From NCBI GenBank assembly GCA_044230215.1, contig JBGARM010000001.1, positions 1 to 37,970 on the forward strand: a stretch of DNA of 37,970 bases, read 5' to 3'. The notes beneath the pieces are model-generated. The model did no database searches and was not told where the DNA came from. It worked only from the letters and a program-made list of their open reading frames with translations. Each line of letters starts with the position of its first letter. Position 1 is the stretch's first letter. The translations under genes and the position numbers were made by a program. Positions 1-37,970 of the stretch are shown here, piece after piece. The DNA comes from Thermoanaerobaculia bacterium. Its GTDB lineage: Bacteria > Acidobacteriota > Thermoanaerobaculia > Multivoradales > JAGPDF01.

Positions 1-398
1 CGGCCGGCGCGGTGTCGCGCTTGGCGCGCGCCGAGGTGCTGCGCACGAAGGGCGTGCTCCTGCGCCGCGCCGGGCGCCTGCACGCCGCGTGCGAGGCGCA
101 CGCCGAAGCCATCGCCGTGCTCGCCGAGCTCGGCCGCCAGCCGCGCTTCGCGCACGATTGGCTGGTGAAGTACCAGGACCGGGTGATGTTCGGCAAGGAC
201 TCGTGGGAACCGGCCGAGTATCCGCCCTACTTCCGGGTTCTCGAGACCGAGGACGACTACTTCCCCTACTACCGCCGCCGCCACGCCTTCTGGAAGCTCT
301 ACGGCCTCGGCCTACCCGACGAGGTGCTGCGGAAGCTCTACTACGGCAACGCCCTGCGCATCCTCCCGCGGCTCGACCGGACACGCTTTCCGGCCTAG
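1..398 (+). CDS. Amidohydrolase-family protein, C-terminal part (5' end probably outside the window)
   Basis: Open frame runs from the window edge. The C-terminal motifs DRVMFGKDSW and LYYGNALRILP are typical of metal-dependent amidohydrolase (PF04909-like) C-termini. TAG stop at 396-398. Confidence 0.55.
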   Translation, partial: AGAVSRLARAEVLRTKGVLLRRAGRLHAACEAHAEAIAVLAELGRQPRFAHDWLVKYQDRVMFGKDSWEPAEYPPYFRVLETEDDYFPYYRRRHAFWKLYGLGLPDEVLRKLYYGNALRILPRLDRTRFPA

Positions 399-422
399 GA
401 GGCCTCGCGCAGGGCGCTGTGG

Positions 423-1241
423 TCAGCTCCCGAGGCGCCAGGCCTGGTTCTCGTTGCCCTGGCAGCGGAACTGGATCACCCGGGCGCCGTCCGCCCGGAC
501 GCCACCTTCGACGTCGAGGCAGAGTCCGCTCGCGACGTTGACGATCTGGTAGACACCGCCACCCAGGCGCTCGATCCGCCACAGCTGATCCTCGTTGCCG
601 TTGAAGCGGAACTGCTGCACCGGCGCGCCTTCGGTCTGGCCTCCGCCGGCGACGTCGAGGACCTTGTTGCTGTCCTGGCTGACGAAGACGACCCGACCGC
701 GGCCGGCGTCGATCACGTCCCAGAGCTGATTCGGCGTGCCGCGGAAGGTGTACTGGATGACCGCCGCGCCGTTGTAGTTGCTGCCGGCCGCGACATCGAG
801 GGCCTTGCCGCTACGCACGCTGAGGACGCTGCCGCTGAAGATCACGCGCCCCTGCGGGATGTAACCCGGTCCACCCGGGAACCCGTCGTCCTGCGGACCG
901 AAGGCCGGTCCCGTCCAGCGGTAGGTCGCCTTGGCGACGCCCGTCCGGGGATTGAACGCGCAGCTGTAGGAATAGGGCCGACCGCGGTCGAAGCGGTCGC
1001 GACGGTAGATTCCCTGGCCCTCCACGAGGGTCCGCGACGCGGACCGTGGCGTGACGCGCGCGCGGCGGTAGTCGAGGCCCGAGTCGGGGACGCTGCCGCC
1101 CGCCTGCAACGAAATCTGATAGGTGAGCTGGATGTCGCAGCGGTCCTTGGCCACTTCGGCGGGGTCGTGCTGCGCGGCGAGCGGCGGGATGCCCACGGCC
1201 GCAAGGCCGATGGCAAAGGAGAACGCAGGAAGAATCTTCAT
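423..1241 (-). CDS. Secreted protein with an unknown N-terminal domain and a C-terminal ricin-B (beta-trefoil) lectin domain
   Basis: ATG at 1241 preceded by GGAGAG. Signal peptide MKILPAFSFAIGLAAVGIPPLAAQ. Three QxW repeats (NQLWDV, DQLWRI, NQAWRL) spaced about 40 aa apart. The upstream part of ORF 423-1472 is Arg/Pro-rich junk. Confidence 0.8.
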   Translation of the reverse strand: MKILPAFSFAIGLAAVGIPPLAAQHDPAEVAKDRCDIQLTYQISLQAGGSVPDSGLDYRRARVTPRSASRTLVEGQGIYRRDRFDRGRPYSYSCAFNPRTGVAKATYRWTGPAFGPQDDGFPGGPGYIPQGRVIFSGSVLSVRSGKALDVAAGSNYNGAAVIQYTFRGTPNQLWDVIDAGRGRVVFVSQDSNKVLDVAGGGQTEGAPVQQFRFNGNEDQLWRIERLGGGVYQIVNVASGLCLDVEGGVRADGARVIQFRCQGNENQAWRLGS

Positions 1242-1384
1242 ATTTCTCTCCAGTCTGTCCCCGGGACGCGTGCTGCACCCCCGGGGAAGGGCGTCGCTCG
1301 CGACGCGGGGAGGCTCGGCTCGTGGCCCCCGCCCGCGAGGCGAGTCGGGATGCGCCGGGAGAGTGCACGAAAACTGCCAGCTCA

Positions 1385-1404
1385 CCGCGGGGCGGACCCC
1401 GCGG
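1385..1404 (-). terminator. GC-rich hairpin downstream of the esterase gene (candidate terminator)
   Basis: Perfect 8-bp stem CCGCGGGG / CCCCGCGG with loop CGGA, 14 nt after the stop at 1418. A TTTT run follows only about 11 nt further on the minus strand, so this is not a textbook intrinsic terminator. Confidence 0.3.
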
Positions 1405-1417
1405 CGCCAGGCGGAGG

Positions 1418-2179
1418 TCAGCGCGCGGCGCCGAGGCGGCGGGAGAGGTGGTACTGCGCCTGGCGCTTCCACCAGGCCCAGTTGTGGGCGACGTCGTAGC
1501 CCCAGATGTCGCGGTCGTGCGGGATGCCCTTGGCATCGAACAGGTCGCCGAGCGCCTGGGTCTCCTCGATACAGCCCTCTTCGAAGGCCCCCTGGCCGCA
1601 GACCAGGGTGAGGTGGGTGCTGCGGCGCACGCGCTCGAGCGGTTCACCGGAGAGGCCCTGGACGTAGGCGAGCGGGTTATTGAGGTAGACGTCGAGGTTC
1701 GAGAAGCCGTCGGTGAAATGGGTCATCAGGTAACGGCCGCTCATGCACAGAGCCCAGCGGAAGATCTCCGGGTACTTGAGGGCGATGTTCGCCGAGTAGT
1801 AGGCCCCCAGGCTCGCCCCGGCGGTCATCATCGGCAGCGCCTGGCTGCCTGCGGGGCTGTTGCAGTCCTGGCGGATGTGCGGCACCAGGGTCTCGACGAC
1901 CCACTTTTCGTAGAGGACGTGGCGCTGGATCCGCCAGGCGGCGTCGTTCTCCTTCTTCGTCCAGGCCTCGGCGACGTTCGACTCCGGGCAGTAGAGCTTG
2001 AGCTTGCCGGCCTCGAGCCAGGGGCTGAGCGCTTCCACCATGCCCTGGGCCTCCCACTCGTGGGCAAAGCCGGCGGCGGTCGGGAAGACCACCAGCGGCG
2101 GCCCCCAGTGGCCGTAGCTCCAGAGGCTGATCGTCCGGCCCAGCTGCGGGCTCTGCACTCGCTCGAGCCGTTTCTTCAT
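1418..2179 (-). CDS. Esterase / alpha-beta hydrolase (putative esterase family)
   Basis: C-terminal 253 aa of the 1473-aa run-on ORF, starting at ATG 2179 (MKKRLERVQSPQLG...). Nucleophile-elbow-like GASLG within MMTAGASLGAYYSANIALKYPEIF. Resembles esterase-D/COG4947-type proteins. Confidence 0.8.
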   Translation of the reverse strand: MKKRLERVQSPQLGRTISLWSYGHWGPPLVVFPTAAGFAHEWEAQGMVEALSPWLEAGKLKLYCPESNVAEAWTKKENDAAWRIQRHVLYEKWVVETLVPHIRQDCNSPAGSQALPMMTAGASLGAYYSANIALKYPEIFRWALCMSGRYLMTHFTDGFSNLDVYLNNPLAYVQGLSGEPLERVRRSTHLTLVCGQGAFEEGCIEETQALGDLFDAKGIPHDRDIWGYDVAHNWAWWKRQAQYHLSRRLGAAR

Positions 2180-2329
2180 GCCGCCCCTCCCGAAAAGAAC
2201 GCCGCGGATCCTATCCCAGCTGCGCCTTCGGGCCCGCGAGTCGCTGGAGCACGCGTCATCTGATCGCCTTGCGCGCGGCGTACCTGCTCGGGAGGAGTGG
2301 GAAACGCCGCCTCTTCGGGTGGGTCGAGT

Positions 2330-2358
2330 TTGACAAGCCGCGGGCCGATGTGAAATTT
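2330..2358 (+). promoter_or_regulatory. Candidate sigma70-like promoter for the ACIII/cox operon
   Basis: Perfect TTGACA at 2330-2335. It is followed 16-17 nt later by the only AT-rich patch of the intergenic region (TGtGAAATTTTT, 2349-2360), about 70 nt upstream of the actA ATG. Confidence 0.3.
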
Positions 2359-2428
2359 TTCGCCGACGATTCGCACGCCCTCGGCGCGCCCTGGATACGT
2401 GCGCGACAACGGAAAGAGCTAACAACTT

Positions 2429-3079
2429 ATGTCGCAGATCTTCCCTCGCAGCGCGAACGCCTTGGCTCGGGCTTCGGTCTTCGTGGCCCTCTTTCTGGCC
2501 GCGGCGGGCGGCTACGCCCTGTGGACTCTGGCCCACTCGGGATACGTCACCCGCCAGGGAATTGTTCTTCCCCAGCCGGTGCCGTTCAGCCACGACCACC
2601 ACGTCGCCCAGATCGGCATCGACTGCCGGTACTGCCACACCAGCGTCGAGCGAGCGGCTTCCGCCGGGATTCCGCCCACCCAGACCTGCATGAACTGCCA
2701 CAACCAGATCTGGACCAACGCCGCAGTGCTCGAGCCGGTGCGCGCCAGCTGGCGCGACGGCAAGCCCCTGACCTGGAACCGGGTCAACGATCTGCCCGAC
2801 TTCGTCTACTTCAACCACAGCATCCACGTCGCCAAGGGGGTCGCCTGCACGACCTGCCACGGCCCGATCAACAAGATGCCGCTCATGTACCAGGGGATGC
2901 CCCTCACCATGAAGTGGTGCCTCGCCTGCCACCGCGACCCGGTGCCGAATCTCCGGCCGCGCGAGGAAGTCACCAACGTCCTCTGGCAGCCGCCGGCCGA
3001 CCTCGCCGCCAAGCAGAAGGAGTGGGCGCTCGCCAATCATGTCCAGAGCAAGGTCAGCTGTTCGACCTGTCATCGCTAG
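2429..3079 (+). CDS. actA: Alternative complex III subunit ActA, pentaheme cytochrome c
   Basis: N-terminal TM helix. Five CXXCH motifs (CRYCH, CMNCH, CTTCH, CLACH, CSTCH). First gene of the act cluster. Confidence 0.9.
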   Translation: MSQIFPRSANALARASVFVALFLAAAGGYALWTLAHSGYVTRQGIVLPQPVPFSHDHHVAQIGIDCRYCHTSVERAASAGIPPTQTCMNCHNQIWTNAAVLEPVRASWRDGKPLTWNRVNDLPDFVYFNHSIHVAKGVACTTCHGPINKMPLMYQGMPLTMKWCLACHRDPVPNLRPREEVTNVLWQPPADLAAKQKEWALANHVQSKVSCSTCHR

Positions 3080-3088
3080 AGATCCCTC

Positions 3089-7601
<4,513 letters not shown>

Positions 7602-7605
<4 letters not shown>

Positions 7606-8162
7606 CTACCGCGACCTCACCCACCGCCCCGGGCCTGCACGGCCTGATGGCCGAATACCCGACGGCGCAGGACCTGCTGGATGCGGCCGAGAAGGCCCAT
7701 AGCGCCGGCTTCCGCGCCATGGACGCCTACACCCCGTTTCCGGTGGAGGCCATCTCCGAGGTGATCTGCGATCACCACAAGTCGAAAGTGCCGCTCATCT
7801 GCCTCACCGGCGGCATCATCGGCGCGCTCGCCGGCTGGGGGCTCGAAGTCTGGACCTCGACCGTCGACTACCCGATGAACATCGGCGGCAAGCCCTACAA
7901 CAGCTGGCCGGCATTCATCCCGGTGCTGTTCGAATGCACGGTGCTCTTCGCGGCGTTCTCGGCGGCGATCGGCATGTTCCTCCTGAACGGGCTGCCGCAG
8001 CCTTACCACCCGGTCTTCAACGTCTCCCGCTTCCGCGAGAAGGCTTCGCGGGACGGCTACTTCCTCTGCATCGAGGCGCAGGATGGCAAGTTCGACCGTT
8101 CCGACACGCGCGCTTTCCTGCTGTCGACCGGCGCGACGGAGGTCAACGATGTCGAGCTCTGA
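7602..8162 (+). CDS. actD: Alternative complex III subunit ActD (DUF3341-type)
   Basis: ATG 7602 overlaps the actC stop (ATGA). Soluble N-terminal domain ([33 protein letters not shown]) followed by two TM helices, as in ActD. Confidence 0.88.
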
Positions 8163-8172
8163 ACGGAGGTCG

Positions 8173-8805
8173 ATGCGCCTCCCGGACGCCGCGCTGCGCG
8201 CCGGTCTGATCGCCCTCGTCGCGCTCGGCGGGCTCGGCGCCATCGGCTGCCGGCAGGACATGCACGATCAGCCGAAGCTCAAGCCCTACCGGTCGAGCCA
8301 GTTCTTCGTCAACGGCAGCGGCATGCGCAATCTCCCGGCGCACACCGTCGCGCGCGGCTCGCTGCAGGAGAACACCCACTTCTACACCGGCCGGATGCCC
8401 GACGGCAGCATGGCCACCGAGCTGCCGATGCCGATGACCAAGGCTCTGCTCAAGCGCGGCCAGGAGCGCTTCACGATCTACTGCACGCCGTGCCACGGCC
8501 AGGTGGGTGACGGCCGCGGAATGGTGGTCCGCCGGGGCTACAAGCAACCGACCTCCTACCACGACGAACGCCTGCGCCAGGTGCCGATCGGCTACTTCTT
8601 CGATGTGATGACGAACGGCTTCGCCGTCATGCCGAGCTATGCGCCGCAGGTGCCGCCGGAGGACCGTTGGGCCATCGCGGCATACATCCGCGCCCTGCAG
8701 CTCTCCCAGCACGTCGACGCATCGAGCCTCACGGCCGACCAGCGCGCGGCGCTCGACGCCCCCCCGGCCACCGCGCCGGCGCACGGCGAAGGGGGAGGGC
8801 ACTGA
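8173..8805 (+). CDS. actE: Alternative complex III subunit ActE, monoheme lipoprotein cytochrome c
   Basis: ATG 8173 preceded by GGAGG. Lipobox-like LGAIGC. Single CTPCH heme motif with distal MPSY. An alternative ATG at 8149 is possible. Confidence 0.85.
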   Translation: MRLPDAALRAGLIALVALGGLGAIGCRQDMHDQPKLKPYRSSQFFVNGSGMRNLPAHTVARGSLQENTHFYTGRMPDGSMATELPMPMTKALLKRGQERFTIYCTPCHGQVGDGRGMVVRRGYKQPTSYHDERLRQVPIGYFFDVMTNGFAVMPSYAPQVPPEDRWAIAAYIRALQLSQHVDASSLTADQRAALDAPPATAPAHGEGGGH

Positions 8806-10028
8806 TGGACGAGAGGAACCACAAGCCTGCCATGAGGACGCTCCATTTCCCGCTCCGCACCGCTGACTTCGAGGCGCCAGCAGCGCTCTCCGGCTTCGCC
8901 GGCAAGGCGCTCGTCGTCGGCGCCGCCGGCGCCGCCGCCTCGATCGCCGGCTACTTCCTGGCGCGCCAGGAGTTCACCGCCGCCTACCTCGTCGGCTGGC
9001 TGCTCTGGTACACCGTGGCGGTCGGATCGCTCGGCTTCCTCATGCTGCAGCACCTCTCGGGCGGCGGCTGGGGCCTCGCAGCGCGGCGCATCCTGGAGGC
9101 TGCCGCGCGCACGATTCCGTTCGTCGGCCTGGCGGCGATCCCGCTGTTCTTGGGGCTCAAGGACATCTTCCTGTGGGCCGATCCGGCGAAGGTCGCCCTC
9201 GACGAGGCCCTGCAGCACAAGGCGCCGTACCTGAACGTGCCGTTCTTCATCGGCCGCACCGTCTTCGCCGTCGCTTTGTTCTCCTTCTACGCCTACTACC
9301 TTTCGGCCAAGTCGAAGCGCCAGGACGAGACCGGGGATCCGGACCTCCGGCGGAAGATGCACGACGTCTCCGCGGTCGGCCTGCTGCTCTATCTCATCGT
9401 CAACACCTTCATGGGTTTCGACTGGCTGATGTCGCTCGACCCGCACTGGTTCTCGAGCCTCTACGGCGCCATCTTCGTCGCCGGCGAAGCGCTCGCGGGA
9501 ATGACTTTCATCATCCTCGTCGCCAACTGGCTGCGCCAGCGCGAGCCGATGGACGCGATCTTCGGCCGCAAGCTCTTCCACGACTACGGCAAGCTTCTCT
9601 TCGCCTACGTGATGTTCTGGACCTACCTCACGATCTCCCAGTTCATCATCATGTGGCAGGGCAACCTCCCCGAGGAGGCGGTCTGGTTCAAGATCCGTTT
9701 CCACGGCGGCTGGGGCTACGTCGCCGCGGGAATCCTCGTCTTCCATTTCTTCTTCCCGTTCCTGATCCTGCTTTCGCGCAGCGTGAAGGAGAAGGGGAAG
9801 ACCCTTTCGGCGGTCGCGGCCTTCGTGCTGGTGATGCGCTGGGCCGACCTGGTCTGGCTGACCCGTCCGACTCTCCGCGAAGGCGGCTTCTCGATCCATT
9901 GGCTCTACGTCGCCATTCCGGTGGGCATCGGCGGTCTCTGGTTCTATCTGTTCGCGCGCGAGCTCGGCAAGCGCTCGCTCGTCGCGGTGAACGATCCGCA
10001 GTGGAAGGAAGTGCTCGGTCATGACTGA
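8805..10028 (+). CDS. actF: Alternative complex III subunit ActF (second NrfD-like membrane subunit)
   Basis: ATG 8805 shares one nt with the actE TGA. Polytopic membrane protein after the start MDERNHKPAMRTLHF. Cluster position matches ActF. Confidence 0.88.
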   Translation: MDERNHKPAMRTLHFPLRTADFEAPAALSGFAGKALVVGAAGAAASIAGYFLARQEFTAAYLVGWLLWYTVAVGSLGFLMLQHLSGGGWGLAARRILEAAARTIPFVGLAAIPLFLGLKDIFLWADPAKVALDEALQHKAPYLNVPFFIGRTVFAVALFSFYAYYLSAKSKRQDETGDPDLRRKMHDVSAVGLLLYLIVNTFMGFDWLMSLDPHWFSSLYGAIFVAGEALAGMTFIILVANWLRQREPMDAIFGRKLFHDYGKLLFAYVMFWTYLTISQFIIMWQGNLPEEAVWFKIRFHGGWGYVAAGILVFHFFFPFLILLSRSVKEKGKTLSAVAAFVLVMRWADLVWLTRPTLREGGFSIHWLYVAIPVGIGGLWFYLFARELGKRSLVAVNDPQWKEVLGHD

Positions 10029-10524
10029 TCCCAAGCACGGCGAACATCACGGCGCCGCAGGCGCCCATTCGACACCCGAAAGAGCCCCGATCGATTCCGA
10101 AATCGACATCCGCAGAGCGGTGGAAGTCGGCCTCTGGCTGGGTGGCACGACGATCGGCGCACTGGTCGTCGGCTACTTTCTCTACCTCGGCCTGTCGAAG
10201 TGGACGGTCAACGCCGATCCGGCGCCATCGCCGCTCGCCGAAGCCAGCCGCAGCGTCCTGCCGCCGGCGCCCAACCTGCAGATTCAGCCCGAGAAGGAGC
10301 TCGCAGCCATGCGCGCCGCGGAGCACGAGCGGTTGACGACCTGGGGCTGGACCGACAAGTCGCTGGGCCTCGCGCACATGCCGATCGAGGAAGCCATCGA
10401 TCGCCTCGCCGTCCCCGAGCCGGCCGCGACTCCGGGAGCGATCGGCACCGCTCCCGTGGCGCCGGATACCGCGGAGGCCCACGGCACCGAGATCGCCCCG
10501 GCTCACCAGGAAGCGGCGCACTGA
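10021..10524 (+). CDS. Hypothetical single-pass membrane protein in the actG position
   Basis: ATG 10021 overlaps the actF stop by 8 nt (ATGACTGA). One TM helix (VEVGLWLGGTTIGALVVGYFLYLGL) followed by an Ala/Pro-rich soluble tail. I recognise no family. Confidence 0.6.
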   Translation: MTDPKHGEHHGAAGAHSTPERAPIDSEIDIRRAVEVGLWLGGTTIGALVVGYFLYLGLSKWTVNADPAPSPLAEASRSVLPPAPNLQIQPEKELAAMRAAEHERLTTWGWTDKSLGLAHMPIEEAIDRLAVPEPAATPGAIGTAPVAPDTAEAHGTEIAPAHQEAAH

Positions 10525-10531
10525 AGCGGTA

Positions 10532-11434
10532 ATGCCGATCCGCCTCTCCTCCACCCGCCTTCGCCCAGCGCTCGTCGCGCTCGCCTCGGCCGTCGCGCTC
10601 GCCGGTCCGGCGAGCGCCGAGACCCGGATGTTCACCGGTCCCGGTCTCGCCGAGCGCACGCCTCAACCCGGCGCGCTCAATGCGCAGAAGATCTCGGAAC
10701 AGGTCGGCTTCGACCAGCGCCTGGGCGAGAGCCTGCCGCTCGATCTCCCGTTCCGCGACGAGACCGGCAAGTCCGTGCGTCTGGGTGACTATTTCGGCGC
10801 CAAGCCCGTGCTGCTCACTTTCGTCTATTTCCGCTGCCCGGTGCTCTGCCCGCAGATCGTCATCGGCACCTCGGCGGCCCTGAAGGGCGTCTCGTTCGAG
10901 CCCGGGCGCGATTTCGAGGTCGTGTTCGTGAGCTTCGATCCGCAGGACACGCCCGCGCAGGCGGCCGAGAAGAAGAGTGCCGCGATCGAGCGCTACGGCA
11001 AGCCCGAGAGCGCCGCCGGCTGGCACTTCCTGACCGGCGACGCCGAGGCCATCCGCAGCCTGACCGCCGCGGCAGGATTCCGCTACGCCTACGATCCGAC
11101 CATCCAGCAGTTCGCGCACGCCAGCGGAGTCGTCGTCGCCACCCCCGACGGCCGGCTGGCGCGCTACCTCTACGGCGTCGAATACGCGCCGAAAGACTTG
11201 AAGCTCGCGCTCTTCGAGGCCGGAGAAGGCCGAATCGGCGGTCTCTCGGAGAAGCTGATGCTGCTGTGTTTCAACTACGACGCCGCGCTCGGGAAGTACA
11301 CCGTCGCCACCCTGTTCGCCATCAAGGTGGCTGGGGCGGTCACTCTCGCGGCACTCATCTTCTCGATGGTCTGGATGTTGCGCAGCGAGCGTCGTCTGCA
11401 ACGCGCCGCTGCCGGAGGAGTCGCACGGTCATGA
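10532..11434 (+). CDS. sco1: SCO1/SenC-family copper chaperone (thioredoxin fold)
   Basis: Signal peptide ending ASAE. CPVLCP (CxxxC) motif plus a downstream His (FAHASGVVV). Extra C-terminal hydrophobic helix VAGAVTLAALIFSMVWML. Confidence 0.88.
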   Translation: MPIRLSSTRLRPALVALASAVALAGPASAETRMFTGPGLAERTPQPGALNAQKISEQVGFDQRLGESLPLDLPFRDETGKSVRLGDYFGAKPVLLTFVYFRCPVLCPQIVIGTSAALKGVSFEPGRDFEVVFVSFDPQDTPAQAAEKKSAAIERYGKPESAAGWHFLTGDAEAIRSLTAAAGFRYAYDPTIQQFAHASGVVVATPDGRLARYLYGVEYAPKDLKLALFEAGEGRIGGLSEKLMLLCFNYDAALGKYTVATLFAIKVAGAVTLAALIFSMVWMLRSERRLQRAAAGGVARS

Positions 11435-12411
11435 ATTTCCAGCTCCCTTTCATGCCGGAGCAGGCTTCGGCCGGCGCCAGCGAAGTCGACAACCTGACCC
11501 TGTTCCTCGTCGGCATGGGCACCTTCTTCACCGTGCTCATCGCCCTCATGGTCATCGTCTTCGCGATCCGGTACCGCAGGAAGGCCGGCAACCAGGTCGG
11601 CAGCAATTTCGAGAACTCGGCCTTCCTCGAGATCACCTGGACGGTCATTCCGCTGCTCATCGCCCTCTTCTCGTTCGGTTGGGGCGTCAAGGTCTTCTTC
11701 CGCCTCTATCGTCCGCCGGCGAACGCGATCGAGTACCAGGTCACCGGCAAGCAGTGGATGTGGAAGATCCAGCATCCGACCGGCCAGCGCGAGATCAACG
11801 AGCTCCACGTGCCGATCGGTCAGCCGACGCGCCTGGTGATGACTTCCGAGGACGTCATTCACAGCTTCTTCGTGCCGGCCTTCCGGGCCAAGGCCGATGT
11901 GCTGCCCGGGCGTCAGTCGTCCATCTGGTTCACCCCGACCAAGCTCGGCCGCTACCACATCTTCTGCACCGAGTTCTGCGGCACCGAGCACTCGGGAATG
12001 ATCGGCTGGCTGACGGTGCAGTCGCAGGAGGAGTATCAGGCCTGGCTCGCTGCCGCCCCGGCGCCGAAGGCGCCGTCCTCCGACGGCGGGCTGTTGTTCG
12101 CCCAATACGCCTGCAACACCTGCCACAAGCCGGGCCCGGGCGGGCGCGGTCCGGTCCTCCAGGGCATCTATGGCACCGAGGTCGCGCTCGCCGATGGCGG
12201 CAAGGCCCGGGTCGACGACGCCTATCTGCGCGAGTCGATCCTGATGCCCTCCGCGAAGATGGTGCAGGGCTACGAGGCGATCATGCCCTCCTTCCAGGGC
12301 CAGGTCAGTGAAGAGGCTCTGCAGCAGCTGATCAGCTACATCAAGAGCCTGTCGCCCGAGAACGCCGCGGCGGCGGGATCCAATCCGGATTCCCAGGGGA
12401 TGACCCGATGA
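11431..12411 (+). CDS. coxB: Cytochrome c oxidase subunit II with fused C-terminal cytochrome c domain (caa3-type)
   Basis: ATGA overlap with the sco1 stop. Two N-terminal TM helices. CuA site HSFFVPAF...[13 protein letters not shown]-terminal CNTCH heme motif. Confidence 0.92.
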
Positions 12412-14075
12412 ACGCAACTGCCACCGCTCCGACGCCCGCCGACTTGGCCGAGCGGCCGAACTTCCTCACCGCCGAGCACGGCCTGAAGTCCTGGCTGCTG
12501 ACGCTCGACCACAAGCGGGTCGCGATCCTCTACCTGATCTCGGTGAGCTGCTACTTCCTGCTCGGCGGCATCTTCGCCATGCTGGTGCGGCTCGAGCTCA
12601 TGACGCCGGTCGGCGATCTCATGCTGCCGGACACCTACAACCGGGTGTTCACCGGCCACGGCGTCACCATGGTCTTCTTCTTCCTCATTCCGGCGATCCC
12701 CGGCATTCTCGGCAACTTCCTCATCCCGCTGATGATCGGCGCCAAGGACGTGGCCTTCCCGCGGTTGAATCTCGCCAGCTGGTACCTCTACATGACCGGC
12801 GGCGCGATGATGCTCATCGGCGTGCTCCATGGCGGCGTCGACACCGGCTGGACGTTCTATCCGCCCTACAGCACTTCGTACACGACCACCAACGTCCTGA
12901 TCGTCGGCATCGGCGTCTTCATCAACGGCTTCTCGTCGATCCTCACCGGCTTGAACTTCATGGTCACCGTGCACCGGATGCGCTGCCCGGGCATGACCTG
13001 GTTCCGCCTGCCGCTGTTCATCTGGGGCCAGTACGCGACCAGCCTGATCATGGTCCTCGGCACGCCGGTGGTCGCCATCACCCTGCTGCTGCTGGTCTTC
13101 GAACGCCTCTTCCACCTCGGCATCTTCGATCCGGCGAAGGGCGGCGATCCGATCCTCTTCCAGCACCTGTTCTGGTTCTACTCCCACCCGGCGGTCTACA
13201 TCATGATCCTGCCGTCGATGGCGGTGATCTCCGAGCTCATCGCCTGCTTCTCGCGCAAACGGATCTTCGGCTATCACTTCGTCGCCTTCGCCTCGATCGG
13301 CATCGCCGTCCTGGGCTTCGTGGTCTGGGGCCACCACCTCTACGTCTCGGGCCAGTCGGTCTACGCCGGCGCGATCTTCTCGTTGCTGACGATGCTGGTG
13401 GCGATCCCCTCGGCGGTGAAGGTGTTCAACTGGTCGATGACGCTCTACCAGGGCTCGGTCTCGCTCGAGACGCCGATGCTCTACGCCCTCGGGTTCATCG
13501 GGCTGTTCACGATCGGCGGCCTGACCGGCGTCTTCCTCGGCACCTTGGGGTTCGACGTCCACGTCCACGACACCTACTTCGTCGTCGCCCACTTCCACTA
13601 CGTCATGGTCGGCGGCACGATCATGGGCTATCTCGGCGGGCTGCACTTCTGGTGGCCGAAGATCACCGGCCGTCTCTACCCGGAATTCTGGGCGAAGATC
13701 TCGGCCCTGCTGGTGTTCGTCGGCTTCAACCTGACCTTCTTTCCGCAGTTCCTGCTCGGCTACATGGGCATGCCGCGCCGCTACCACGCCTATCCGCCGG
13801 AGTTCCAGGTGCTGAACATCCTGTCGACGGCCGGCGCCTCGGTGCTGGCGCTCGGCTTCGTCCTGCCGACGATCTACTTCCTCTGGTCGCTGAAGAGCGG
13901 CAAGCTCGCCGGCAACAACCCCTGGAACGCCCGCGGCCTCGAGTGGGAGACGACGTCGCCGCCGCCGACCGAGAACTTCACCTTCGCGCCGAGCGTGTCG
14001 CGTGAGCCCTACGACTATTTCGAGGCGGCCGAAGAGGCCGCCGGGCGCGTGGTTCCTGCCGCGCGGCCGCACTGA
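12408..14075 (+). CDS. coxA: Cytochrome c oxidase subunit I (heme-copper oxidase, A-type)
   Basis: [25 protein letters not shown] and [12 protein letters not shown] signatures. ATGA overlap with the coxB stop. Confidence 0.95.
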
Positions 14076-14077
14076 TA

Positions 14078-14767
14078 GTGAGCGACGAACAAGGAGCCGC
14101 CGTCGTGTCCCACGGTCATTCCCCGTATCTGGCGCACCACTTCGACGACCTCGAGCAGCAGAAGGAGGCCTCCACCCTCGGGATGTGGCTCTTCCTGGTG
14201 CAGGAGGTCATGTTCTTCGGCGGGCTCTTCATGTGCTACCTGCTCTACCGCTGGAAGGACCCGAACGCCTTCGCCGCCGGCAGCCACGAGCTGTCGATCG
14301 GGCTCGGCGGCTTCAATACCGTCGTGCTGATCGGCTCCTCCCTCACCATGGCGCTGGGCGTCCGCTCGGCGCAGCAGGGGCGGATCAAGGCGCTGATCAA
14401 CTGGCTCTACGCCACCGGCATCCTGGGCATCACCTTCCTGGTGGTGAAGTACTTCGAGTACTCGGCGAAGTGGGAGCATCACCTCATCCCCGGGCCGAAC
14501 TTCCACTTCGCCGGCGAGGTCGGCGGACGCGCCGAGCTCTTCTTCTCGCTCTACTTCGCGATGACCGGCATGCACGCCCTGCACATGATCGTCGGCCTGG
14601 GCCTCCTGGTCTGGCTGCTGCGCAAGGCGATGAAGGGGCACTTCTCGGCCGAGTACTACAACCCGGTGGAGAACTTCGGCCTCTACTGGCACTTCGTCGA
14701 CATCGTCTGGATCTTCCTCTTCCCGCTTCTCTATCTCATCGGCCGGCACTACCACGGAGGCGCCTGA
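14078..14767 (+). CDS. coxC: Cytochrome c oxidase subunit III
   Basis: GTG start 2 nt after the coxA stop. [19 protein letters not shown] hallmark. Polytopic membrane protein. Confidence 0.9.
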
Positions 14768-14770
14768 GCC

Positions 14771-15082
14771 ATGTCCGAGCACCACATCGTTCCCCTCAAG
14801 ACCTACTTCGCGGTCTTCGCGACCCTCATGGTCTGCACCGCGATCACTGTCGCGGTCGCCTTCGTCGACCTCGGGCCGGCCAACAACATCGTCATGTTGT
14901 CGATCGCGGTGCTCAAGGCGACCCTGGTGGTCATGTTCTTCATGCACGCCAAGTACGGCACGCGACTCATTCCGCTGGTCGCGGCCTCCGGCTTCTTCTT
15001 CGTCGGCCTGATGTTCATCATCACCATGTCCGACTACATGTCGCGCGGCTGGCTCGGCGCGGGCCTGCCCTGGAGACCCTGA
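14771..15082 (+). CDS. coxD: Cytochrome c oxidase subunit IV (small caa3-type subunit)
   Basis: 103 aa with three TM helices. KATLVVMFFMH motif. Sits immediately after coxC. Confidence 0.8.
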   Translation: MSEHHIVPLKTYFAVFATLMVCTAITVAVAFVDLGPANNIVMLSIAVLKATLVVMFFMHAKYGTRLIPLVAASGFFFVGLMFIITMSDYMSRGWLGAGLPWRP

Positions 15083-15093
15083 GGCCCGCCGGC

Positions 15094-15672
15094 TTGCGGT
15101 TCGCCAACGCGAGCCTCCTGGACCTCCTGCTCGAGCTCCAGACGCTCGACCGCGTGCCGCGCAGCGGCTATTTCCTGCGCGGCATCTCCGACTGCGAGTC
15201 GGTCTCCGAGCACACTTTTCATCTCGCCATGCTGGTCTGGCTCCTCGCCGGCGAAGAGCCCGGACTCGACCGCGGCCACGCTGTCGAGCTGGCGCTGATG
15301 CACGACCTGGCCGAGCTCCGGATCGGCGATCTGCCGCGCACTGCCACGACCTATCTCCCCGCCGACGTGAAGCATGCCGCCGAGCGGCGGGCGGCGGCGG
15401 ACATCCTCGCCCCCGCCGACCCCAGGGCCAACGCTCTCTACGAGGAGTACGAGGAGGGCGCCTCGACCGAGGCCTTGTTCGTTCGCGCCTGCGACAAGCT
15501 GCAGCTGATGATCAAGGTGACGGTCTACGAGAGCTGGGGGCACCGCGGCCTGGCCGAGTTCTGGGGCAACCCGGCGAATTTCCCGCCGTCCGACTTCGCG
15601 TCGATCGCGCGCCTCTTCCGCAGCCTGCAGGAGCGTGCCGCCGCGCGCCCAGCCGCGCATCCCACCGACTAG
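15094..15672 (+). CDS. HD-domain phosphohydrolase (YfbR-like 5'-nucleotidase family)
   Basis: H..HD..D signature (SEHTFHLAML, LMHDLAELRIGD, ACDKLQ). There is no ATG in frame; the proposed TTG start at 15094 lies 11 nt after the coxD stop, so the start is uncertain. Confidence 0.65.
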   Translation: MRFANASLLDLLLELQTLDRVPRSGYFLRGISDCESVSEHTFHLAMLVWLLAGEEPGLDRGHAVELALMHDLAELRIGDLPRTATTYLPADVKHAAERRAAADILAPADPRANALYEEYEEGASTEALFVRACDKLQLMIKVTVYESWGHRGLAEFWGNPANFPPSDFASIARLFRSLQERAAARPAAHPTD

Positions 15673-17423
15673 AGGAGTTTCGCCGGAATCCAGCCGCGCA
15701 GGGCGTTGATCAACAGAATCCGCCCGGCGCGCCGCAGGTCGTCCCGGGTCAGCAGCGCCTCCTTGACCTTCCCGCGCTCGAGCAGCGAGTGGCGGAAGAC
15801 GCCCGCCAGGAGTCCGCTTTCGCGCGCCGGAGTGAGACGCTCGCCGGAGATCTCGAGTACGAGATTCGTGCGCGTCCCTTCGGTGAGCTCGCCGCGTTCG
15901 TTCCACAGAAGGGCCTCGTCCGCGCCCGTCGTGCGCGCCGCGGCAAGCGCGACGTCGTAAACCGCGCGGTTCGTCGTCTTGTGAAAGAGCGCGACCGTCC
16001 GGGAGTCGACCGGAACGTCGGCGAGCACCACGCGCCATGCGCGGCGTTCGCGACGAAAAGGCTGGCTGGTAAAGGAAAGGGCTCCATCGGGGGCGAGCTC
16101 GAGACGGATGCGCTGACGTTGCGTCTCTTGGCCGTCGAAGGCGGCGAGGCCGCTCTCGACGACGGTGCGCCAGGCCCTCTCGTCGCAGTCGAATCCGAAG
16201 TAGGCAGCCGAGGCCGCGAGGCGGGCGAGGTGCTTTTCGAGCAGGGCGACGCCGCAGCGCGGGCGCCAGAGCATCGTCTCGAAGAGGGCGAATGACGGTT
16301 GGGTGTCGCCGAAGGCACGCGCCTTGGCGAGGCATTCCTGGTACTCCGCCGCCGGCGTCGAATCCCAGACCACGCCGCTGCCGACTCCGTACGAGAGCGT
16401 GCCGGCGGCGCGGTCGACGACTGCGGTGCGGATCGCGACCGAGAAGCTCGCGCGCCGTGTCGGGGCCGCCCAGCCGATCGCGCCGCAGTACACTCCCCTG
16501 GGCGACTTCTCCAGGCGGGCAATCCAGTCCATCGTGCGCGCCTTCGGCGCGCCGGTCACCGAAGCGCAGGGAAAGAGGGCGGCAAAGATCTCCGGCAGCT
16601 GCGCGCGGCTCCGCGCGGACACCGTCGAGGTCATCTGCCATACGGTCGGGTAGCGCTCGAGAGCGAACAGACCCGCGACGGCGACACTGCCGGGTTCGGC
16701 GATCCGCCCGAGATCGTTGCGGACCATGTCGACGATCATCAGATTCTCGGCGCGCTCCTTGGCCGAGCCGGCGAGCTCCGCGGCCTGCCTGCCATCCTCC
16801 TCGGCAAAGCGGCCGCGTAGCCGGGTTCCCTTCATCGGGCGCATCTCCAGGTGATCGCCGTTGCGGCGGAAGAAGAGCTCCGGCGAGAGCGACACGATCG
16901 CGGTGTCGCCGCAATCGAGAAAGGCAGCGTGCGGCGCCAGGCTCGCGGGCGCCAGGCTCCAGAAAAGCCCCTCGGCGTCGCCGGCGAACCGGGCGCGCAT
17001 CGGAAAGGTGAAGTTGACCTGGTAGGTCTCCCCCGCGGCGATCGCCCCGCGAATCGCCGCCAGCGCGGCGGCATGCTCCGAGCCCTCGAGGAGCGGCGAG
17101 AGTCCGGCGCGGTGCATCGGCTCGGCGGCGGGCGGGGCGCTCATCGCGTCCGGCGGCGTGAAGACGGTGAAGGCGGCCAGCAGCCCGGCCGCCGGCGCGC
17201 GCACGACCAACGCCGGATCGAAGGCCGGAGCCGCCTCGTAGGTGACGTATCCGACCGCCCAGAGGCCGTCCGCGGTGGCGAGCTCGACGCGTTCGAGCAG
17301 ACCGGACATCTCCGCCAGGCTCCTGGCGCCGATGCGCTCCACCGGCGACCGGAAGCGCCACCAGCGCGTTTCCCGGCCGTCGTCGGGTGCCCGCAGGATG
17401 GCGCTGGCGGGGGCTTCGTTCAA
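15669..17423 (-). CDS. pabB: Bifunctional aminodeoxychorismate synthase component I (PabB) / aminodeoxychorismate lyase-like (PabC, class IV aminotransferase fold) fusion
   Basis: Chorismate-binding motifs (SPELFFRR, MKGTRLRG, AENLMIVDMVRNDLGRI, VTGAPKARTMDWI, GVYCGAIGW). These are followed by a class-IV-fold tail (LFETMLW..., FHKTTNRAVYD, WNERGELTEGTRTNL). The proposed TTG start at 17423 overlaps the upstream stop (TTGA). Confidence 0.78.
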   Translation of the reverse strand: MNEAPASAILRAPDDGRETRWWRFRSPVERIGARSLAEMSGLLERVELATADGLWAVGYVTYEAAPAFDPALVVRAPAAGLLAAFTVFTPPDAMSAPPAAEPMHRAGLSPLLEGSEHAAALAAIRGAIAAGETYQVNFTFPMRARFAGDAEGLFWSLAPASLAPHAAFLDCGDTAIVSLSPELFFRRNGDHLEMRPMKGTRLRGRFAEEDGRQAAELAGSAKERAENLMIVDMVRNDLGRIAEPGSVAVAGLFALERYPTVWQMTSTVSARSRAQLPEIFAALFPCASVTGAPKARTMDWIARLEKSPRGVYCGAIGWAAPTRRASFSVAIRTAVVDRAAGTLSYGVGSGVVWDSTPAAEYQECLAKARAFGDTQPSFALFETMLWRPRCGVALLEKHLARLAASAAYFGFDCDERAWRTVVESGLAAFDGQETQRQRIRLELAPDGALSFTSQPFRRERRAWRVVLADVPVDSRTVALFHKTTNRAVYDVALAAARTTGADEALLWNERGELTEGTRTNLVLEISGERLTPARESGLLAGVFRHSLLERGKVKEALLTRDDLRRAGRILLINALRGWIPAKLL

Positions 17424-18481
17424 ATGCGGGCCGCCGCCTGCCGGGTCGCGCGCGCCACCGCCAGCCGTTCGGCGACGACCTGGTCGGCGACACGAAAGGG
17501 CGGCGCACTCTGGCACTCGGCCCGATCGAGGAGCTCCGCGAGATCCGCGCCGATCCGCTGCACCCGCGCCACGATGCCGGTCTCGTCGAGGACTCCGGTT
17601 TCTAATAGCACCGAGAGGAGTCCACCGGCATTGACCACGAAGTCGGGTGCGTAGAGCACGCCGCAACGGTGAAGCTCGAGACCGACTTCGGGCGAGGCCA
17701 GCGGATTGTTCGCGGCGCCGACGATCGCCGCGCAACGCAAGTCGGCGACCGTTGTCGGCGTGAGGACGCCGCCCGCGGCGTTGGGCGAAAAAATGTCGCA
17801 ATCGGCGGCGAGGATCTCCTCCGGGGCCACGGCCCGGGCACCGGTCGCGCGTACGACGGCGTCCTGGCGGCCACGAACGGTGTCCGTCACAATCAGGCTG
17901 ACCCCCTTACCAGCAAGCTTTTCGGCAAGCCGACCGCCTACCTCGCCTAGCCCCTGAAGCGCCACGGTGCAGGCGGAAAGAGGCTTGCCGAGGCGCCCGG
18001 CGACGACCTCCATTGCCGCGACGACACCGATCGCGGTCAGGTCGGAGGCATCGACTCCAGCCGTCGCCGGCGTATGGCCGATGTGCTTCGTGACGCCACC
18101 CATGAGCGCGAGATCGGCGGCGTCGATCCCCATGTCGCCGCCGGTGAAGAACCGTCCGCCGAGCTCCTCGACCGCGTTGCCGAAGGCGAGGAGCAGCTCC
18201 GGCGTCTTCTCGCGCAGCGGGTCGCCACAGATCACCGCCTTGCCGCCGCCGCACGGCATGCCGGCGAACGCGGCCTTGGCCGTCATGGCGTGGGAGAGCC
18301 GCAGGGCGTCCTCGATGGCCTCCTCGAAGACAGGGTAGAGCCGCATGCGGGTGCCGCCGATGGCGCGCCCGAGGGTCGTGTCGTGAATGGCGATCACCGC
18401 CCGCAGGCCGACCGCCGGCTCCTGGACGATCAGCAGGCGCTCGTGGCCGAGCTCGCGAGCGAGGTCGAGGACGGCGGTCAC
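17420..18481 (-). CDS. Leu/Val/Phe dehydrogenase (Glu/Leu/Phe/Val dehydrogenase family)
   Basis: LRAVIAIHDTTLGRAIGGTRMRLY, PCGGGKAVICGDP and the Rossmann motif LQGLGEVGG. A GTG start at 18481 gives a 353-aa protein of normal length and overlaps the vapC stop (GTGA). Confidence 0.85.
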   Translation of the reverse strand: MTAVLDLARELGHERLLIVQEPAVGLRAVIAIHDTTLGRAIGGTRMRLYPVFEEAIEDALRLSHAMTAKAAFAGMPCGGGKAVICGDPLREKTPELLLAFGNAVEELGGRFFTGGDMGIDAADLALMGGVTKHIGHTPATAGVDASDLTAIGVVAAMEVVAGRLGKPLSACTVALQGLGEVGGRLAEKLAGKGVSLIVTDTVRGRQDAVVRATGARAVAPEEILAADCDIFSPNAAGGVLTPTTVADLRCAAIVGAANNPLASPEVGLELHRCGVLYAPDFVVNAGGLLSVLLETGVLDETGIVARVQRIGADLAELLDRAECQSAPPFRVADQVVAERLAVARATRQAAARI

Positions 18482-18903
18482 GGCTGGTGGACTTCGTCGA
18501 CGCCGGGGGCGACCACCGTCAGGCCCTGGAGACGAGCGGCGGCGGCGAGTCGTTCGTCGTAGCAGAGAAAACAACCGGGAGGCGGAGTGAATTCGAGCGC
18601 CGTCGCGAGATGGATCGCATCGAGCGTACGCAGCGTTGCCGGGCCCAGGGTCTCCGCCTTGTCGAGGATCGCTTCGGTGGGGCGGCGCAGGTGCACCCGA
18701 GTCAAGTAGCGACGCGCTTCGAACATCGCAACCTCGTCGGCGTGGGCGCGGCGCAAAGCGCGTTGCACTTCGACCCGGGCGATCGACGACGAGACCACAT
18801 CGGGCCGGCGGTCGAGAAATCTGCGCAGCGCCGAGGTCTCGCTCTCCTCGAGGAAGAGCTTGATGAGCGCCGACGCGTCCGCGTAGACGAACGTGTCGGT
18901 CAA
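18478..18903 (-). CDS. vapC: PIN-domain toxin VapC
   Basis: 141 aa. Conserved acidic positions are visible (VYADASAL, FLEESE, LDAIHLATAL, CYDERL). The TTG start overlaps the vapB stop (TTGA). Confidence 0.85.
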   Translation of the reverse strand: MTDTFVYADASALIKLFLEESETSALRRFLDRRPDVVSSSIARVEVQRALRRAHADEVAMFEARRYLTRVHLRRPTEAILDKAETLGPATLRTLDAIHLATALEFTPPPGCFLCYDERLAAAARLQGLTVVAPGVDEVHQP

Positions 18904-19217
18904 AACTCTTCCTCCTCCCTCATCTCGATCAGGATCTGGCTCAACGATTTCGCCCCGGGCAACGGCGGCAGGGGTGGGTTGTTGCGCAGGAACTCGCCCA
19001 GATCGCCTTGCGCCGGAATGACCCGGCCATCCGCGATCATCCGGGCCAGGGAATTCTCGTTGTCGTCGGGCAGCGGCACCAGCAGCGCCACCGGCCGGCC
19101 ATGCTCGGTGACCTCCAGTCGCTCCCCCTCCTTCACCCGATCGAGATAGACGGAGAGGTTCTGCCGCAGCTCGCGGACGCCGACCTGCGGGGTCGGAGTC
19201 TTCGCGTTCTCGCTCAT
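18900..19217 (-). CDS. vapB: Phd/YefM-type antitoxin (VapB)
   Basis: 105 aa. VGVRELRQNLSVYLDRVKEGERLEVTEHGRPVALLVP is a classic Phd/YefM N-terminal domain. Immediately upstream of the PIN gene. Confidence 0.85.
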   Translation of the reverse strand: MSENAKTPTPQVGVRELRQNLSVYLDRVKEGERLEVTEHGRPVALLVPLPDDNENSLARMIADGRVIPAQGDLGEFLRNNPPLPPLPGAKSLSQILIEMREEEEF

Positions 19218-19259
19218 GACGCACAGCGTAGCACAAATCGGGCGAAAGCCCGCGCGGCT

Positions 19260-20252
19260 TCAGTGCGGCAGCAGATAGGCGACCGCGAAGCCGATCTGGG
19301 CGGCCATCATCATCAGGTACATCTGCTTCCAGCTCGGGTGATTCTCGGTACGCGTCAGGTCGTCGGGATCGCGCAGGATCAGGTAGACCGTGTAGCAGCC
19401 CCAGACGGTCAGCAGCGCTCCCAGCGCGGTCAGCGCGTTCTGGTTGCCGGTGAGGATCGCGTGCGCCGGATTCTGCGGGTCCGGCAGATGGGCGAAGAGC
19501 GGCACCAGGAGCCAGGGGAAGACGAAGAACGGCGCGATGATCCAGGCGGCTTTCTTGGGCCCGTGAAGGATCGGCAGGGTCTTGCAGCCGCCGGCGGCGT
19601 CGCCCTTGATGTCGGCGAAGTCCTTGGTCGATGCCGCCCCGACCAGGAAGAGCATGAAGATAGAGCCCAGCGCCCAGGGCTCCCAATGGCCGACGCGGGC
19701 GACCATCGCCCAGCCGGCGACTTTGAGCAGGCAGCCGCGCGGAATGGCGATCGTCCAGTTCGCCCACATCCCGCGCGCCTTCGTGCGGCCCCACGAGGGT
19801 ACCGAGTAGATCAGGGTGAAGATCATCCCGGCGAGGTAGATGTAGAACGTCTCGTGCCAGGGAAGGGGCGCGCCGATCTTCGCCGCCAGAGTGGTGTGGG
19901 GGAAAACCACCACCGCCCAGGTCGGGACGAGAGCCAGGGCGTAGAAGACCCAGGTGAAGATCCATCCCTCGCGCAGGCTGAGTGCGCCGGTGACCAGCGG
20001 CCGCCCCGGCTTGTTGACCCGGTCGATCTCGAGGTCGGTGATCTGGTTGATCGCGTTCGACGCCGCGTTCATGAAGCTCGCGCAGAGCGAGCCCAGCGCC
20101 ACCGTGAGGATCACGGAGAGGGTGAGATGGCGCGCCGGATCCGGATTGTGCACCGAGCCCCAGGCGCAGATCGAGCCCGAGATGATTCCCAGGAGCGGCG
20201 GCAGCAGGGTGAAGGGGCGCGACAGCTGGACGTAGAGATTGGTCTTTTTCAT
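19260..20252 (-). CDS. UbiA-superfamily prenyltransferase (ChlG/BchG/DGGGPS-like clade)
   Basis: 330-aa polytopic membrane protein. First Asp-rich motif NQITDLEIDRVNKPGRPLVTG. Also IYSVPSWGRTKARGMWAN and a second motif KDFADIKGDAAGGCKTLPILHG. Confidence 0.88.
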   Translation of the reverse strand: MKKTNLYVQLSRPFTLLPPLLGIISGSICAWGSVHNPDPARHLTLSVILTVALGSLCASFMNAASNAINQITDLEIDRVNKPGRPLVTGALSLREGWIFTWVFYALALVPTWAVVVFPHTTLAAKIGAPLPWHETFYIYLAGMIFTLIYSVPSWGRTKARGMWANWTIAIPRGCLLKVAGWAMVARVGHWEPWALGSIFMLFLVGAASTKDFADIKGDAAGGCKTLPILHGPKKAAWIIAPFFVFPWLLVPLFAHLPDPQNPAHAILTGNQNALTALGALLTVWGCYTVYLILRDPDDLTRTENHPSWKQMYLMMMAAQIGFAVAYLLPH

Positions 20253-20296
20253 GCCGCCGCAAGCTTATCGGATCACGCGCCCGGAGCTCGCGACGA

Positions 20297-21838
20297 TCAG
20301 TCGAAATGCCGGACGCGCGGCCACAGACCAGCCAGGTCGGCCAGCGGCCGCCGCACGATCCAGATCGGCAGCTCGTCCTCGTACGGCATGCAGTCGCGGC
20401 AGTCGAAGGTCGCACCGAGCTCGACCTCCGCGAAGAGCTTGCCCAGGCTAAAGGCGTCGTCCCCGAGAACGAGCAGAACCTCACCCGAGCAGGCGCCGAG
20501 GCCCCAGAGGTACCAGCTGTTGTGCGCCGAGATCGCCGGCGGCAGGTGGAGCTCGCCGCCGAAGTAGGCGACGGCAGAGGCCTCGCCGTAGTTCTGCCCG
20601 AAGACGCAGGCGCTTCGGCGCTCGTCTCGAGTGAGCCGGTCCGCCGCGACGCCGACGGCCTCGGCGAGACCGCGCCACTCCTGCATGTCGGCGAAGAACT
20701 GCGGCAGCCGGCCGAGCGACTTTCGCTCGTCGGTCCCCGGCTCCTGCCCCAGAGCGCGCGCGTAGCGCACGTAGGCATCGACCGGCAGGATCGGGCGAGC
20801 GAGCGGCGCGAGAGCGAGTCCCGAGAGCACGACCGAGCCGACTGCGGCGGCGCGCCAGACGAAGCCGCCGCGCCGCCCGCGCGTCCACGCTTCGATCGCT
20901 ACCGCTCCGGCGGCCCAGAGCATCGGGTACGCCGGCGCCAGATAGTAGGGCTTTGCGGCGGTCGAGAGCATCACGACGAGGATGGCGAGGTAGGCGACAC
21001 CGAGGGAGCGCCACGGACGAAAGCGCAGCGCGAACAGCAGCGCCAGGAGACCTGAGATCCACACGACGGCGTGCAGAGGTCCGGTCTGCAGGAGCTGCGC
21101 GGTCAGAAAGTCGACGGGCGCGAGCGCAACGTTCTTGCTCTGGCTGGCGTTGGTCATGAATTCGCGGGTCGGCCAGCCGTGCAGGTGCTGCCAGACGAGG
21201 TGGGGCGCGAAGAGGAGTCCGGCGAGGGCGCCGCCGAGCCAGAGGTAGCGGCTGCGCAGAAGGTCGAAGCGCCGCGTCGCGACCACCCCCAAGGCCAGGC
21301 CGAAGCCGAGGAAGAGCATGCTGATCTTGTTCAGCAGGCCGAGCCCGGCAACCGCGCCGAAGGCCAACCAGAGACGCTCGTCGCCGCCGTCGAGGAGGGC
21401 CGCGGCGAGCCGGCAGGCGAGCGCCCAGAAAAGCAGGTCGAAGACGTTCATCGACAGAACCGAGGTGAGCCCCAGGACGATCGGCGAGAGTCCGACCGCC
21501 AGGCCGGTCAGCGCGACGGCGAAGTTGCCGCCGCCCAGGCGCCGGGCGAGCGAGCCCGAGATTGCGACCGCACCCGCACCGGCGAGGGCCGCGAGGATGC
21601 GAATCGCCAGCAGCGAGTCGCCAAAGAGGAGCGTCCAGAGCGCGGTCATCGCCGCGATCAGCGGCGGGTGGTCGACATAGCCCCAGTCGAGCCGCGCCGC
21701 ACAGGCGAGGTAGTAGAGCTCGTCACGAAAGATGCCGTAGGTGGTGGCGAAGATCGCGTGCAGGAGGAAGACGGCGACCGCCGGCCCCCAGAGGGCCAGC
21801 CGATTCCAGCTCGCTTCCTGTCGTGGTTCCGCGGTCAT
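20297..21838 (-). CDS. GT-C fold glycosyltransferase, family 39 / ArnT-PMT-like (polyprenyl-phosphate-sugar dependent)
   Basis: ATG at 21838. 513 aa with many TM helices. N-terminal loop motif FRDELYYLACAARLDWGYVDHPPL (the DExxY type of ArnT/PMT enzymes). Soluble C-terminal domain. Confidence 0.85.
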   Translation of the reverse strand: MTAEPRQEASWNRLALWGPAVAVFLLHAIFATTYGIFRDELYYLACAARLDWGYVDHPPLIAAMTALWTLLFGDSLLAIRILAALAGAGAVAISGSLARRLGGGNFAVALTGLAVGLSPIVLGLTSVLSMNVFDLLFWALACRLAAALLDGGDERLWLAFGAVAGLGLLNKISMLFLGFGLALGVVATRRFDLLRSRYLWLGGALAGLLFAPHLVWQHLHGWPTREFMTNASQSKNVALAPVDFLTAQLLQTGPLHAVVWISGLLALLFALRFRPWRSLGVAYLAILVVMLSTAAKPYYLAPAYPMLWAAGAVAIEAWTRGRRGGFVWRAAAVGSVVLSGLALAPLARPILPVDAYVRYARALGQEPGTDERKSLGRLPQFFADMQEWRGLAEAVGVAADRLTRDERRSACVFGQNYGEASAVAYFGGELHLPPAISAHNSWYLWGLGACSGEVLLVLGDDAFSLGKLFAEVELGATFDCRDCMPYEDELPIWIVRRPLADLAGLWPRVRHFD

Positions 21839-21903
21839 CTCTTCTCCAGGCCTGCTTCGTCTACGGCCGGCGGCAGCAGGGGTTTCGCGGTGGGCCCGGC
21901 TCT

Positions 21904-23244
21904 TCAGGCCAGCAGGGCGGCTCCGCCGGCGGCGAGCAGGGCTCCGGCGAGGCTGTTGAGGAAGTTGACCGCCTCGTTGTCGAGCAGACCACGCTTCTCC
22001 AGCGTCGCGCCGACGACACTTTCGAGTGTCGTGGCGACGAAGGCGGCGACGACGACGGCAGCGATCCCGATCGCCGGGTAGAGCCCGAGGGCGGCGCCCA
22101 GGCCGGCGAGCAAGAGCGCGGCCGCCATTCCCGCGGCGGTGCCCTCGAGCGAGACAGCGCCGTCGGTGCCGCGCGGCACGGCGCGAAGGGTGGTGATGAG
22201 GTAGGTGCGACGGCCGAAGGCCTTGCCGACCTCGGACGACACCGTGTCGAAAGCAGCGGTGGCGAAAGCGCCGGCGAGCGCGAGCGCAAACAGTGTGGGA
22301 TAGGCGGTCGTGGCGGCGAAGATCGCGGCCAGCGCCGGAATCGACGTCTTCGACAGCGCGTTGCCCGGCCCGCGCCGGCCGCCCTTCTCCTGCGCGATCC
22401 CGGCCGCTGCCTTGCGGGCGTAACCGAGCTTGGTCGCCGCCGTACCGAGGACGAAGAAGGCAAAGAGCAGGGCGAACGACGCGCCGCCACCGAAGGCCCA
22501 GATCGTCGTGCCGAGGAAGATCCCGACCGCTGCGCCCGCGCGTCCCACACCCTTCGTCGCATAGGCAGCCACGGCGAGCACGATGTTCACCGCCAGGCCG
22601 ATCGCCAGGCCGCGCACGAAGGCCGGAGAGCCGACGACCGCCCAGTTTCCCTGGGTGAGCGTGAGGCAGTAGAGCACTGCGGCGGTGACCAGCGGCACGC
22701 CGAGATTGTCGTCGAGCCCCAGGGGCTGCGACTCGAGGAGCGCCGCGAAGAGCGCGGCGGCGAAGGCGATGGCGACGGCGAAGACGAAGCCGTAGCGACC
22801 GGGTGCGGACCACAGGAGCAGGATCGCCGCGGCGAGAGTGCCGAAGAGAACGAACGCCAAGGACCCGGCCCAGCTCTTGGCCGGATTCCAGGGCAGCCGA
22901 CGTCGCCCGATCGCCATGCCGACAATCGACGCCATGCCGTCGCCGAAGGCGAGGATCCCCCAGGTCGCGGCGGCCACCTCGAGGCGGCGCGCAAAGACGA
23001 CGATCAGCAGCAACACGGCGATCGGGTAGAGGACGATGCCGAGGGCGAAGCCGCTCTGCGTCTCGCCTTCGCGCCAGAGCGAGCGGCCGCCGATGCGCGG
23101 CAGCACGAACGCGTTGAAGAGAACGGCGGTGAGCGCCGCCAAGGCGGCAAGCGGAGCCCCCAACGGCCGCACGGCGAAGGCGAAACCGCCAACCGCCATG
23201 TGCACCGCCTTGCGGCCGAGCTCTCCCGGCGTCAGGCCGGCCAT
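21904..23244 (-). CDS. Fusion protein: polyprenol/phytol-kinase-like domain (CTP-transferase-1 superfamily, VTE5/dolichol-kinase type) + DUF92/TMEM19 domain (VTE6 phytyl-phosphate-kinase type)
   Basis: N-terminal half: GRKAVHMAVGG and FGDGMASIVGMAIGRRRLPWNPAKSWAGSLAF. C-terminal half: GTAATKLGYARKAAAGIAQEKGGRRGPGNALSK, FDTVSSEVGKAFG and PRGTDGAVSLEGTAAG. The start is taken as ATG 23244, but ATG 23199 is also possible. Confidence 0.72.
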   Translation of the reverse strand: MAGLTPGELGRKAVHMAVGGFAFAVRPLGAPLAALAALTAVLFNAFVLPRIGGRSLWREGETQSGFALGIVLYPIAVLLLIVVFARRLEVAAATWGILAFGDGMASIVGMAIGRRRLPWNPAKSWAGSLAFVLFGTLAAAILLLWSAPGRYGFVFAVAIAFAAALFAALLESQPLGLDDNLGVPLVTAAVLYCLTLTQGNWAVVGSPAFVRGLAIGLAVNIVLAVAAYATKGVGRAGAAVGIFLGTTIWAFGGGASFALLFAFFVLGTAATKLGYARKAAAGIAQEKGGRRGPGNALSKTSIPALAAIFAATTAYPTLFALALAGAFATAAFDTVSSEVGKAFGRRTYLITTLRAVPRGTDGAVSLEGTAAGMAAALLLAGLGAALGLYPAIGIAAVVVAAFVATTLESVVGATLEKRGLLDNEAVNFLNSLAGALLAAGGAALLA

Positions 23245-24230
23245 GCACCCGTCTCCCGGAGCCAGGCGAGCGTCGCCTCGAGCCCGGCGCGGAGGCTCCG
23301 CGGGCGATGGCCGATCTCGGCGATCGCGGTCGCCGAGTCGTAGGCCCAATCATGGCGGTAGATCTCCACCAGGTCGGGCGTGAGCCGCGGCACGCCGCCG
23401 GTGAGGCGCGCCCAGGCCTTCATGGCCGCACCGCTCGCCGTCGCCACGAAGTCCGGCATGCGCAGCCGCGGCACGCGAATGCCGCCGAGCTCGGCTACCT
23501 GGCGATAGAGCTCGCCCTGGGTGACGTTCTCTCCACCGAGCATGTAGCGGCGGCCGGTGGGCCCCTGTTCGAGGGTCGCGACGATGCCGGCAGCGACATC
23601 GTCGACGAAGACATAGTTCCAGCGCCGCTCGGCCTTGCCCACCAGCGCCGGCAGGCGGCCGTGCGCCAGATCGAGGAGGTGGCGCACGAGGATGTTGCCT
23701 TCCGTGAGCTCGCCGGGACCGTAGATCACCCCGGGATAGACGACCGACAGCGGCGCGCCCTCGGCGATGGCGCGCCGGGCGCCCATGTCGGAGATCGTCT
23801 TGGTGCGCTGGTAGTCGTTGATCCAGGTCCGCGGCCTGCTCTCGGCCCGCTCGTCGAGCTCGCCTCCGGCGGCACCTTCGGTCGGACCGAGGGCGATGAA
23901 GCTCGAGACGTAGACGACCCTGGCGACCCTCGCCTCGGCGGCCGCCGCCAGGACGTTCTCGAGTCCGCCGATGTTGACGCGGTCGAACTCCGCCGCCGGG
24001 GCGTCGATCTTGACCAGCGCCGCGGCGTGCAGCACGGCGTCGCAGCCGGCAGCGCCGGAGGCGAGGCTCGGCAGGTCGGTGACGTCGCCGGCGACGAAGT
24101 CGACGCCCGCCGGAAAGCGCTCGCGCGACGCCCCCGGACGCACGAGTAGACGAAGCTCGTGGCGCGGCGCCAGCGCGGCGACAGTCCGGCGACCGAGGAA
24201 CCCGGTCGCTCCGGTGACCAGGATCTTCAT
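23232..24230 (-). CDS. NAD(P)-dependent epimerase/dehydratase/reductase (extended SDR)
   Basis: MKILVTGATGFLGRRTV Rossmann motif. Catalytic YQRTK. The ATG at 24230 overlaps the upstream stop (ATGA). Confidence 0.85.
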   Translation of the reverse strand: MKILVTGATGFLGRRTVAALAPRHELRLLVRPGASRERFPAGVDFVAGDVTDLPSLASGAAGCDAVLHAAALVKIDAPAAEFDRVNIGGLENVLAAAAEARVARVVYVSSFIALGPTEGAAGGELDERAESRPRTWINDYQRTKTISDMGARRAIAEGAPLSVVYPGVIYGPGELTEGNILVRHLLDLAHGRLPALVGKAERRWNYVFVDDVAAGIVATLEQGPTGRRYMLGGENVTQGELYRQVAELGGIRVPRLRMPDFVATASGAAMKAWARLTGGVPRLTPDLVEIYRHDWAYDSATAIAEIGHRPRSLRAGLEATLAWLRETGAWPA

Positions 24231-25204
24231 GCGGCTGGCCCTCCTGCCGAAGGCACCGCCCGATCGCGATGGGCGCGTGCTTCGCAGAACAGGTCCGCGA
24301 GCGCCGCGTCGACGCCGCGCTCGGGCTCCCAGCCCAGCGCCCGCAGGCGCGAAGCGTCGCCGCAAAGGCGCGGCACATCGACCGGGCGCAGCTTCTCCGG
24401 GTCTTCGGCGCAGCGCACCTCGAGACCCGACAGGGCGATCAGGCGTCCCAGCAGCTCGGCAATCGAATGGTCGACGCCGCTCGCCAGGTTGAGGACTGTC
24501 CCGGGTTGCGGCTCCTCCGCGAGGAGGGCCAGCGCCGCGACGGCGTCATCGACATGCAGGAAGTCGCGGCGCGCGGAGAGATTGCCGACCGAGAGCAGTG
24601 GCGGTGCGCCGTGCTCGATCGCCGCGAGCTGCGCCGCGAAGGAGGGTAGCGCGAAGCTCGCTGCCTGACCGGCGCCGATCAGGTTGAACGAGCGCACGAC
24701 CGTGGCGCCGGCGGCGAGCGCCAGGCGCTCGGCCGATGCCTTGGTCAGCGCATACGGGTTGCGCGGCGAGAGCGGCCGAAGCTCGGAGATCGGCTGCGCC
24801 TCGTCCGGCACCAGACCGTAGACCTCGGCGCTCGACATGAAGAGCACCGGGCAGCCGCGGGCGGCCGCCAGGATGTGCTCCACGCCGAGCACGTTGATGG
24901 CGAAGTACTCCGGAATCCGCCGCCACGATTCGCCGACATGCGAAAGCGCCGCGAGGTGCACGATGCGATCGGGAGCGAAGCGGTCGACCGCCGCGGCCAT
25001 TGCCGCGGCGTCGCGCACGTCGACCGCGAAGCGATCGGCCGAAAACGGCAGCTCTTGCTGGTCGATCGCCACCGCGCCAACCCGATGGCCCTGCGCCGCG
25101 AGCCGCCCCGCCAATCGCCGCCCCACGAAGCCGGTGGCACCGGTGACGAGGATGCGGGAGGTCACGGGACGGGACTCGGACGGCGGCGGCTCTTGGAAAG
25201 GCAA
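24227..25204 (-). CDS. rmd: GDP-4-keto-6-deoxy-D-mannose reductase-like SDR (Rmd-like)
   Basis: ILVTGATGFVGRRL, YALTK, SFNLIGAGQ and SVGNLSARRDFLHVDD resemble Rmd. It sits directly downstream of gmd. The start is uncertain: TTG 25204 or GTG 25165. Confidence 0.7.
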   Translation of the reverse strand: MPFQEPPPSESRPVTSRILVTGATGFVGRRLAGRLAAQGHRVGAVAIDQQELPFSADRFAVDVRDAAAMAAAVDRFAPDRIVHLAALSHVGESWRRIPEYFAINVLGVEHILAAARGCPVLFMSSAEVYGLVPDEAQPISELRPLSPRNPYALTKASAERLALAAGATVVRSFNLIGAGQAASFALPSFAAQLAAIEHGAPPLLSVGNLSARRDFLHVDDAVAALALLAEEPQPGTVLNLASGVDHSIAELLGRLIALSGLEVRCAEDPEKLRPVDVPRLCGDASRLRALGWEPERGVDAALADLFCEARAHRDRAVPSAGGPAA

Positions 25205-25211
25205 CCGCGCG

Positions 25212-26180
25212 CTACTTTCGCGCGATGCGCTGACGCCAGTAGTTGAGCAGGTCTTCGAGCGTCTGGTCGAACGGGATCTGCGGCTCCCAGCCGGTATCGG
25301 CGTGGAACTTCGAATAGTCGCCGATCAGCACTTCGACGTCCGAGGGACGCAGCCGCGCCGGGTCGGTCTCGACCTTCACTTCCACCTTCGCCAGGGCGAT
25401 GAGCTTGTCGAGCATCGCGCGGATGGTGATCGCCTTTCCCGAAGCCAGGTTGTAGACCTCGCCCGGCTTGCCCTTCTCCGTCGCCAGGACGTAGCCGCGC
25501 ACCATGTCGCGCACGTCGGTGAAGTCCCGCACCGCGTCGAGATTGCCGACCTTGATGATCGGGGCGGCCTTGCCGGCCTCGATCGTCGCCACCTGCCTGG
25601 CGAAGTTCGAGGTCACGAAAACCTCGCCGCGGCGCGGGCCGGTGTGGTTGAAGCCGCGCGTCCGGATCGCGCGGATCCCGTAGCTCATGAAGTACTGATA
25701 GGCGAGAAAATCCTGCGTCACCTTGGAGACCGCATAGGGCGACAGCGGCCGCAGCGGGTTGGTCTCCTTGATCGGCACTTCGTTCGGCAGCACCAGTCCG
25801 TACTCCTCCGAGGAGCAGGCGATCTGGATTGCCGGATCGAGGCCGAGCGAGCGCACCGCCTCGAAGATGTTGGTCTGGCCGGAGATGTTGTCGGTCAGCG
25901 TCTGCAGCGGCGACACCCAGGACGACGGCACGAAGCTCTGTGCCGCAAGGTGGTAGATCGCGTCGGGTCGGCTGGCCTCGAGGGCGTTGCGCACCGCGGT
26001 CATGTCGGAGAGATCGCACTCCAGAAGGCGGATCCTGCCCTCGATCGCCTCGATGTTCTCGCGCCGGCTGCGCCAGCGATAGGTGCCGAAGACCTCGACT
26101 CCCGGGCGATCGGCGAGGAAGTGCTCGGCGAGATGCGAACCCGCGAAGCCGGTGATGCCGGTGATCAGTACGCGTTGCAT
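25212..26180 (-). CDS. gmd: GDP-mannose 4,6-dehydratase (short bacterial type)
   Basis: VLITGITGFAGSHLAE, SPYAVSK, GFNHTGPRRGEVFVTSNFARQVA and VGNLDAVRDFTDVRD. AAGGAG RBS upstream of ATG 26180. Confidence 0.85.
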   Translation of the reverse strand: MQRVLITGITGFAGSHLAEHFLADRPGVEVFGTYRWRSRRENIEAIEGRIRLLECDLSDMTAVRNALEASRPDAIYHLAAQSFVPSSWVSPLQTLTDNISGQTNIFEAVRSLGLDPAIQIACSSEEYGLVLPNEVPIKETNPLRPLSPYAVSKVTQDFLAYQYFMSYGIRAIRTRGFNHTGPRRGEVFVTSNFARQVATIEAGKAAPIIKVGNLDAVRDFTDVRDMVRGYVLATEKGKPGEVYNLASGKAITIRAMLDKLIALAKVEVKVETDPARLRPSDVEVLIGDYSKFHADTGWEPQIPFDQTLEDLLNYWRQRIARK

Positions 26181-26196
26181 TCAGCTGCTCCTTTGT

Positions 26197-27039
26197 CTAA
26201 GTCCCAAGGTGACTGGTGAGCCCTTCGTGCCAGGACTCGACGGTGCGCCCCGCAAGTTTCTCGAAACGATCGACCGCCAGCACCGAATACGCCGGCCGCG
26301 GCGCCGGCCGCGGCGCTTCCGCGGTGGTGATCGGAGTGACCTCGATCCCCGGTCCGAGCCGCCGCGCGATCTCCCTGGCGAACTCGCACCAGGAGACTGC
26401 CGGCCGATTCTGATAGTGCACCAGCCCGGTGGTGCCCCATTCTCCCAGATCCGACACGGCCGTGGCCAGGAAGGGGGCCCAGGTGGGGGCGCCGAACTGG
26501 TCGTCGACGACACGGAAGCTCTTCTGCCCGCTGCGGATGCGGCCGGCGATCGTGTCGACGAAGTTCGCCCCTCCCCGGCCGAAGACCCAGCTGGTCCGGA
26601 CGACCAGCGACCGGTCGCTCGCCAGCGCCTGGCGCTCGCCCTCGAGCTTGCTCCGGCCGTAGCTCGACTGCGGCGCGGTCGGATGGTCCTCGGTGTAGGG
26701 CGCGGTCGCGCGGCCGTCGAAAACGTAATCGGTGGAAAGGTGGATGAGCCGGGCGCCGGACGCCTCCGCCGCGCGGACGAGATCTCCGACCGCGGCGCCG
26801 TTGACCGCGAGAGCGCGCTCCGGCTCGGCTTCGCAGAGATCGACCTGGGTGAACGCAGCGCAGTTGACGATCAGCGCCGGCCGGAAGGCCGTGCAGATCT
26901 CGTCGATGCGAGCGCGGTCGGTGACATCGCCCTGGCCGTGCGAGAGTCCGAGCACCGGCCAGCCGCGGCTGCGCGCGTCCTGCAGCAGCTGCCGATAGAA
27001 CGGCGCATCGACGTCGCCGTCGTCGAGCCACGCCCGCAC
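26197..27039 (-). CDS. dTDP-4-dehydrorhamnose reductase (RmlD)-like protein with a degenerate N-terminal dinucleotide-binding motif
   Basis: IVNCAAFTQVD, HLSTDYVFDG, YGRSKLEGE, RTSWVFG and DDQFGAPT are colinear with RmlD. The proposed GTG start at 27039 gives a normal length, but the GxxGxxG position reads LDDGDVDAPF. Confidence 0.65.
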   Translation of the reverse strand: MRAWLDDGDVDAPFYRQLLQDARSRGWPVLGLSHGQGDVTDRARIDEICTAFRPALIVNCAAFTQVDLCEAEPERALAVNGAAVGDLVRAAEASGARLIHLSTDYVFDGRATAPYTEDHPTAPQSSYGRSKLEGERQALASDRSLVVRTSWVFGRGGANFVDTIAGRIRSGQKSFRVVDDQFGAPTWAPFLATAVSDLGEWGTTGLVHYQNRPAVSWCEFAREIARRLGPGIEVTPITTAEAPRPAPRPAYSVLAVDRFEKLAGRTVESWHEGLTSHLGT

Positions 27040-27126
27040 GGTGAACGCGGCGGTGCCCTCGCGCGTACCTGCCCAGCAGTACGACGCCTGCTCGCCGAGC
27101 GGCTGGAGGAGATCGCGCCGGCGGAA

Positions 27127-27768
27127 GTGCGGCAGCTCTTCCGGAATCCCTTCCTGACCGGGGAGCAGATCGATCGCCTGCTGTCCTCGAATCGCCTCCT
27201 TTCCGCCTACGAAGTCCGCATGGAGGCGGCGCGCCATCCGCGGACGCCCCAGCTCGCCGCACTGCGGTTCATCCCCGGTCTCTACTGGGCGGATCTGGTC
27301 CGTATCGGCCTCGACATGCGGCTCCATCCGGTCGTCCGGAGGGCGGCGGAGACCCGACTGGTCGAGCGTCTGCCGGCGCTCTCGGTCGGCGAGAAGATGG
27401 CCATCGCACGCAGCGCGGCGCCAGGCGTACTGGCGACGCTGCGCAACGATCCGACGCCGCGGGTCATTGCCGCGCTGCTCGAGAACCCCCGTCTCACCGA
27501 AGGCCTGCTGTTGCCGCTCCTGGCCTCGGAGGGGGCGTCGCCGTCGGTGCTGGGCGTGGTCGCCGGCAGCCCGAAATGGAGCGTGCGCTATCCGGTCCGT
27601 CTCGCCCTCTGCCAGAACACCCGCACGCCTCTCGACCGGGTCCTGCTCCTGCTGCCGCTGCTCAAGCGCGGCGATCTCTGCAGCGTGGCGGCGAATCCGC
27701 ACCTCCGGCTGCCGGTGCGCCGCCGGGCGCAGCTCCTGGCCCGCGGCGGCCAGGAACTGCGAATTTGA
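27127..27768 (+). CDS. Hypothetical all-alpha repeat protein (paralog of the C-terminal half of 28880-29896)
   Basis: 3' third of ORF 26083-27768. Repeated NP-containing helical units (LENPRLTEGLLLPLL, LALCQNTRTPLDRVLLLLPLLKRGDL, ANPHLRLPVRRRA). Start uncertain: GTG 27127 lies 15 nt after GGAGGAG, and ATG 27220 is also possible. Confidence 0.5.
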   Translation: MRQLFRNPFLTGEQIDRLLSSNRLLSAYEVRMEAARHPRTPQLAALRFIPGLYWADLVRIGLDMRLHPVVRRAAETRLVERLPALSVGEKMAIARSAAPGVLATLRNDPTPRVIAALLENPRLTEGLLLPLLASEGASPSVLGVVAGSPKWSVRYPVRLALCQNTRTPLDRVLLLLPLLKRGDLCSVAANPHLRLPVRRRAQLLARGGQELRI

Positions 27769-27827
27769 CCCCGATGGACGGGACTCGATACCCTAGTCCG
27801 TCCGGCAGCAAACCTCCCGGTACCGGC

Positions 27828-28874
27828 ATGAGCCAGCCCGTCTCCGAAGAAACGTCGAAGTCAGCCGAAGCGTCCACTGGCCAGAGCCCGAGCCCTTCGT
27901 TCGGCGCCTGGCTGCGGCACCAGCGTGAGGCCCGCAGCGTGTCGATGCGCGAGATCGCCGACAACAGCAAGATCAGCCTGCGCTACCTCGAAGCTCTCGA
28001 ACAGGACCGTTTCGACGTCCTGCCGGCACCGGTCTTCGCGCGCGGGTTCCTGCGCGAGTACGCGCGAGTCGTGGGGCTCAATCCTGACGAGGTCGTGAAC
28101 CTCTATCTCGTCGCCGTCGAGGAGCGCGCCGAGGGCACCCGAAGGGTCGAGCGCGCCAAACCGGTGCGCGCCGAGAGCCTGAGCTCGGCCCCGTCCTCGC
28201 TCGGCTACGGCCTGCTCCTCGGCCTCGCGGTCGTTCTCTTCGTCGGCATCGCGGCCCTGCTTTCGTTCCTCGCCGAGCGCCGTCGCGGCGTTCCCACGGA
28301 ATCCAAGCTCGTAGCTCCGGCGACGATGGTTGCGCCGGCCGAAAGCGTCCCGGCCCCTGCTGCGCTCGTGCCCCCGCCCGCGGTCGAACCGGGGAGCATG
28401 GCAGGAGATTCGACCGGTGCGGCAGCGGCAGCGCCGGCCGCCGGAGCTCCGACGCCTTCCGAGGCTTCCGCCAAGGGGCCCGCTCCCGCCGCCGCGGTCG
28501 CCGCCGACGGCGCTCCCCCCGCTGTTGCCGGCCCCTTCCGCGTCGTCCTCAATTTCAGCCAGGACTGCTGGATGGAGTCGGTGGTCGACGGTATCCGTCG
28601 CACCAGCGAGCTCAAGGCCGCCGGAGAGACGGTCCAGCTCGAGGCCTTCCAGGCGGTCGTGCTCACTCTCGGCAACTCCCGCGCCCTGACCGTCGAAGTC
28701 GACGGCGTGCCGTTCGCCCTGCCCGAGAACTCGACCCGGGTCGTGCGGGACCTGAGGATCGAGCGCCCCGTGCGTCCCAGCCCGGTTTCCGGAGCTGCGA
28801 CGCCGCCTCGCCCCGGACTCACCGTCCCAGCTTCCGGCCGCAGCCCCGCCGATCCTCCGCCGGTCCGTCGCTGA
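27828..28874 (+). CDS. rodZ: RodZ-like cytoskeleton/cell-shape protein (XRE-type HTH, TM helix, DUF4115-like C-terminal domain)
   Basis: HTH region FGAWLRHQREARSVSMREIADNSKISLRYLEALEQDRFDVLPAPVFARGFLREYA. TM helix GLLLGLAVVLFVGIAALLSFL. Ala/Pro linker. C-terminal beta domain (FRVVLNFSQDCWMESVVDG...LTLGNSRALTVEVDG). Confidence 0.8.
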   Translation: MSQPVSEETSKSAEASTGQSPSPSFGAWLRHQREARSVSMREIADNSKISLRYLEALEQDRFDVLPAPVFARGFLREYARVVGLNPDEVVNLYLVAVEERAEGTRRVERAKPVRAESLSSAPSSLGYGLLLGLAVVLFVGIAALLSFLAERRRGVPTESKLVAPATMVAPAESVPAPAALVPPPAVEPGSMAGDSTGAAAAAPAAGAPTPSEASAKGPAPAAAVAADGAPPAVAGPFRVVLNFSQDCWMESVVDGIRRTSELKAAGETVQLEAFQAVVLTLGNSRALTVEVDGVPFALPENSTRVVRDLRIERPVRPSPVSGAATPPRPGLTVPASGRSPADPPPVRR

Positions 28875-28879
28875 CGCCC

Positions 28880-29896
28880 GTGGCGTCGACCCACCCGCTC
28901 GTCGAGCAGGTCCGGTCCGGTGTGAGCCGCGAGCTGCAGCTGCTGGCGGCGCAGGGGATTCTGCCGCTCTCGGCGCAGGATCTCATTCCGCTCCAGGTCG
29001 AGCTCACCGAATCCGAAAGCCCGGAGATCTCGGGCTACGCCAGATCCTCCCTCGAAGAGCTCGACCCCAAGCTCGCCGCGACGTTCGTCGAGACCGAGGC
29101 CTCCGAGGAGGTGCTGGGGTACTTCGCCACCAACCCGACTCACCCGTTCGTCCTCGAGGCGCTCATGCGCCGTCGGGACGTCCCCCGCTTCCTGCTCGTC
29201 GATCTCGCCGGGAGGCTCCCCCCGGATCTGCAGGAGAGCCTGCTGCTGCGGCAGGACGCGATCATCGAAGAACCGGAGATTCTGGTCGCGCTCGAGGCCA
29301 ACCCCGAGGTCTCGGTCTACGCGCGGCGCAAGATCGTCGAGTATCGCGAGCACCTCTTGCCGCGCCAGCCGCAGGTCGTCGAGGCCGGTTTCTCGGACCT
29401 CCAGCACATCGAGCTCGCGCCGGAGGACCTGGCGGCGATCGAGAAGGCAAAAGACCTGCCGGCGATGGGCGAGCGCGACGAGAAGACGGGCCTCTCGGAG
29501 AGCCAGATCCGCGTCCTGCCGGTGCCGCTGAAGATCAAGCTGACCCGCGGCGCCTCGCGGACGCTGCGGGCCATCCTGATCCGGGACACGAACCAGTCGG
29601 TGGCGCTCTCGGTAGTCAACAACGCGGCGATGAGCGACGACGAGATCGCCCAGGTCGCGGCCAGCCGCTCGGTCATCGACGAAGTCCTGACCGTCATCTC
29701 GCGGCGTCGGGAGTGGCTGGCGAAATACAAGATCTGCCTGGCGCTGGCGAAGAACCCGCGCATCCCCGTCGGGGTGGCGGTGAAGCTGCTGCCCAAGCTC
29801 TCGGTCCGCGACCTGCGTGCCATGTCCAAGGATCGCAACGTTTCCGACGCCGTGCGGTCCTCGGCAGGGCGGTTGTATAGAATCAAGACCAAGTAG
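28880..29896 (+). CDS. Hypothetical all-alpha repeat protein (HEAT/LRV-like NP repeats)
   Basis: GTG start 6 nt after the rodZ stop. 338 aa. Repeats such as ATNPTHPFVLEALMRRRDVP, EANPEVSVYARRKIVEY and LALAKNPRIPVGVAVKLLPKLSVRDL. The C-terminal roughly 120 aa are colinear with 27127-27768. Confidence 0.7.
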   Translation: MASTHPLVEQVRSGVSRELQLLAAQGILPLSAQDLIPLQVELTESESPEISGYARSSLEELDPKLAATFVETEASEEVLGYFATNPTHPFVLEALMRRRDVPRFLLVDLAGRLPPDLQESLLLRQDAIIEEPEILVALEANPEVSVYARRKIVEYREHLLPRQPQVVEAGFSDLQHIELAPEDLAAIEKAKDLPAMGERDEKTGLSESQIRVLPVPLKIKLTRGASRTLRAILIRDTNQSVALSVVNNAAMSDDEIAQVAASRSVIDEVLTVISRRREWLAKYKICLALAKNPRIPVGVAVKLLPKLSVRDLRAMSKDRNVSDAVRSSAGRLYRIKTK

Positions 29897-29898
29897 GT

Positions 29899-30546
29899 AT
29901 GGCCAAGGACTATTACGTCATTCTGGGCGCGGCGCGCAACGCCACCAGGGAGCAGATCCGTGATCGCTTTCGCCAGCTGGCTCGCGAGCGTCACCCGGAC
30001 CGCTTCCAGGGAGCGGCGCGCCAGAAGGCCGAGGTCGACTTCCAGGACATCACCGAGGCGTTCAACGTCCTGCTCGACCCCAGTCGGCGCCGCCAGCACG
30101 ACCTCGAGCTGGCGCGGCCGGAGGCTTCCTCGGCGGCCAACGACGCCTCCCGCCTCGGCCGCTTCCACATGGAGGCCGGGGTGCAGTTCTATCGTGACGG
30201 CAACTTCGCCCAGGCGGCCGAAGCCTTCGAGCGGGCGATCCAGGCAGAGCCCAAGAATCATCAGGCCTGGCATCACCTGGCGCAGGCGCTCTCGCATCAG
30301 CGCCGCCACCTGGCGCGCGCCGTCGAGGCAGTCGCGCGGGCCTGTGAGCTGCAGGCGATCAACCCCGCCTACCTCAAGCTGGCCGGAAAGCTCCATGCCG
30401 AAGCGGGATTGGTGGATCGGGCCGAGCACTATTACAATGAGGCGCGAACCTGGGGTGGAGAGGATCCGATAGTCTCCAAAGCTCTGGATGAGTTGCGCAA
30501 GAGCGAGAAGAAGGGCTGGAGCGGTCTTTTCGGAAAGGGCAACTGA
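29899..30546 (+). CDS. DnaJ (J-domain) protein with C-terminal TPR repeats
   Basis: KDYYVILGAARNATREQIRDRFRQLARERHPDR (HPD motif). This is followed by TPR-like helices (GNFAQAAEAFERAIQAEPKNHQAWHHLAQAL...). Confidence 0.85.
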   Translation: MAKDYYVILGAARNATREQIRDRFRQLARERHPDRFQGAARQKAEVDFQDITEAFNVLLDPSRRRQHDLELARPEASSAANDASRLGRFHMEAGVQFYRDGNFAQAAEAFERAIQAEPKNHQAWHHLAQALSHQRRHLARAVEAVARACELQAINPAYLKLAGKLHAEAGLVDRAEHYYNEARTWGGEDPIVSKALDELRKSEKKGWSGLFGKGN

Positions 30547-31352
30547 TGCTGCGCGCTAGGGCCTGCGGTCTCTCCGATGTCGGGGTGCTTCGCAGCCACA
30601 ACGAAGACTGCTTCGAAATCGATCCCGTGCACCAACTGTTCGTCGTCGCCGACGGCATGGGCGGGCACAGCCACGGCGAGATCGCTTCGCGGATCGCGGT
30701 GCAGGCGATTCGCGAGTGCATCGCCACCGCCGGAGACGGCTCGGAAGACTCCCCCGGGGCCGGTCCTGCCGGAGTCGGCCGGCAGGGAGACCGCATCCGG
30801 AAGGCGATTCGCGTCGCCCACGACCGCGTGCTCAAGGCCATCCGCCAGGACGGTTCGCTGCACGGCATGGGCACCACCGTCGTCGGCATGGTTCTCGAGA
30901 GCGACACCATGGCCGTGGCGCACGTCGGCGACAGCCGCGCCTACCGCCTGCGAGACGGCCGGTTCGAGCTCCTGACCCAGGATCACACCTGGGTGAACGA
31001 GCAGGTCGTCGCCGGATTCCTCACCGAGGAGCAGGCGCGTGTCCATCCGCTCAAGAACGTCGTCACCCGCGCCCTGGGCGGCGACAGCGAGGTCGAAGTC
31101 GACGTGCGCGAGTGGCCGGTCCAGGTCGGCGATCTTTTCCTGCTCTGCTCCGACGGCTTGACGACGATGCTCTCCGACCCGGAGATCCTCGAGCGCCTGC
31201 GCTCGAGCTCGCGGATGGAGGAGATCTGCGGCCGGCTGGTGCGCGACGCCAACGCCCGCGGCGGCTTCGACAACATCTCCGTCGTGCTGTTGCGCATCGA
31301 GTCCGACAACGAGGCCTACAGCGACGAAGAGACCGCCGCCGGCGTCGATTGA
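30546..31352 (+). CDS. PP2C-family Ser/Thr protein phosphatase (Stp/PrpC-like)
   Basis: SDVGVLRSHNEDCF, FVVADGMGGHSHGEIAS, HVGDSRAY, LCSDGLT and GGFDNISVVLL. The ATG shares one nt with the dnaJ-TPR stop (TGATG). Confidence 0.9.
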   Translation: MLRARACGLSDVGVLRSHNEDCFEIDPVHQLFVVADGMGGHSHGEIASRIAVQAIRECIATAGDGSEDSPGAGPAGVGRQGDRIRKAIRVAHDRVLKAIRQDGSLHGMGTTVVGMVLESDTMAVAHVGDSRAYRLRDGRFELLTQDHTWVNEQVVAGFLTEEQARVHPLKNVVTRALGGDSEVEVDVREWPVQVGDLFLLCSDGLTTMLSDPEILERLRSSSRMEEICGRLVRDANARGGFDNISVVLLRIESDNEAYSDEETAAGVD

Positions 31353-31367
31353 GCGGCGGGCCGGGAC

Positions 31368-32525
31368 CTAGTCCCCGAAGCGATATCCCTTGCGCGCGGT
31401 GACTTCGAGCTCGGGGTTGGCGAGCGAGACTGCGACGTCCTGAAAGCCGCGCAGGCCCGTGAGGTGCCCGGCGCGGTAGCTCACCAGATAGTACCCGCTG
31501 GTCTCCCTGGCGACTTCGGCGATCGGCGTCCTGAAGTGCAGGACGTTGGGAAAATACCTGCCGCCGGTGTCGTCCGAGATGTGGCCCATCGCGTTGGCGA
31601 ACGGATGCGTCGCGCTGGTGTCGGTCAGGTCGAAGGTGTAGACCGCGACGTTGGCGTCGTTCAGCGACTCCGACATCGGCTCGAAGTAGCGCGGGTCGGG
31701 CTCGTACTGGTGGAAGCGGTTCATGCGGCCGAAGCCCATGGTGAAGAGTAGGAGATTCTTGCGCCCGACGAGAGGCGCCGAGGCCTCTGCCACCAGGGTG
31801 AGGGCTTCGTAGATCGTCCCGGACTGCTCGCTCATCGCGTCGCCGACCGGCAGGCCCGGGGCCAGTGCCGGCGCGCCGGGTGGCGACGGGACCTGGCGTG
31901 ACGGGACGTTCTCGCGCGCGCCCCTGCCGGTCGAGGCGGCAAGGATCGCCCGCTCGAGCGCGACGGGGTCCTGCGAGAAATCCTGAAAGACCTTGAGCCG
32001 GTTGTCGTAGCCGACGACCGCCACCCAGTCGGTCGGCGCGAGCCCGGCGCGCAGCCACTCGACGGCGTCCCGGCCGGCGCGGATCTGCCGCTGCAGCAGC
32101 ACCGGCACATCGACGCTGTGGCTGCGCTGGTCGTCGAAGAAGAAGATGAAGTAGTGCGGTGCCAGGCCGGTGTTGTCCGTCGGCGAGCTCTCCACCTCCG
32201 GGTTCTTCTCCTCGCCGGTGTAGCGGCGGTTGCTGTAGAAGACCGCCGACGTGACCTCGACCTTTTTCCCGTCTTCGGTGATCTCGAAGTCAGCGGGTCC
32301 CAGCCCGAGGATCGGATTGCCCTTCTTGTCCGTCACCATGACGTCGAGCAGGACTTCGCTCACCAGGATCTCCGCCCCGAACGGCGCGACCAGGGCCGGC
32401 GTCTCCTCGGCGGGCGCTTGCGCCCGCAGCTCTGGCGGGCTCAGGAGGGCGAGGGCGAGCGCGCCGGAAAAGCTCCAGTAAAGGGAAGTGCCGGTGCGTG
32501 TCTTGGGCTGGGAAGGTCGATACAT
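31368..32525 (-). CDS. Secreted VWA-domain protein (VWFA-related acidobacterial-type domain)
   Basis: Signal peptide. N-terminal beta-sandwich motif VSEVLLDVMVTDKKGNPILGLGPADFEITEDGKKVEV is typical of the TIGR03436-like family. This is followed by a VWA-like region. Confidence 0.82.
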   Translation of the reverse strand: MYRPSQPKTRTGTSLYWSFSGALALALLSPPELRAQAPAEETPALVAPFGAEILVSEVLLDVMVTDKKGNPILGLGPADFEITEDGKKVEVTSAVFYSNRRYTGEEKNPEVESSPTDNTGLAPHYFIFFFDDQRSHSVDVPVLLQRQIRAGRDAVEWLRAGLAPTDWVAVVGYDNRLKVFQDFSQDPVALERAILAASTGRGARENVPSRQVPSPPGAPALAPGLPVGDAMSEQSGTIYEALTLVAEASAPLVGRKNLLLFTMGFGRMNRFHQYEPDPRYFEPMSESLNDANVAVYTFDLTDTSATHPFANAMGHISDDTGGRYFPNVLHFRTPIAEVARETSGYYLVSYRAGHLTGLRGFQDVAVSLANPELEVTARKGYRFGD

Positions 32526-32595
32526 GGCTGTTTTCCTTTACTGGAATACGGTGTCGCGGGTGCCACGGTTGCGGCAAGCTCGCTCCGGACGACTT

Positions 32596-34737
32596 CTAGG
32601 CGGACGCAATCGGGTAGAAGCCGCCCCGGGCGGCGAATGTTCGCAGAGCTGCGCTCGGCGCGAGGCGCTGGCCGCGCTCGGCGGCGAGGGCTTGAAGCTG
32701 CAGGACGACATTGTCGAGTCCCTGCGCGTCGGCCCAGCGGCACAGACCGCCGCGGAACGGCGGAAAGCCGAGGCCCAGGACGAGCGCCAGGTCGAGAGAG
32801 CCGGGACCCTCGACGATGCTTTCGGCGAGGCAGCGCGCCGCCTCGTTCACCATCGGCAGAATCATGCGTTCGGCGGGCGGCGGTTGAAGCTCGGCCTGCG
32901 GCGCGAGGTTCAAGATGGCGTAGATCGCCGGGTCGGCCTCGTCGATCTCGCGGCGACGGCCGGTCGGATAGCGATAGATCCCCTTGCCGGACTTCACGCC
33001 GAGCCGTCCGCGGTCGGCGGCGATCCGGTCGATCCAGGCCGGGAACAGCAGGCGATCGGGGAAGGCCTCGTGGAGGATGTGCCCGACTTTGGCCGAGACG
33101 TCGAGCCCGACCTCGTCGGCGAGCCGCAGCGGACCCATCGGCATCCCCCAGTCGACCAGGGCGCGGTCGATCGACTCCACCCGGTGGCCTTCGTCGAGCA
33201 GCCACATCGCCTCTGCCGAGTAGAAGGCGAGCAGGCGATTGACCAGGAAGCCCGGCCCGTCGCGCACCACGACGGGGGTCTTTCCCAGGCGGCGGGCGAA
33301 GGCGGTCGCAGTGCGCACCGCCGTCTCCCCCGTCAGGCTGCCGGCGATGACCTCGACCAGCGGCATCCTGTCGACCGGGTTGAAGAAATGCATGCCGACG
33401 ATACGCTCGCGGCGCGTGGCGAGCCGGCCGATGTCGTCGATCGCGAGCGACGAAGTGTTGGTGGCGAGGATCGCGGTCGGCGCGAGGCGGCGTGAGAGCT
33501 CGGCGAAGAGCTCCTGCTTGACGGCGAGATTCTCGACCACGGCCTCGACGACGAAGTCGCAACTCTCCAGGCCGGCTGCCTCGAGCGTCGGCTGGAGGAG
33601 CCCCATCTTGCGCCGCATCGCGGCCGGCTGGAGGCGCCGGCGGCGGACCTGCCGGTCGAAGAGCGCTGCGGCGTGCTGCAGGGCGGCCGAGATGGCAGCG
33701 GGCTGGATGTCCTGGAGGCGCACCGGCAGGCCGGCCTTGTCGGCCATGACCTGGGCGATCCCGCCGCCCATGACGCCGGCGCCGAGGACGGCCGGGCGGC
33801 GGATCGGGAGCGGTGGCAGCGCGTCGGCGGGGCCATCCTTCTTGGCCGCTTCCATGAGCCCGAAGAGGTGGATCAGGTTCTTGGCCGTCGGCGAGGTCGC
33901 GAGCACGCGCACCGCCCGAGCCTCGGCGTCGAAGCCGGCGAACGGCCCTTTCTCCACGCCGACACGCACCACTTCGAGTGCCGCGAGCGGCGCCGAATAG
34001 CGGCCCTGGGTAGCGCTCGCCGTCCGCTTGCGTGCCTGATCGAACAGGAACCACCGTCCCGCGGGCCCTTCGACGAGAAGCCGCTTGAGGCCCCCGGGCG
34101 GCCTGCGAGAGGGGCGCCGGCGCCCGACCTTTCCGCGCGCGAAGTCGCGCACGTGATGGAGGAAGCCGGCCTCGGGGTAGAGCGCGTCCGCCAGGCCTAT
34201 GCGCAGCGCCTGCCTGGCAGAGACCGCCTTCCCAGCCAGGATGATGTCGAGCGCGGCGACCAGGCCGACCCGGCGGGGCAGGCGAACGCAGCCGCCCCAG
34301 CCCGGCAGGATTCCGAGCTTGATCTCGGGCAGGCCGATGCGCAGGTCCTCGCGGTCGGCGATGACGATGTAGGTCGAAGCCAGGGAGAGCTCGGTGCCGC
34401 CACCGAGGCAAGTCCCAGAGACCGCCGCGACGGTGGGGAAGGGAAGGCTCTCCCAGGAGGCGAAGAGCCGGTGACCGTAGCGCGAGCCGTTTTCGGCATG
34501 CTCGGGATCGGTGACGCCGGCGATCTCCGCGACGTCGGCGCCGGCGATGAACATTCCGGGCTTGGGCGACACCAGCACGAGGCAGCCGATGTCGTCCCGG
34601 CCGGCCAGCTCGACGAGCAGTTGGTCGAGCTCGGCGAGCGCTTCGCGGGTGAAGATGTTCGCCTTCCTGCCCGGCAGATCGAAGGTCAGCGTCGCGAGGT
34701 GGTCCTCTCCGACCTCGAGGTGGAACGCCTGCGCCAT
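32596..34737 (-). CDS. fadJ: Multifunctional fatty-acid oxidation enzyme: enoyl-CoA hydratase / 3-hydroxyacyl-CoA dehydrogenase (FadB/FadJ type)
   Basis: 713 aa. N-terminal crotonase fold (GMFIAGADVAEI, GGGTELSLA). Central Rossmann motif AVLGAGVMGGGIA. 3-HCDH motifs (HFFNPV, PGFLVNRLL). Confidence 0.92.
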   Translation of the reverse strand: MAQAFHLEVGEDHLATLTFDLPGRKANIFTREALAELDQLLVELAGRDDIGCLVLVSPKPGMFIAGADVAEIAGVTDPEHAENGSRYGHRLFASWESLPFPTVAAVSGTCLGGGTELSLASTYIVIADREDLRIGLPEIKLGILPGWGGCVRLPRRVGLVAALDIILAGKAVSARQALRIGLADALYPEAGFLHHVRDFARGKVGRRRPSRRPPGGLKRLLVEGPAGRWFLFDQARKRTASATQGRYSAPLAALEVVRVGVEKGPFAGFDAEARAVRVLATSPTAKNLIHLFGLMEAAKKDGPADALPPLPIRRPAVLGAGVMGGGIAQVMADKAGLPVRLQDIQPAAISAALQHAAALFDRQVRRRRLQPAAMRRKMGLLQPTLEAAGLESCDFVVEAVVENLAVKQELFAELSRRLAPTAILATNTSSLAIDDIGRLATRRERIVGMHFFNPVDRMPLVEVIAGSLTGETAVRTATAFARRLGKTPVVVRDGPGFLVNRLLAFYSAEAMWLLDEGHRVESIDRALVDWGMPMGPLRLADEVGLDVSAKVGHILHEAFPDRLLFPAWIDRIAADRGRLGVKSGKGIYRYPTGRRREIDEADPAIYAILNLAPQAELQPPPAERMILPMVNEAARCLAESIVEGPGSLDLALVLGLGFPPFRGGLCRWADAQGLDNVVLQLQALAAERGQRLAPSAALRTFAARGGFYPIASA

Positions 34738-36564
34738 CTAGTGGGCGCCTCCGGCATCGCCGGCGGCGTAGAGGCGGTCGAGGATCGCCTTGTACTTGAC
34801 GTTTATCACCCGGCGCTTCACCTTCAGCGTCGGGGTGAGCTCGCCTCCTTCCAGCGTGAATTCGGCCGGCACCGCCTCCCAGACGCGAATCTGTTCGTAG
34901 CGCGCCAGGTGCTCGTTCACCGCCTCGATCTCGGCTTGCAGGATGGCCCGCAGCCGCGGGTTCTGCAGCTGCTCTGCGATCGTCCCGCCGAGCCGCTCGC
35001 TTGCGGCCCAGGCCTTGAGGACTTCGAAATCAGGCACGATGATCGCGGCAAGATACTGCCGGCGATCGCCGATCACGACCGCCTGCGAGATCCAGCGGCG
35101 CGCCTTGAGGGCGTTTTCGATCGGCGCCGGGGCGATGTTCTTGCCGTAGGCGTTGACGATGAGCTCCTTCTTGCGGTCGGTGATCACCAGAAAGCCGCCG
35201 TCGTCGAGATGGCCGATGTCGCCGGTGTGGAACCAGAACCAGCCCTCGCCGTCGATCGCCTCGGCGGTGGCTTCGGGCTTGCCGTAGTAGCCGCGCATGG
35301 TGTTCGGCCCGCGCGAGAGGATCTCTCCATCTTCGGCGATGCGGACCTCGATGCGCGGCATCGGCCTGCCGACCGTGCCCAGTCGCGTGGCGCCGCGCGC
35401 ATTCACCGAGATCACCGGCGAGGTCTCGGTCAGGCCGTAGCCCTCGTAGATCGGAATGCCGGCTCCCCAGAAGAACTCGGCGACATCGCGTCCCAGTGGG
35501 GCGCCGCCCGACATGGCGAAGACGAACCGGCCGCCCAGACGTTCGCGGATCTTCGAGAAGACCAGGCGATCGGCGATCTTCACCTTGAGACCCGCAGGCG
35601 CGAACGCCAGGCGCTGCGGCAGCGCCTCGCGGCCCACTCCCATCGCCCAGTGGAAGATCCTCGCCTTGAGGCCGCCCGCTGCGGTGGCGTTCTCGAGCAC
35701 TCGCGCCATGACCTTCTCGTAGACCCTGGGCACGGCGACGAAGACGTGCGGCTTCACTTCGAGGAGGTTCGCCGCCACGGTCTGCACCGATTCGGCGTAG
35801 GCGATGGTGATGCCTTTGTAGAAGAAGCAGTAGTCGACCAGGCGCTCGAACGAGTGCGACAGCGGCAGGAAGGAAAGGGCGGTGAAATTTCCCTCGAGAC
35901 CCAGCACCTCGCACCCCGTGACGGCGTTCGAGACCAGATTGTCGTGGGTCAACATGACGCCCTTCGGGTCGCCGGTCGTGCCGCTGGTGTAGATCAGGGT
36001 GGCGAGGTCCTCGGGCTTGGCGTGCGTGGCCATTTGCTCGATCCAAGCCTGATCGGCTCCGGCGCCGCGCGCCATGAAGTCTTCGAGACTCTCCACTCCG
36101 GCGTCGTCGCCGCCGCCCGGAGCGTCCGCGTCACTCCCGGCGCCCGCTGCGCCGGCGTCGATGGCGACGATGTGTTCGATCGCGGGCATCTCGCCGCGCA
36201 CCGCCAGGAGTCCTTCGAGCCGCTCGCGCCCCTGGACGAAGAGGACTTTCGAGCCGCTATCGCGGGCGACGTAGGCCGCCCCCTCGGGGAGCAGGGTCGG
36301 GTAGATCGGCACCAGCGCCGCGCCGACACAAAGGGTCGCGAAGTCGACCGCGGGCCAGTGGGGGCCGTTTTCGGCCATCAGCGCGACGCGGTCGCCCGGG
36401 CGCACGCCGCTTTCAACCAGCGCCTTGGCGATCTGCCGCACCTGCCGCGCCAGCTCCTGGGTCGAAACCGCGACATAGCGGCCGCCGACTTTGTGCATCA
36501 GGCAGGCTGGCTTGTCGAAGCCAGCGACGACGAGAAAGAGCTCGGAAAGCGTACGAATAGCCAT
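34738..36564 (-). CDS. fadD: Long-chain-fatty-acid--CoA ligase (AMP-forming)
   Basis: ATG 36564 preceded by AAGGAG. AMP-binding motif LIYTSGTTGDPKGVMLTHDN. GYGLTETSP, TGDIGHLDDGGFLVITDRKKELI and KVKRR. Its stop abuts the fadJ start. Confidence 0.9.
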   Translation of the reverse strand: MAIRTLSELFLVVAGFDKPACLMHKVGGRYVAVSTQELARQVRQIAKALVESGVRPGDRVALMAENGPHWPAVDFATLCVGAALVPIYPTLLPEGAAYVARDSGSKVLFVQGRERLEGLLAVRGEMPAIEHIVAIDAGAAGAGSDADAPGGGDDAGVESLEDFMARGAGADQAWIEQMATHAKPEDLATLIYTSGTTGDPKGVMLTHDNLVSNAVTGCEVLGLEGNFTALSFLPLSHSFERLVDYCFFYKGITIAYAESVQTVAANLLEVKPHVFVAVPRVYEKVMARVLENATAAGGLKARIFHWAMGVGREALPQRLAFAPAGLKVKIADRLVFSKIRERLGGRFVFAMSGGAPLGRDVAEFFWGAGIPIYEGYGLTETSPVISVNARGATRLGTVGRPMPRIEVRIAEDGEILSRGPNTMRGYYGKPEATAEAIDGEGWFWFHTGDIGHLDDGGFLVITDRKKELIVNAYGKNIAPAPIENALKARRWISQAVVIGDRRQYLAAIIVPDFEVLKAWAASERLGGTIAEQLQNPRLRAILQAEIEAVNEHLARYEQIRVWEAVPAEFTLEGGELTPTLKVKRRVINVKYKAILDRLYAAGDAGGAH

Positions 36565-36593
36565 GAATTCGACTCCTTCGTGAGGCTTTTCGG

Positions 36594-36624
36594 ATTGTAC
36601 CGGAGGAAGCGCTTGACCGGTCAG
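36594..36624 (-). promoter_or_regulatory. Candidate promoter for fadD-fadJ
   Basis: On the minus strand, TACAAT (36599-36594) lies about 30 nt upstream of the fadD ATG. The -35-like CTGACC (36624-19) has a long 19-nt spacer and lies inside the palindrome TGACCGGTCA. Confidence 0.3.
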
Positions 36625-36642
36625 GCGTCGCGAAGGTATTCT
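36613..36642 (+). promoter_or_regulatory. Candidate promoter for tRNA-Pro
   Basis: TTGACC (36613-18), an 18-nt spacer, then TATTCT (36637-42), about 70 nt upstream of the tRNA. Confidence 0.3.
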
Positions 36643-36713
36643 CCCGACTCTTCGCGGAGTTCCTCCGCAATCCGTCGCGATCCCGAGGCGACGGCTGTCG
36701 CAGCGCTTCAAAA

Positions 36714-36790
36714 CGGGGCGTAGCTCAGCTTGGTAGAGCGCACGGTTCGGGACCGTGAGGCCGGAGGTTCAAATCCTCTCGCCCCGACCA
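36714..36790 (+). tRNA. tRNA-Pro (anticodon CGG), CCA encoded
   Basis: Hand-folded cloverleaf. Acceptor stem CGGGGCG/CGCCCCG. D stem GCTC/GAGC. Anticodon stem CACGG/CCGTG with loop TTCGGGA. T stem GGAGG/CCTCT with loop TTCAAAT. Discriminator A followed by CCA. Confidence 0.93.
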
Positions 36791-36879
36791 TTTCCCTCCT
36801 CTGTTTCCCCTTTTTCCAGGGAATTCGCAGCGCATCCGCTGGTAGGATCCGGTCCAAATTCAGGCGCCGGGGAGCCGAC

Positions 36880-37970
36880 ATGAGCGGATTGGCAGCGTTT
36901 TTCGAGCAGGCGAGGAGCGGGTTCTCCCGCACCTTCTGGATCGCCAACATCATCGAGCTCTTCGAGCGCCTGGCCTACTACGGCTCGAAGGCGATCCTGG
37001 CGGTCTATATCGCCGAGCAAGTCGGCCTCGGACCCGGAAAGGCCGGCTTCCTGGTCGGCAGCCTGTTCAATACCCTGCTCTATTTCCTGCCGCCCCTCGC
37101 CGGCACGGTCGTCGACCGCTACGGCTTCAAGAAGAGCCTGCTCGCCTGCTTTTCGATCTTCAGCGTCGGCTACTTCCTGATCGGCCTCGGCGGCCTGCCG
37201 CAGGGCAAGCCGCTGGTCGACGCGCTCGGCGGGGCGACCTACATGATCGTGGCGTTGGTGATCACCGCGATCGGCGGCTCGCTGATCAAGCCCTCCATCG
37301 TCGGCACCGTCGCCCGCACCACGACGCCGGAGACCAAGTCGCTCGGCTACTCCATCTACTACACCCTGGTGAACCTGGGCGGCGCCATCGGTCCGCTGCT
37401 CGCGCTGCAGGTGCGCGAGAACCTCGGTATCGCTTACGTCCTGGTGATGTCCTCCCTGGTCAGTTTCTGTCTCATCGCCGGCACGCTGTTCTTCTTCCGC
37501 GAGCCGCCGCGGCCGGCGGACGCGCCGCCGCCGAAGTCGATGGCCAAGGTCTTGGCCGACATGTTCACGGTCTTCCGGGATCTCAAGTTCATGACCTTCC
37601 TGGTGATCTTCTCCGGCTTCTGGATCATGTTCTGGGAGATCTTCTACGCCCTGCCGTTCTACGTCCGCGACGTTCTGCACTTCGAGAAGTTCGAGATCAT
37701 CGAGACCGTCGATGCCTGGACGATCATCCTGATCACCATCCCGGTCACCGCGCTCGCCAAGCGGTTGAAGCCGCTCTCGGCGATGACCCTCGGATTCGCG
37801 ATCGCGTCGGCGTCGTGGTTCCTGATGGGAGCCATCCCGACCCTCACCGTGACGATCGCGGCGATCGCGGTCTATTCGATCGGCGAAGGGCTGCAGGCGC
37901 CGCGCTATTACGAGTACGTGGCCGACCTCGCGCCCAAGGAGCAGGTGGGGACCTACATGGGCTTCGCCTT
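36880..37970 (+). CDS. POT/PTR2-family proton-dependent oligopeptide transporter (MFS), 3' end outside the window
   Basis: Not in the supplied ORF track because there is no stop in the window. ATG 36880 preceded by GGGGAG. My own translation gives MSGLAAFFEQARSGFSRTFWIANIIELFERLAYYGSKAILAVYIAEQ... (ExxERFxYYG-type PTR2 motif). Later ...SIGEGLQAPRYYEYVADLAPKEQVGTYMGFA. ATG 37591 is in the same frame. Confidence 0.85.
   Translation, partial: MSGLAAFFEQARSGFSRTFWIANIIELFERLAYYGSKAILAVYIAEQVGLGPGKAGFLVGSLFNTLLYFLPPLAGTVVDRYGFKKSLLACFSIFSVGYFLIGLGGLPQGKPLVDALGGATYMIVALVITAIGGSLIKPSIVGTVARTTTPETKSLGYSIYYTLVNLGGAIGPLLALQVRENLGIAYVLVMSSLVSFCLIAGTLFFFREPPRPADAPPPKSMAKVLADMFTVFRDLKFMTFLVIFSGFWIMFWEIFYALPFYVRDVLHFEKFEIIETVDAWTIILITIPVTALAKRLKPLSAMTLGFAIASASWFLMGAIPTLTVTIAAIAVYSIGEGLQAPRYYEYVADLAPKEQVGTYMGFA

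Follow-up and report, generated by a model that had tools for sequence, protein, structure and literature searches.

Conserved linkage of a DUF92 fusion gene and a UbiA-superfamily prenyltransferase with nucleotide-sugar genes and lptD in Acidobacteriota

Results

The stretch of Thermoanaerobaculia DNA analysed here (37,970 nt; hereafter, the window) contains seven co-oriented minus-strand genes, delineated by GC3 frame analysis and by gene calls on near-identical contigs. The genes are separated by gaps of 44, 65, 46 and 16 nt or joined by one of two overlaps (13 and 4 nt), in agreement with a first-pass annotation of the sequence that had described seven minus-strand genes with gaps of at most 65 nt and several overlaps. 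Directly 3' of the UbiA stop codon, a pattern scan locates a terminator-like hairpin, a possible end of the operon.

19239..19252, minus strand: terminator-like GC hairpin with T-rich tail (pattern scan, consensus match only)
19260..20252, minus strand: UbiA-superfamily prenyltransferase, 330 aa (PF01040, 109 bits)
20297..21838, minus strand: GT-C fold glycosyltransferase of the PMT_2/COG1807 type, 513 aa (PF13231, 82 bits)
21904..23244, minus strand: whole fusion gene, 446 aa, with a CTP_transf_1-type N-terminal half and a DUF92 C-terminal half
21904..22599, minus strand: C-terminal half of the fusion, DUF92 (PF01940, 171.5 bits)
22600..23244, minus strand: N-terminal half of the fusion, about 215 aa, small CTP_transf_1-superfamily membrane domain (PF01148, 16.7 bits)
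23232..24230, minus strand: extended SDR, HpnA/3-beta-HSD-like, 332 aa (TIGR03466, 200.5 bits)
24227..25165, minus strand: SDR_B, diverged Rmd-like nucleotide-sugar SDR, 312 aa (PF16363, 164 bits; 2pk3, 168 bits)
25212..26180, minus strand: SDR_A, first annotated as Gmd, Rmd-like, 322 aa (Rmd 2pk3, 286 bits, 46% identity)
26197..26973, minus strand: RmlD, dTDP-4-dehydrorhamnose reductase type (TIGR01214, 255 bits)
26974..27086, no strand: 113-nt junction unlike either flanking genome segment (blastn against L001 and L175-L179)

The family of the RmlD-like SDR is upheld by a TIGR01214 score above the cut-off of 224 bits, but the match covers only profile positions 14-282, and the start first assigned to this gene, at 27039, is not genuine. 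Window positions 9260-26973 match contigs L001-L006 at 99.8%, with homology to L001 stopping at 26973, and positions 27087-36552 match contigs L175-L179, which carry a GreA-like gene upstream; the 113 nt between the two segments match neither set. In L001-L006 the RmlD N-terminus is intact (starting MRTLVLGGTGIVG) and lptD lies upstream, while the window copy lacks the native first 20 or so codons, including the Rossmann glycine motif GxxGxxG. The junction also truncates a divergent 249-aa gene. It is shared by none of the other assemblies retrieved and represents either a chimera of assembly or an uncommon rearrangement.

Among the remaining sugar-nucleotide genes, SDR_A scores 165.6 bits on the TIGR01472 gmd model, against a cut-off of 415, and its closest solved relative is a characterised Rmd (2pk3), followed at a distance by the GDP-heptose 4,6-dehydratase 7us5 (220 bits). 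Its identification as Gmd is thus ruled out, and the protein is better described as Rmd-like, probably a nucleotide-4-keto-6-deoxyhexose reductase or a dehydratase type; SDR_B also finds Rmd as its top PDB match. The window lacks a nucleotidyltransferase, a canonical 4,6-dehydratase, RmlC and Gmd, and no gene exceeds the Gmd threshold. Since sister genomes encode RmlA-long (469.7 bits against a cut-off of 320), RmlB (424.5 against 365) and RmlC, the sugar genes most likely point to a dTDP-linked 6-deoxyhexose rather than to the GDP-D-rhamnose route originally read from a Gmd and Rmd pair. The description of the locus as a self-contained module likewise fails, with the nucleotidyltransferase absent from the window's clade and RmlD truncated at its 5' end. 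All three SDRs are of the extended type; the third scores well below the HpnA cut-off of 367.65 bits, and its top PDB match is 3wj7, a "putative oxidoreductase" (148 bits).

The stop codon of the HpnA-like gene lies within the 13-nt overlap with the start of the fusion gene, which had been annotated as a polyprenol kinase joined to DUF92. The DUF92 part of that claim holds: PF01940 covers fusion residues 219-435, TIGR00297 gives 183.3 bits, short of its 205.85 cut-off, and the AlphaFold model is all-helical (pLDDT 88.5). The kinase assignment of the N-terminal half does not follow from its family score, which falls below the PF01148 cut-off of 24 bits, as do those of standalone homologues (23.4 and 21.4 bits), and PF01148 has no power to tell a kinase from a cytidylyltransferase. 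The standalone homologues L092_195, L094_197 and L088_178 give E-values from 1e-21 to 1e-7. A Foldseek search with the two-domain model returned no significant match, with CdsA not appearing before rank 50. To our knowledge, the UbiA subfamily, the N-domain family and bacterial DUF92 proteins have no characterised members. In plants, VTE5, which phosphorylates phytol, and VTE6, a kinase of phytyl phosphate, feed UbiA-type enzymes (PMC5694494, PMC9782597). By homology to this pair, the N-domain may be read as a VTE5- or dolichol-kinase-like prenol kinase, and the DUF92 half, which belongs to the family of VTE6, would supply a second kinase activity.

The UbiA protein carries NQITDLEID (NQxxDxxxD) as its first motif and KDFADIKGD as its second, both invariant in alignment A3; the invariant D-to-Q change in the Asp-rich first motif could alter the chemistry of the enzyme. 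All equivalog models score far under their cut-offs. Against the PDB, the subfamily profile reaches 104.6 bits on ChlG and 103.9 on DGGGPS, compared with 23.4 on the DPPR synthase 8j8j, and by these profile scores the subfamily sits nearest ChlG and DGGGPS, as first annotated. Chlorophyll synthase and DGGGPS both use C20 diphosphates. In other lineages the UbiA gene adjoins a short-chain trans-prenyl-diphosphate synthase (243 bits on the FPP synthase model, 214 on the CrtE model), suggesting prenyl diphosphate as the donor. The profile scores and these partners speak against the earlier idea that UbiA might load the sugar onto the lipid.

The proximity to DGGGPS raises the prospect of an archaeal-type pathway, in which UbiA would join a chain of the geranylgeranyl type through an ether bond to an acceptor based on glycerol phosphate to yield a prenyl-glycerol lipid, perhaps glycosylated, with the SDR reducing a keto intermediate and, in other lineages, a phosphoesterase stripping the phosphate. 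The first motif region is nearly identical in the M. jannaschii DGGGPS (NxxNxIxDxEIDRINKPxRPLPSG), NPP or PhoD phosphoesterases are fused to or lie beside UbiA relatives, and bacterial DGGGPS-like genes without an assigned role have been described in FCB and other phyla (PMC6431249, PMC7852524). Chlorophyll synthase, however, scores equally high, DGGGPS equivalog models give only 64-68 bits against cut-offs of 296-353, and no inspected neighbourhood contains a GGGPS/PcrB or G1P dehydrogenase gene. Known DGGGPS systems, in turn, lack a kinase or DUF92 partner, and the placement of NPP after the last helix, together with a hint of a TAT-type signal on the L092 NPP, suggests extracytoplasmic action. 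We consider this pathway rather improbable.

The GT-C protein, first described as GT39/ArnT-like, belongs to the PMT_2 family and carries an acidic motif (FRDELYY) in its first loop; on the Pmt equivalog model it scores 26.9 bits against a cut-off of 800. Conservation was assessed on 54 species-level loci of the Thermoanaerobaculia type with 10 kb of upstream sequence. GT-C occurs in seven of these, all of which have a UbiA sharing 86% identity or more with that of the window. In the others, the fusion gene and UbiA are immediate neighbours, or the slot holds a PAS histidine kinase. GT-C, lying between the fusion and UbiA genes, is hence a lineage-specific insertion outside the conserved core, and the initially proposed trio of UbiA, GT39 and DUF92 fusion is not conserved.

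These observations bear on the carrier model of the first-pass annotation, in which a kinase would generate polyprenyl phosphate, UbiA would load a sugar phosphate, an SDR would epimerise or reduce it and GT-C would transfer it, by analogy with mycobacterial decaprenylphosphoryl-arabinose (DPA) synthesis. The DPA pathway comprises the UbiA-type DPPR synthase Rv3806c, a phosphatase, DprE1/DprE2 and GT-C arabinosyltransferases. The parts do resemble Rv3806c, Rv3807c, DprE2 and Emb/Aft (UbiA-fold enzyme, SDR and GT-C, with a phosphoesterase in relatives of the system), and GT-C requires a polyprenyl-phosphate-linked donor in a window that, as noted from the start, holds no GT2 loader. Set against this are the scarcity of GT-C, the remoteness of UbiA from DPPR synthase, the absence of a DprE1-like flavoenzyme and conserved partners that are DUF92 and trans short-chain prenyl-diphosphate synthases, not cis-prenyltransferases. 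The carrier model is the least probable of the readings considered here.

The rest of the cluster is widely shared. Among the 54 loci, DUF92 is found in 52, the N-domain in 53, the HpnA-like SDR in 49, SDR_B in 52, SDR_A and RmlD in 51 each and LptD in 45, and this shared order in 45-53 of 54 species-level genomes substantiates clustering beyond chance. The conserved block comprises lptD, rml-type genes, the HpnA-like SDR, the VTE5-like::DUF92 (VTE6-like) fusion and UbiA; it is common to Thermoanaerobaculia and Vicinamibacterales, and in hundreds of Acidobacteriota the pairing of kinase fusion and UbiA lies beside lptD, an outer-membrane gene. In the Vicinamibacterales, whose UbiA and LptD share about 48% and about 25% identity, respectively, with the window proteins, DUF92 is present in 30/32 loci, the N-domain in 28/32, an SDR in 22/25 and LptD in 12/13, SDR_B is missing, and L181 shows the order LptD-RmlA-RmlC-RmlB-SDR-HpnA-like-fusion-UbiA. 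Enzymes of the 6-deoxyhexose nucleotide-sugar type are accordingly conserved neighbours of the kinase-fusion and UbiA genes, as anticipated.

A small CTP_transf_1-like protein, DUF92 and UbiA form a trio that is also met in other lineages, in three fusion states overall: N::DUF92 plus UbiA in the window, three separate genes in L092, L094 and L105, and DUF92::UbiA followed by an N-domain gene in P0185/L088. These fusions and neighbourhoods independently confirm the strongly conserved association of a VTE6-type DUF92, a CTP_transf_1-type domain and UbiA. In other lineages an NPP phosphodiesterase often lies beside the trio, and in the non-acidobacterial locus L092 an HpnA-like orthologue (40% identical) adjoins UbiA.

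Discussion

Several known systems share components with the block. Phytol salvage in plants and cyanobacteria delivers prenyl diphosphate to VTE2/HPT and chlorophyll synthase. Phytol salvage and the block both combine a CTP_transf_1-type small membrane protein, DUF92 and a ChlG/HPT/DGGGPS-clade UbiA enzyme with KDxxDxEGD, and both follow the logic of prenol to prenyl phosphate to prenyl diphosphate to prenyl transfer (PMC5694494). In contrast to phytol salvage, the kinases are here fused and genetically tied to the transferase, in non-phototrophic Acidobacteriota and outside any homogentisate or chlorophyll context; the window UbiA falls below the ChlG (87 against 313) and HPT (57 against 226) equivalog thresholds, carries NQ in place of ND in its first motif, and is partnered by an HpnA-like SDR as well as by rml genes and lptD. 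The ebo cluster, tied to thallusin biosynthesis, pairs the UbiA-like prenyltransferase EboC with the NPP phosphodiesterase EboF (PMC6282210; bioRxiv 10.64898/2026.05.21.724671), a pairing also seen in relatives of the window system, but the window UbiA reaches only 26 bits on the EboC model (cut-off 250), homologues of EboA, B, D and E were not seen, and ebo lacks kinases. The sugar genes recall both RmlABCD and Gmd/Rmd pathways while matching neither in full within the window, and the GT-C protein resembles ArnT and PMT enzymes but has no ArnC-like partner.

Insertions of unrelated genes are confined to two junctions, SDR_B|HpnA and fusion|UbiA, which indicates a two-module structure. The sugar-gene make-up differs between acidobacterial classes (RmlD, SDR_A and SDR_B in one; RmlC, RmlB and an SDR_A-like gene in the other), and sugar genes are absent from the core copies inspected outside Acidobacteriota (L092, L094, L095, L105 and L088), so that the link between sugar and lipid may be a matter of inherited gene order and not of a single pathway. 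An LPS/O-antigen sugar operon could simply neighbour a prenyl-lipid or prenylquinone-type pathway to which it has no relation, its order kept by descent and its sugar never meeting the lipid. The insertion of PAS histidine kinase, Ser/Thr kinase and HD protein genes exactly at the module borders is in line with such a juxtaposition, as is the quinone-style context of L091, where a UbiA relative accompanies a UbiE-like methyltransferase. Yet the adjacency persists across classes despite the divergence of LptD, an SDR_A-like gene always immediately precedes the HpnA or kinase gene, the gaps measuring tens of nucleotides, and glycosyltransferases recur near the core (GT4/GT2 in L092 and L094, PMT and Wzy_C in L090, GT-C in the window). 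We regard mere juxtaposition as unlikely, though less so than the archaeal-type and carrier pathways.

The reading we favour, at about even confidence, is a two-module envelope block that contains a nucleotide-6-deoxyhexose supply and a probable route from prenol through prenyl phosphate and prenyl diphosphate to UbiA-catalysed prenylation. The first module (RmlD, SDR_A and SDR_B, with RmlA-long, RmlB and RmlC in sister genomes) would provide an activated 6-deoxyhexose, most likely dTDP-linked. The second, the core proper, would be a three-step isoprenoid line that starts with phosphorylation of a free C15-C20 prenol by the CTP_transf_1-like N-domain, continues with a second phosphorylation by the DUF92 domain, and ends with UbiA O-prenylating a probably polar or phosphorylated acceptor from the allylic prenyl diphosphate. 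The presence of a de novo prenyl-diphosphate synthase alongside the "salvage" kinases in L092 and L095 sits poorly with simple salvage. In this two-module block, the HpnA-like SDR may contribute redox tailoring, GT-C would be an accessory gained by the window's sub-lineage, and the pathway would yield an isoprenoid lipid anchored in the membrane and destined for the envelope.

Gene organization and 5' end of the cluster

Third-position GC (GC3) periodicity, in agreement with gene calls on near-identical public contigs, bears out the seven tightly packed minus-strand genes of the first-pass annotation, and the observation made there largely holds, except for three details: the Gmd call, the start of RmlD and a weak call for the N-terminal domain of the kinase fusion. 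The cluster is a candidate operon, with all seven genes co-oriented, gaps of 44, 65, 46 and 16 nt, two overlaps, and a terminator-like hairpin after UbiA alone.

Genes of the cluster, each supported by GC3 periodicity and by gene calls on near-identical contigs
19260-20252, minus strand, UbiA-family prenyltransferase
20297-21838, minus strand, GT-C glycosyltransferase
21904-23244, minus strand, two-domain kinase fusion (N-domain and DUF92)
23232-24230, minus strand, HpnA-like SDR
24227-25165, minus strand, SDR_B (Rmd-like)
25212-26180, minus strand, SDR_A (first annotated as Gmd)
from 26197, minus strand, RmlD

The G+C content is so high (66-72% over the cluster, 62-73% over the entire window) that long spurious ORFs are plentiful. 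A minus-strand frame of 1018 aa (20297-23353), which a naive ORF caller would list as a giant gene, was rejected as a high-GC artefact: it follows the coding frame in its distal half only, where it corresponds to the GT-C gene, whereas its proximal half, rich in Arg, reads the fusion gene out of frame. Directly downstream of UbiA lies a minus-strand VapBC pair (18478-19217; PhdYeFM-type antitoxin, 18900-19217, and PIN-domain toxin, 18478-18903) found in the window's close relatives only. Further genes appear unconnected to the cluster: a plus-strand cytochrome c oxidase operon (SCO1, COX2, COX1, COX3, COX4) followed by a YfbR-like HD hydrolase (9260-15100), and, downstream of the cluster, GDH and a PabB-aminotransferase IV fusion, both encoded on the minus strand.

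The 5' end of the cluster coincides with a junction between two sequences of different affinity. Positions 9260-26973 are 99.8% identical to six contigs from other samples (L001-L006), in which RmlD begins MRTLVLGGTGIVG and has lptD and a thiolase gene upstream of it in the same orientation. Positions 27087-36552 are 96-99% identical to five other contigs (L175-L179), in which a divergent 249-aa gene comes after a GreA-like gene, with an amidase gene as a further neighbour on that side. The 113 nt in between (26974-27086) match neither contig set, and the neighbours at the junction differ from those in all other retrieved assemblies. The junction strips the first ~20 codons from both RmlD and the 249-aa gene; as a result, RmlD in the window (VRAWLDDGDVDAP) lacks the GxxGxxG glycine motif that is intact in L001, and it matches its model (TIGR01214, 255.2 bits against a cut-off of 224.05) only from profile position 14 on. 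The junction probably reflects either a chimeric assembly or a rare, strain-specific rearrangement. Neither the RmlD start reported at 27039, beyond the point where homology to L001-L006 stops, nor the apparent place of RmlD at the head of the operon is therefore reliable, and the promoter could not be placed because the junction replaces the 5' end. A contig-specific junction can thus yield a plausible-looking truncated gene, and gene starts beside such junctions need checking.

Conservation in the Acidobacteriota

A search for close UbiA relatives, with one genome per GTDB species, returned 333 genomes, the best 80 of which are labelled Thermoanaerobaculia, Holophagales, Multivoradales or plain Acidobacteriota, with the exception of one labelled Deltaproteobacteria and two labelled "uncultured bacterium". 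Gene content was counted at 54 Thermoanaerobaculia-type loci with a full 10 kb upstream of UbiA. The link between the putative prenol kinases and UbiA is genuine, and it extends further than the first-pass annotation could know.

Genes found upstream of UbiA at the 54 loci
N-domain, 53/54
DUF92, 52/54
SDR_B, 52/54
SDR_A, 51/54
RmlD, 51/54
HpnA-like SDR, 49/54
LptD, 45/54
GT-C, 7/54

The trio of UbiA, GT39 and DUF92 fusion, for which a test of conservation had been proposed, does not survive this comparison, and its distribution rules out the GT-C gene as a core component. GT-C occurs only at loci whose UbiA shares at least 86% identity with that of the window; in other loci the slot between fusion and UbiA is empty, with the genes abutting, or holds a PAS hybrid histidine kinase. 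The protein itself belongs to the PMT_2 (GT39/GT83-type) family (PF13231, 82 bits against 26.1) and carries an acidic FRDELYY motif near residue 40, in the first extracytoplasmic loop. It falls far short of the protein O-mannosyltransferase equivalog (Pmt, 26.9 against 800), and sequence searches with GT-C against solved structures gave no match.

Foreign genes are inserted at two junctions only, between SDR_B and the HpnA-like SDR and between the fusion and UbiA, and the cluster therefore comprises two sub-modules. In several Thermoanaerobaculia genomes the insert between SDR_B and the HpnA-like SDR is a 426-454-aa gene without Pfam match (L032 6293-7657, L087 6386-7666, and also L085).

A second scan, in which metagenome contigs were searched with a profile built from distant UbiA relatives, yielded a Vicinamibacterales clade in which UbiA is only ~48% and LptD ~25% identical to the window proteins and gene order is nevertheless the same. 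DUF92 was found at 30/32 of these loci, the N-domain at 28/32, an SDR at 22/25 and LptD at 12/13, and a 3.3-Mb contig (L181) shows the order AccD-FolC-LptD-RmlA-RmlC-RmlB-SDR-HpnA-like-fusion-UbiA-radical SAM.

The sugar-nucleotide genes

The first-pass annotation combined Gmd and Rmd into a GDP-D-rhamnose route. No gene of the cluster reaches the Gmd cut-off (TIGR01472, 415 bits): SDR_A, the presumed Gmd, scores 165.6 bits and SDR_B, a more diverged Rmd-like protein, 64.6 bits. The best solved relative of SDR_A is the Aneurinibacillus Rmd, a reductase (2pk3; 286 bits, 46% identity), followed by GDP-heptose 4,6-dehydratase (220 bits) and only then by true Gmds (~150 bits); its S-S-E and YxxxK residues are also common to dehydratases. 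In most Thermoanaerobaculia-type genomes a 358-aa gene between lptD and RmlD encodes RmlA-long (TIGR01208, 469.7 bits, above 320), which was not found in the window's clade, and the first SDR of the Vicinamibacterales is a bona fide RmlB (TIGR01181, 424.5 bits, above 365). On the thresholds and the gene content of sister genomes the Gmd/Rmd route was rejected, and the sugar module is therefore rml-type and most likely dTDP-linked. The third extended SDR does not reach the HpnA equivalog (TIGR03466, 200.5 against 367.65), and the window holds no shc or hpn genes.

The kinase fusion and the UbiA enzyme

The call of a polyprenol-kinase/DUF92 fusion stands for one half of the protein and is weak for the other. 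Residues 219-435 match PF01940 at 171.5 bits (gathering score 27.5), which places this half, as a predicted member, in the DUF92/VTE6 (phytyl-phosphate kinase) family; with TIGR00297 it falls slightly under the cut-off (183.3 against 205.85). The N-domain (~215 residues) scores 16.7 bits with PF01148 (CTP_transf_1) against a cut-off of 24, and homologues that stand alone in other lineages come closer, at 23.4 and 21.4 bits. It lacks the CdsA signature HGGxxDRxD and has ES...DDN, and its stretch GDGMASIVGxxxGRxxLPWNxxKSWAGS is one that we take to resemble VTE5/FOLK. Sequence searches of the fusion against solved structures, with the single sequence and with a 24-sequence profile, gave no match; Foldseek, run with an AlphaFold model of the full-length fusion (pLDDT 88.5), returned nothing at E <= 0.001, with CdsA (4q2g) only at rank 50, and the two-domain query probably hurt this search.

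UbiA belongs to its superfamily by PF01040 (109.3 bits against 34.2). Its second Asp-rich motif is present (KDFADIKGD) and of the ChlG/DGGGPS type (KDFxDxxGD...TLP), and its first is a variant, NQITDLEID, of the canonical NDxxDxxxD; the Q of this NQxxDxxxD form is invariant across 22 diverse subfamily members, at a position held by D in all aligned relatives. A profile of these 22 members matches the solved structures of chlorophyll synthase (9sau, 104.6 bits) and DGGGPS (6m31, 103.9 bits) about equally, AfUbiA at 50.9 bits and DPPR synthase (decaprenyl-phosphate phosphoribosyltransferase; 8j8j) at 23.4 bits (E 2.5e-4). The last of these matches bears on the suggestion that UbiA itself loads the sugar onto the lipid in DPPR fashion, which, given ~104 bits on ChlG/DGGGPS, is unlikely and was rejected as a leading model. 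UbiA falls far under the cut-off of every named equivalog tried (ChlG, DGGGPS, HPT, MenA, EboC and others): for ChlG/BchG, NF005742 gives 87.3 against 313, TIGR02056 52.7 against 436 and TIGR01476 67.4 against 212; for DGGGPS, NF009521 gives 67.8 against 296 and NF009522 64.4 against 353, and the UbiA neighbourhoods inspected contained no GGGPS gene. The ebo cluster, now tied to thallusin (PMC6282210; bioRxiv 10.64898/2026.05.21.724671), has a superficially similar pairing of UbiA with an NPP phosphodiesterase, yet its UbiA is of a different family, and an EboC identity was rejected (NF035940, 26 bits against 250).

Relatives beyond the Acidobacteriota

When 50%-identity representatives were searched exhaustively, 166 clusters came up at E <= 1e-30, among which UbiA relatives are fused to DUF92 (P0185, P0262), to a fatty-acid desaturase domain (P0123, 53% identical to the window's UbiA) and to a C-terminal NPP phosphodiesterase (P0155, P0239). 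The N-domain, DUF92 and UbiA are thus found in three states of fusion, and this strongly indicates that they are functionally coupled. In L088 a DUF92::UbiA fusion is followed by an N-domain homologue. L092 carries an FPP/GGPP-type prenyl-PP synthase, a 195-aa N-domain homologue, DUF92, UbiA, an HpnA-like SDR 40% identical to the window's, a 263-aa protein, NPP and two radical SAM genes. L094, from the Planctomycetota, has giant GT4/GT2 proteins, NPP, a 197-aa N-domain homologue, DUF92 and UbiA. L095 and L105 share the series ApbE, HpnA-like SDR, N-domain, DUF92, UbiA and NPP, followed in L095 by a prenyl-PP synthase. UbiA is accompanied by a prenyl-PP synthase and a common 422-431-aa protein in L090, L091 and L158, and is adjoined by PhoD in L093 (Bacteroidota).

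Several side features recur at these loci. In P0123 and P0258 the desaturase-type domain (PF00487) is N-terminal and resembles no specific characterised subfamily (best match GntB, 50 bits). In two independent modules from outside the Acidobacteriota (L095 1236-2225; L105 6624-7544), the ApbE flavin transferase gene sits directly before the HpnA-like SDR. The 422-431-aa protein (L090 3252-4520, L091 9314-10609, L158 4724-5563; 40% identity between L090 and L091) has no Pfam match and accompanies UbiA and prenyl-PP synthase in lineages without kinase genes. Radical SAM genes, which may tailor the isoprenoid chain, follow the module in L092 (13003-15773) and L181 (10999-12051); among them are a SPASM type and a B12-binding type whose best matches are BchE, HpnJ and HpnR, every one under cut-off.

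A putative pathway and its significance

VTE6 was reportedly first predicted in the PlantSEED paper, from prokaryotic clustering. Our literature search on DUF92 and its relatives, which did not cover that study, turned up nothing beyond papers on VTE6 in plants and unrelated work on TMEM19. No description of the module was found in the searchable literature, and the PlantSEED study may have noted the fusion or its neighbourhood in part. In the established route, phytol is phosphorylated by VTE5 and phytyl phosphate by VTE6, a DUF92 protein, and the diphosphate is then used by enzymes of the UbiA family (PMC5694494, PMC9782597). Prenol activation of this type feeding a UbiA enzyme is already known, and the present cluster would be a variant of it. 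From homology, fusions and neighbourhoods, the fusion protein would turn a free C15-C20 prenol into its diphosphate, UbiA would pass the prenyl group to a putative acceptor, and the HpnA-like SDR would tailor substrate or product. The recurring phosphoesterases hint at a head group that carries phosphate, or at a step in the periplasm, and the recurring glycosyltransferases, the rml genes and the linkage to lptD suggest an envelope (glyco)lipid as product. Simple salvage does not account for the presence of a de novo prenyl-PP synthase beside "salvage" kinases, as seen at L092 and L095. Of the earlier interpretation, the kinase/UbiA link remains; GT-C and GDP-rhamnose have no part in the conserved system.

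A bolder reading, improbable when all its parts are taken jointly, is that the NQxxDxxxD UbiA and the VTE5::VTE6-type fusion define a new class of isoprenoid-anchored envelope lipids, made by Acidobacteriota and also, from another set of genes, by some Planctomycetota and Deltaproteobacteria-labelled MAGs. The new UbiA subfamily would transfer a C15-C20 prenyl chain, supplied by the fusion, onto a phosphorylated polar head, to which the Acidobacteriota would add a dTDP-derived 6-deoxyhexose before the lipid is sent to the outer membrane, and this would account for a linkage to lptD that runs so deep.

Acidobacteriota rank with the most abundant bacteria of soils, yet little is known of the chemistry of their envelopes. 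The lptD-rml-SDR-fusion-UbiA block, kept across two deeply divergent classes, points to an envelope isoprenoid lipid and supplies three concrete enzymes to assay, with UbiA relatives in 333 species genomes. If the proposal is true, two-step VTE5/VTE6-type prenol phosphorylation, so far a matter of plants and cyanobacteria, would reach non-phototrophic bacteria, and a function would be provided for a large UbiA clade that is now mislabelled in genome annotation as 4-hydroxybenzoate polyprenyltransferase, chlorophyll synthase or DGGGPS.

Follow-up and report, generated by a model that had tools for sequence, protein, structure and literature searches.

A VTE5-like kinase domain fused to a DUF92 (VTE6-family) domain in a conserved UbiA operon of Acidobacteriota: a predicted two-step prenol kinase

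Makarova, Galperin and Koonin (2015, section 3.4) reported COG1836 proteins whose N-terminal domain resembles Sec59/dolichol kinase, e.g. Mbar_A3310, and for archaeal members of DUF92 the prediction was limited to 'a step requiring kinase activity' (PMC5898192). In plants, VTE5 and then VTE6 act sequentially, with phytyl-PP as the product; VTE6, a phytyl-phosphate kinase yielding phytyl-PP, is the sole characterised DUF92 member (PMC5694494, PMC9782597). Sec59/DOLK, Arabidopsis FOLK and Plasmodium PolK are CTP-dependent prenol kinases of the COG0170 branch that have no fused DUF92 partner and only monophosphorylate their substrates (PMC10849223). According to a 2026 review the characterised prenol and prenyl-phosphate kinases comprise only VTE5, FOLK, VTE6 and Plasmodium PolK, all of which come from organisms that are photosynthetic or related to such organisms (PMC13022625), and in animals and most microbes a prenyl-phosphate kinase is to date considered 'missing' (PMC9782597). 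Membranes of E. coli and yeast reportedly do not have prenol and prenyl-phosphate kinase activities (PMC9782597).

The stretch of DNA analysed here (the window; 37,970 nt, from a Thermoanaerobaculia bacterium) encodes a protein with the same layout as the archaeal COG0170-COG1836 fusions represented by Mbar_A3310 of Methanosarcina barkeri, with which it was compared by description: both domains lie in one ORF, the kinase-like domain N-terminal and the pfam01940 domain C-terminal. The archaeal and acidobacterial fusions share membership in the CTP-transferase superfamily, the conserved aspartates and a predicted kinase step in isoprenoid metabolism. The archaeal fusions are linked to the cis-prenyltransferase UppS, whereas the acidobacterial fusion sits in an SDR-fusion-UbiA operon. 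Compared with VTE5 and VTE6, which convert a C20 prenol into the diphosphate used by the UbiA-family enzymes HPT/VTE2, MenA and ChlG, the fusion unites both of these families, with the VTE5-like step presumably again the first; in plants and cyanobacteria the two are separate proteins. The host, by its labels a non-phototroph, would differ from VTE5/VTE6 hosts in having no chlorophyll as a source of phytol. The N-half belongs to the same COG0170 branch as Sec59/DOLK, FOLK and PolK. CdsA and CarS (CDP-diglyceride and CDP-archaeol synthases) fall into the same superfamily (Pfam CTP_transf_1) and carry a related acidic-residue motif, but the domains of the fusion are shorter and their expected chemistry is phosphotransfer, not CMP transfer. 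No match to CdsA was found with NCBIfam models on the N-half or in sequence and profile searches of the PDB, and none was significant with Foldseek. The gene and its two domains are located as follows:

21904..23244, minus strand: fusion gene, 446 aa, N-terminal VTE5/dolichol-kinase-like and C-terminal DUF92 (VTE6-family) domains (continuous ORF; full-length homologues at 60-98% identity; AlphaFold2 model)
22657..23229, minus strand: N-terminal domain, aa 6-196, phytol/dolichol-kinase branch (COG0170) of the CTP-transferase-1 superfamily (hhalign, BLASTP)
21940..22590, minus strand: C-terminal domain, aa 219-435, DUF92/PF01940/COG1836, the family of the phytyl-phosphate kinase VTE6 (PF01940)

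The original prediction of a single polypeptide holds, as the reading frame runs through all 446 aa without a stop. All five motifs quoted in that prediction are found in the protein, i.e. GRKAVHMAVGG (aa 10-20), FGDGMASIVGMAIGRRRLPWNPAKSWAGSLAF (aa 100-131), TKLGYARKAAAGIAQEKGGRRGPGNALSK (aa 271-299), FDTVSSEVGKAFG (aa 332-344) and GTDGAVSLEGTAAG (aa 359-372). A TTG at 23349 is a possible alternative upstream start; we place the start at the ATG at 23244 because homologues are 446-450 aa long. The sequence GGGAGA lies 7 nt 5' of this ATG, and the ATG overlaps the end of the upstream SDR gene (stop codon 23232-23234) by 13 nt. The window has a GC content of 70% and contains long ORFs in all frames. 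Despite this background the fusion ORF is real, because the DUF92 match covers the full model and because full-length relatives are found in more than 120 clusters and relatives in 231 species genomes. An AlphaFold2 model of the whole chain (mean pLDDT 87.9, pTM 0.89 over the whole chain) suggests a single compact protein. A Foldseek search of this model against the PDB returned nothing at E <0.2, the hits being unrelated helical transporters with TM-scores of about 0.15, and PDB searches with the single fusion protein, a full-length profile and an N-domain profile gave no meaningful match. The lone match in these sequence and profile searches, to part of a V-ATPase (E 0.65), is mere noise.

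The assignment of the N-half to the VTE5 type was borne out by a route other than the Pfam model. An alignment of the N-domain matched a profile of 21 plant VTE5 sequences with 99.8% probability (hhalign, E 8e-28, 185 columns), and BLASTP found 33% identity over 139 aa (E 4e-19) to P0295, whose sequence equals that of the Arabidopsis VTE5 query (100% identity) and which JGI lists as 'phytol kinase'. With hmmscan the N-half stayed under the Pfam threshold for PF01148 (16.9 vs 24 bits, E 0.006), and an NCBIfam search with the N-half alone returned nothing. PF01148 was matched by just four of 31 related N-domains (E up to 0.01), and the precomputed PF01148 match is absent from most genuine plant VTE5 proteins, so the model is weak on the VTE5 branch. 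Every motif invariant in the 21 plant VTE5 sequences (RK..H; GDG.A...G...G; N..KSW.GS; ES; DDN..VP) is kept in the N-half, with R11 K12 H15, G101 D102 G103 A105 G109 G113, N120 K123 S124 W125 G127 S128, E171 S172 and D178 D179 N180 V183 P184 at the corresponding columns; D102, K123, G127, E171, D179 and N180 are invariant across the relatives. In JGI and Tara annotations the stand-alone relatives of the N-half bear the name 'dolichol kinase' (COG0170). Placement of the N-half in the VTE5/phytol-dolichol kinase branch (COG0170) is thus supported, with kinase activity as a prediction.

The C-half is a DUF92 domain as originally predicted, matching PF01940 over model positions 2-251 of 251 (171.3 bits vs a cut-off of 27.5, E 3.3e-50). 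It scored 183.2 bits against TIGR00297, an NCBIfam hypothetical equivalog with a cut-off of 205.85, which by this NCBI criterion makes it a relative at the level of the family and no equivalog. D333, E338, G340, G344, S365, G368 and E408 are invariant in 40 homologues, and D422 and N423 nearly so (>=90%). The PlantSEED work reportedly predicted VTE6 from isoprenoid genes that are clustered with, or fused to, COG1836, and we take the Arabidopsis locus At1g78620 to be VTE6. At1g78620 has been assigned to COG1836 (PMC3223725), which equals pfam01940 (PMC5898192), and through this shared Pfam/COG family the C-half is placed in the VTE6 family and predicted to be a prenyl-phosphate kinase.

The two halves align with each other over their catalytic motifs (E 1.4e-3), pairing D102 with D333, G109 with G340, G113 with G344, ES with ES and DN with DN. 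This alignment fits the reported kinship of pfam01940 with pfam01148 and their two conserved aspartates (PMC5898192). D333 and D422 of the C-half, aligned with D102 and D179 of the N-half, are probably the aspartate pair of the di-metal site that marks the superfamily, and the catalytic residues of both halves look intact. KSWAG in the N-half does not have the Glu of VSLEG in the C-half, and the C-half does not have the Lys; KSWAGS is the native VTE5 motif. The linker at the junction of the halves is conserved.

The flanking genes are given here in the order of their coordinates:

19260..20252, minus strand: UbiA-family prenyltransferase, conserved operon partner and presumed user of prenyl diphosphate (PF01040, E 2.4e-31)
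20297..21838, minus strand: GT-C glycosyltransferase of the PMT_2 family, between the fusion and UbiA (PF13231, E 7e-23)
23232..24230, minus strand: HpnA-like SDR, NAD-dependent epimerase/dehydratase or reductase (PF01370, E 2.5e-27)
24227..25204, minus strand: SDR of sugar-nucleotide type (Pfam)
25212..26180, minus strand: GDP-mannose-4,6-dehydratase-like SDR (Pfam)
26197..27102 (upper boundary approximate), minus strand: RmlD-like SDR (Pfam)

The UbiA gene lies two genes downstream of the fusion as had been stated, in the order fusion, PMT_2 glycosyltransferase, UbiA. The link between fusion and UbiA is stronger than the original prediction knew. Of 72 loci, 67 have a UbiA orthologue downstream of the fusion in the same orientation, and in 58 it is directly adjacent; in most relatives, unlike in the window, it is the very next gene, and at one locus (L004) it shares 4 nt with the fusion gene. 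Median identity across loci is 74% for UbiA vs 61% for the fusion. The HpnA-like SDR (200 bits against TIGR03466 HpnA, under the cut-off) is found directly upstream of the fusion in 68 of 75 loci. The three sugar-nucleotide-type SDRs (24227..27102) head the same-strand gene run and are located upstream in most related loci; the operon of the relatives has LptD at its head and also contains a nucleotidyltransferase and sugar-nucleotide SDRs. The non-phototroph context that had been proposed fits the Thermoanaerobaculia record titles and the absence of photosynthesis genes within the window. The idea that a nearby PabB-PabC-like gene supplies an aromatic acceptor is unsupported, as that neighbourhood is not conserved.

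The closest solved relatives of the UbiA partner are DGGGP synthase (6m31, E 6e-12) and chlorophyll a synthase (9sau, E 1e-10). Together with homogentisate phytyltransferase these are its nearest named families and structures, and all of them use C20 prenyl diphosphates. Identity with CtaB, MenA or UbiA proper was rejected (15-29 bits vs 87-100 bits for ChlG and archaeal-type prenyltransferase models).

A survey for the same architecture showed the 446-aa layout in at least 71 distinct clusters formed at 50% identity, and the fusion is matched in full length by more than 120 clusters with 60-98% identity. When GTDB species genomes were scanned with a pattern as seed, 231 of them, from many studies, proved to hold relatives; for the best 80 of these relatives coverage of the protein is about 95% or higher, and almost all of the 80 have Acidobacteriota as their label. 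The claim of one gene instead of two is thereby confirmed, with the halves forming a single gene in hundreds of genomes, and one fused relative has been named 'dolichol kinase/uncharacterized membrane protein' by JGI. A distant lineage with 54% GC (L088) carries separate adjacent genes for the kinase-like protein (218 aa), the DUF92 protein (243 aa) and UbiA (301 aa), which are 35, 30 and 38.5% identical, respectively, to the proteins in the window. Split versions at two further loci (L089 and L090) look like broken genes. A homology search starting from a distant fused relative (P0275) retrieved only unclassified 'bacterium' MAGs, including one clade with a different gene context without UbiA.

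The best explanation, to which as a whole we assign a probability of roughly 0.6, is that the protein is one polytopic membrane protein whose two domains are distant relatives within the CTP-transferase-1 superfamily and that it likely carries out a two-step phosphorylation of a free prenol to the prenyl diphosphate for the UbiA enzyme. We infer this conversion from family membership and gene context. The N-domain, as a prenol kinase of the VTE5/dolichol-kinase type, would convert prenol and an NTP (probably CTP) to the prenyl monophosphate; the C-domain, as a prenyl-phosphate kinase of the VTE6 type, would then form the prenyl diphosphate, and the fusion may hold the lipid intermediate in the membrane beside the second active site. 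The diphosphate would pass to the UbiA enzyme of the same operon, which would put the prenyl chain, probably of about C20 (geranylgeranyl or phytyl), on an acceptor. Several considerations weigh against this reading. The scores for PF01148 and TIGR00297 stay under their cut-offs, the function of DUF92 is known from plant VTE6 only, and the profile and Foldseek searches turned up no solved structure on which the active sites could be anchored. There is no evident reason why a non-phototroph should make a free prenol, or why salvage should replace a prenyl-diphosphate synthase. Also, the SDRs, the LptD of the relatives and the GT-C enzyme of some loci point to envelope glycoconjugates, a setting in which the usual currency would be a polyprenyl monophosphate carrier, not a diphosphate.

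In a rival scenario of carrier recycling, the N-domain would be an undecaprenol/dolichol-type kinase regenerating polyprenyl phosphate for the lipid-linked sugar donors of GT-C glycosyltransferases, UbiA would load a sugar phosphate onto polyprenyl phosphate like the mycobacterial decaprenyl-phosphate phosphoribosyltransferase, and DUF92 would have some other role. We consider this scenario doubtful. The 'dolichol kinase' names of the stand-alone relatives and the LptD, nucleotidyltransferase and SDR genes of the operon fit, and so does the PMT_2 gene, which is also found near the split module of L088; between fusion and UbiA, however, this gene is present in just eight of the 67 loci with UbiA downstream, i.e. 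in the window's close clade only. The UbiA partner best matches enzymes of the DGGGP synthase, chlorophyll synthase and homogentisate phytyltransferase types, and no UbiA of the phosphoribosyltransferase type appeared among its NCBIfam or PDB matches at E up to 10. Moreover, an always-present second domain with conserved catalytic residues would be left without a role.

Any scenario in which the DUF92 half acts as a cytidylyltransferase like CdsA or CarS, turning prenyl phosphate and CTP into CDP-prenol as the activated prenyl donor, is improbable. We know of no UbiA enzyme that uses a CDP-prenol, which counts against it. DUF92 does belong to the CDP-diglyceride synthase superfamily and keeps both aspartates of the di-metal site (PMC5898192, and our alignment of the halves), but VTE6 as the only characterised DUF92 protein is reported to be a phytyl-phosphate kinase (PMC5694494, PMC9782597). 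It is likewise improbable that one half has no catalytic activity and serves as a scaffold or in dimerisation, so that the protein performs one phosphorylation only. CdsA-type enzymes are reported to be dimers, so a fused paralogue could serve solely as a pseudo-dimer partner, and KSWAG and VSLEG differ in the Glu and Lys; against this, the N-half retains every residue invariant in plant VTE5, KSWAGS included, and in the C-half little or no variation is seen at the signature residues of DUF92. An artefactual fusion of adjacent genes by frameshift or assembly error would agree with the split and partly broken versions in other lineages, but it is already refuted, since many independent assemblies carry the fusion: the architecture recurs in independent clusters and across species genomes at nearly full coverage, and the junction is a conserved linker.

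Novelty is limited because the archaeal fusion has already been described (Makarova et al. 2015) and because the fusion is common in this bacterial group. By its domain content the acidobacterial fusion is a further member of a described architecture, with a predicted activity. A natural bacterial single-chain version would suit biochemistry and structure determination of both steps and would be a compact tool to feed cheap prenols into engineered isoprenoid pathways. A more far-reaching scenario, which we put forward tentatively and rate as unlikely, is that the VTE5-like and VTE6-like domains and the DGGGPS/chlorophyll-synthase-like UbiA form a dedicated pathway of non-phototroph Acidobacteriota within an LptD/sugar-nucleotide SDR operon. 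Starting from a free prenol, this pathway would make a lipid or glycolipid of the envelope that bears a prenyl group of about C20. The prenol would be either environmental phytol or geranylgeraniol that is scavenged, or an alcohol specifically made by the adjacent HpnA-like reductase. If true, free-prenol phosphorylation would be an obligatory biosynthetic route in a bacterium and not a salvage side-path. The tight and deeply conserved tie to one UbiA subfamily suggests that a lineage widespread in soils and sediments makes a prenylated compound yet to be characterised.

The fusion gene (21904-23244, minus strand) is one reading frame of 446 codons with an ATG start; it runs without interruption, as the original prediction had held, and all five peptide motifs quoted there are found in its product. 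A longer ORF from an alternative TTG at 23349 is possible. We take the ATG as the start because homologues are 446-450 aa long, GGGAGA lies 7 nt 5' of it, and the reading frame it opens shares 13 nt with the end of the upstream gene, stop codon included. Since the window has about 70% G+C and long ORFs in all frames, ORF length is no proof by itself; the reality of the fusion is judged here from family matches and conservation.

Residues 219-435 match Pfam DUF92 (PF01940; E 3.3e-50; 171 bits against a cut-off of 27.5) at model positions 2-251 of 251, which bears out the predicted DUF92 nature of the C-terminal half over the whole model. The score for NCBIfam TIGR00297, 183 bits, falls short of the equivalog cut-off (205.85). 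The VTE6 locus of Arabidopsis is At1g78620. It has been placed in COG1836 (PMC3223725), the counterpart of PF01940 (PMC5898192).

The hmmscan with PF01148, which was proposed with the original prediction as a check of the N-terminal half, fell short (E 0.006, 16.9 bits, gathering score 24), and an NCBIfam search with this half gave no match. Only 4 of 31 related N-domains match PF01148, and a precomputed match is also missing from most genuine plant phytol kinases of the protein collection searched, so the sub-threshold score reflects a weak model and not a wrong assignment. The Arabidopsis VTE5 query matches a protein called "phytol kinase" by JGI (P0295) with 100% identity over 238 aa and is 92% identical to a Capsella protein of the same name in UniRef. 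BLASTP of the fusion against P0295 gave E 4e-19 (33% identity across 139 aa), with the common motifs GDG(M/I)A..(V/M)G...G....P(W/Y)NP.KSWAGS and ES.P...LDDN(L/I).VPL. In a profile-profile comparison, a stronger test than the hmmscan, 31 N-domains (fused and stand-alone) matched 21 plant VTE5 sequences with 99.8% probability (E 8e-28, 185 columns, aa 6-196), and no residue invariant in plant VTE5 is lost from the N-half. JGI and Tara label its stand-alone relatives, about 200 aa long and sharing 36-49% identity with it, "dolichol kinase" or COG0170. By these BLASTP and profile matches and the names of the stand-alone relatives, we assign the N-half to the phytol/dolichol-kinase branch, as originally predicted.

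The two halves can also be aligned to each other (hhalign, E 1.4e-3) with their catalytic motifs superposed (N-half/C-half pairs D102/D333, G109/G340, G113/G344, ES/ES and DN/DN). This is consistent with an HHpred relation of pfam01940 to pfam01148 reported in the literature, which includes two metal-binding aspartates (PMC5898192). An AlphaFold2 model of the whole chain is all-helical and confident (mean pLDDT 87.9, pTM 0.89), from which a defined packing of the halves against each other is predicted. Neither sequence nor Foldseek search detected similar solved structures.

The fusion is neither an artefact nor rare. The N-half alone matches 2049 clusters (50% identity level, E up to 1e-3), and the survey suggested with the original prediction found at least 71 clean N + DUF92 fusions of 410-520 aa among the best 150 of them; more than 120 clusters, 60-98% identical, span the full length of the fusion protein. 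A pattern-seeded scan found a relative in 231 GTDB species genomes, and the best 80 are nearly all labelled Thermoanaerobaculia, Holophagales or Acidobacteriota (exceptions: one Deltaproteobacteria, two only "uncultured bacterium"). These labels make a Thermoanaerobaculia genome the very probable source of the window. Public names of these proteins are only "DUF92 domain-containing" or "TIGR00297 family"; JGI calls one fused relative "dolichol kinase/uncharacterized membrane protein".

In the window, the genes from 27102 to 19260 all share the minus strand and either overlap slightly or leave short gaps:

26197-27102, minus strand, RmlD-like SDR
25212-26180, minus strand, GDP-mannose-dehydratase-like SDR
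24227-25204, minus strand, SDR
23232-24230, minus strand, HpnA-like SDR (TIGR03466 200 bits, below its cut-off)
21904-23244, minus strand, the fusion
20297-21838, minus strand, PMT_2 GT-C glycosyltransferase
19260-20252, minus strand, UbiA prenyltransferase

Of 80 related loci, 72 have enough flank to show the genes downstream, and in 67 of them a UbiA orthologue follows the fusion on the same strand, directly adjacent in 58. UbiA is better conserved than the fusion (median identity 74% versus 61%). PMT_2 intervenes in only 8 of the 67; these form the clade of the window itself. The HpnA-like SDR directly precedes the fusion in 68 of 75 loci; it also matches PF07993 ("male sterility"/thioester-reductase NAD-binding, E 9.5e-22), and we speculate that its substrate could be a lipid and not a sugar, for example an isoprenoid aldehyde or thioester converted to the free alcohol. 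The UbiA link is not universal, since no UbiA was found near a divergent fusion clade of unclassified "bacterium" MAGs (L085, 7001-8344), which adjoins SIR2 and phosphodiesterase genes.

Five relatives (L001, L003, L004, L086, L087) have LptD at the head of the operon, directly followed by the SDR-fusion-UbiA run, which in L003 and L004 is also preceded by a GMPPB-like sugar-1-phosphate nucleotidyltransferase. LptD at the head of the run may point to a role linked to the outer membrane or LPS. The window ORFs scanned included no LptD; beyond the RmlD-like SDR lies a RodZ-like HTH protein gene (27576-28874) on the opposite strand.

Directly after the UbiA gene stands a type II toxin-antitoxin pair (18478-19217, minus strand), which was absent from this position in those related loci for which gene tables were checked:

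18900-19217, minus strand, Phd/YefM antitoxin (PF02604, E 9e-10)
18478-18909, minus strand, PIN/VapC toxin (PF01850, E 1e-10)

An ORF at 15669-17801 (minus strand) joins a chorismate-binding to an aminotransferase class IV domain and resembles a fused PabB-PabC (aminodeoxychorismate synthase/lyase); relatives do not keep its closeness to UbiA. The related genome L003 has Alternative-Complex-III (ACIII) genes just downstream of its UbiA gene, and the window too has a respiratory block, at 3089-14075 (plus strand):

3089-6205, plus strand, Alternative-Complex-III-like Fer4/molybdopterin subunit
6202-7605, plus strand, Alternative-Complex-III-like NrfD subunit
10532-11434, plus strand, SCO1
11266-12411, plus strand, cytochrome oxidase subunit II fused to cytochrome c
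12408-14075, plus strand, cytochrome oxidase subunit I

The module also exists in split form. In a distant lineage (L088, 54% GC, 6001-8305) separate genes encode a kinase-like protein ("dolichol kinase", 218 aa, 35% identical to its window counterpart), a DUF92 protein (243 aa, 30%; TTG start 2 nt past the preceding stop) and UbiA (301 aa, 38.5%), in this order, with a PMT_2 GT-C gene, a PEP-utilising enzyme and an FGE-sulfatase-domain gene upstream. Such occurrence of a fused and a split version, with gene order and partner unchanged, is a classic sign of a functional module.

The UbiA partner carries both Asp-rich motifs (NQITDLEIDRVNKPGRPL and KDFADIKGDAAGGCKTLP). Its best NCBIfam scores, all far under the model cut-offs, are to the archaeal-type prenyltransferase model (100 bits), ChlG (87), DGGGP synthase (68) and homogentisate phytyltransferase (57); the best solved relatives are DGGGP synthase 6m31 (E 6e-12) and chlorophyll a synthase 9sau (E 1e-10). 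C20 prenyl diphosphates are the donors of all its nearest relatives. Heme O synthase, MenA and UbiA proper were rejected (15-29 bits), and neither NCBIfam nor solved structures gave a match to phosphoribosyltransferase-type UbiA.

The domain families, the intact catalytic residues of both halves, the single ORF and the operon conserved in fused and split form are direct observations. In the likeliest mechanism, a plausible one, the N-half would phosphorylate a free prenol, the C-half would phosphorylate the resulting prenyl phosphate to the diphosphate, and UbiA would receive this to prenylate an acceptor. For the fusion we infer both kinase activities, the order of steps, nucleotide donor, prenol source and product; the affinities of UbiA suggest a prenyl chain of about C20. 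These affinities speak against the main rival, recycling of a polyprenyl-phosphate carrier for glycosylation of the envelope. Sugar-nucleotide genes, LptD and the GT-C enzyme support such recycling, but PMT_2 is patchy and the conserved second domain would be left without a role.

Plants and cyanobacteria make VTE5 and VTE6 as separate enzymes (PMC5694494, PMC10849223), whereas the fusion joins members of both families in one chain. The same architecture was published for archaea in 2015: Makarova, Galperin and Koonin described several arCOG02245 (COG1836, pfam01940) proteins with an N-terminal Sec59/dolichol-kinase-like domain, such as Mbar_A3310 of Methanosarcina barkeri, and suggested a role for them in a kinase step of isoprenoid metabolism (PMC5898192, section 3.4). 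The fusion is thus a new bacterial case of an already described architecture. Reviews from 2022 to 2026 name only VTE5, FOLK, VTE6 and Plasmodium PolK (PMC9782597, PMC13022625), and the literature surveyed, these reviews included, holds no characterised bacterial or archaeal member. As far as this literature shows, the commonness of the fusion among Acidobacteriota, its pairing in nearly all cases with a single UbiA subfamily and the split form with the same UbiA partner go beyond published descriptions. The interest of the fusion is moderate and lies mainly in the access that it may give to prenyl-phosphate kinases and to a predicted prenylated product.
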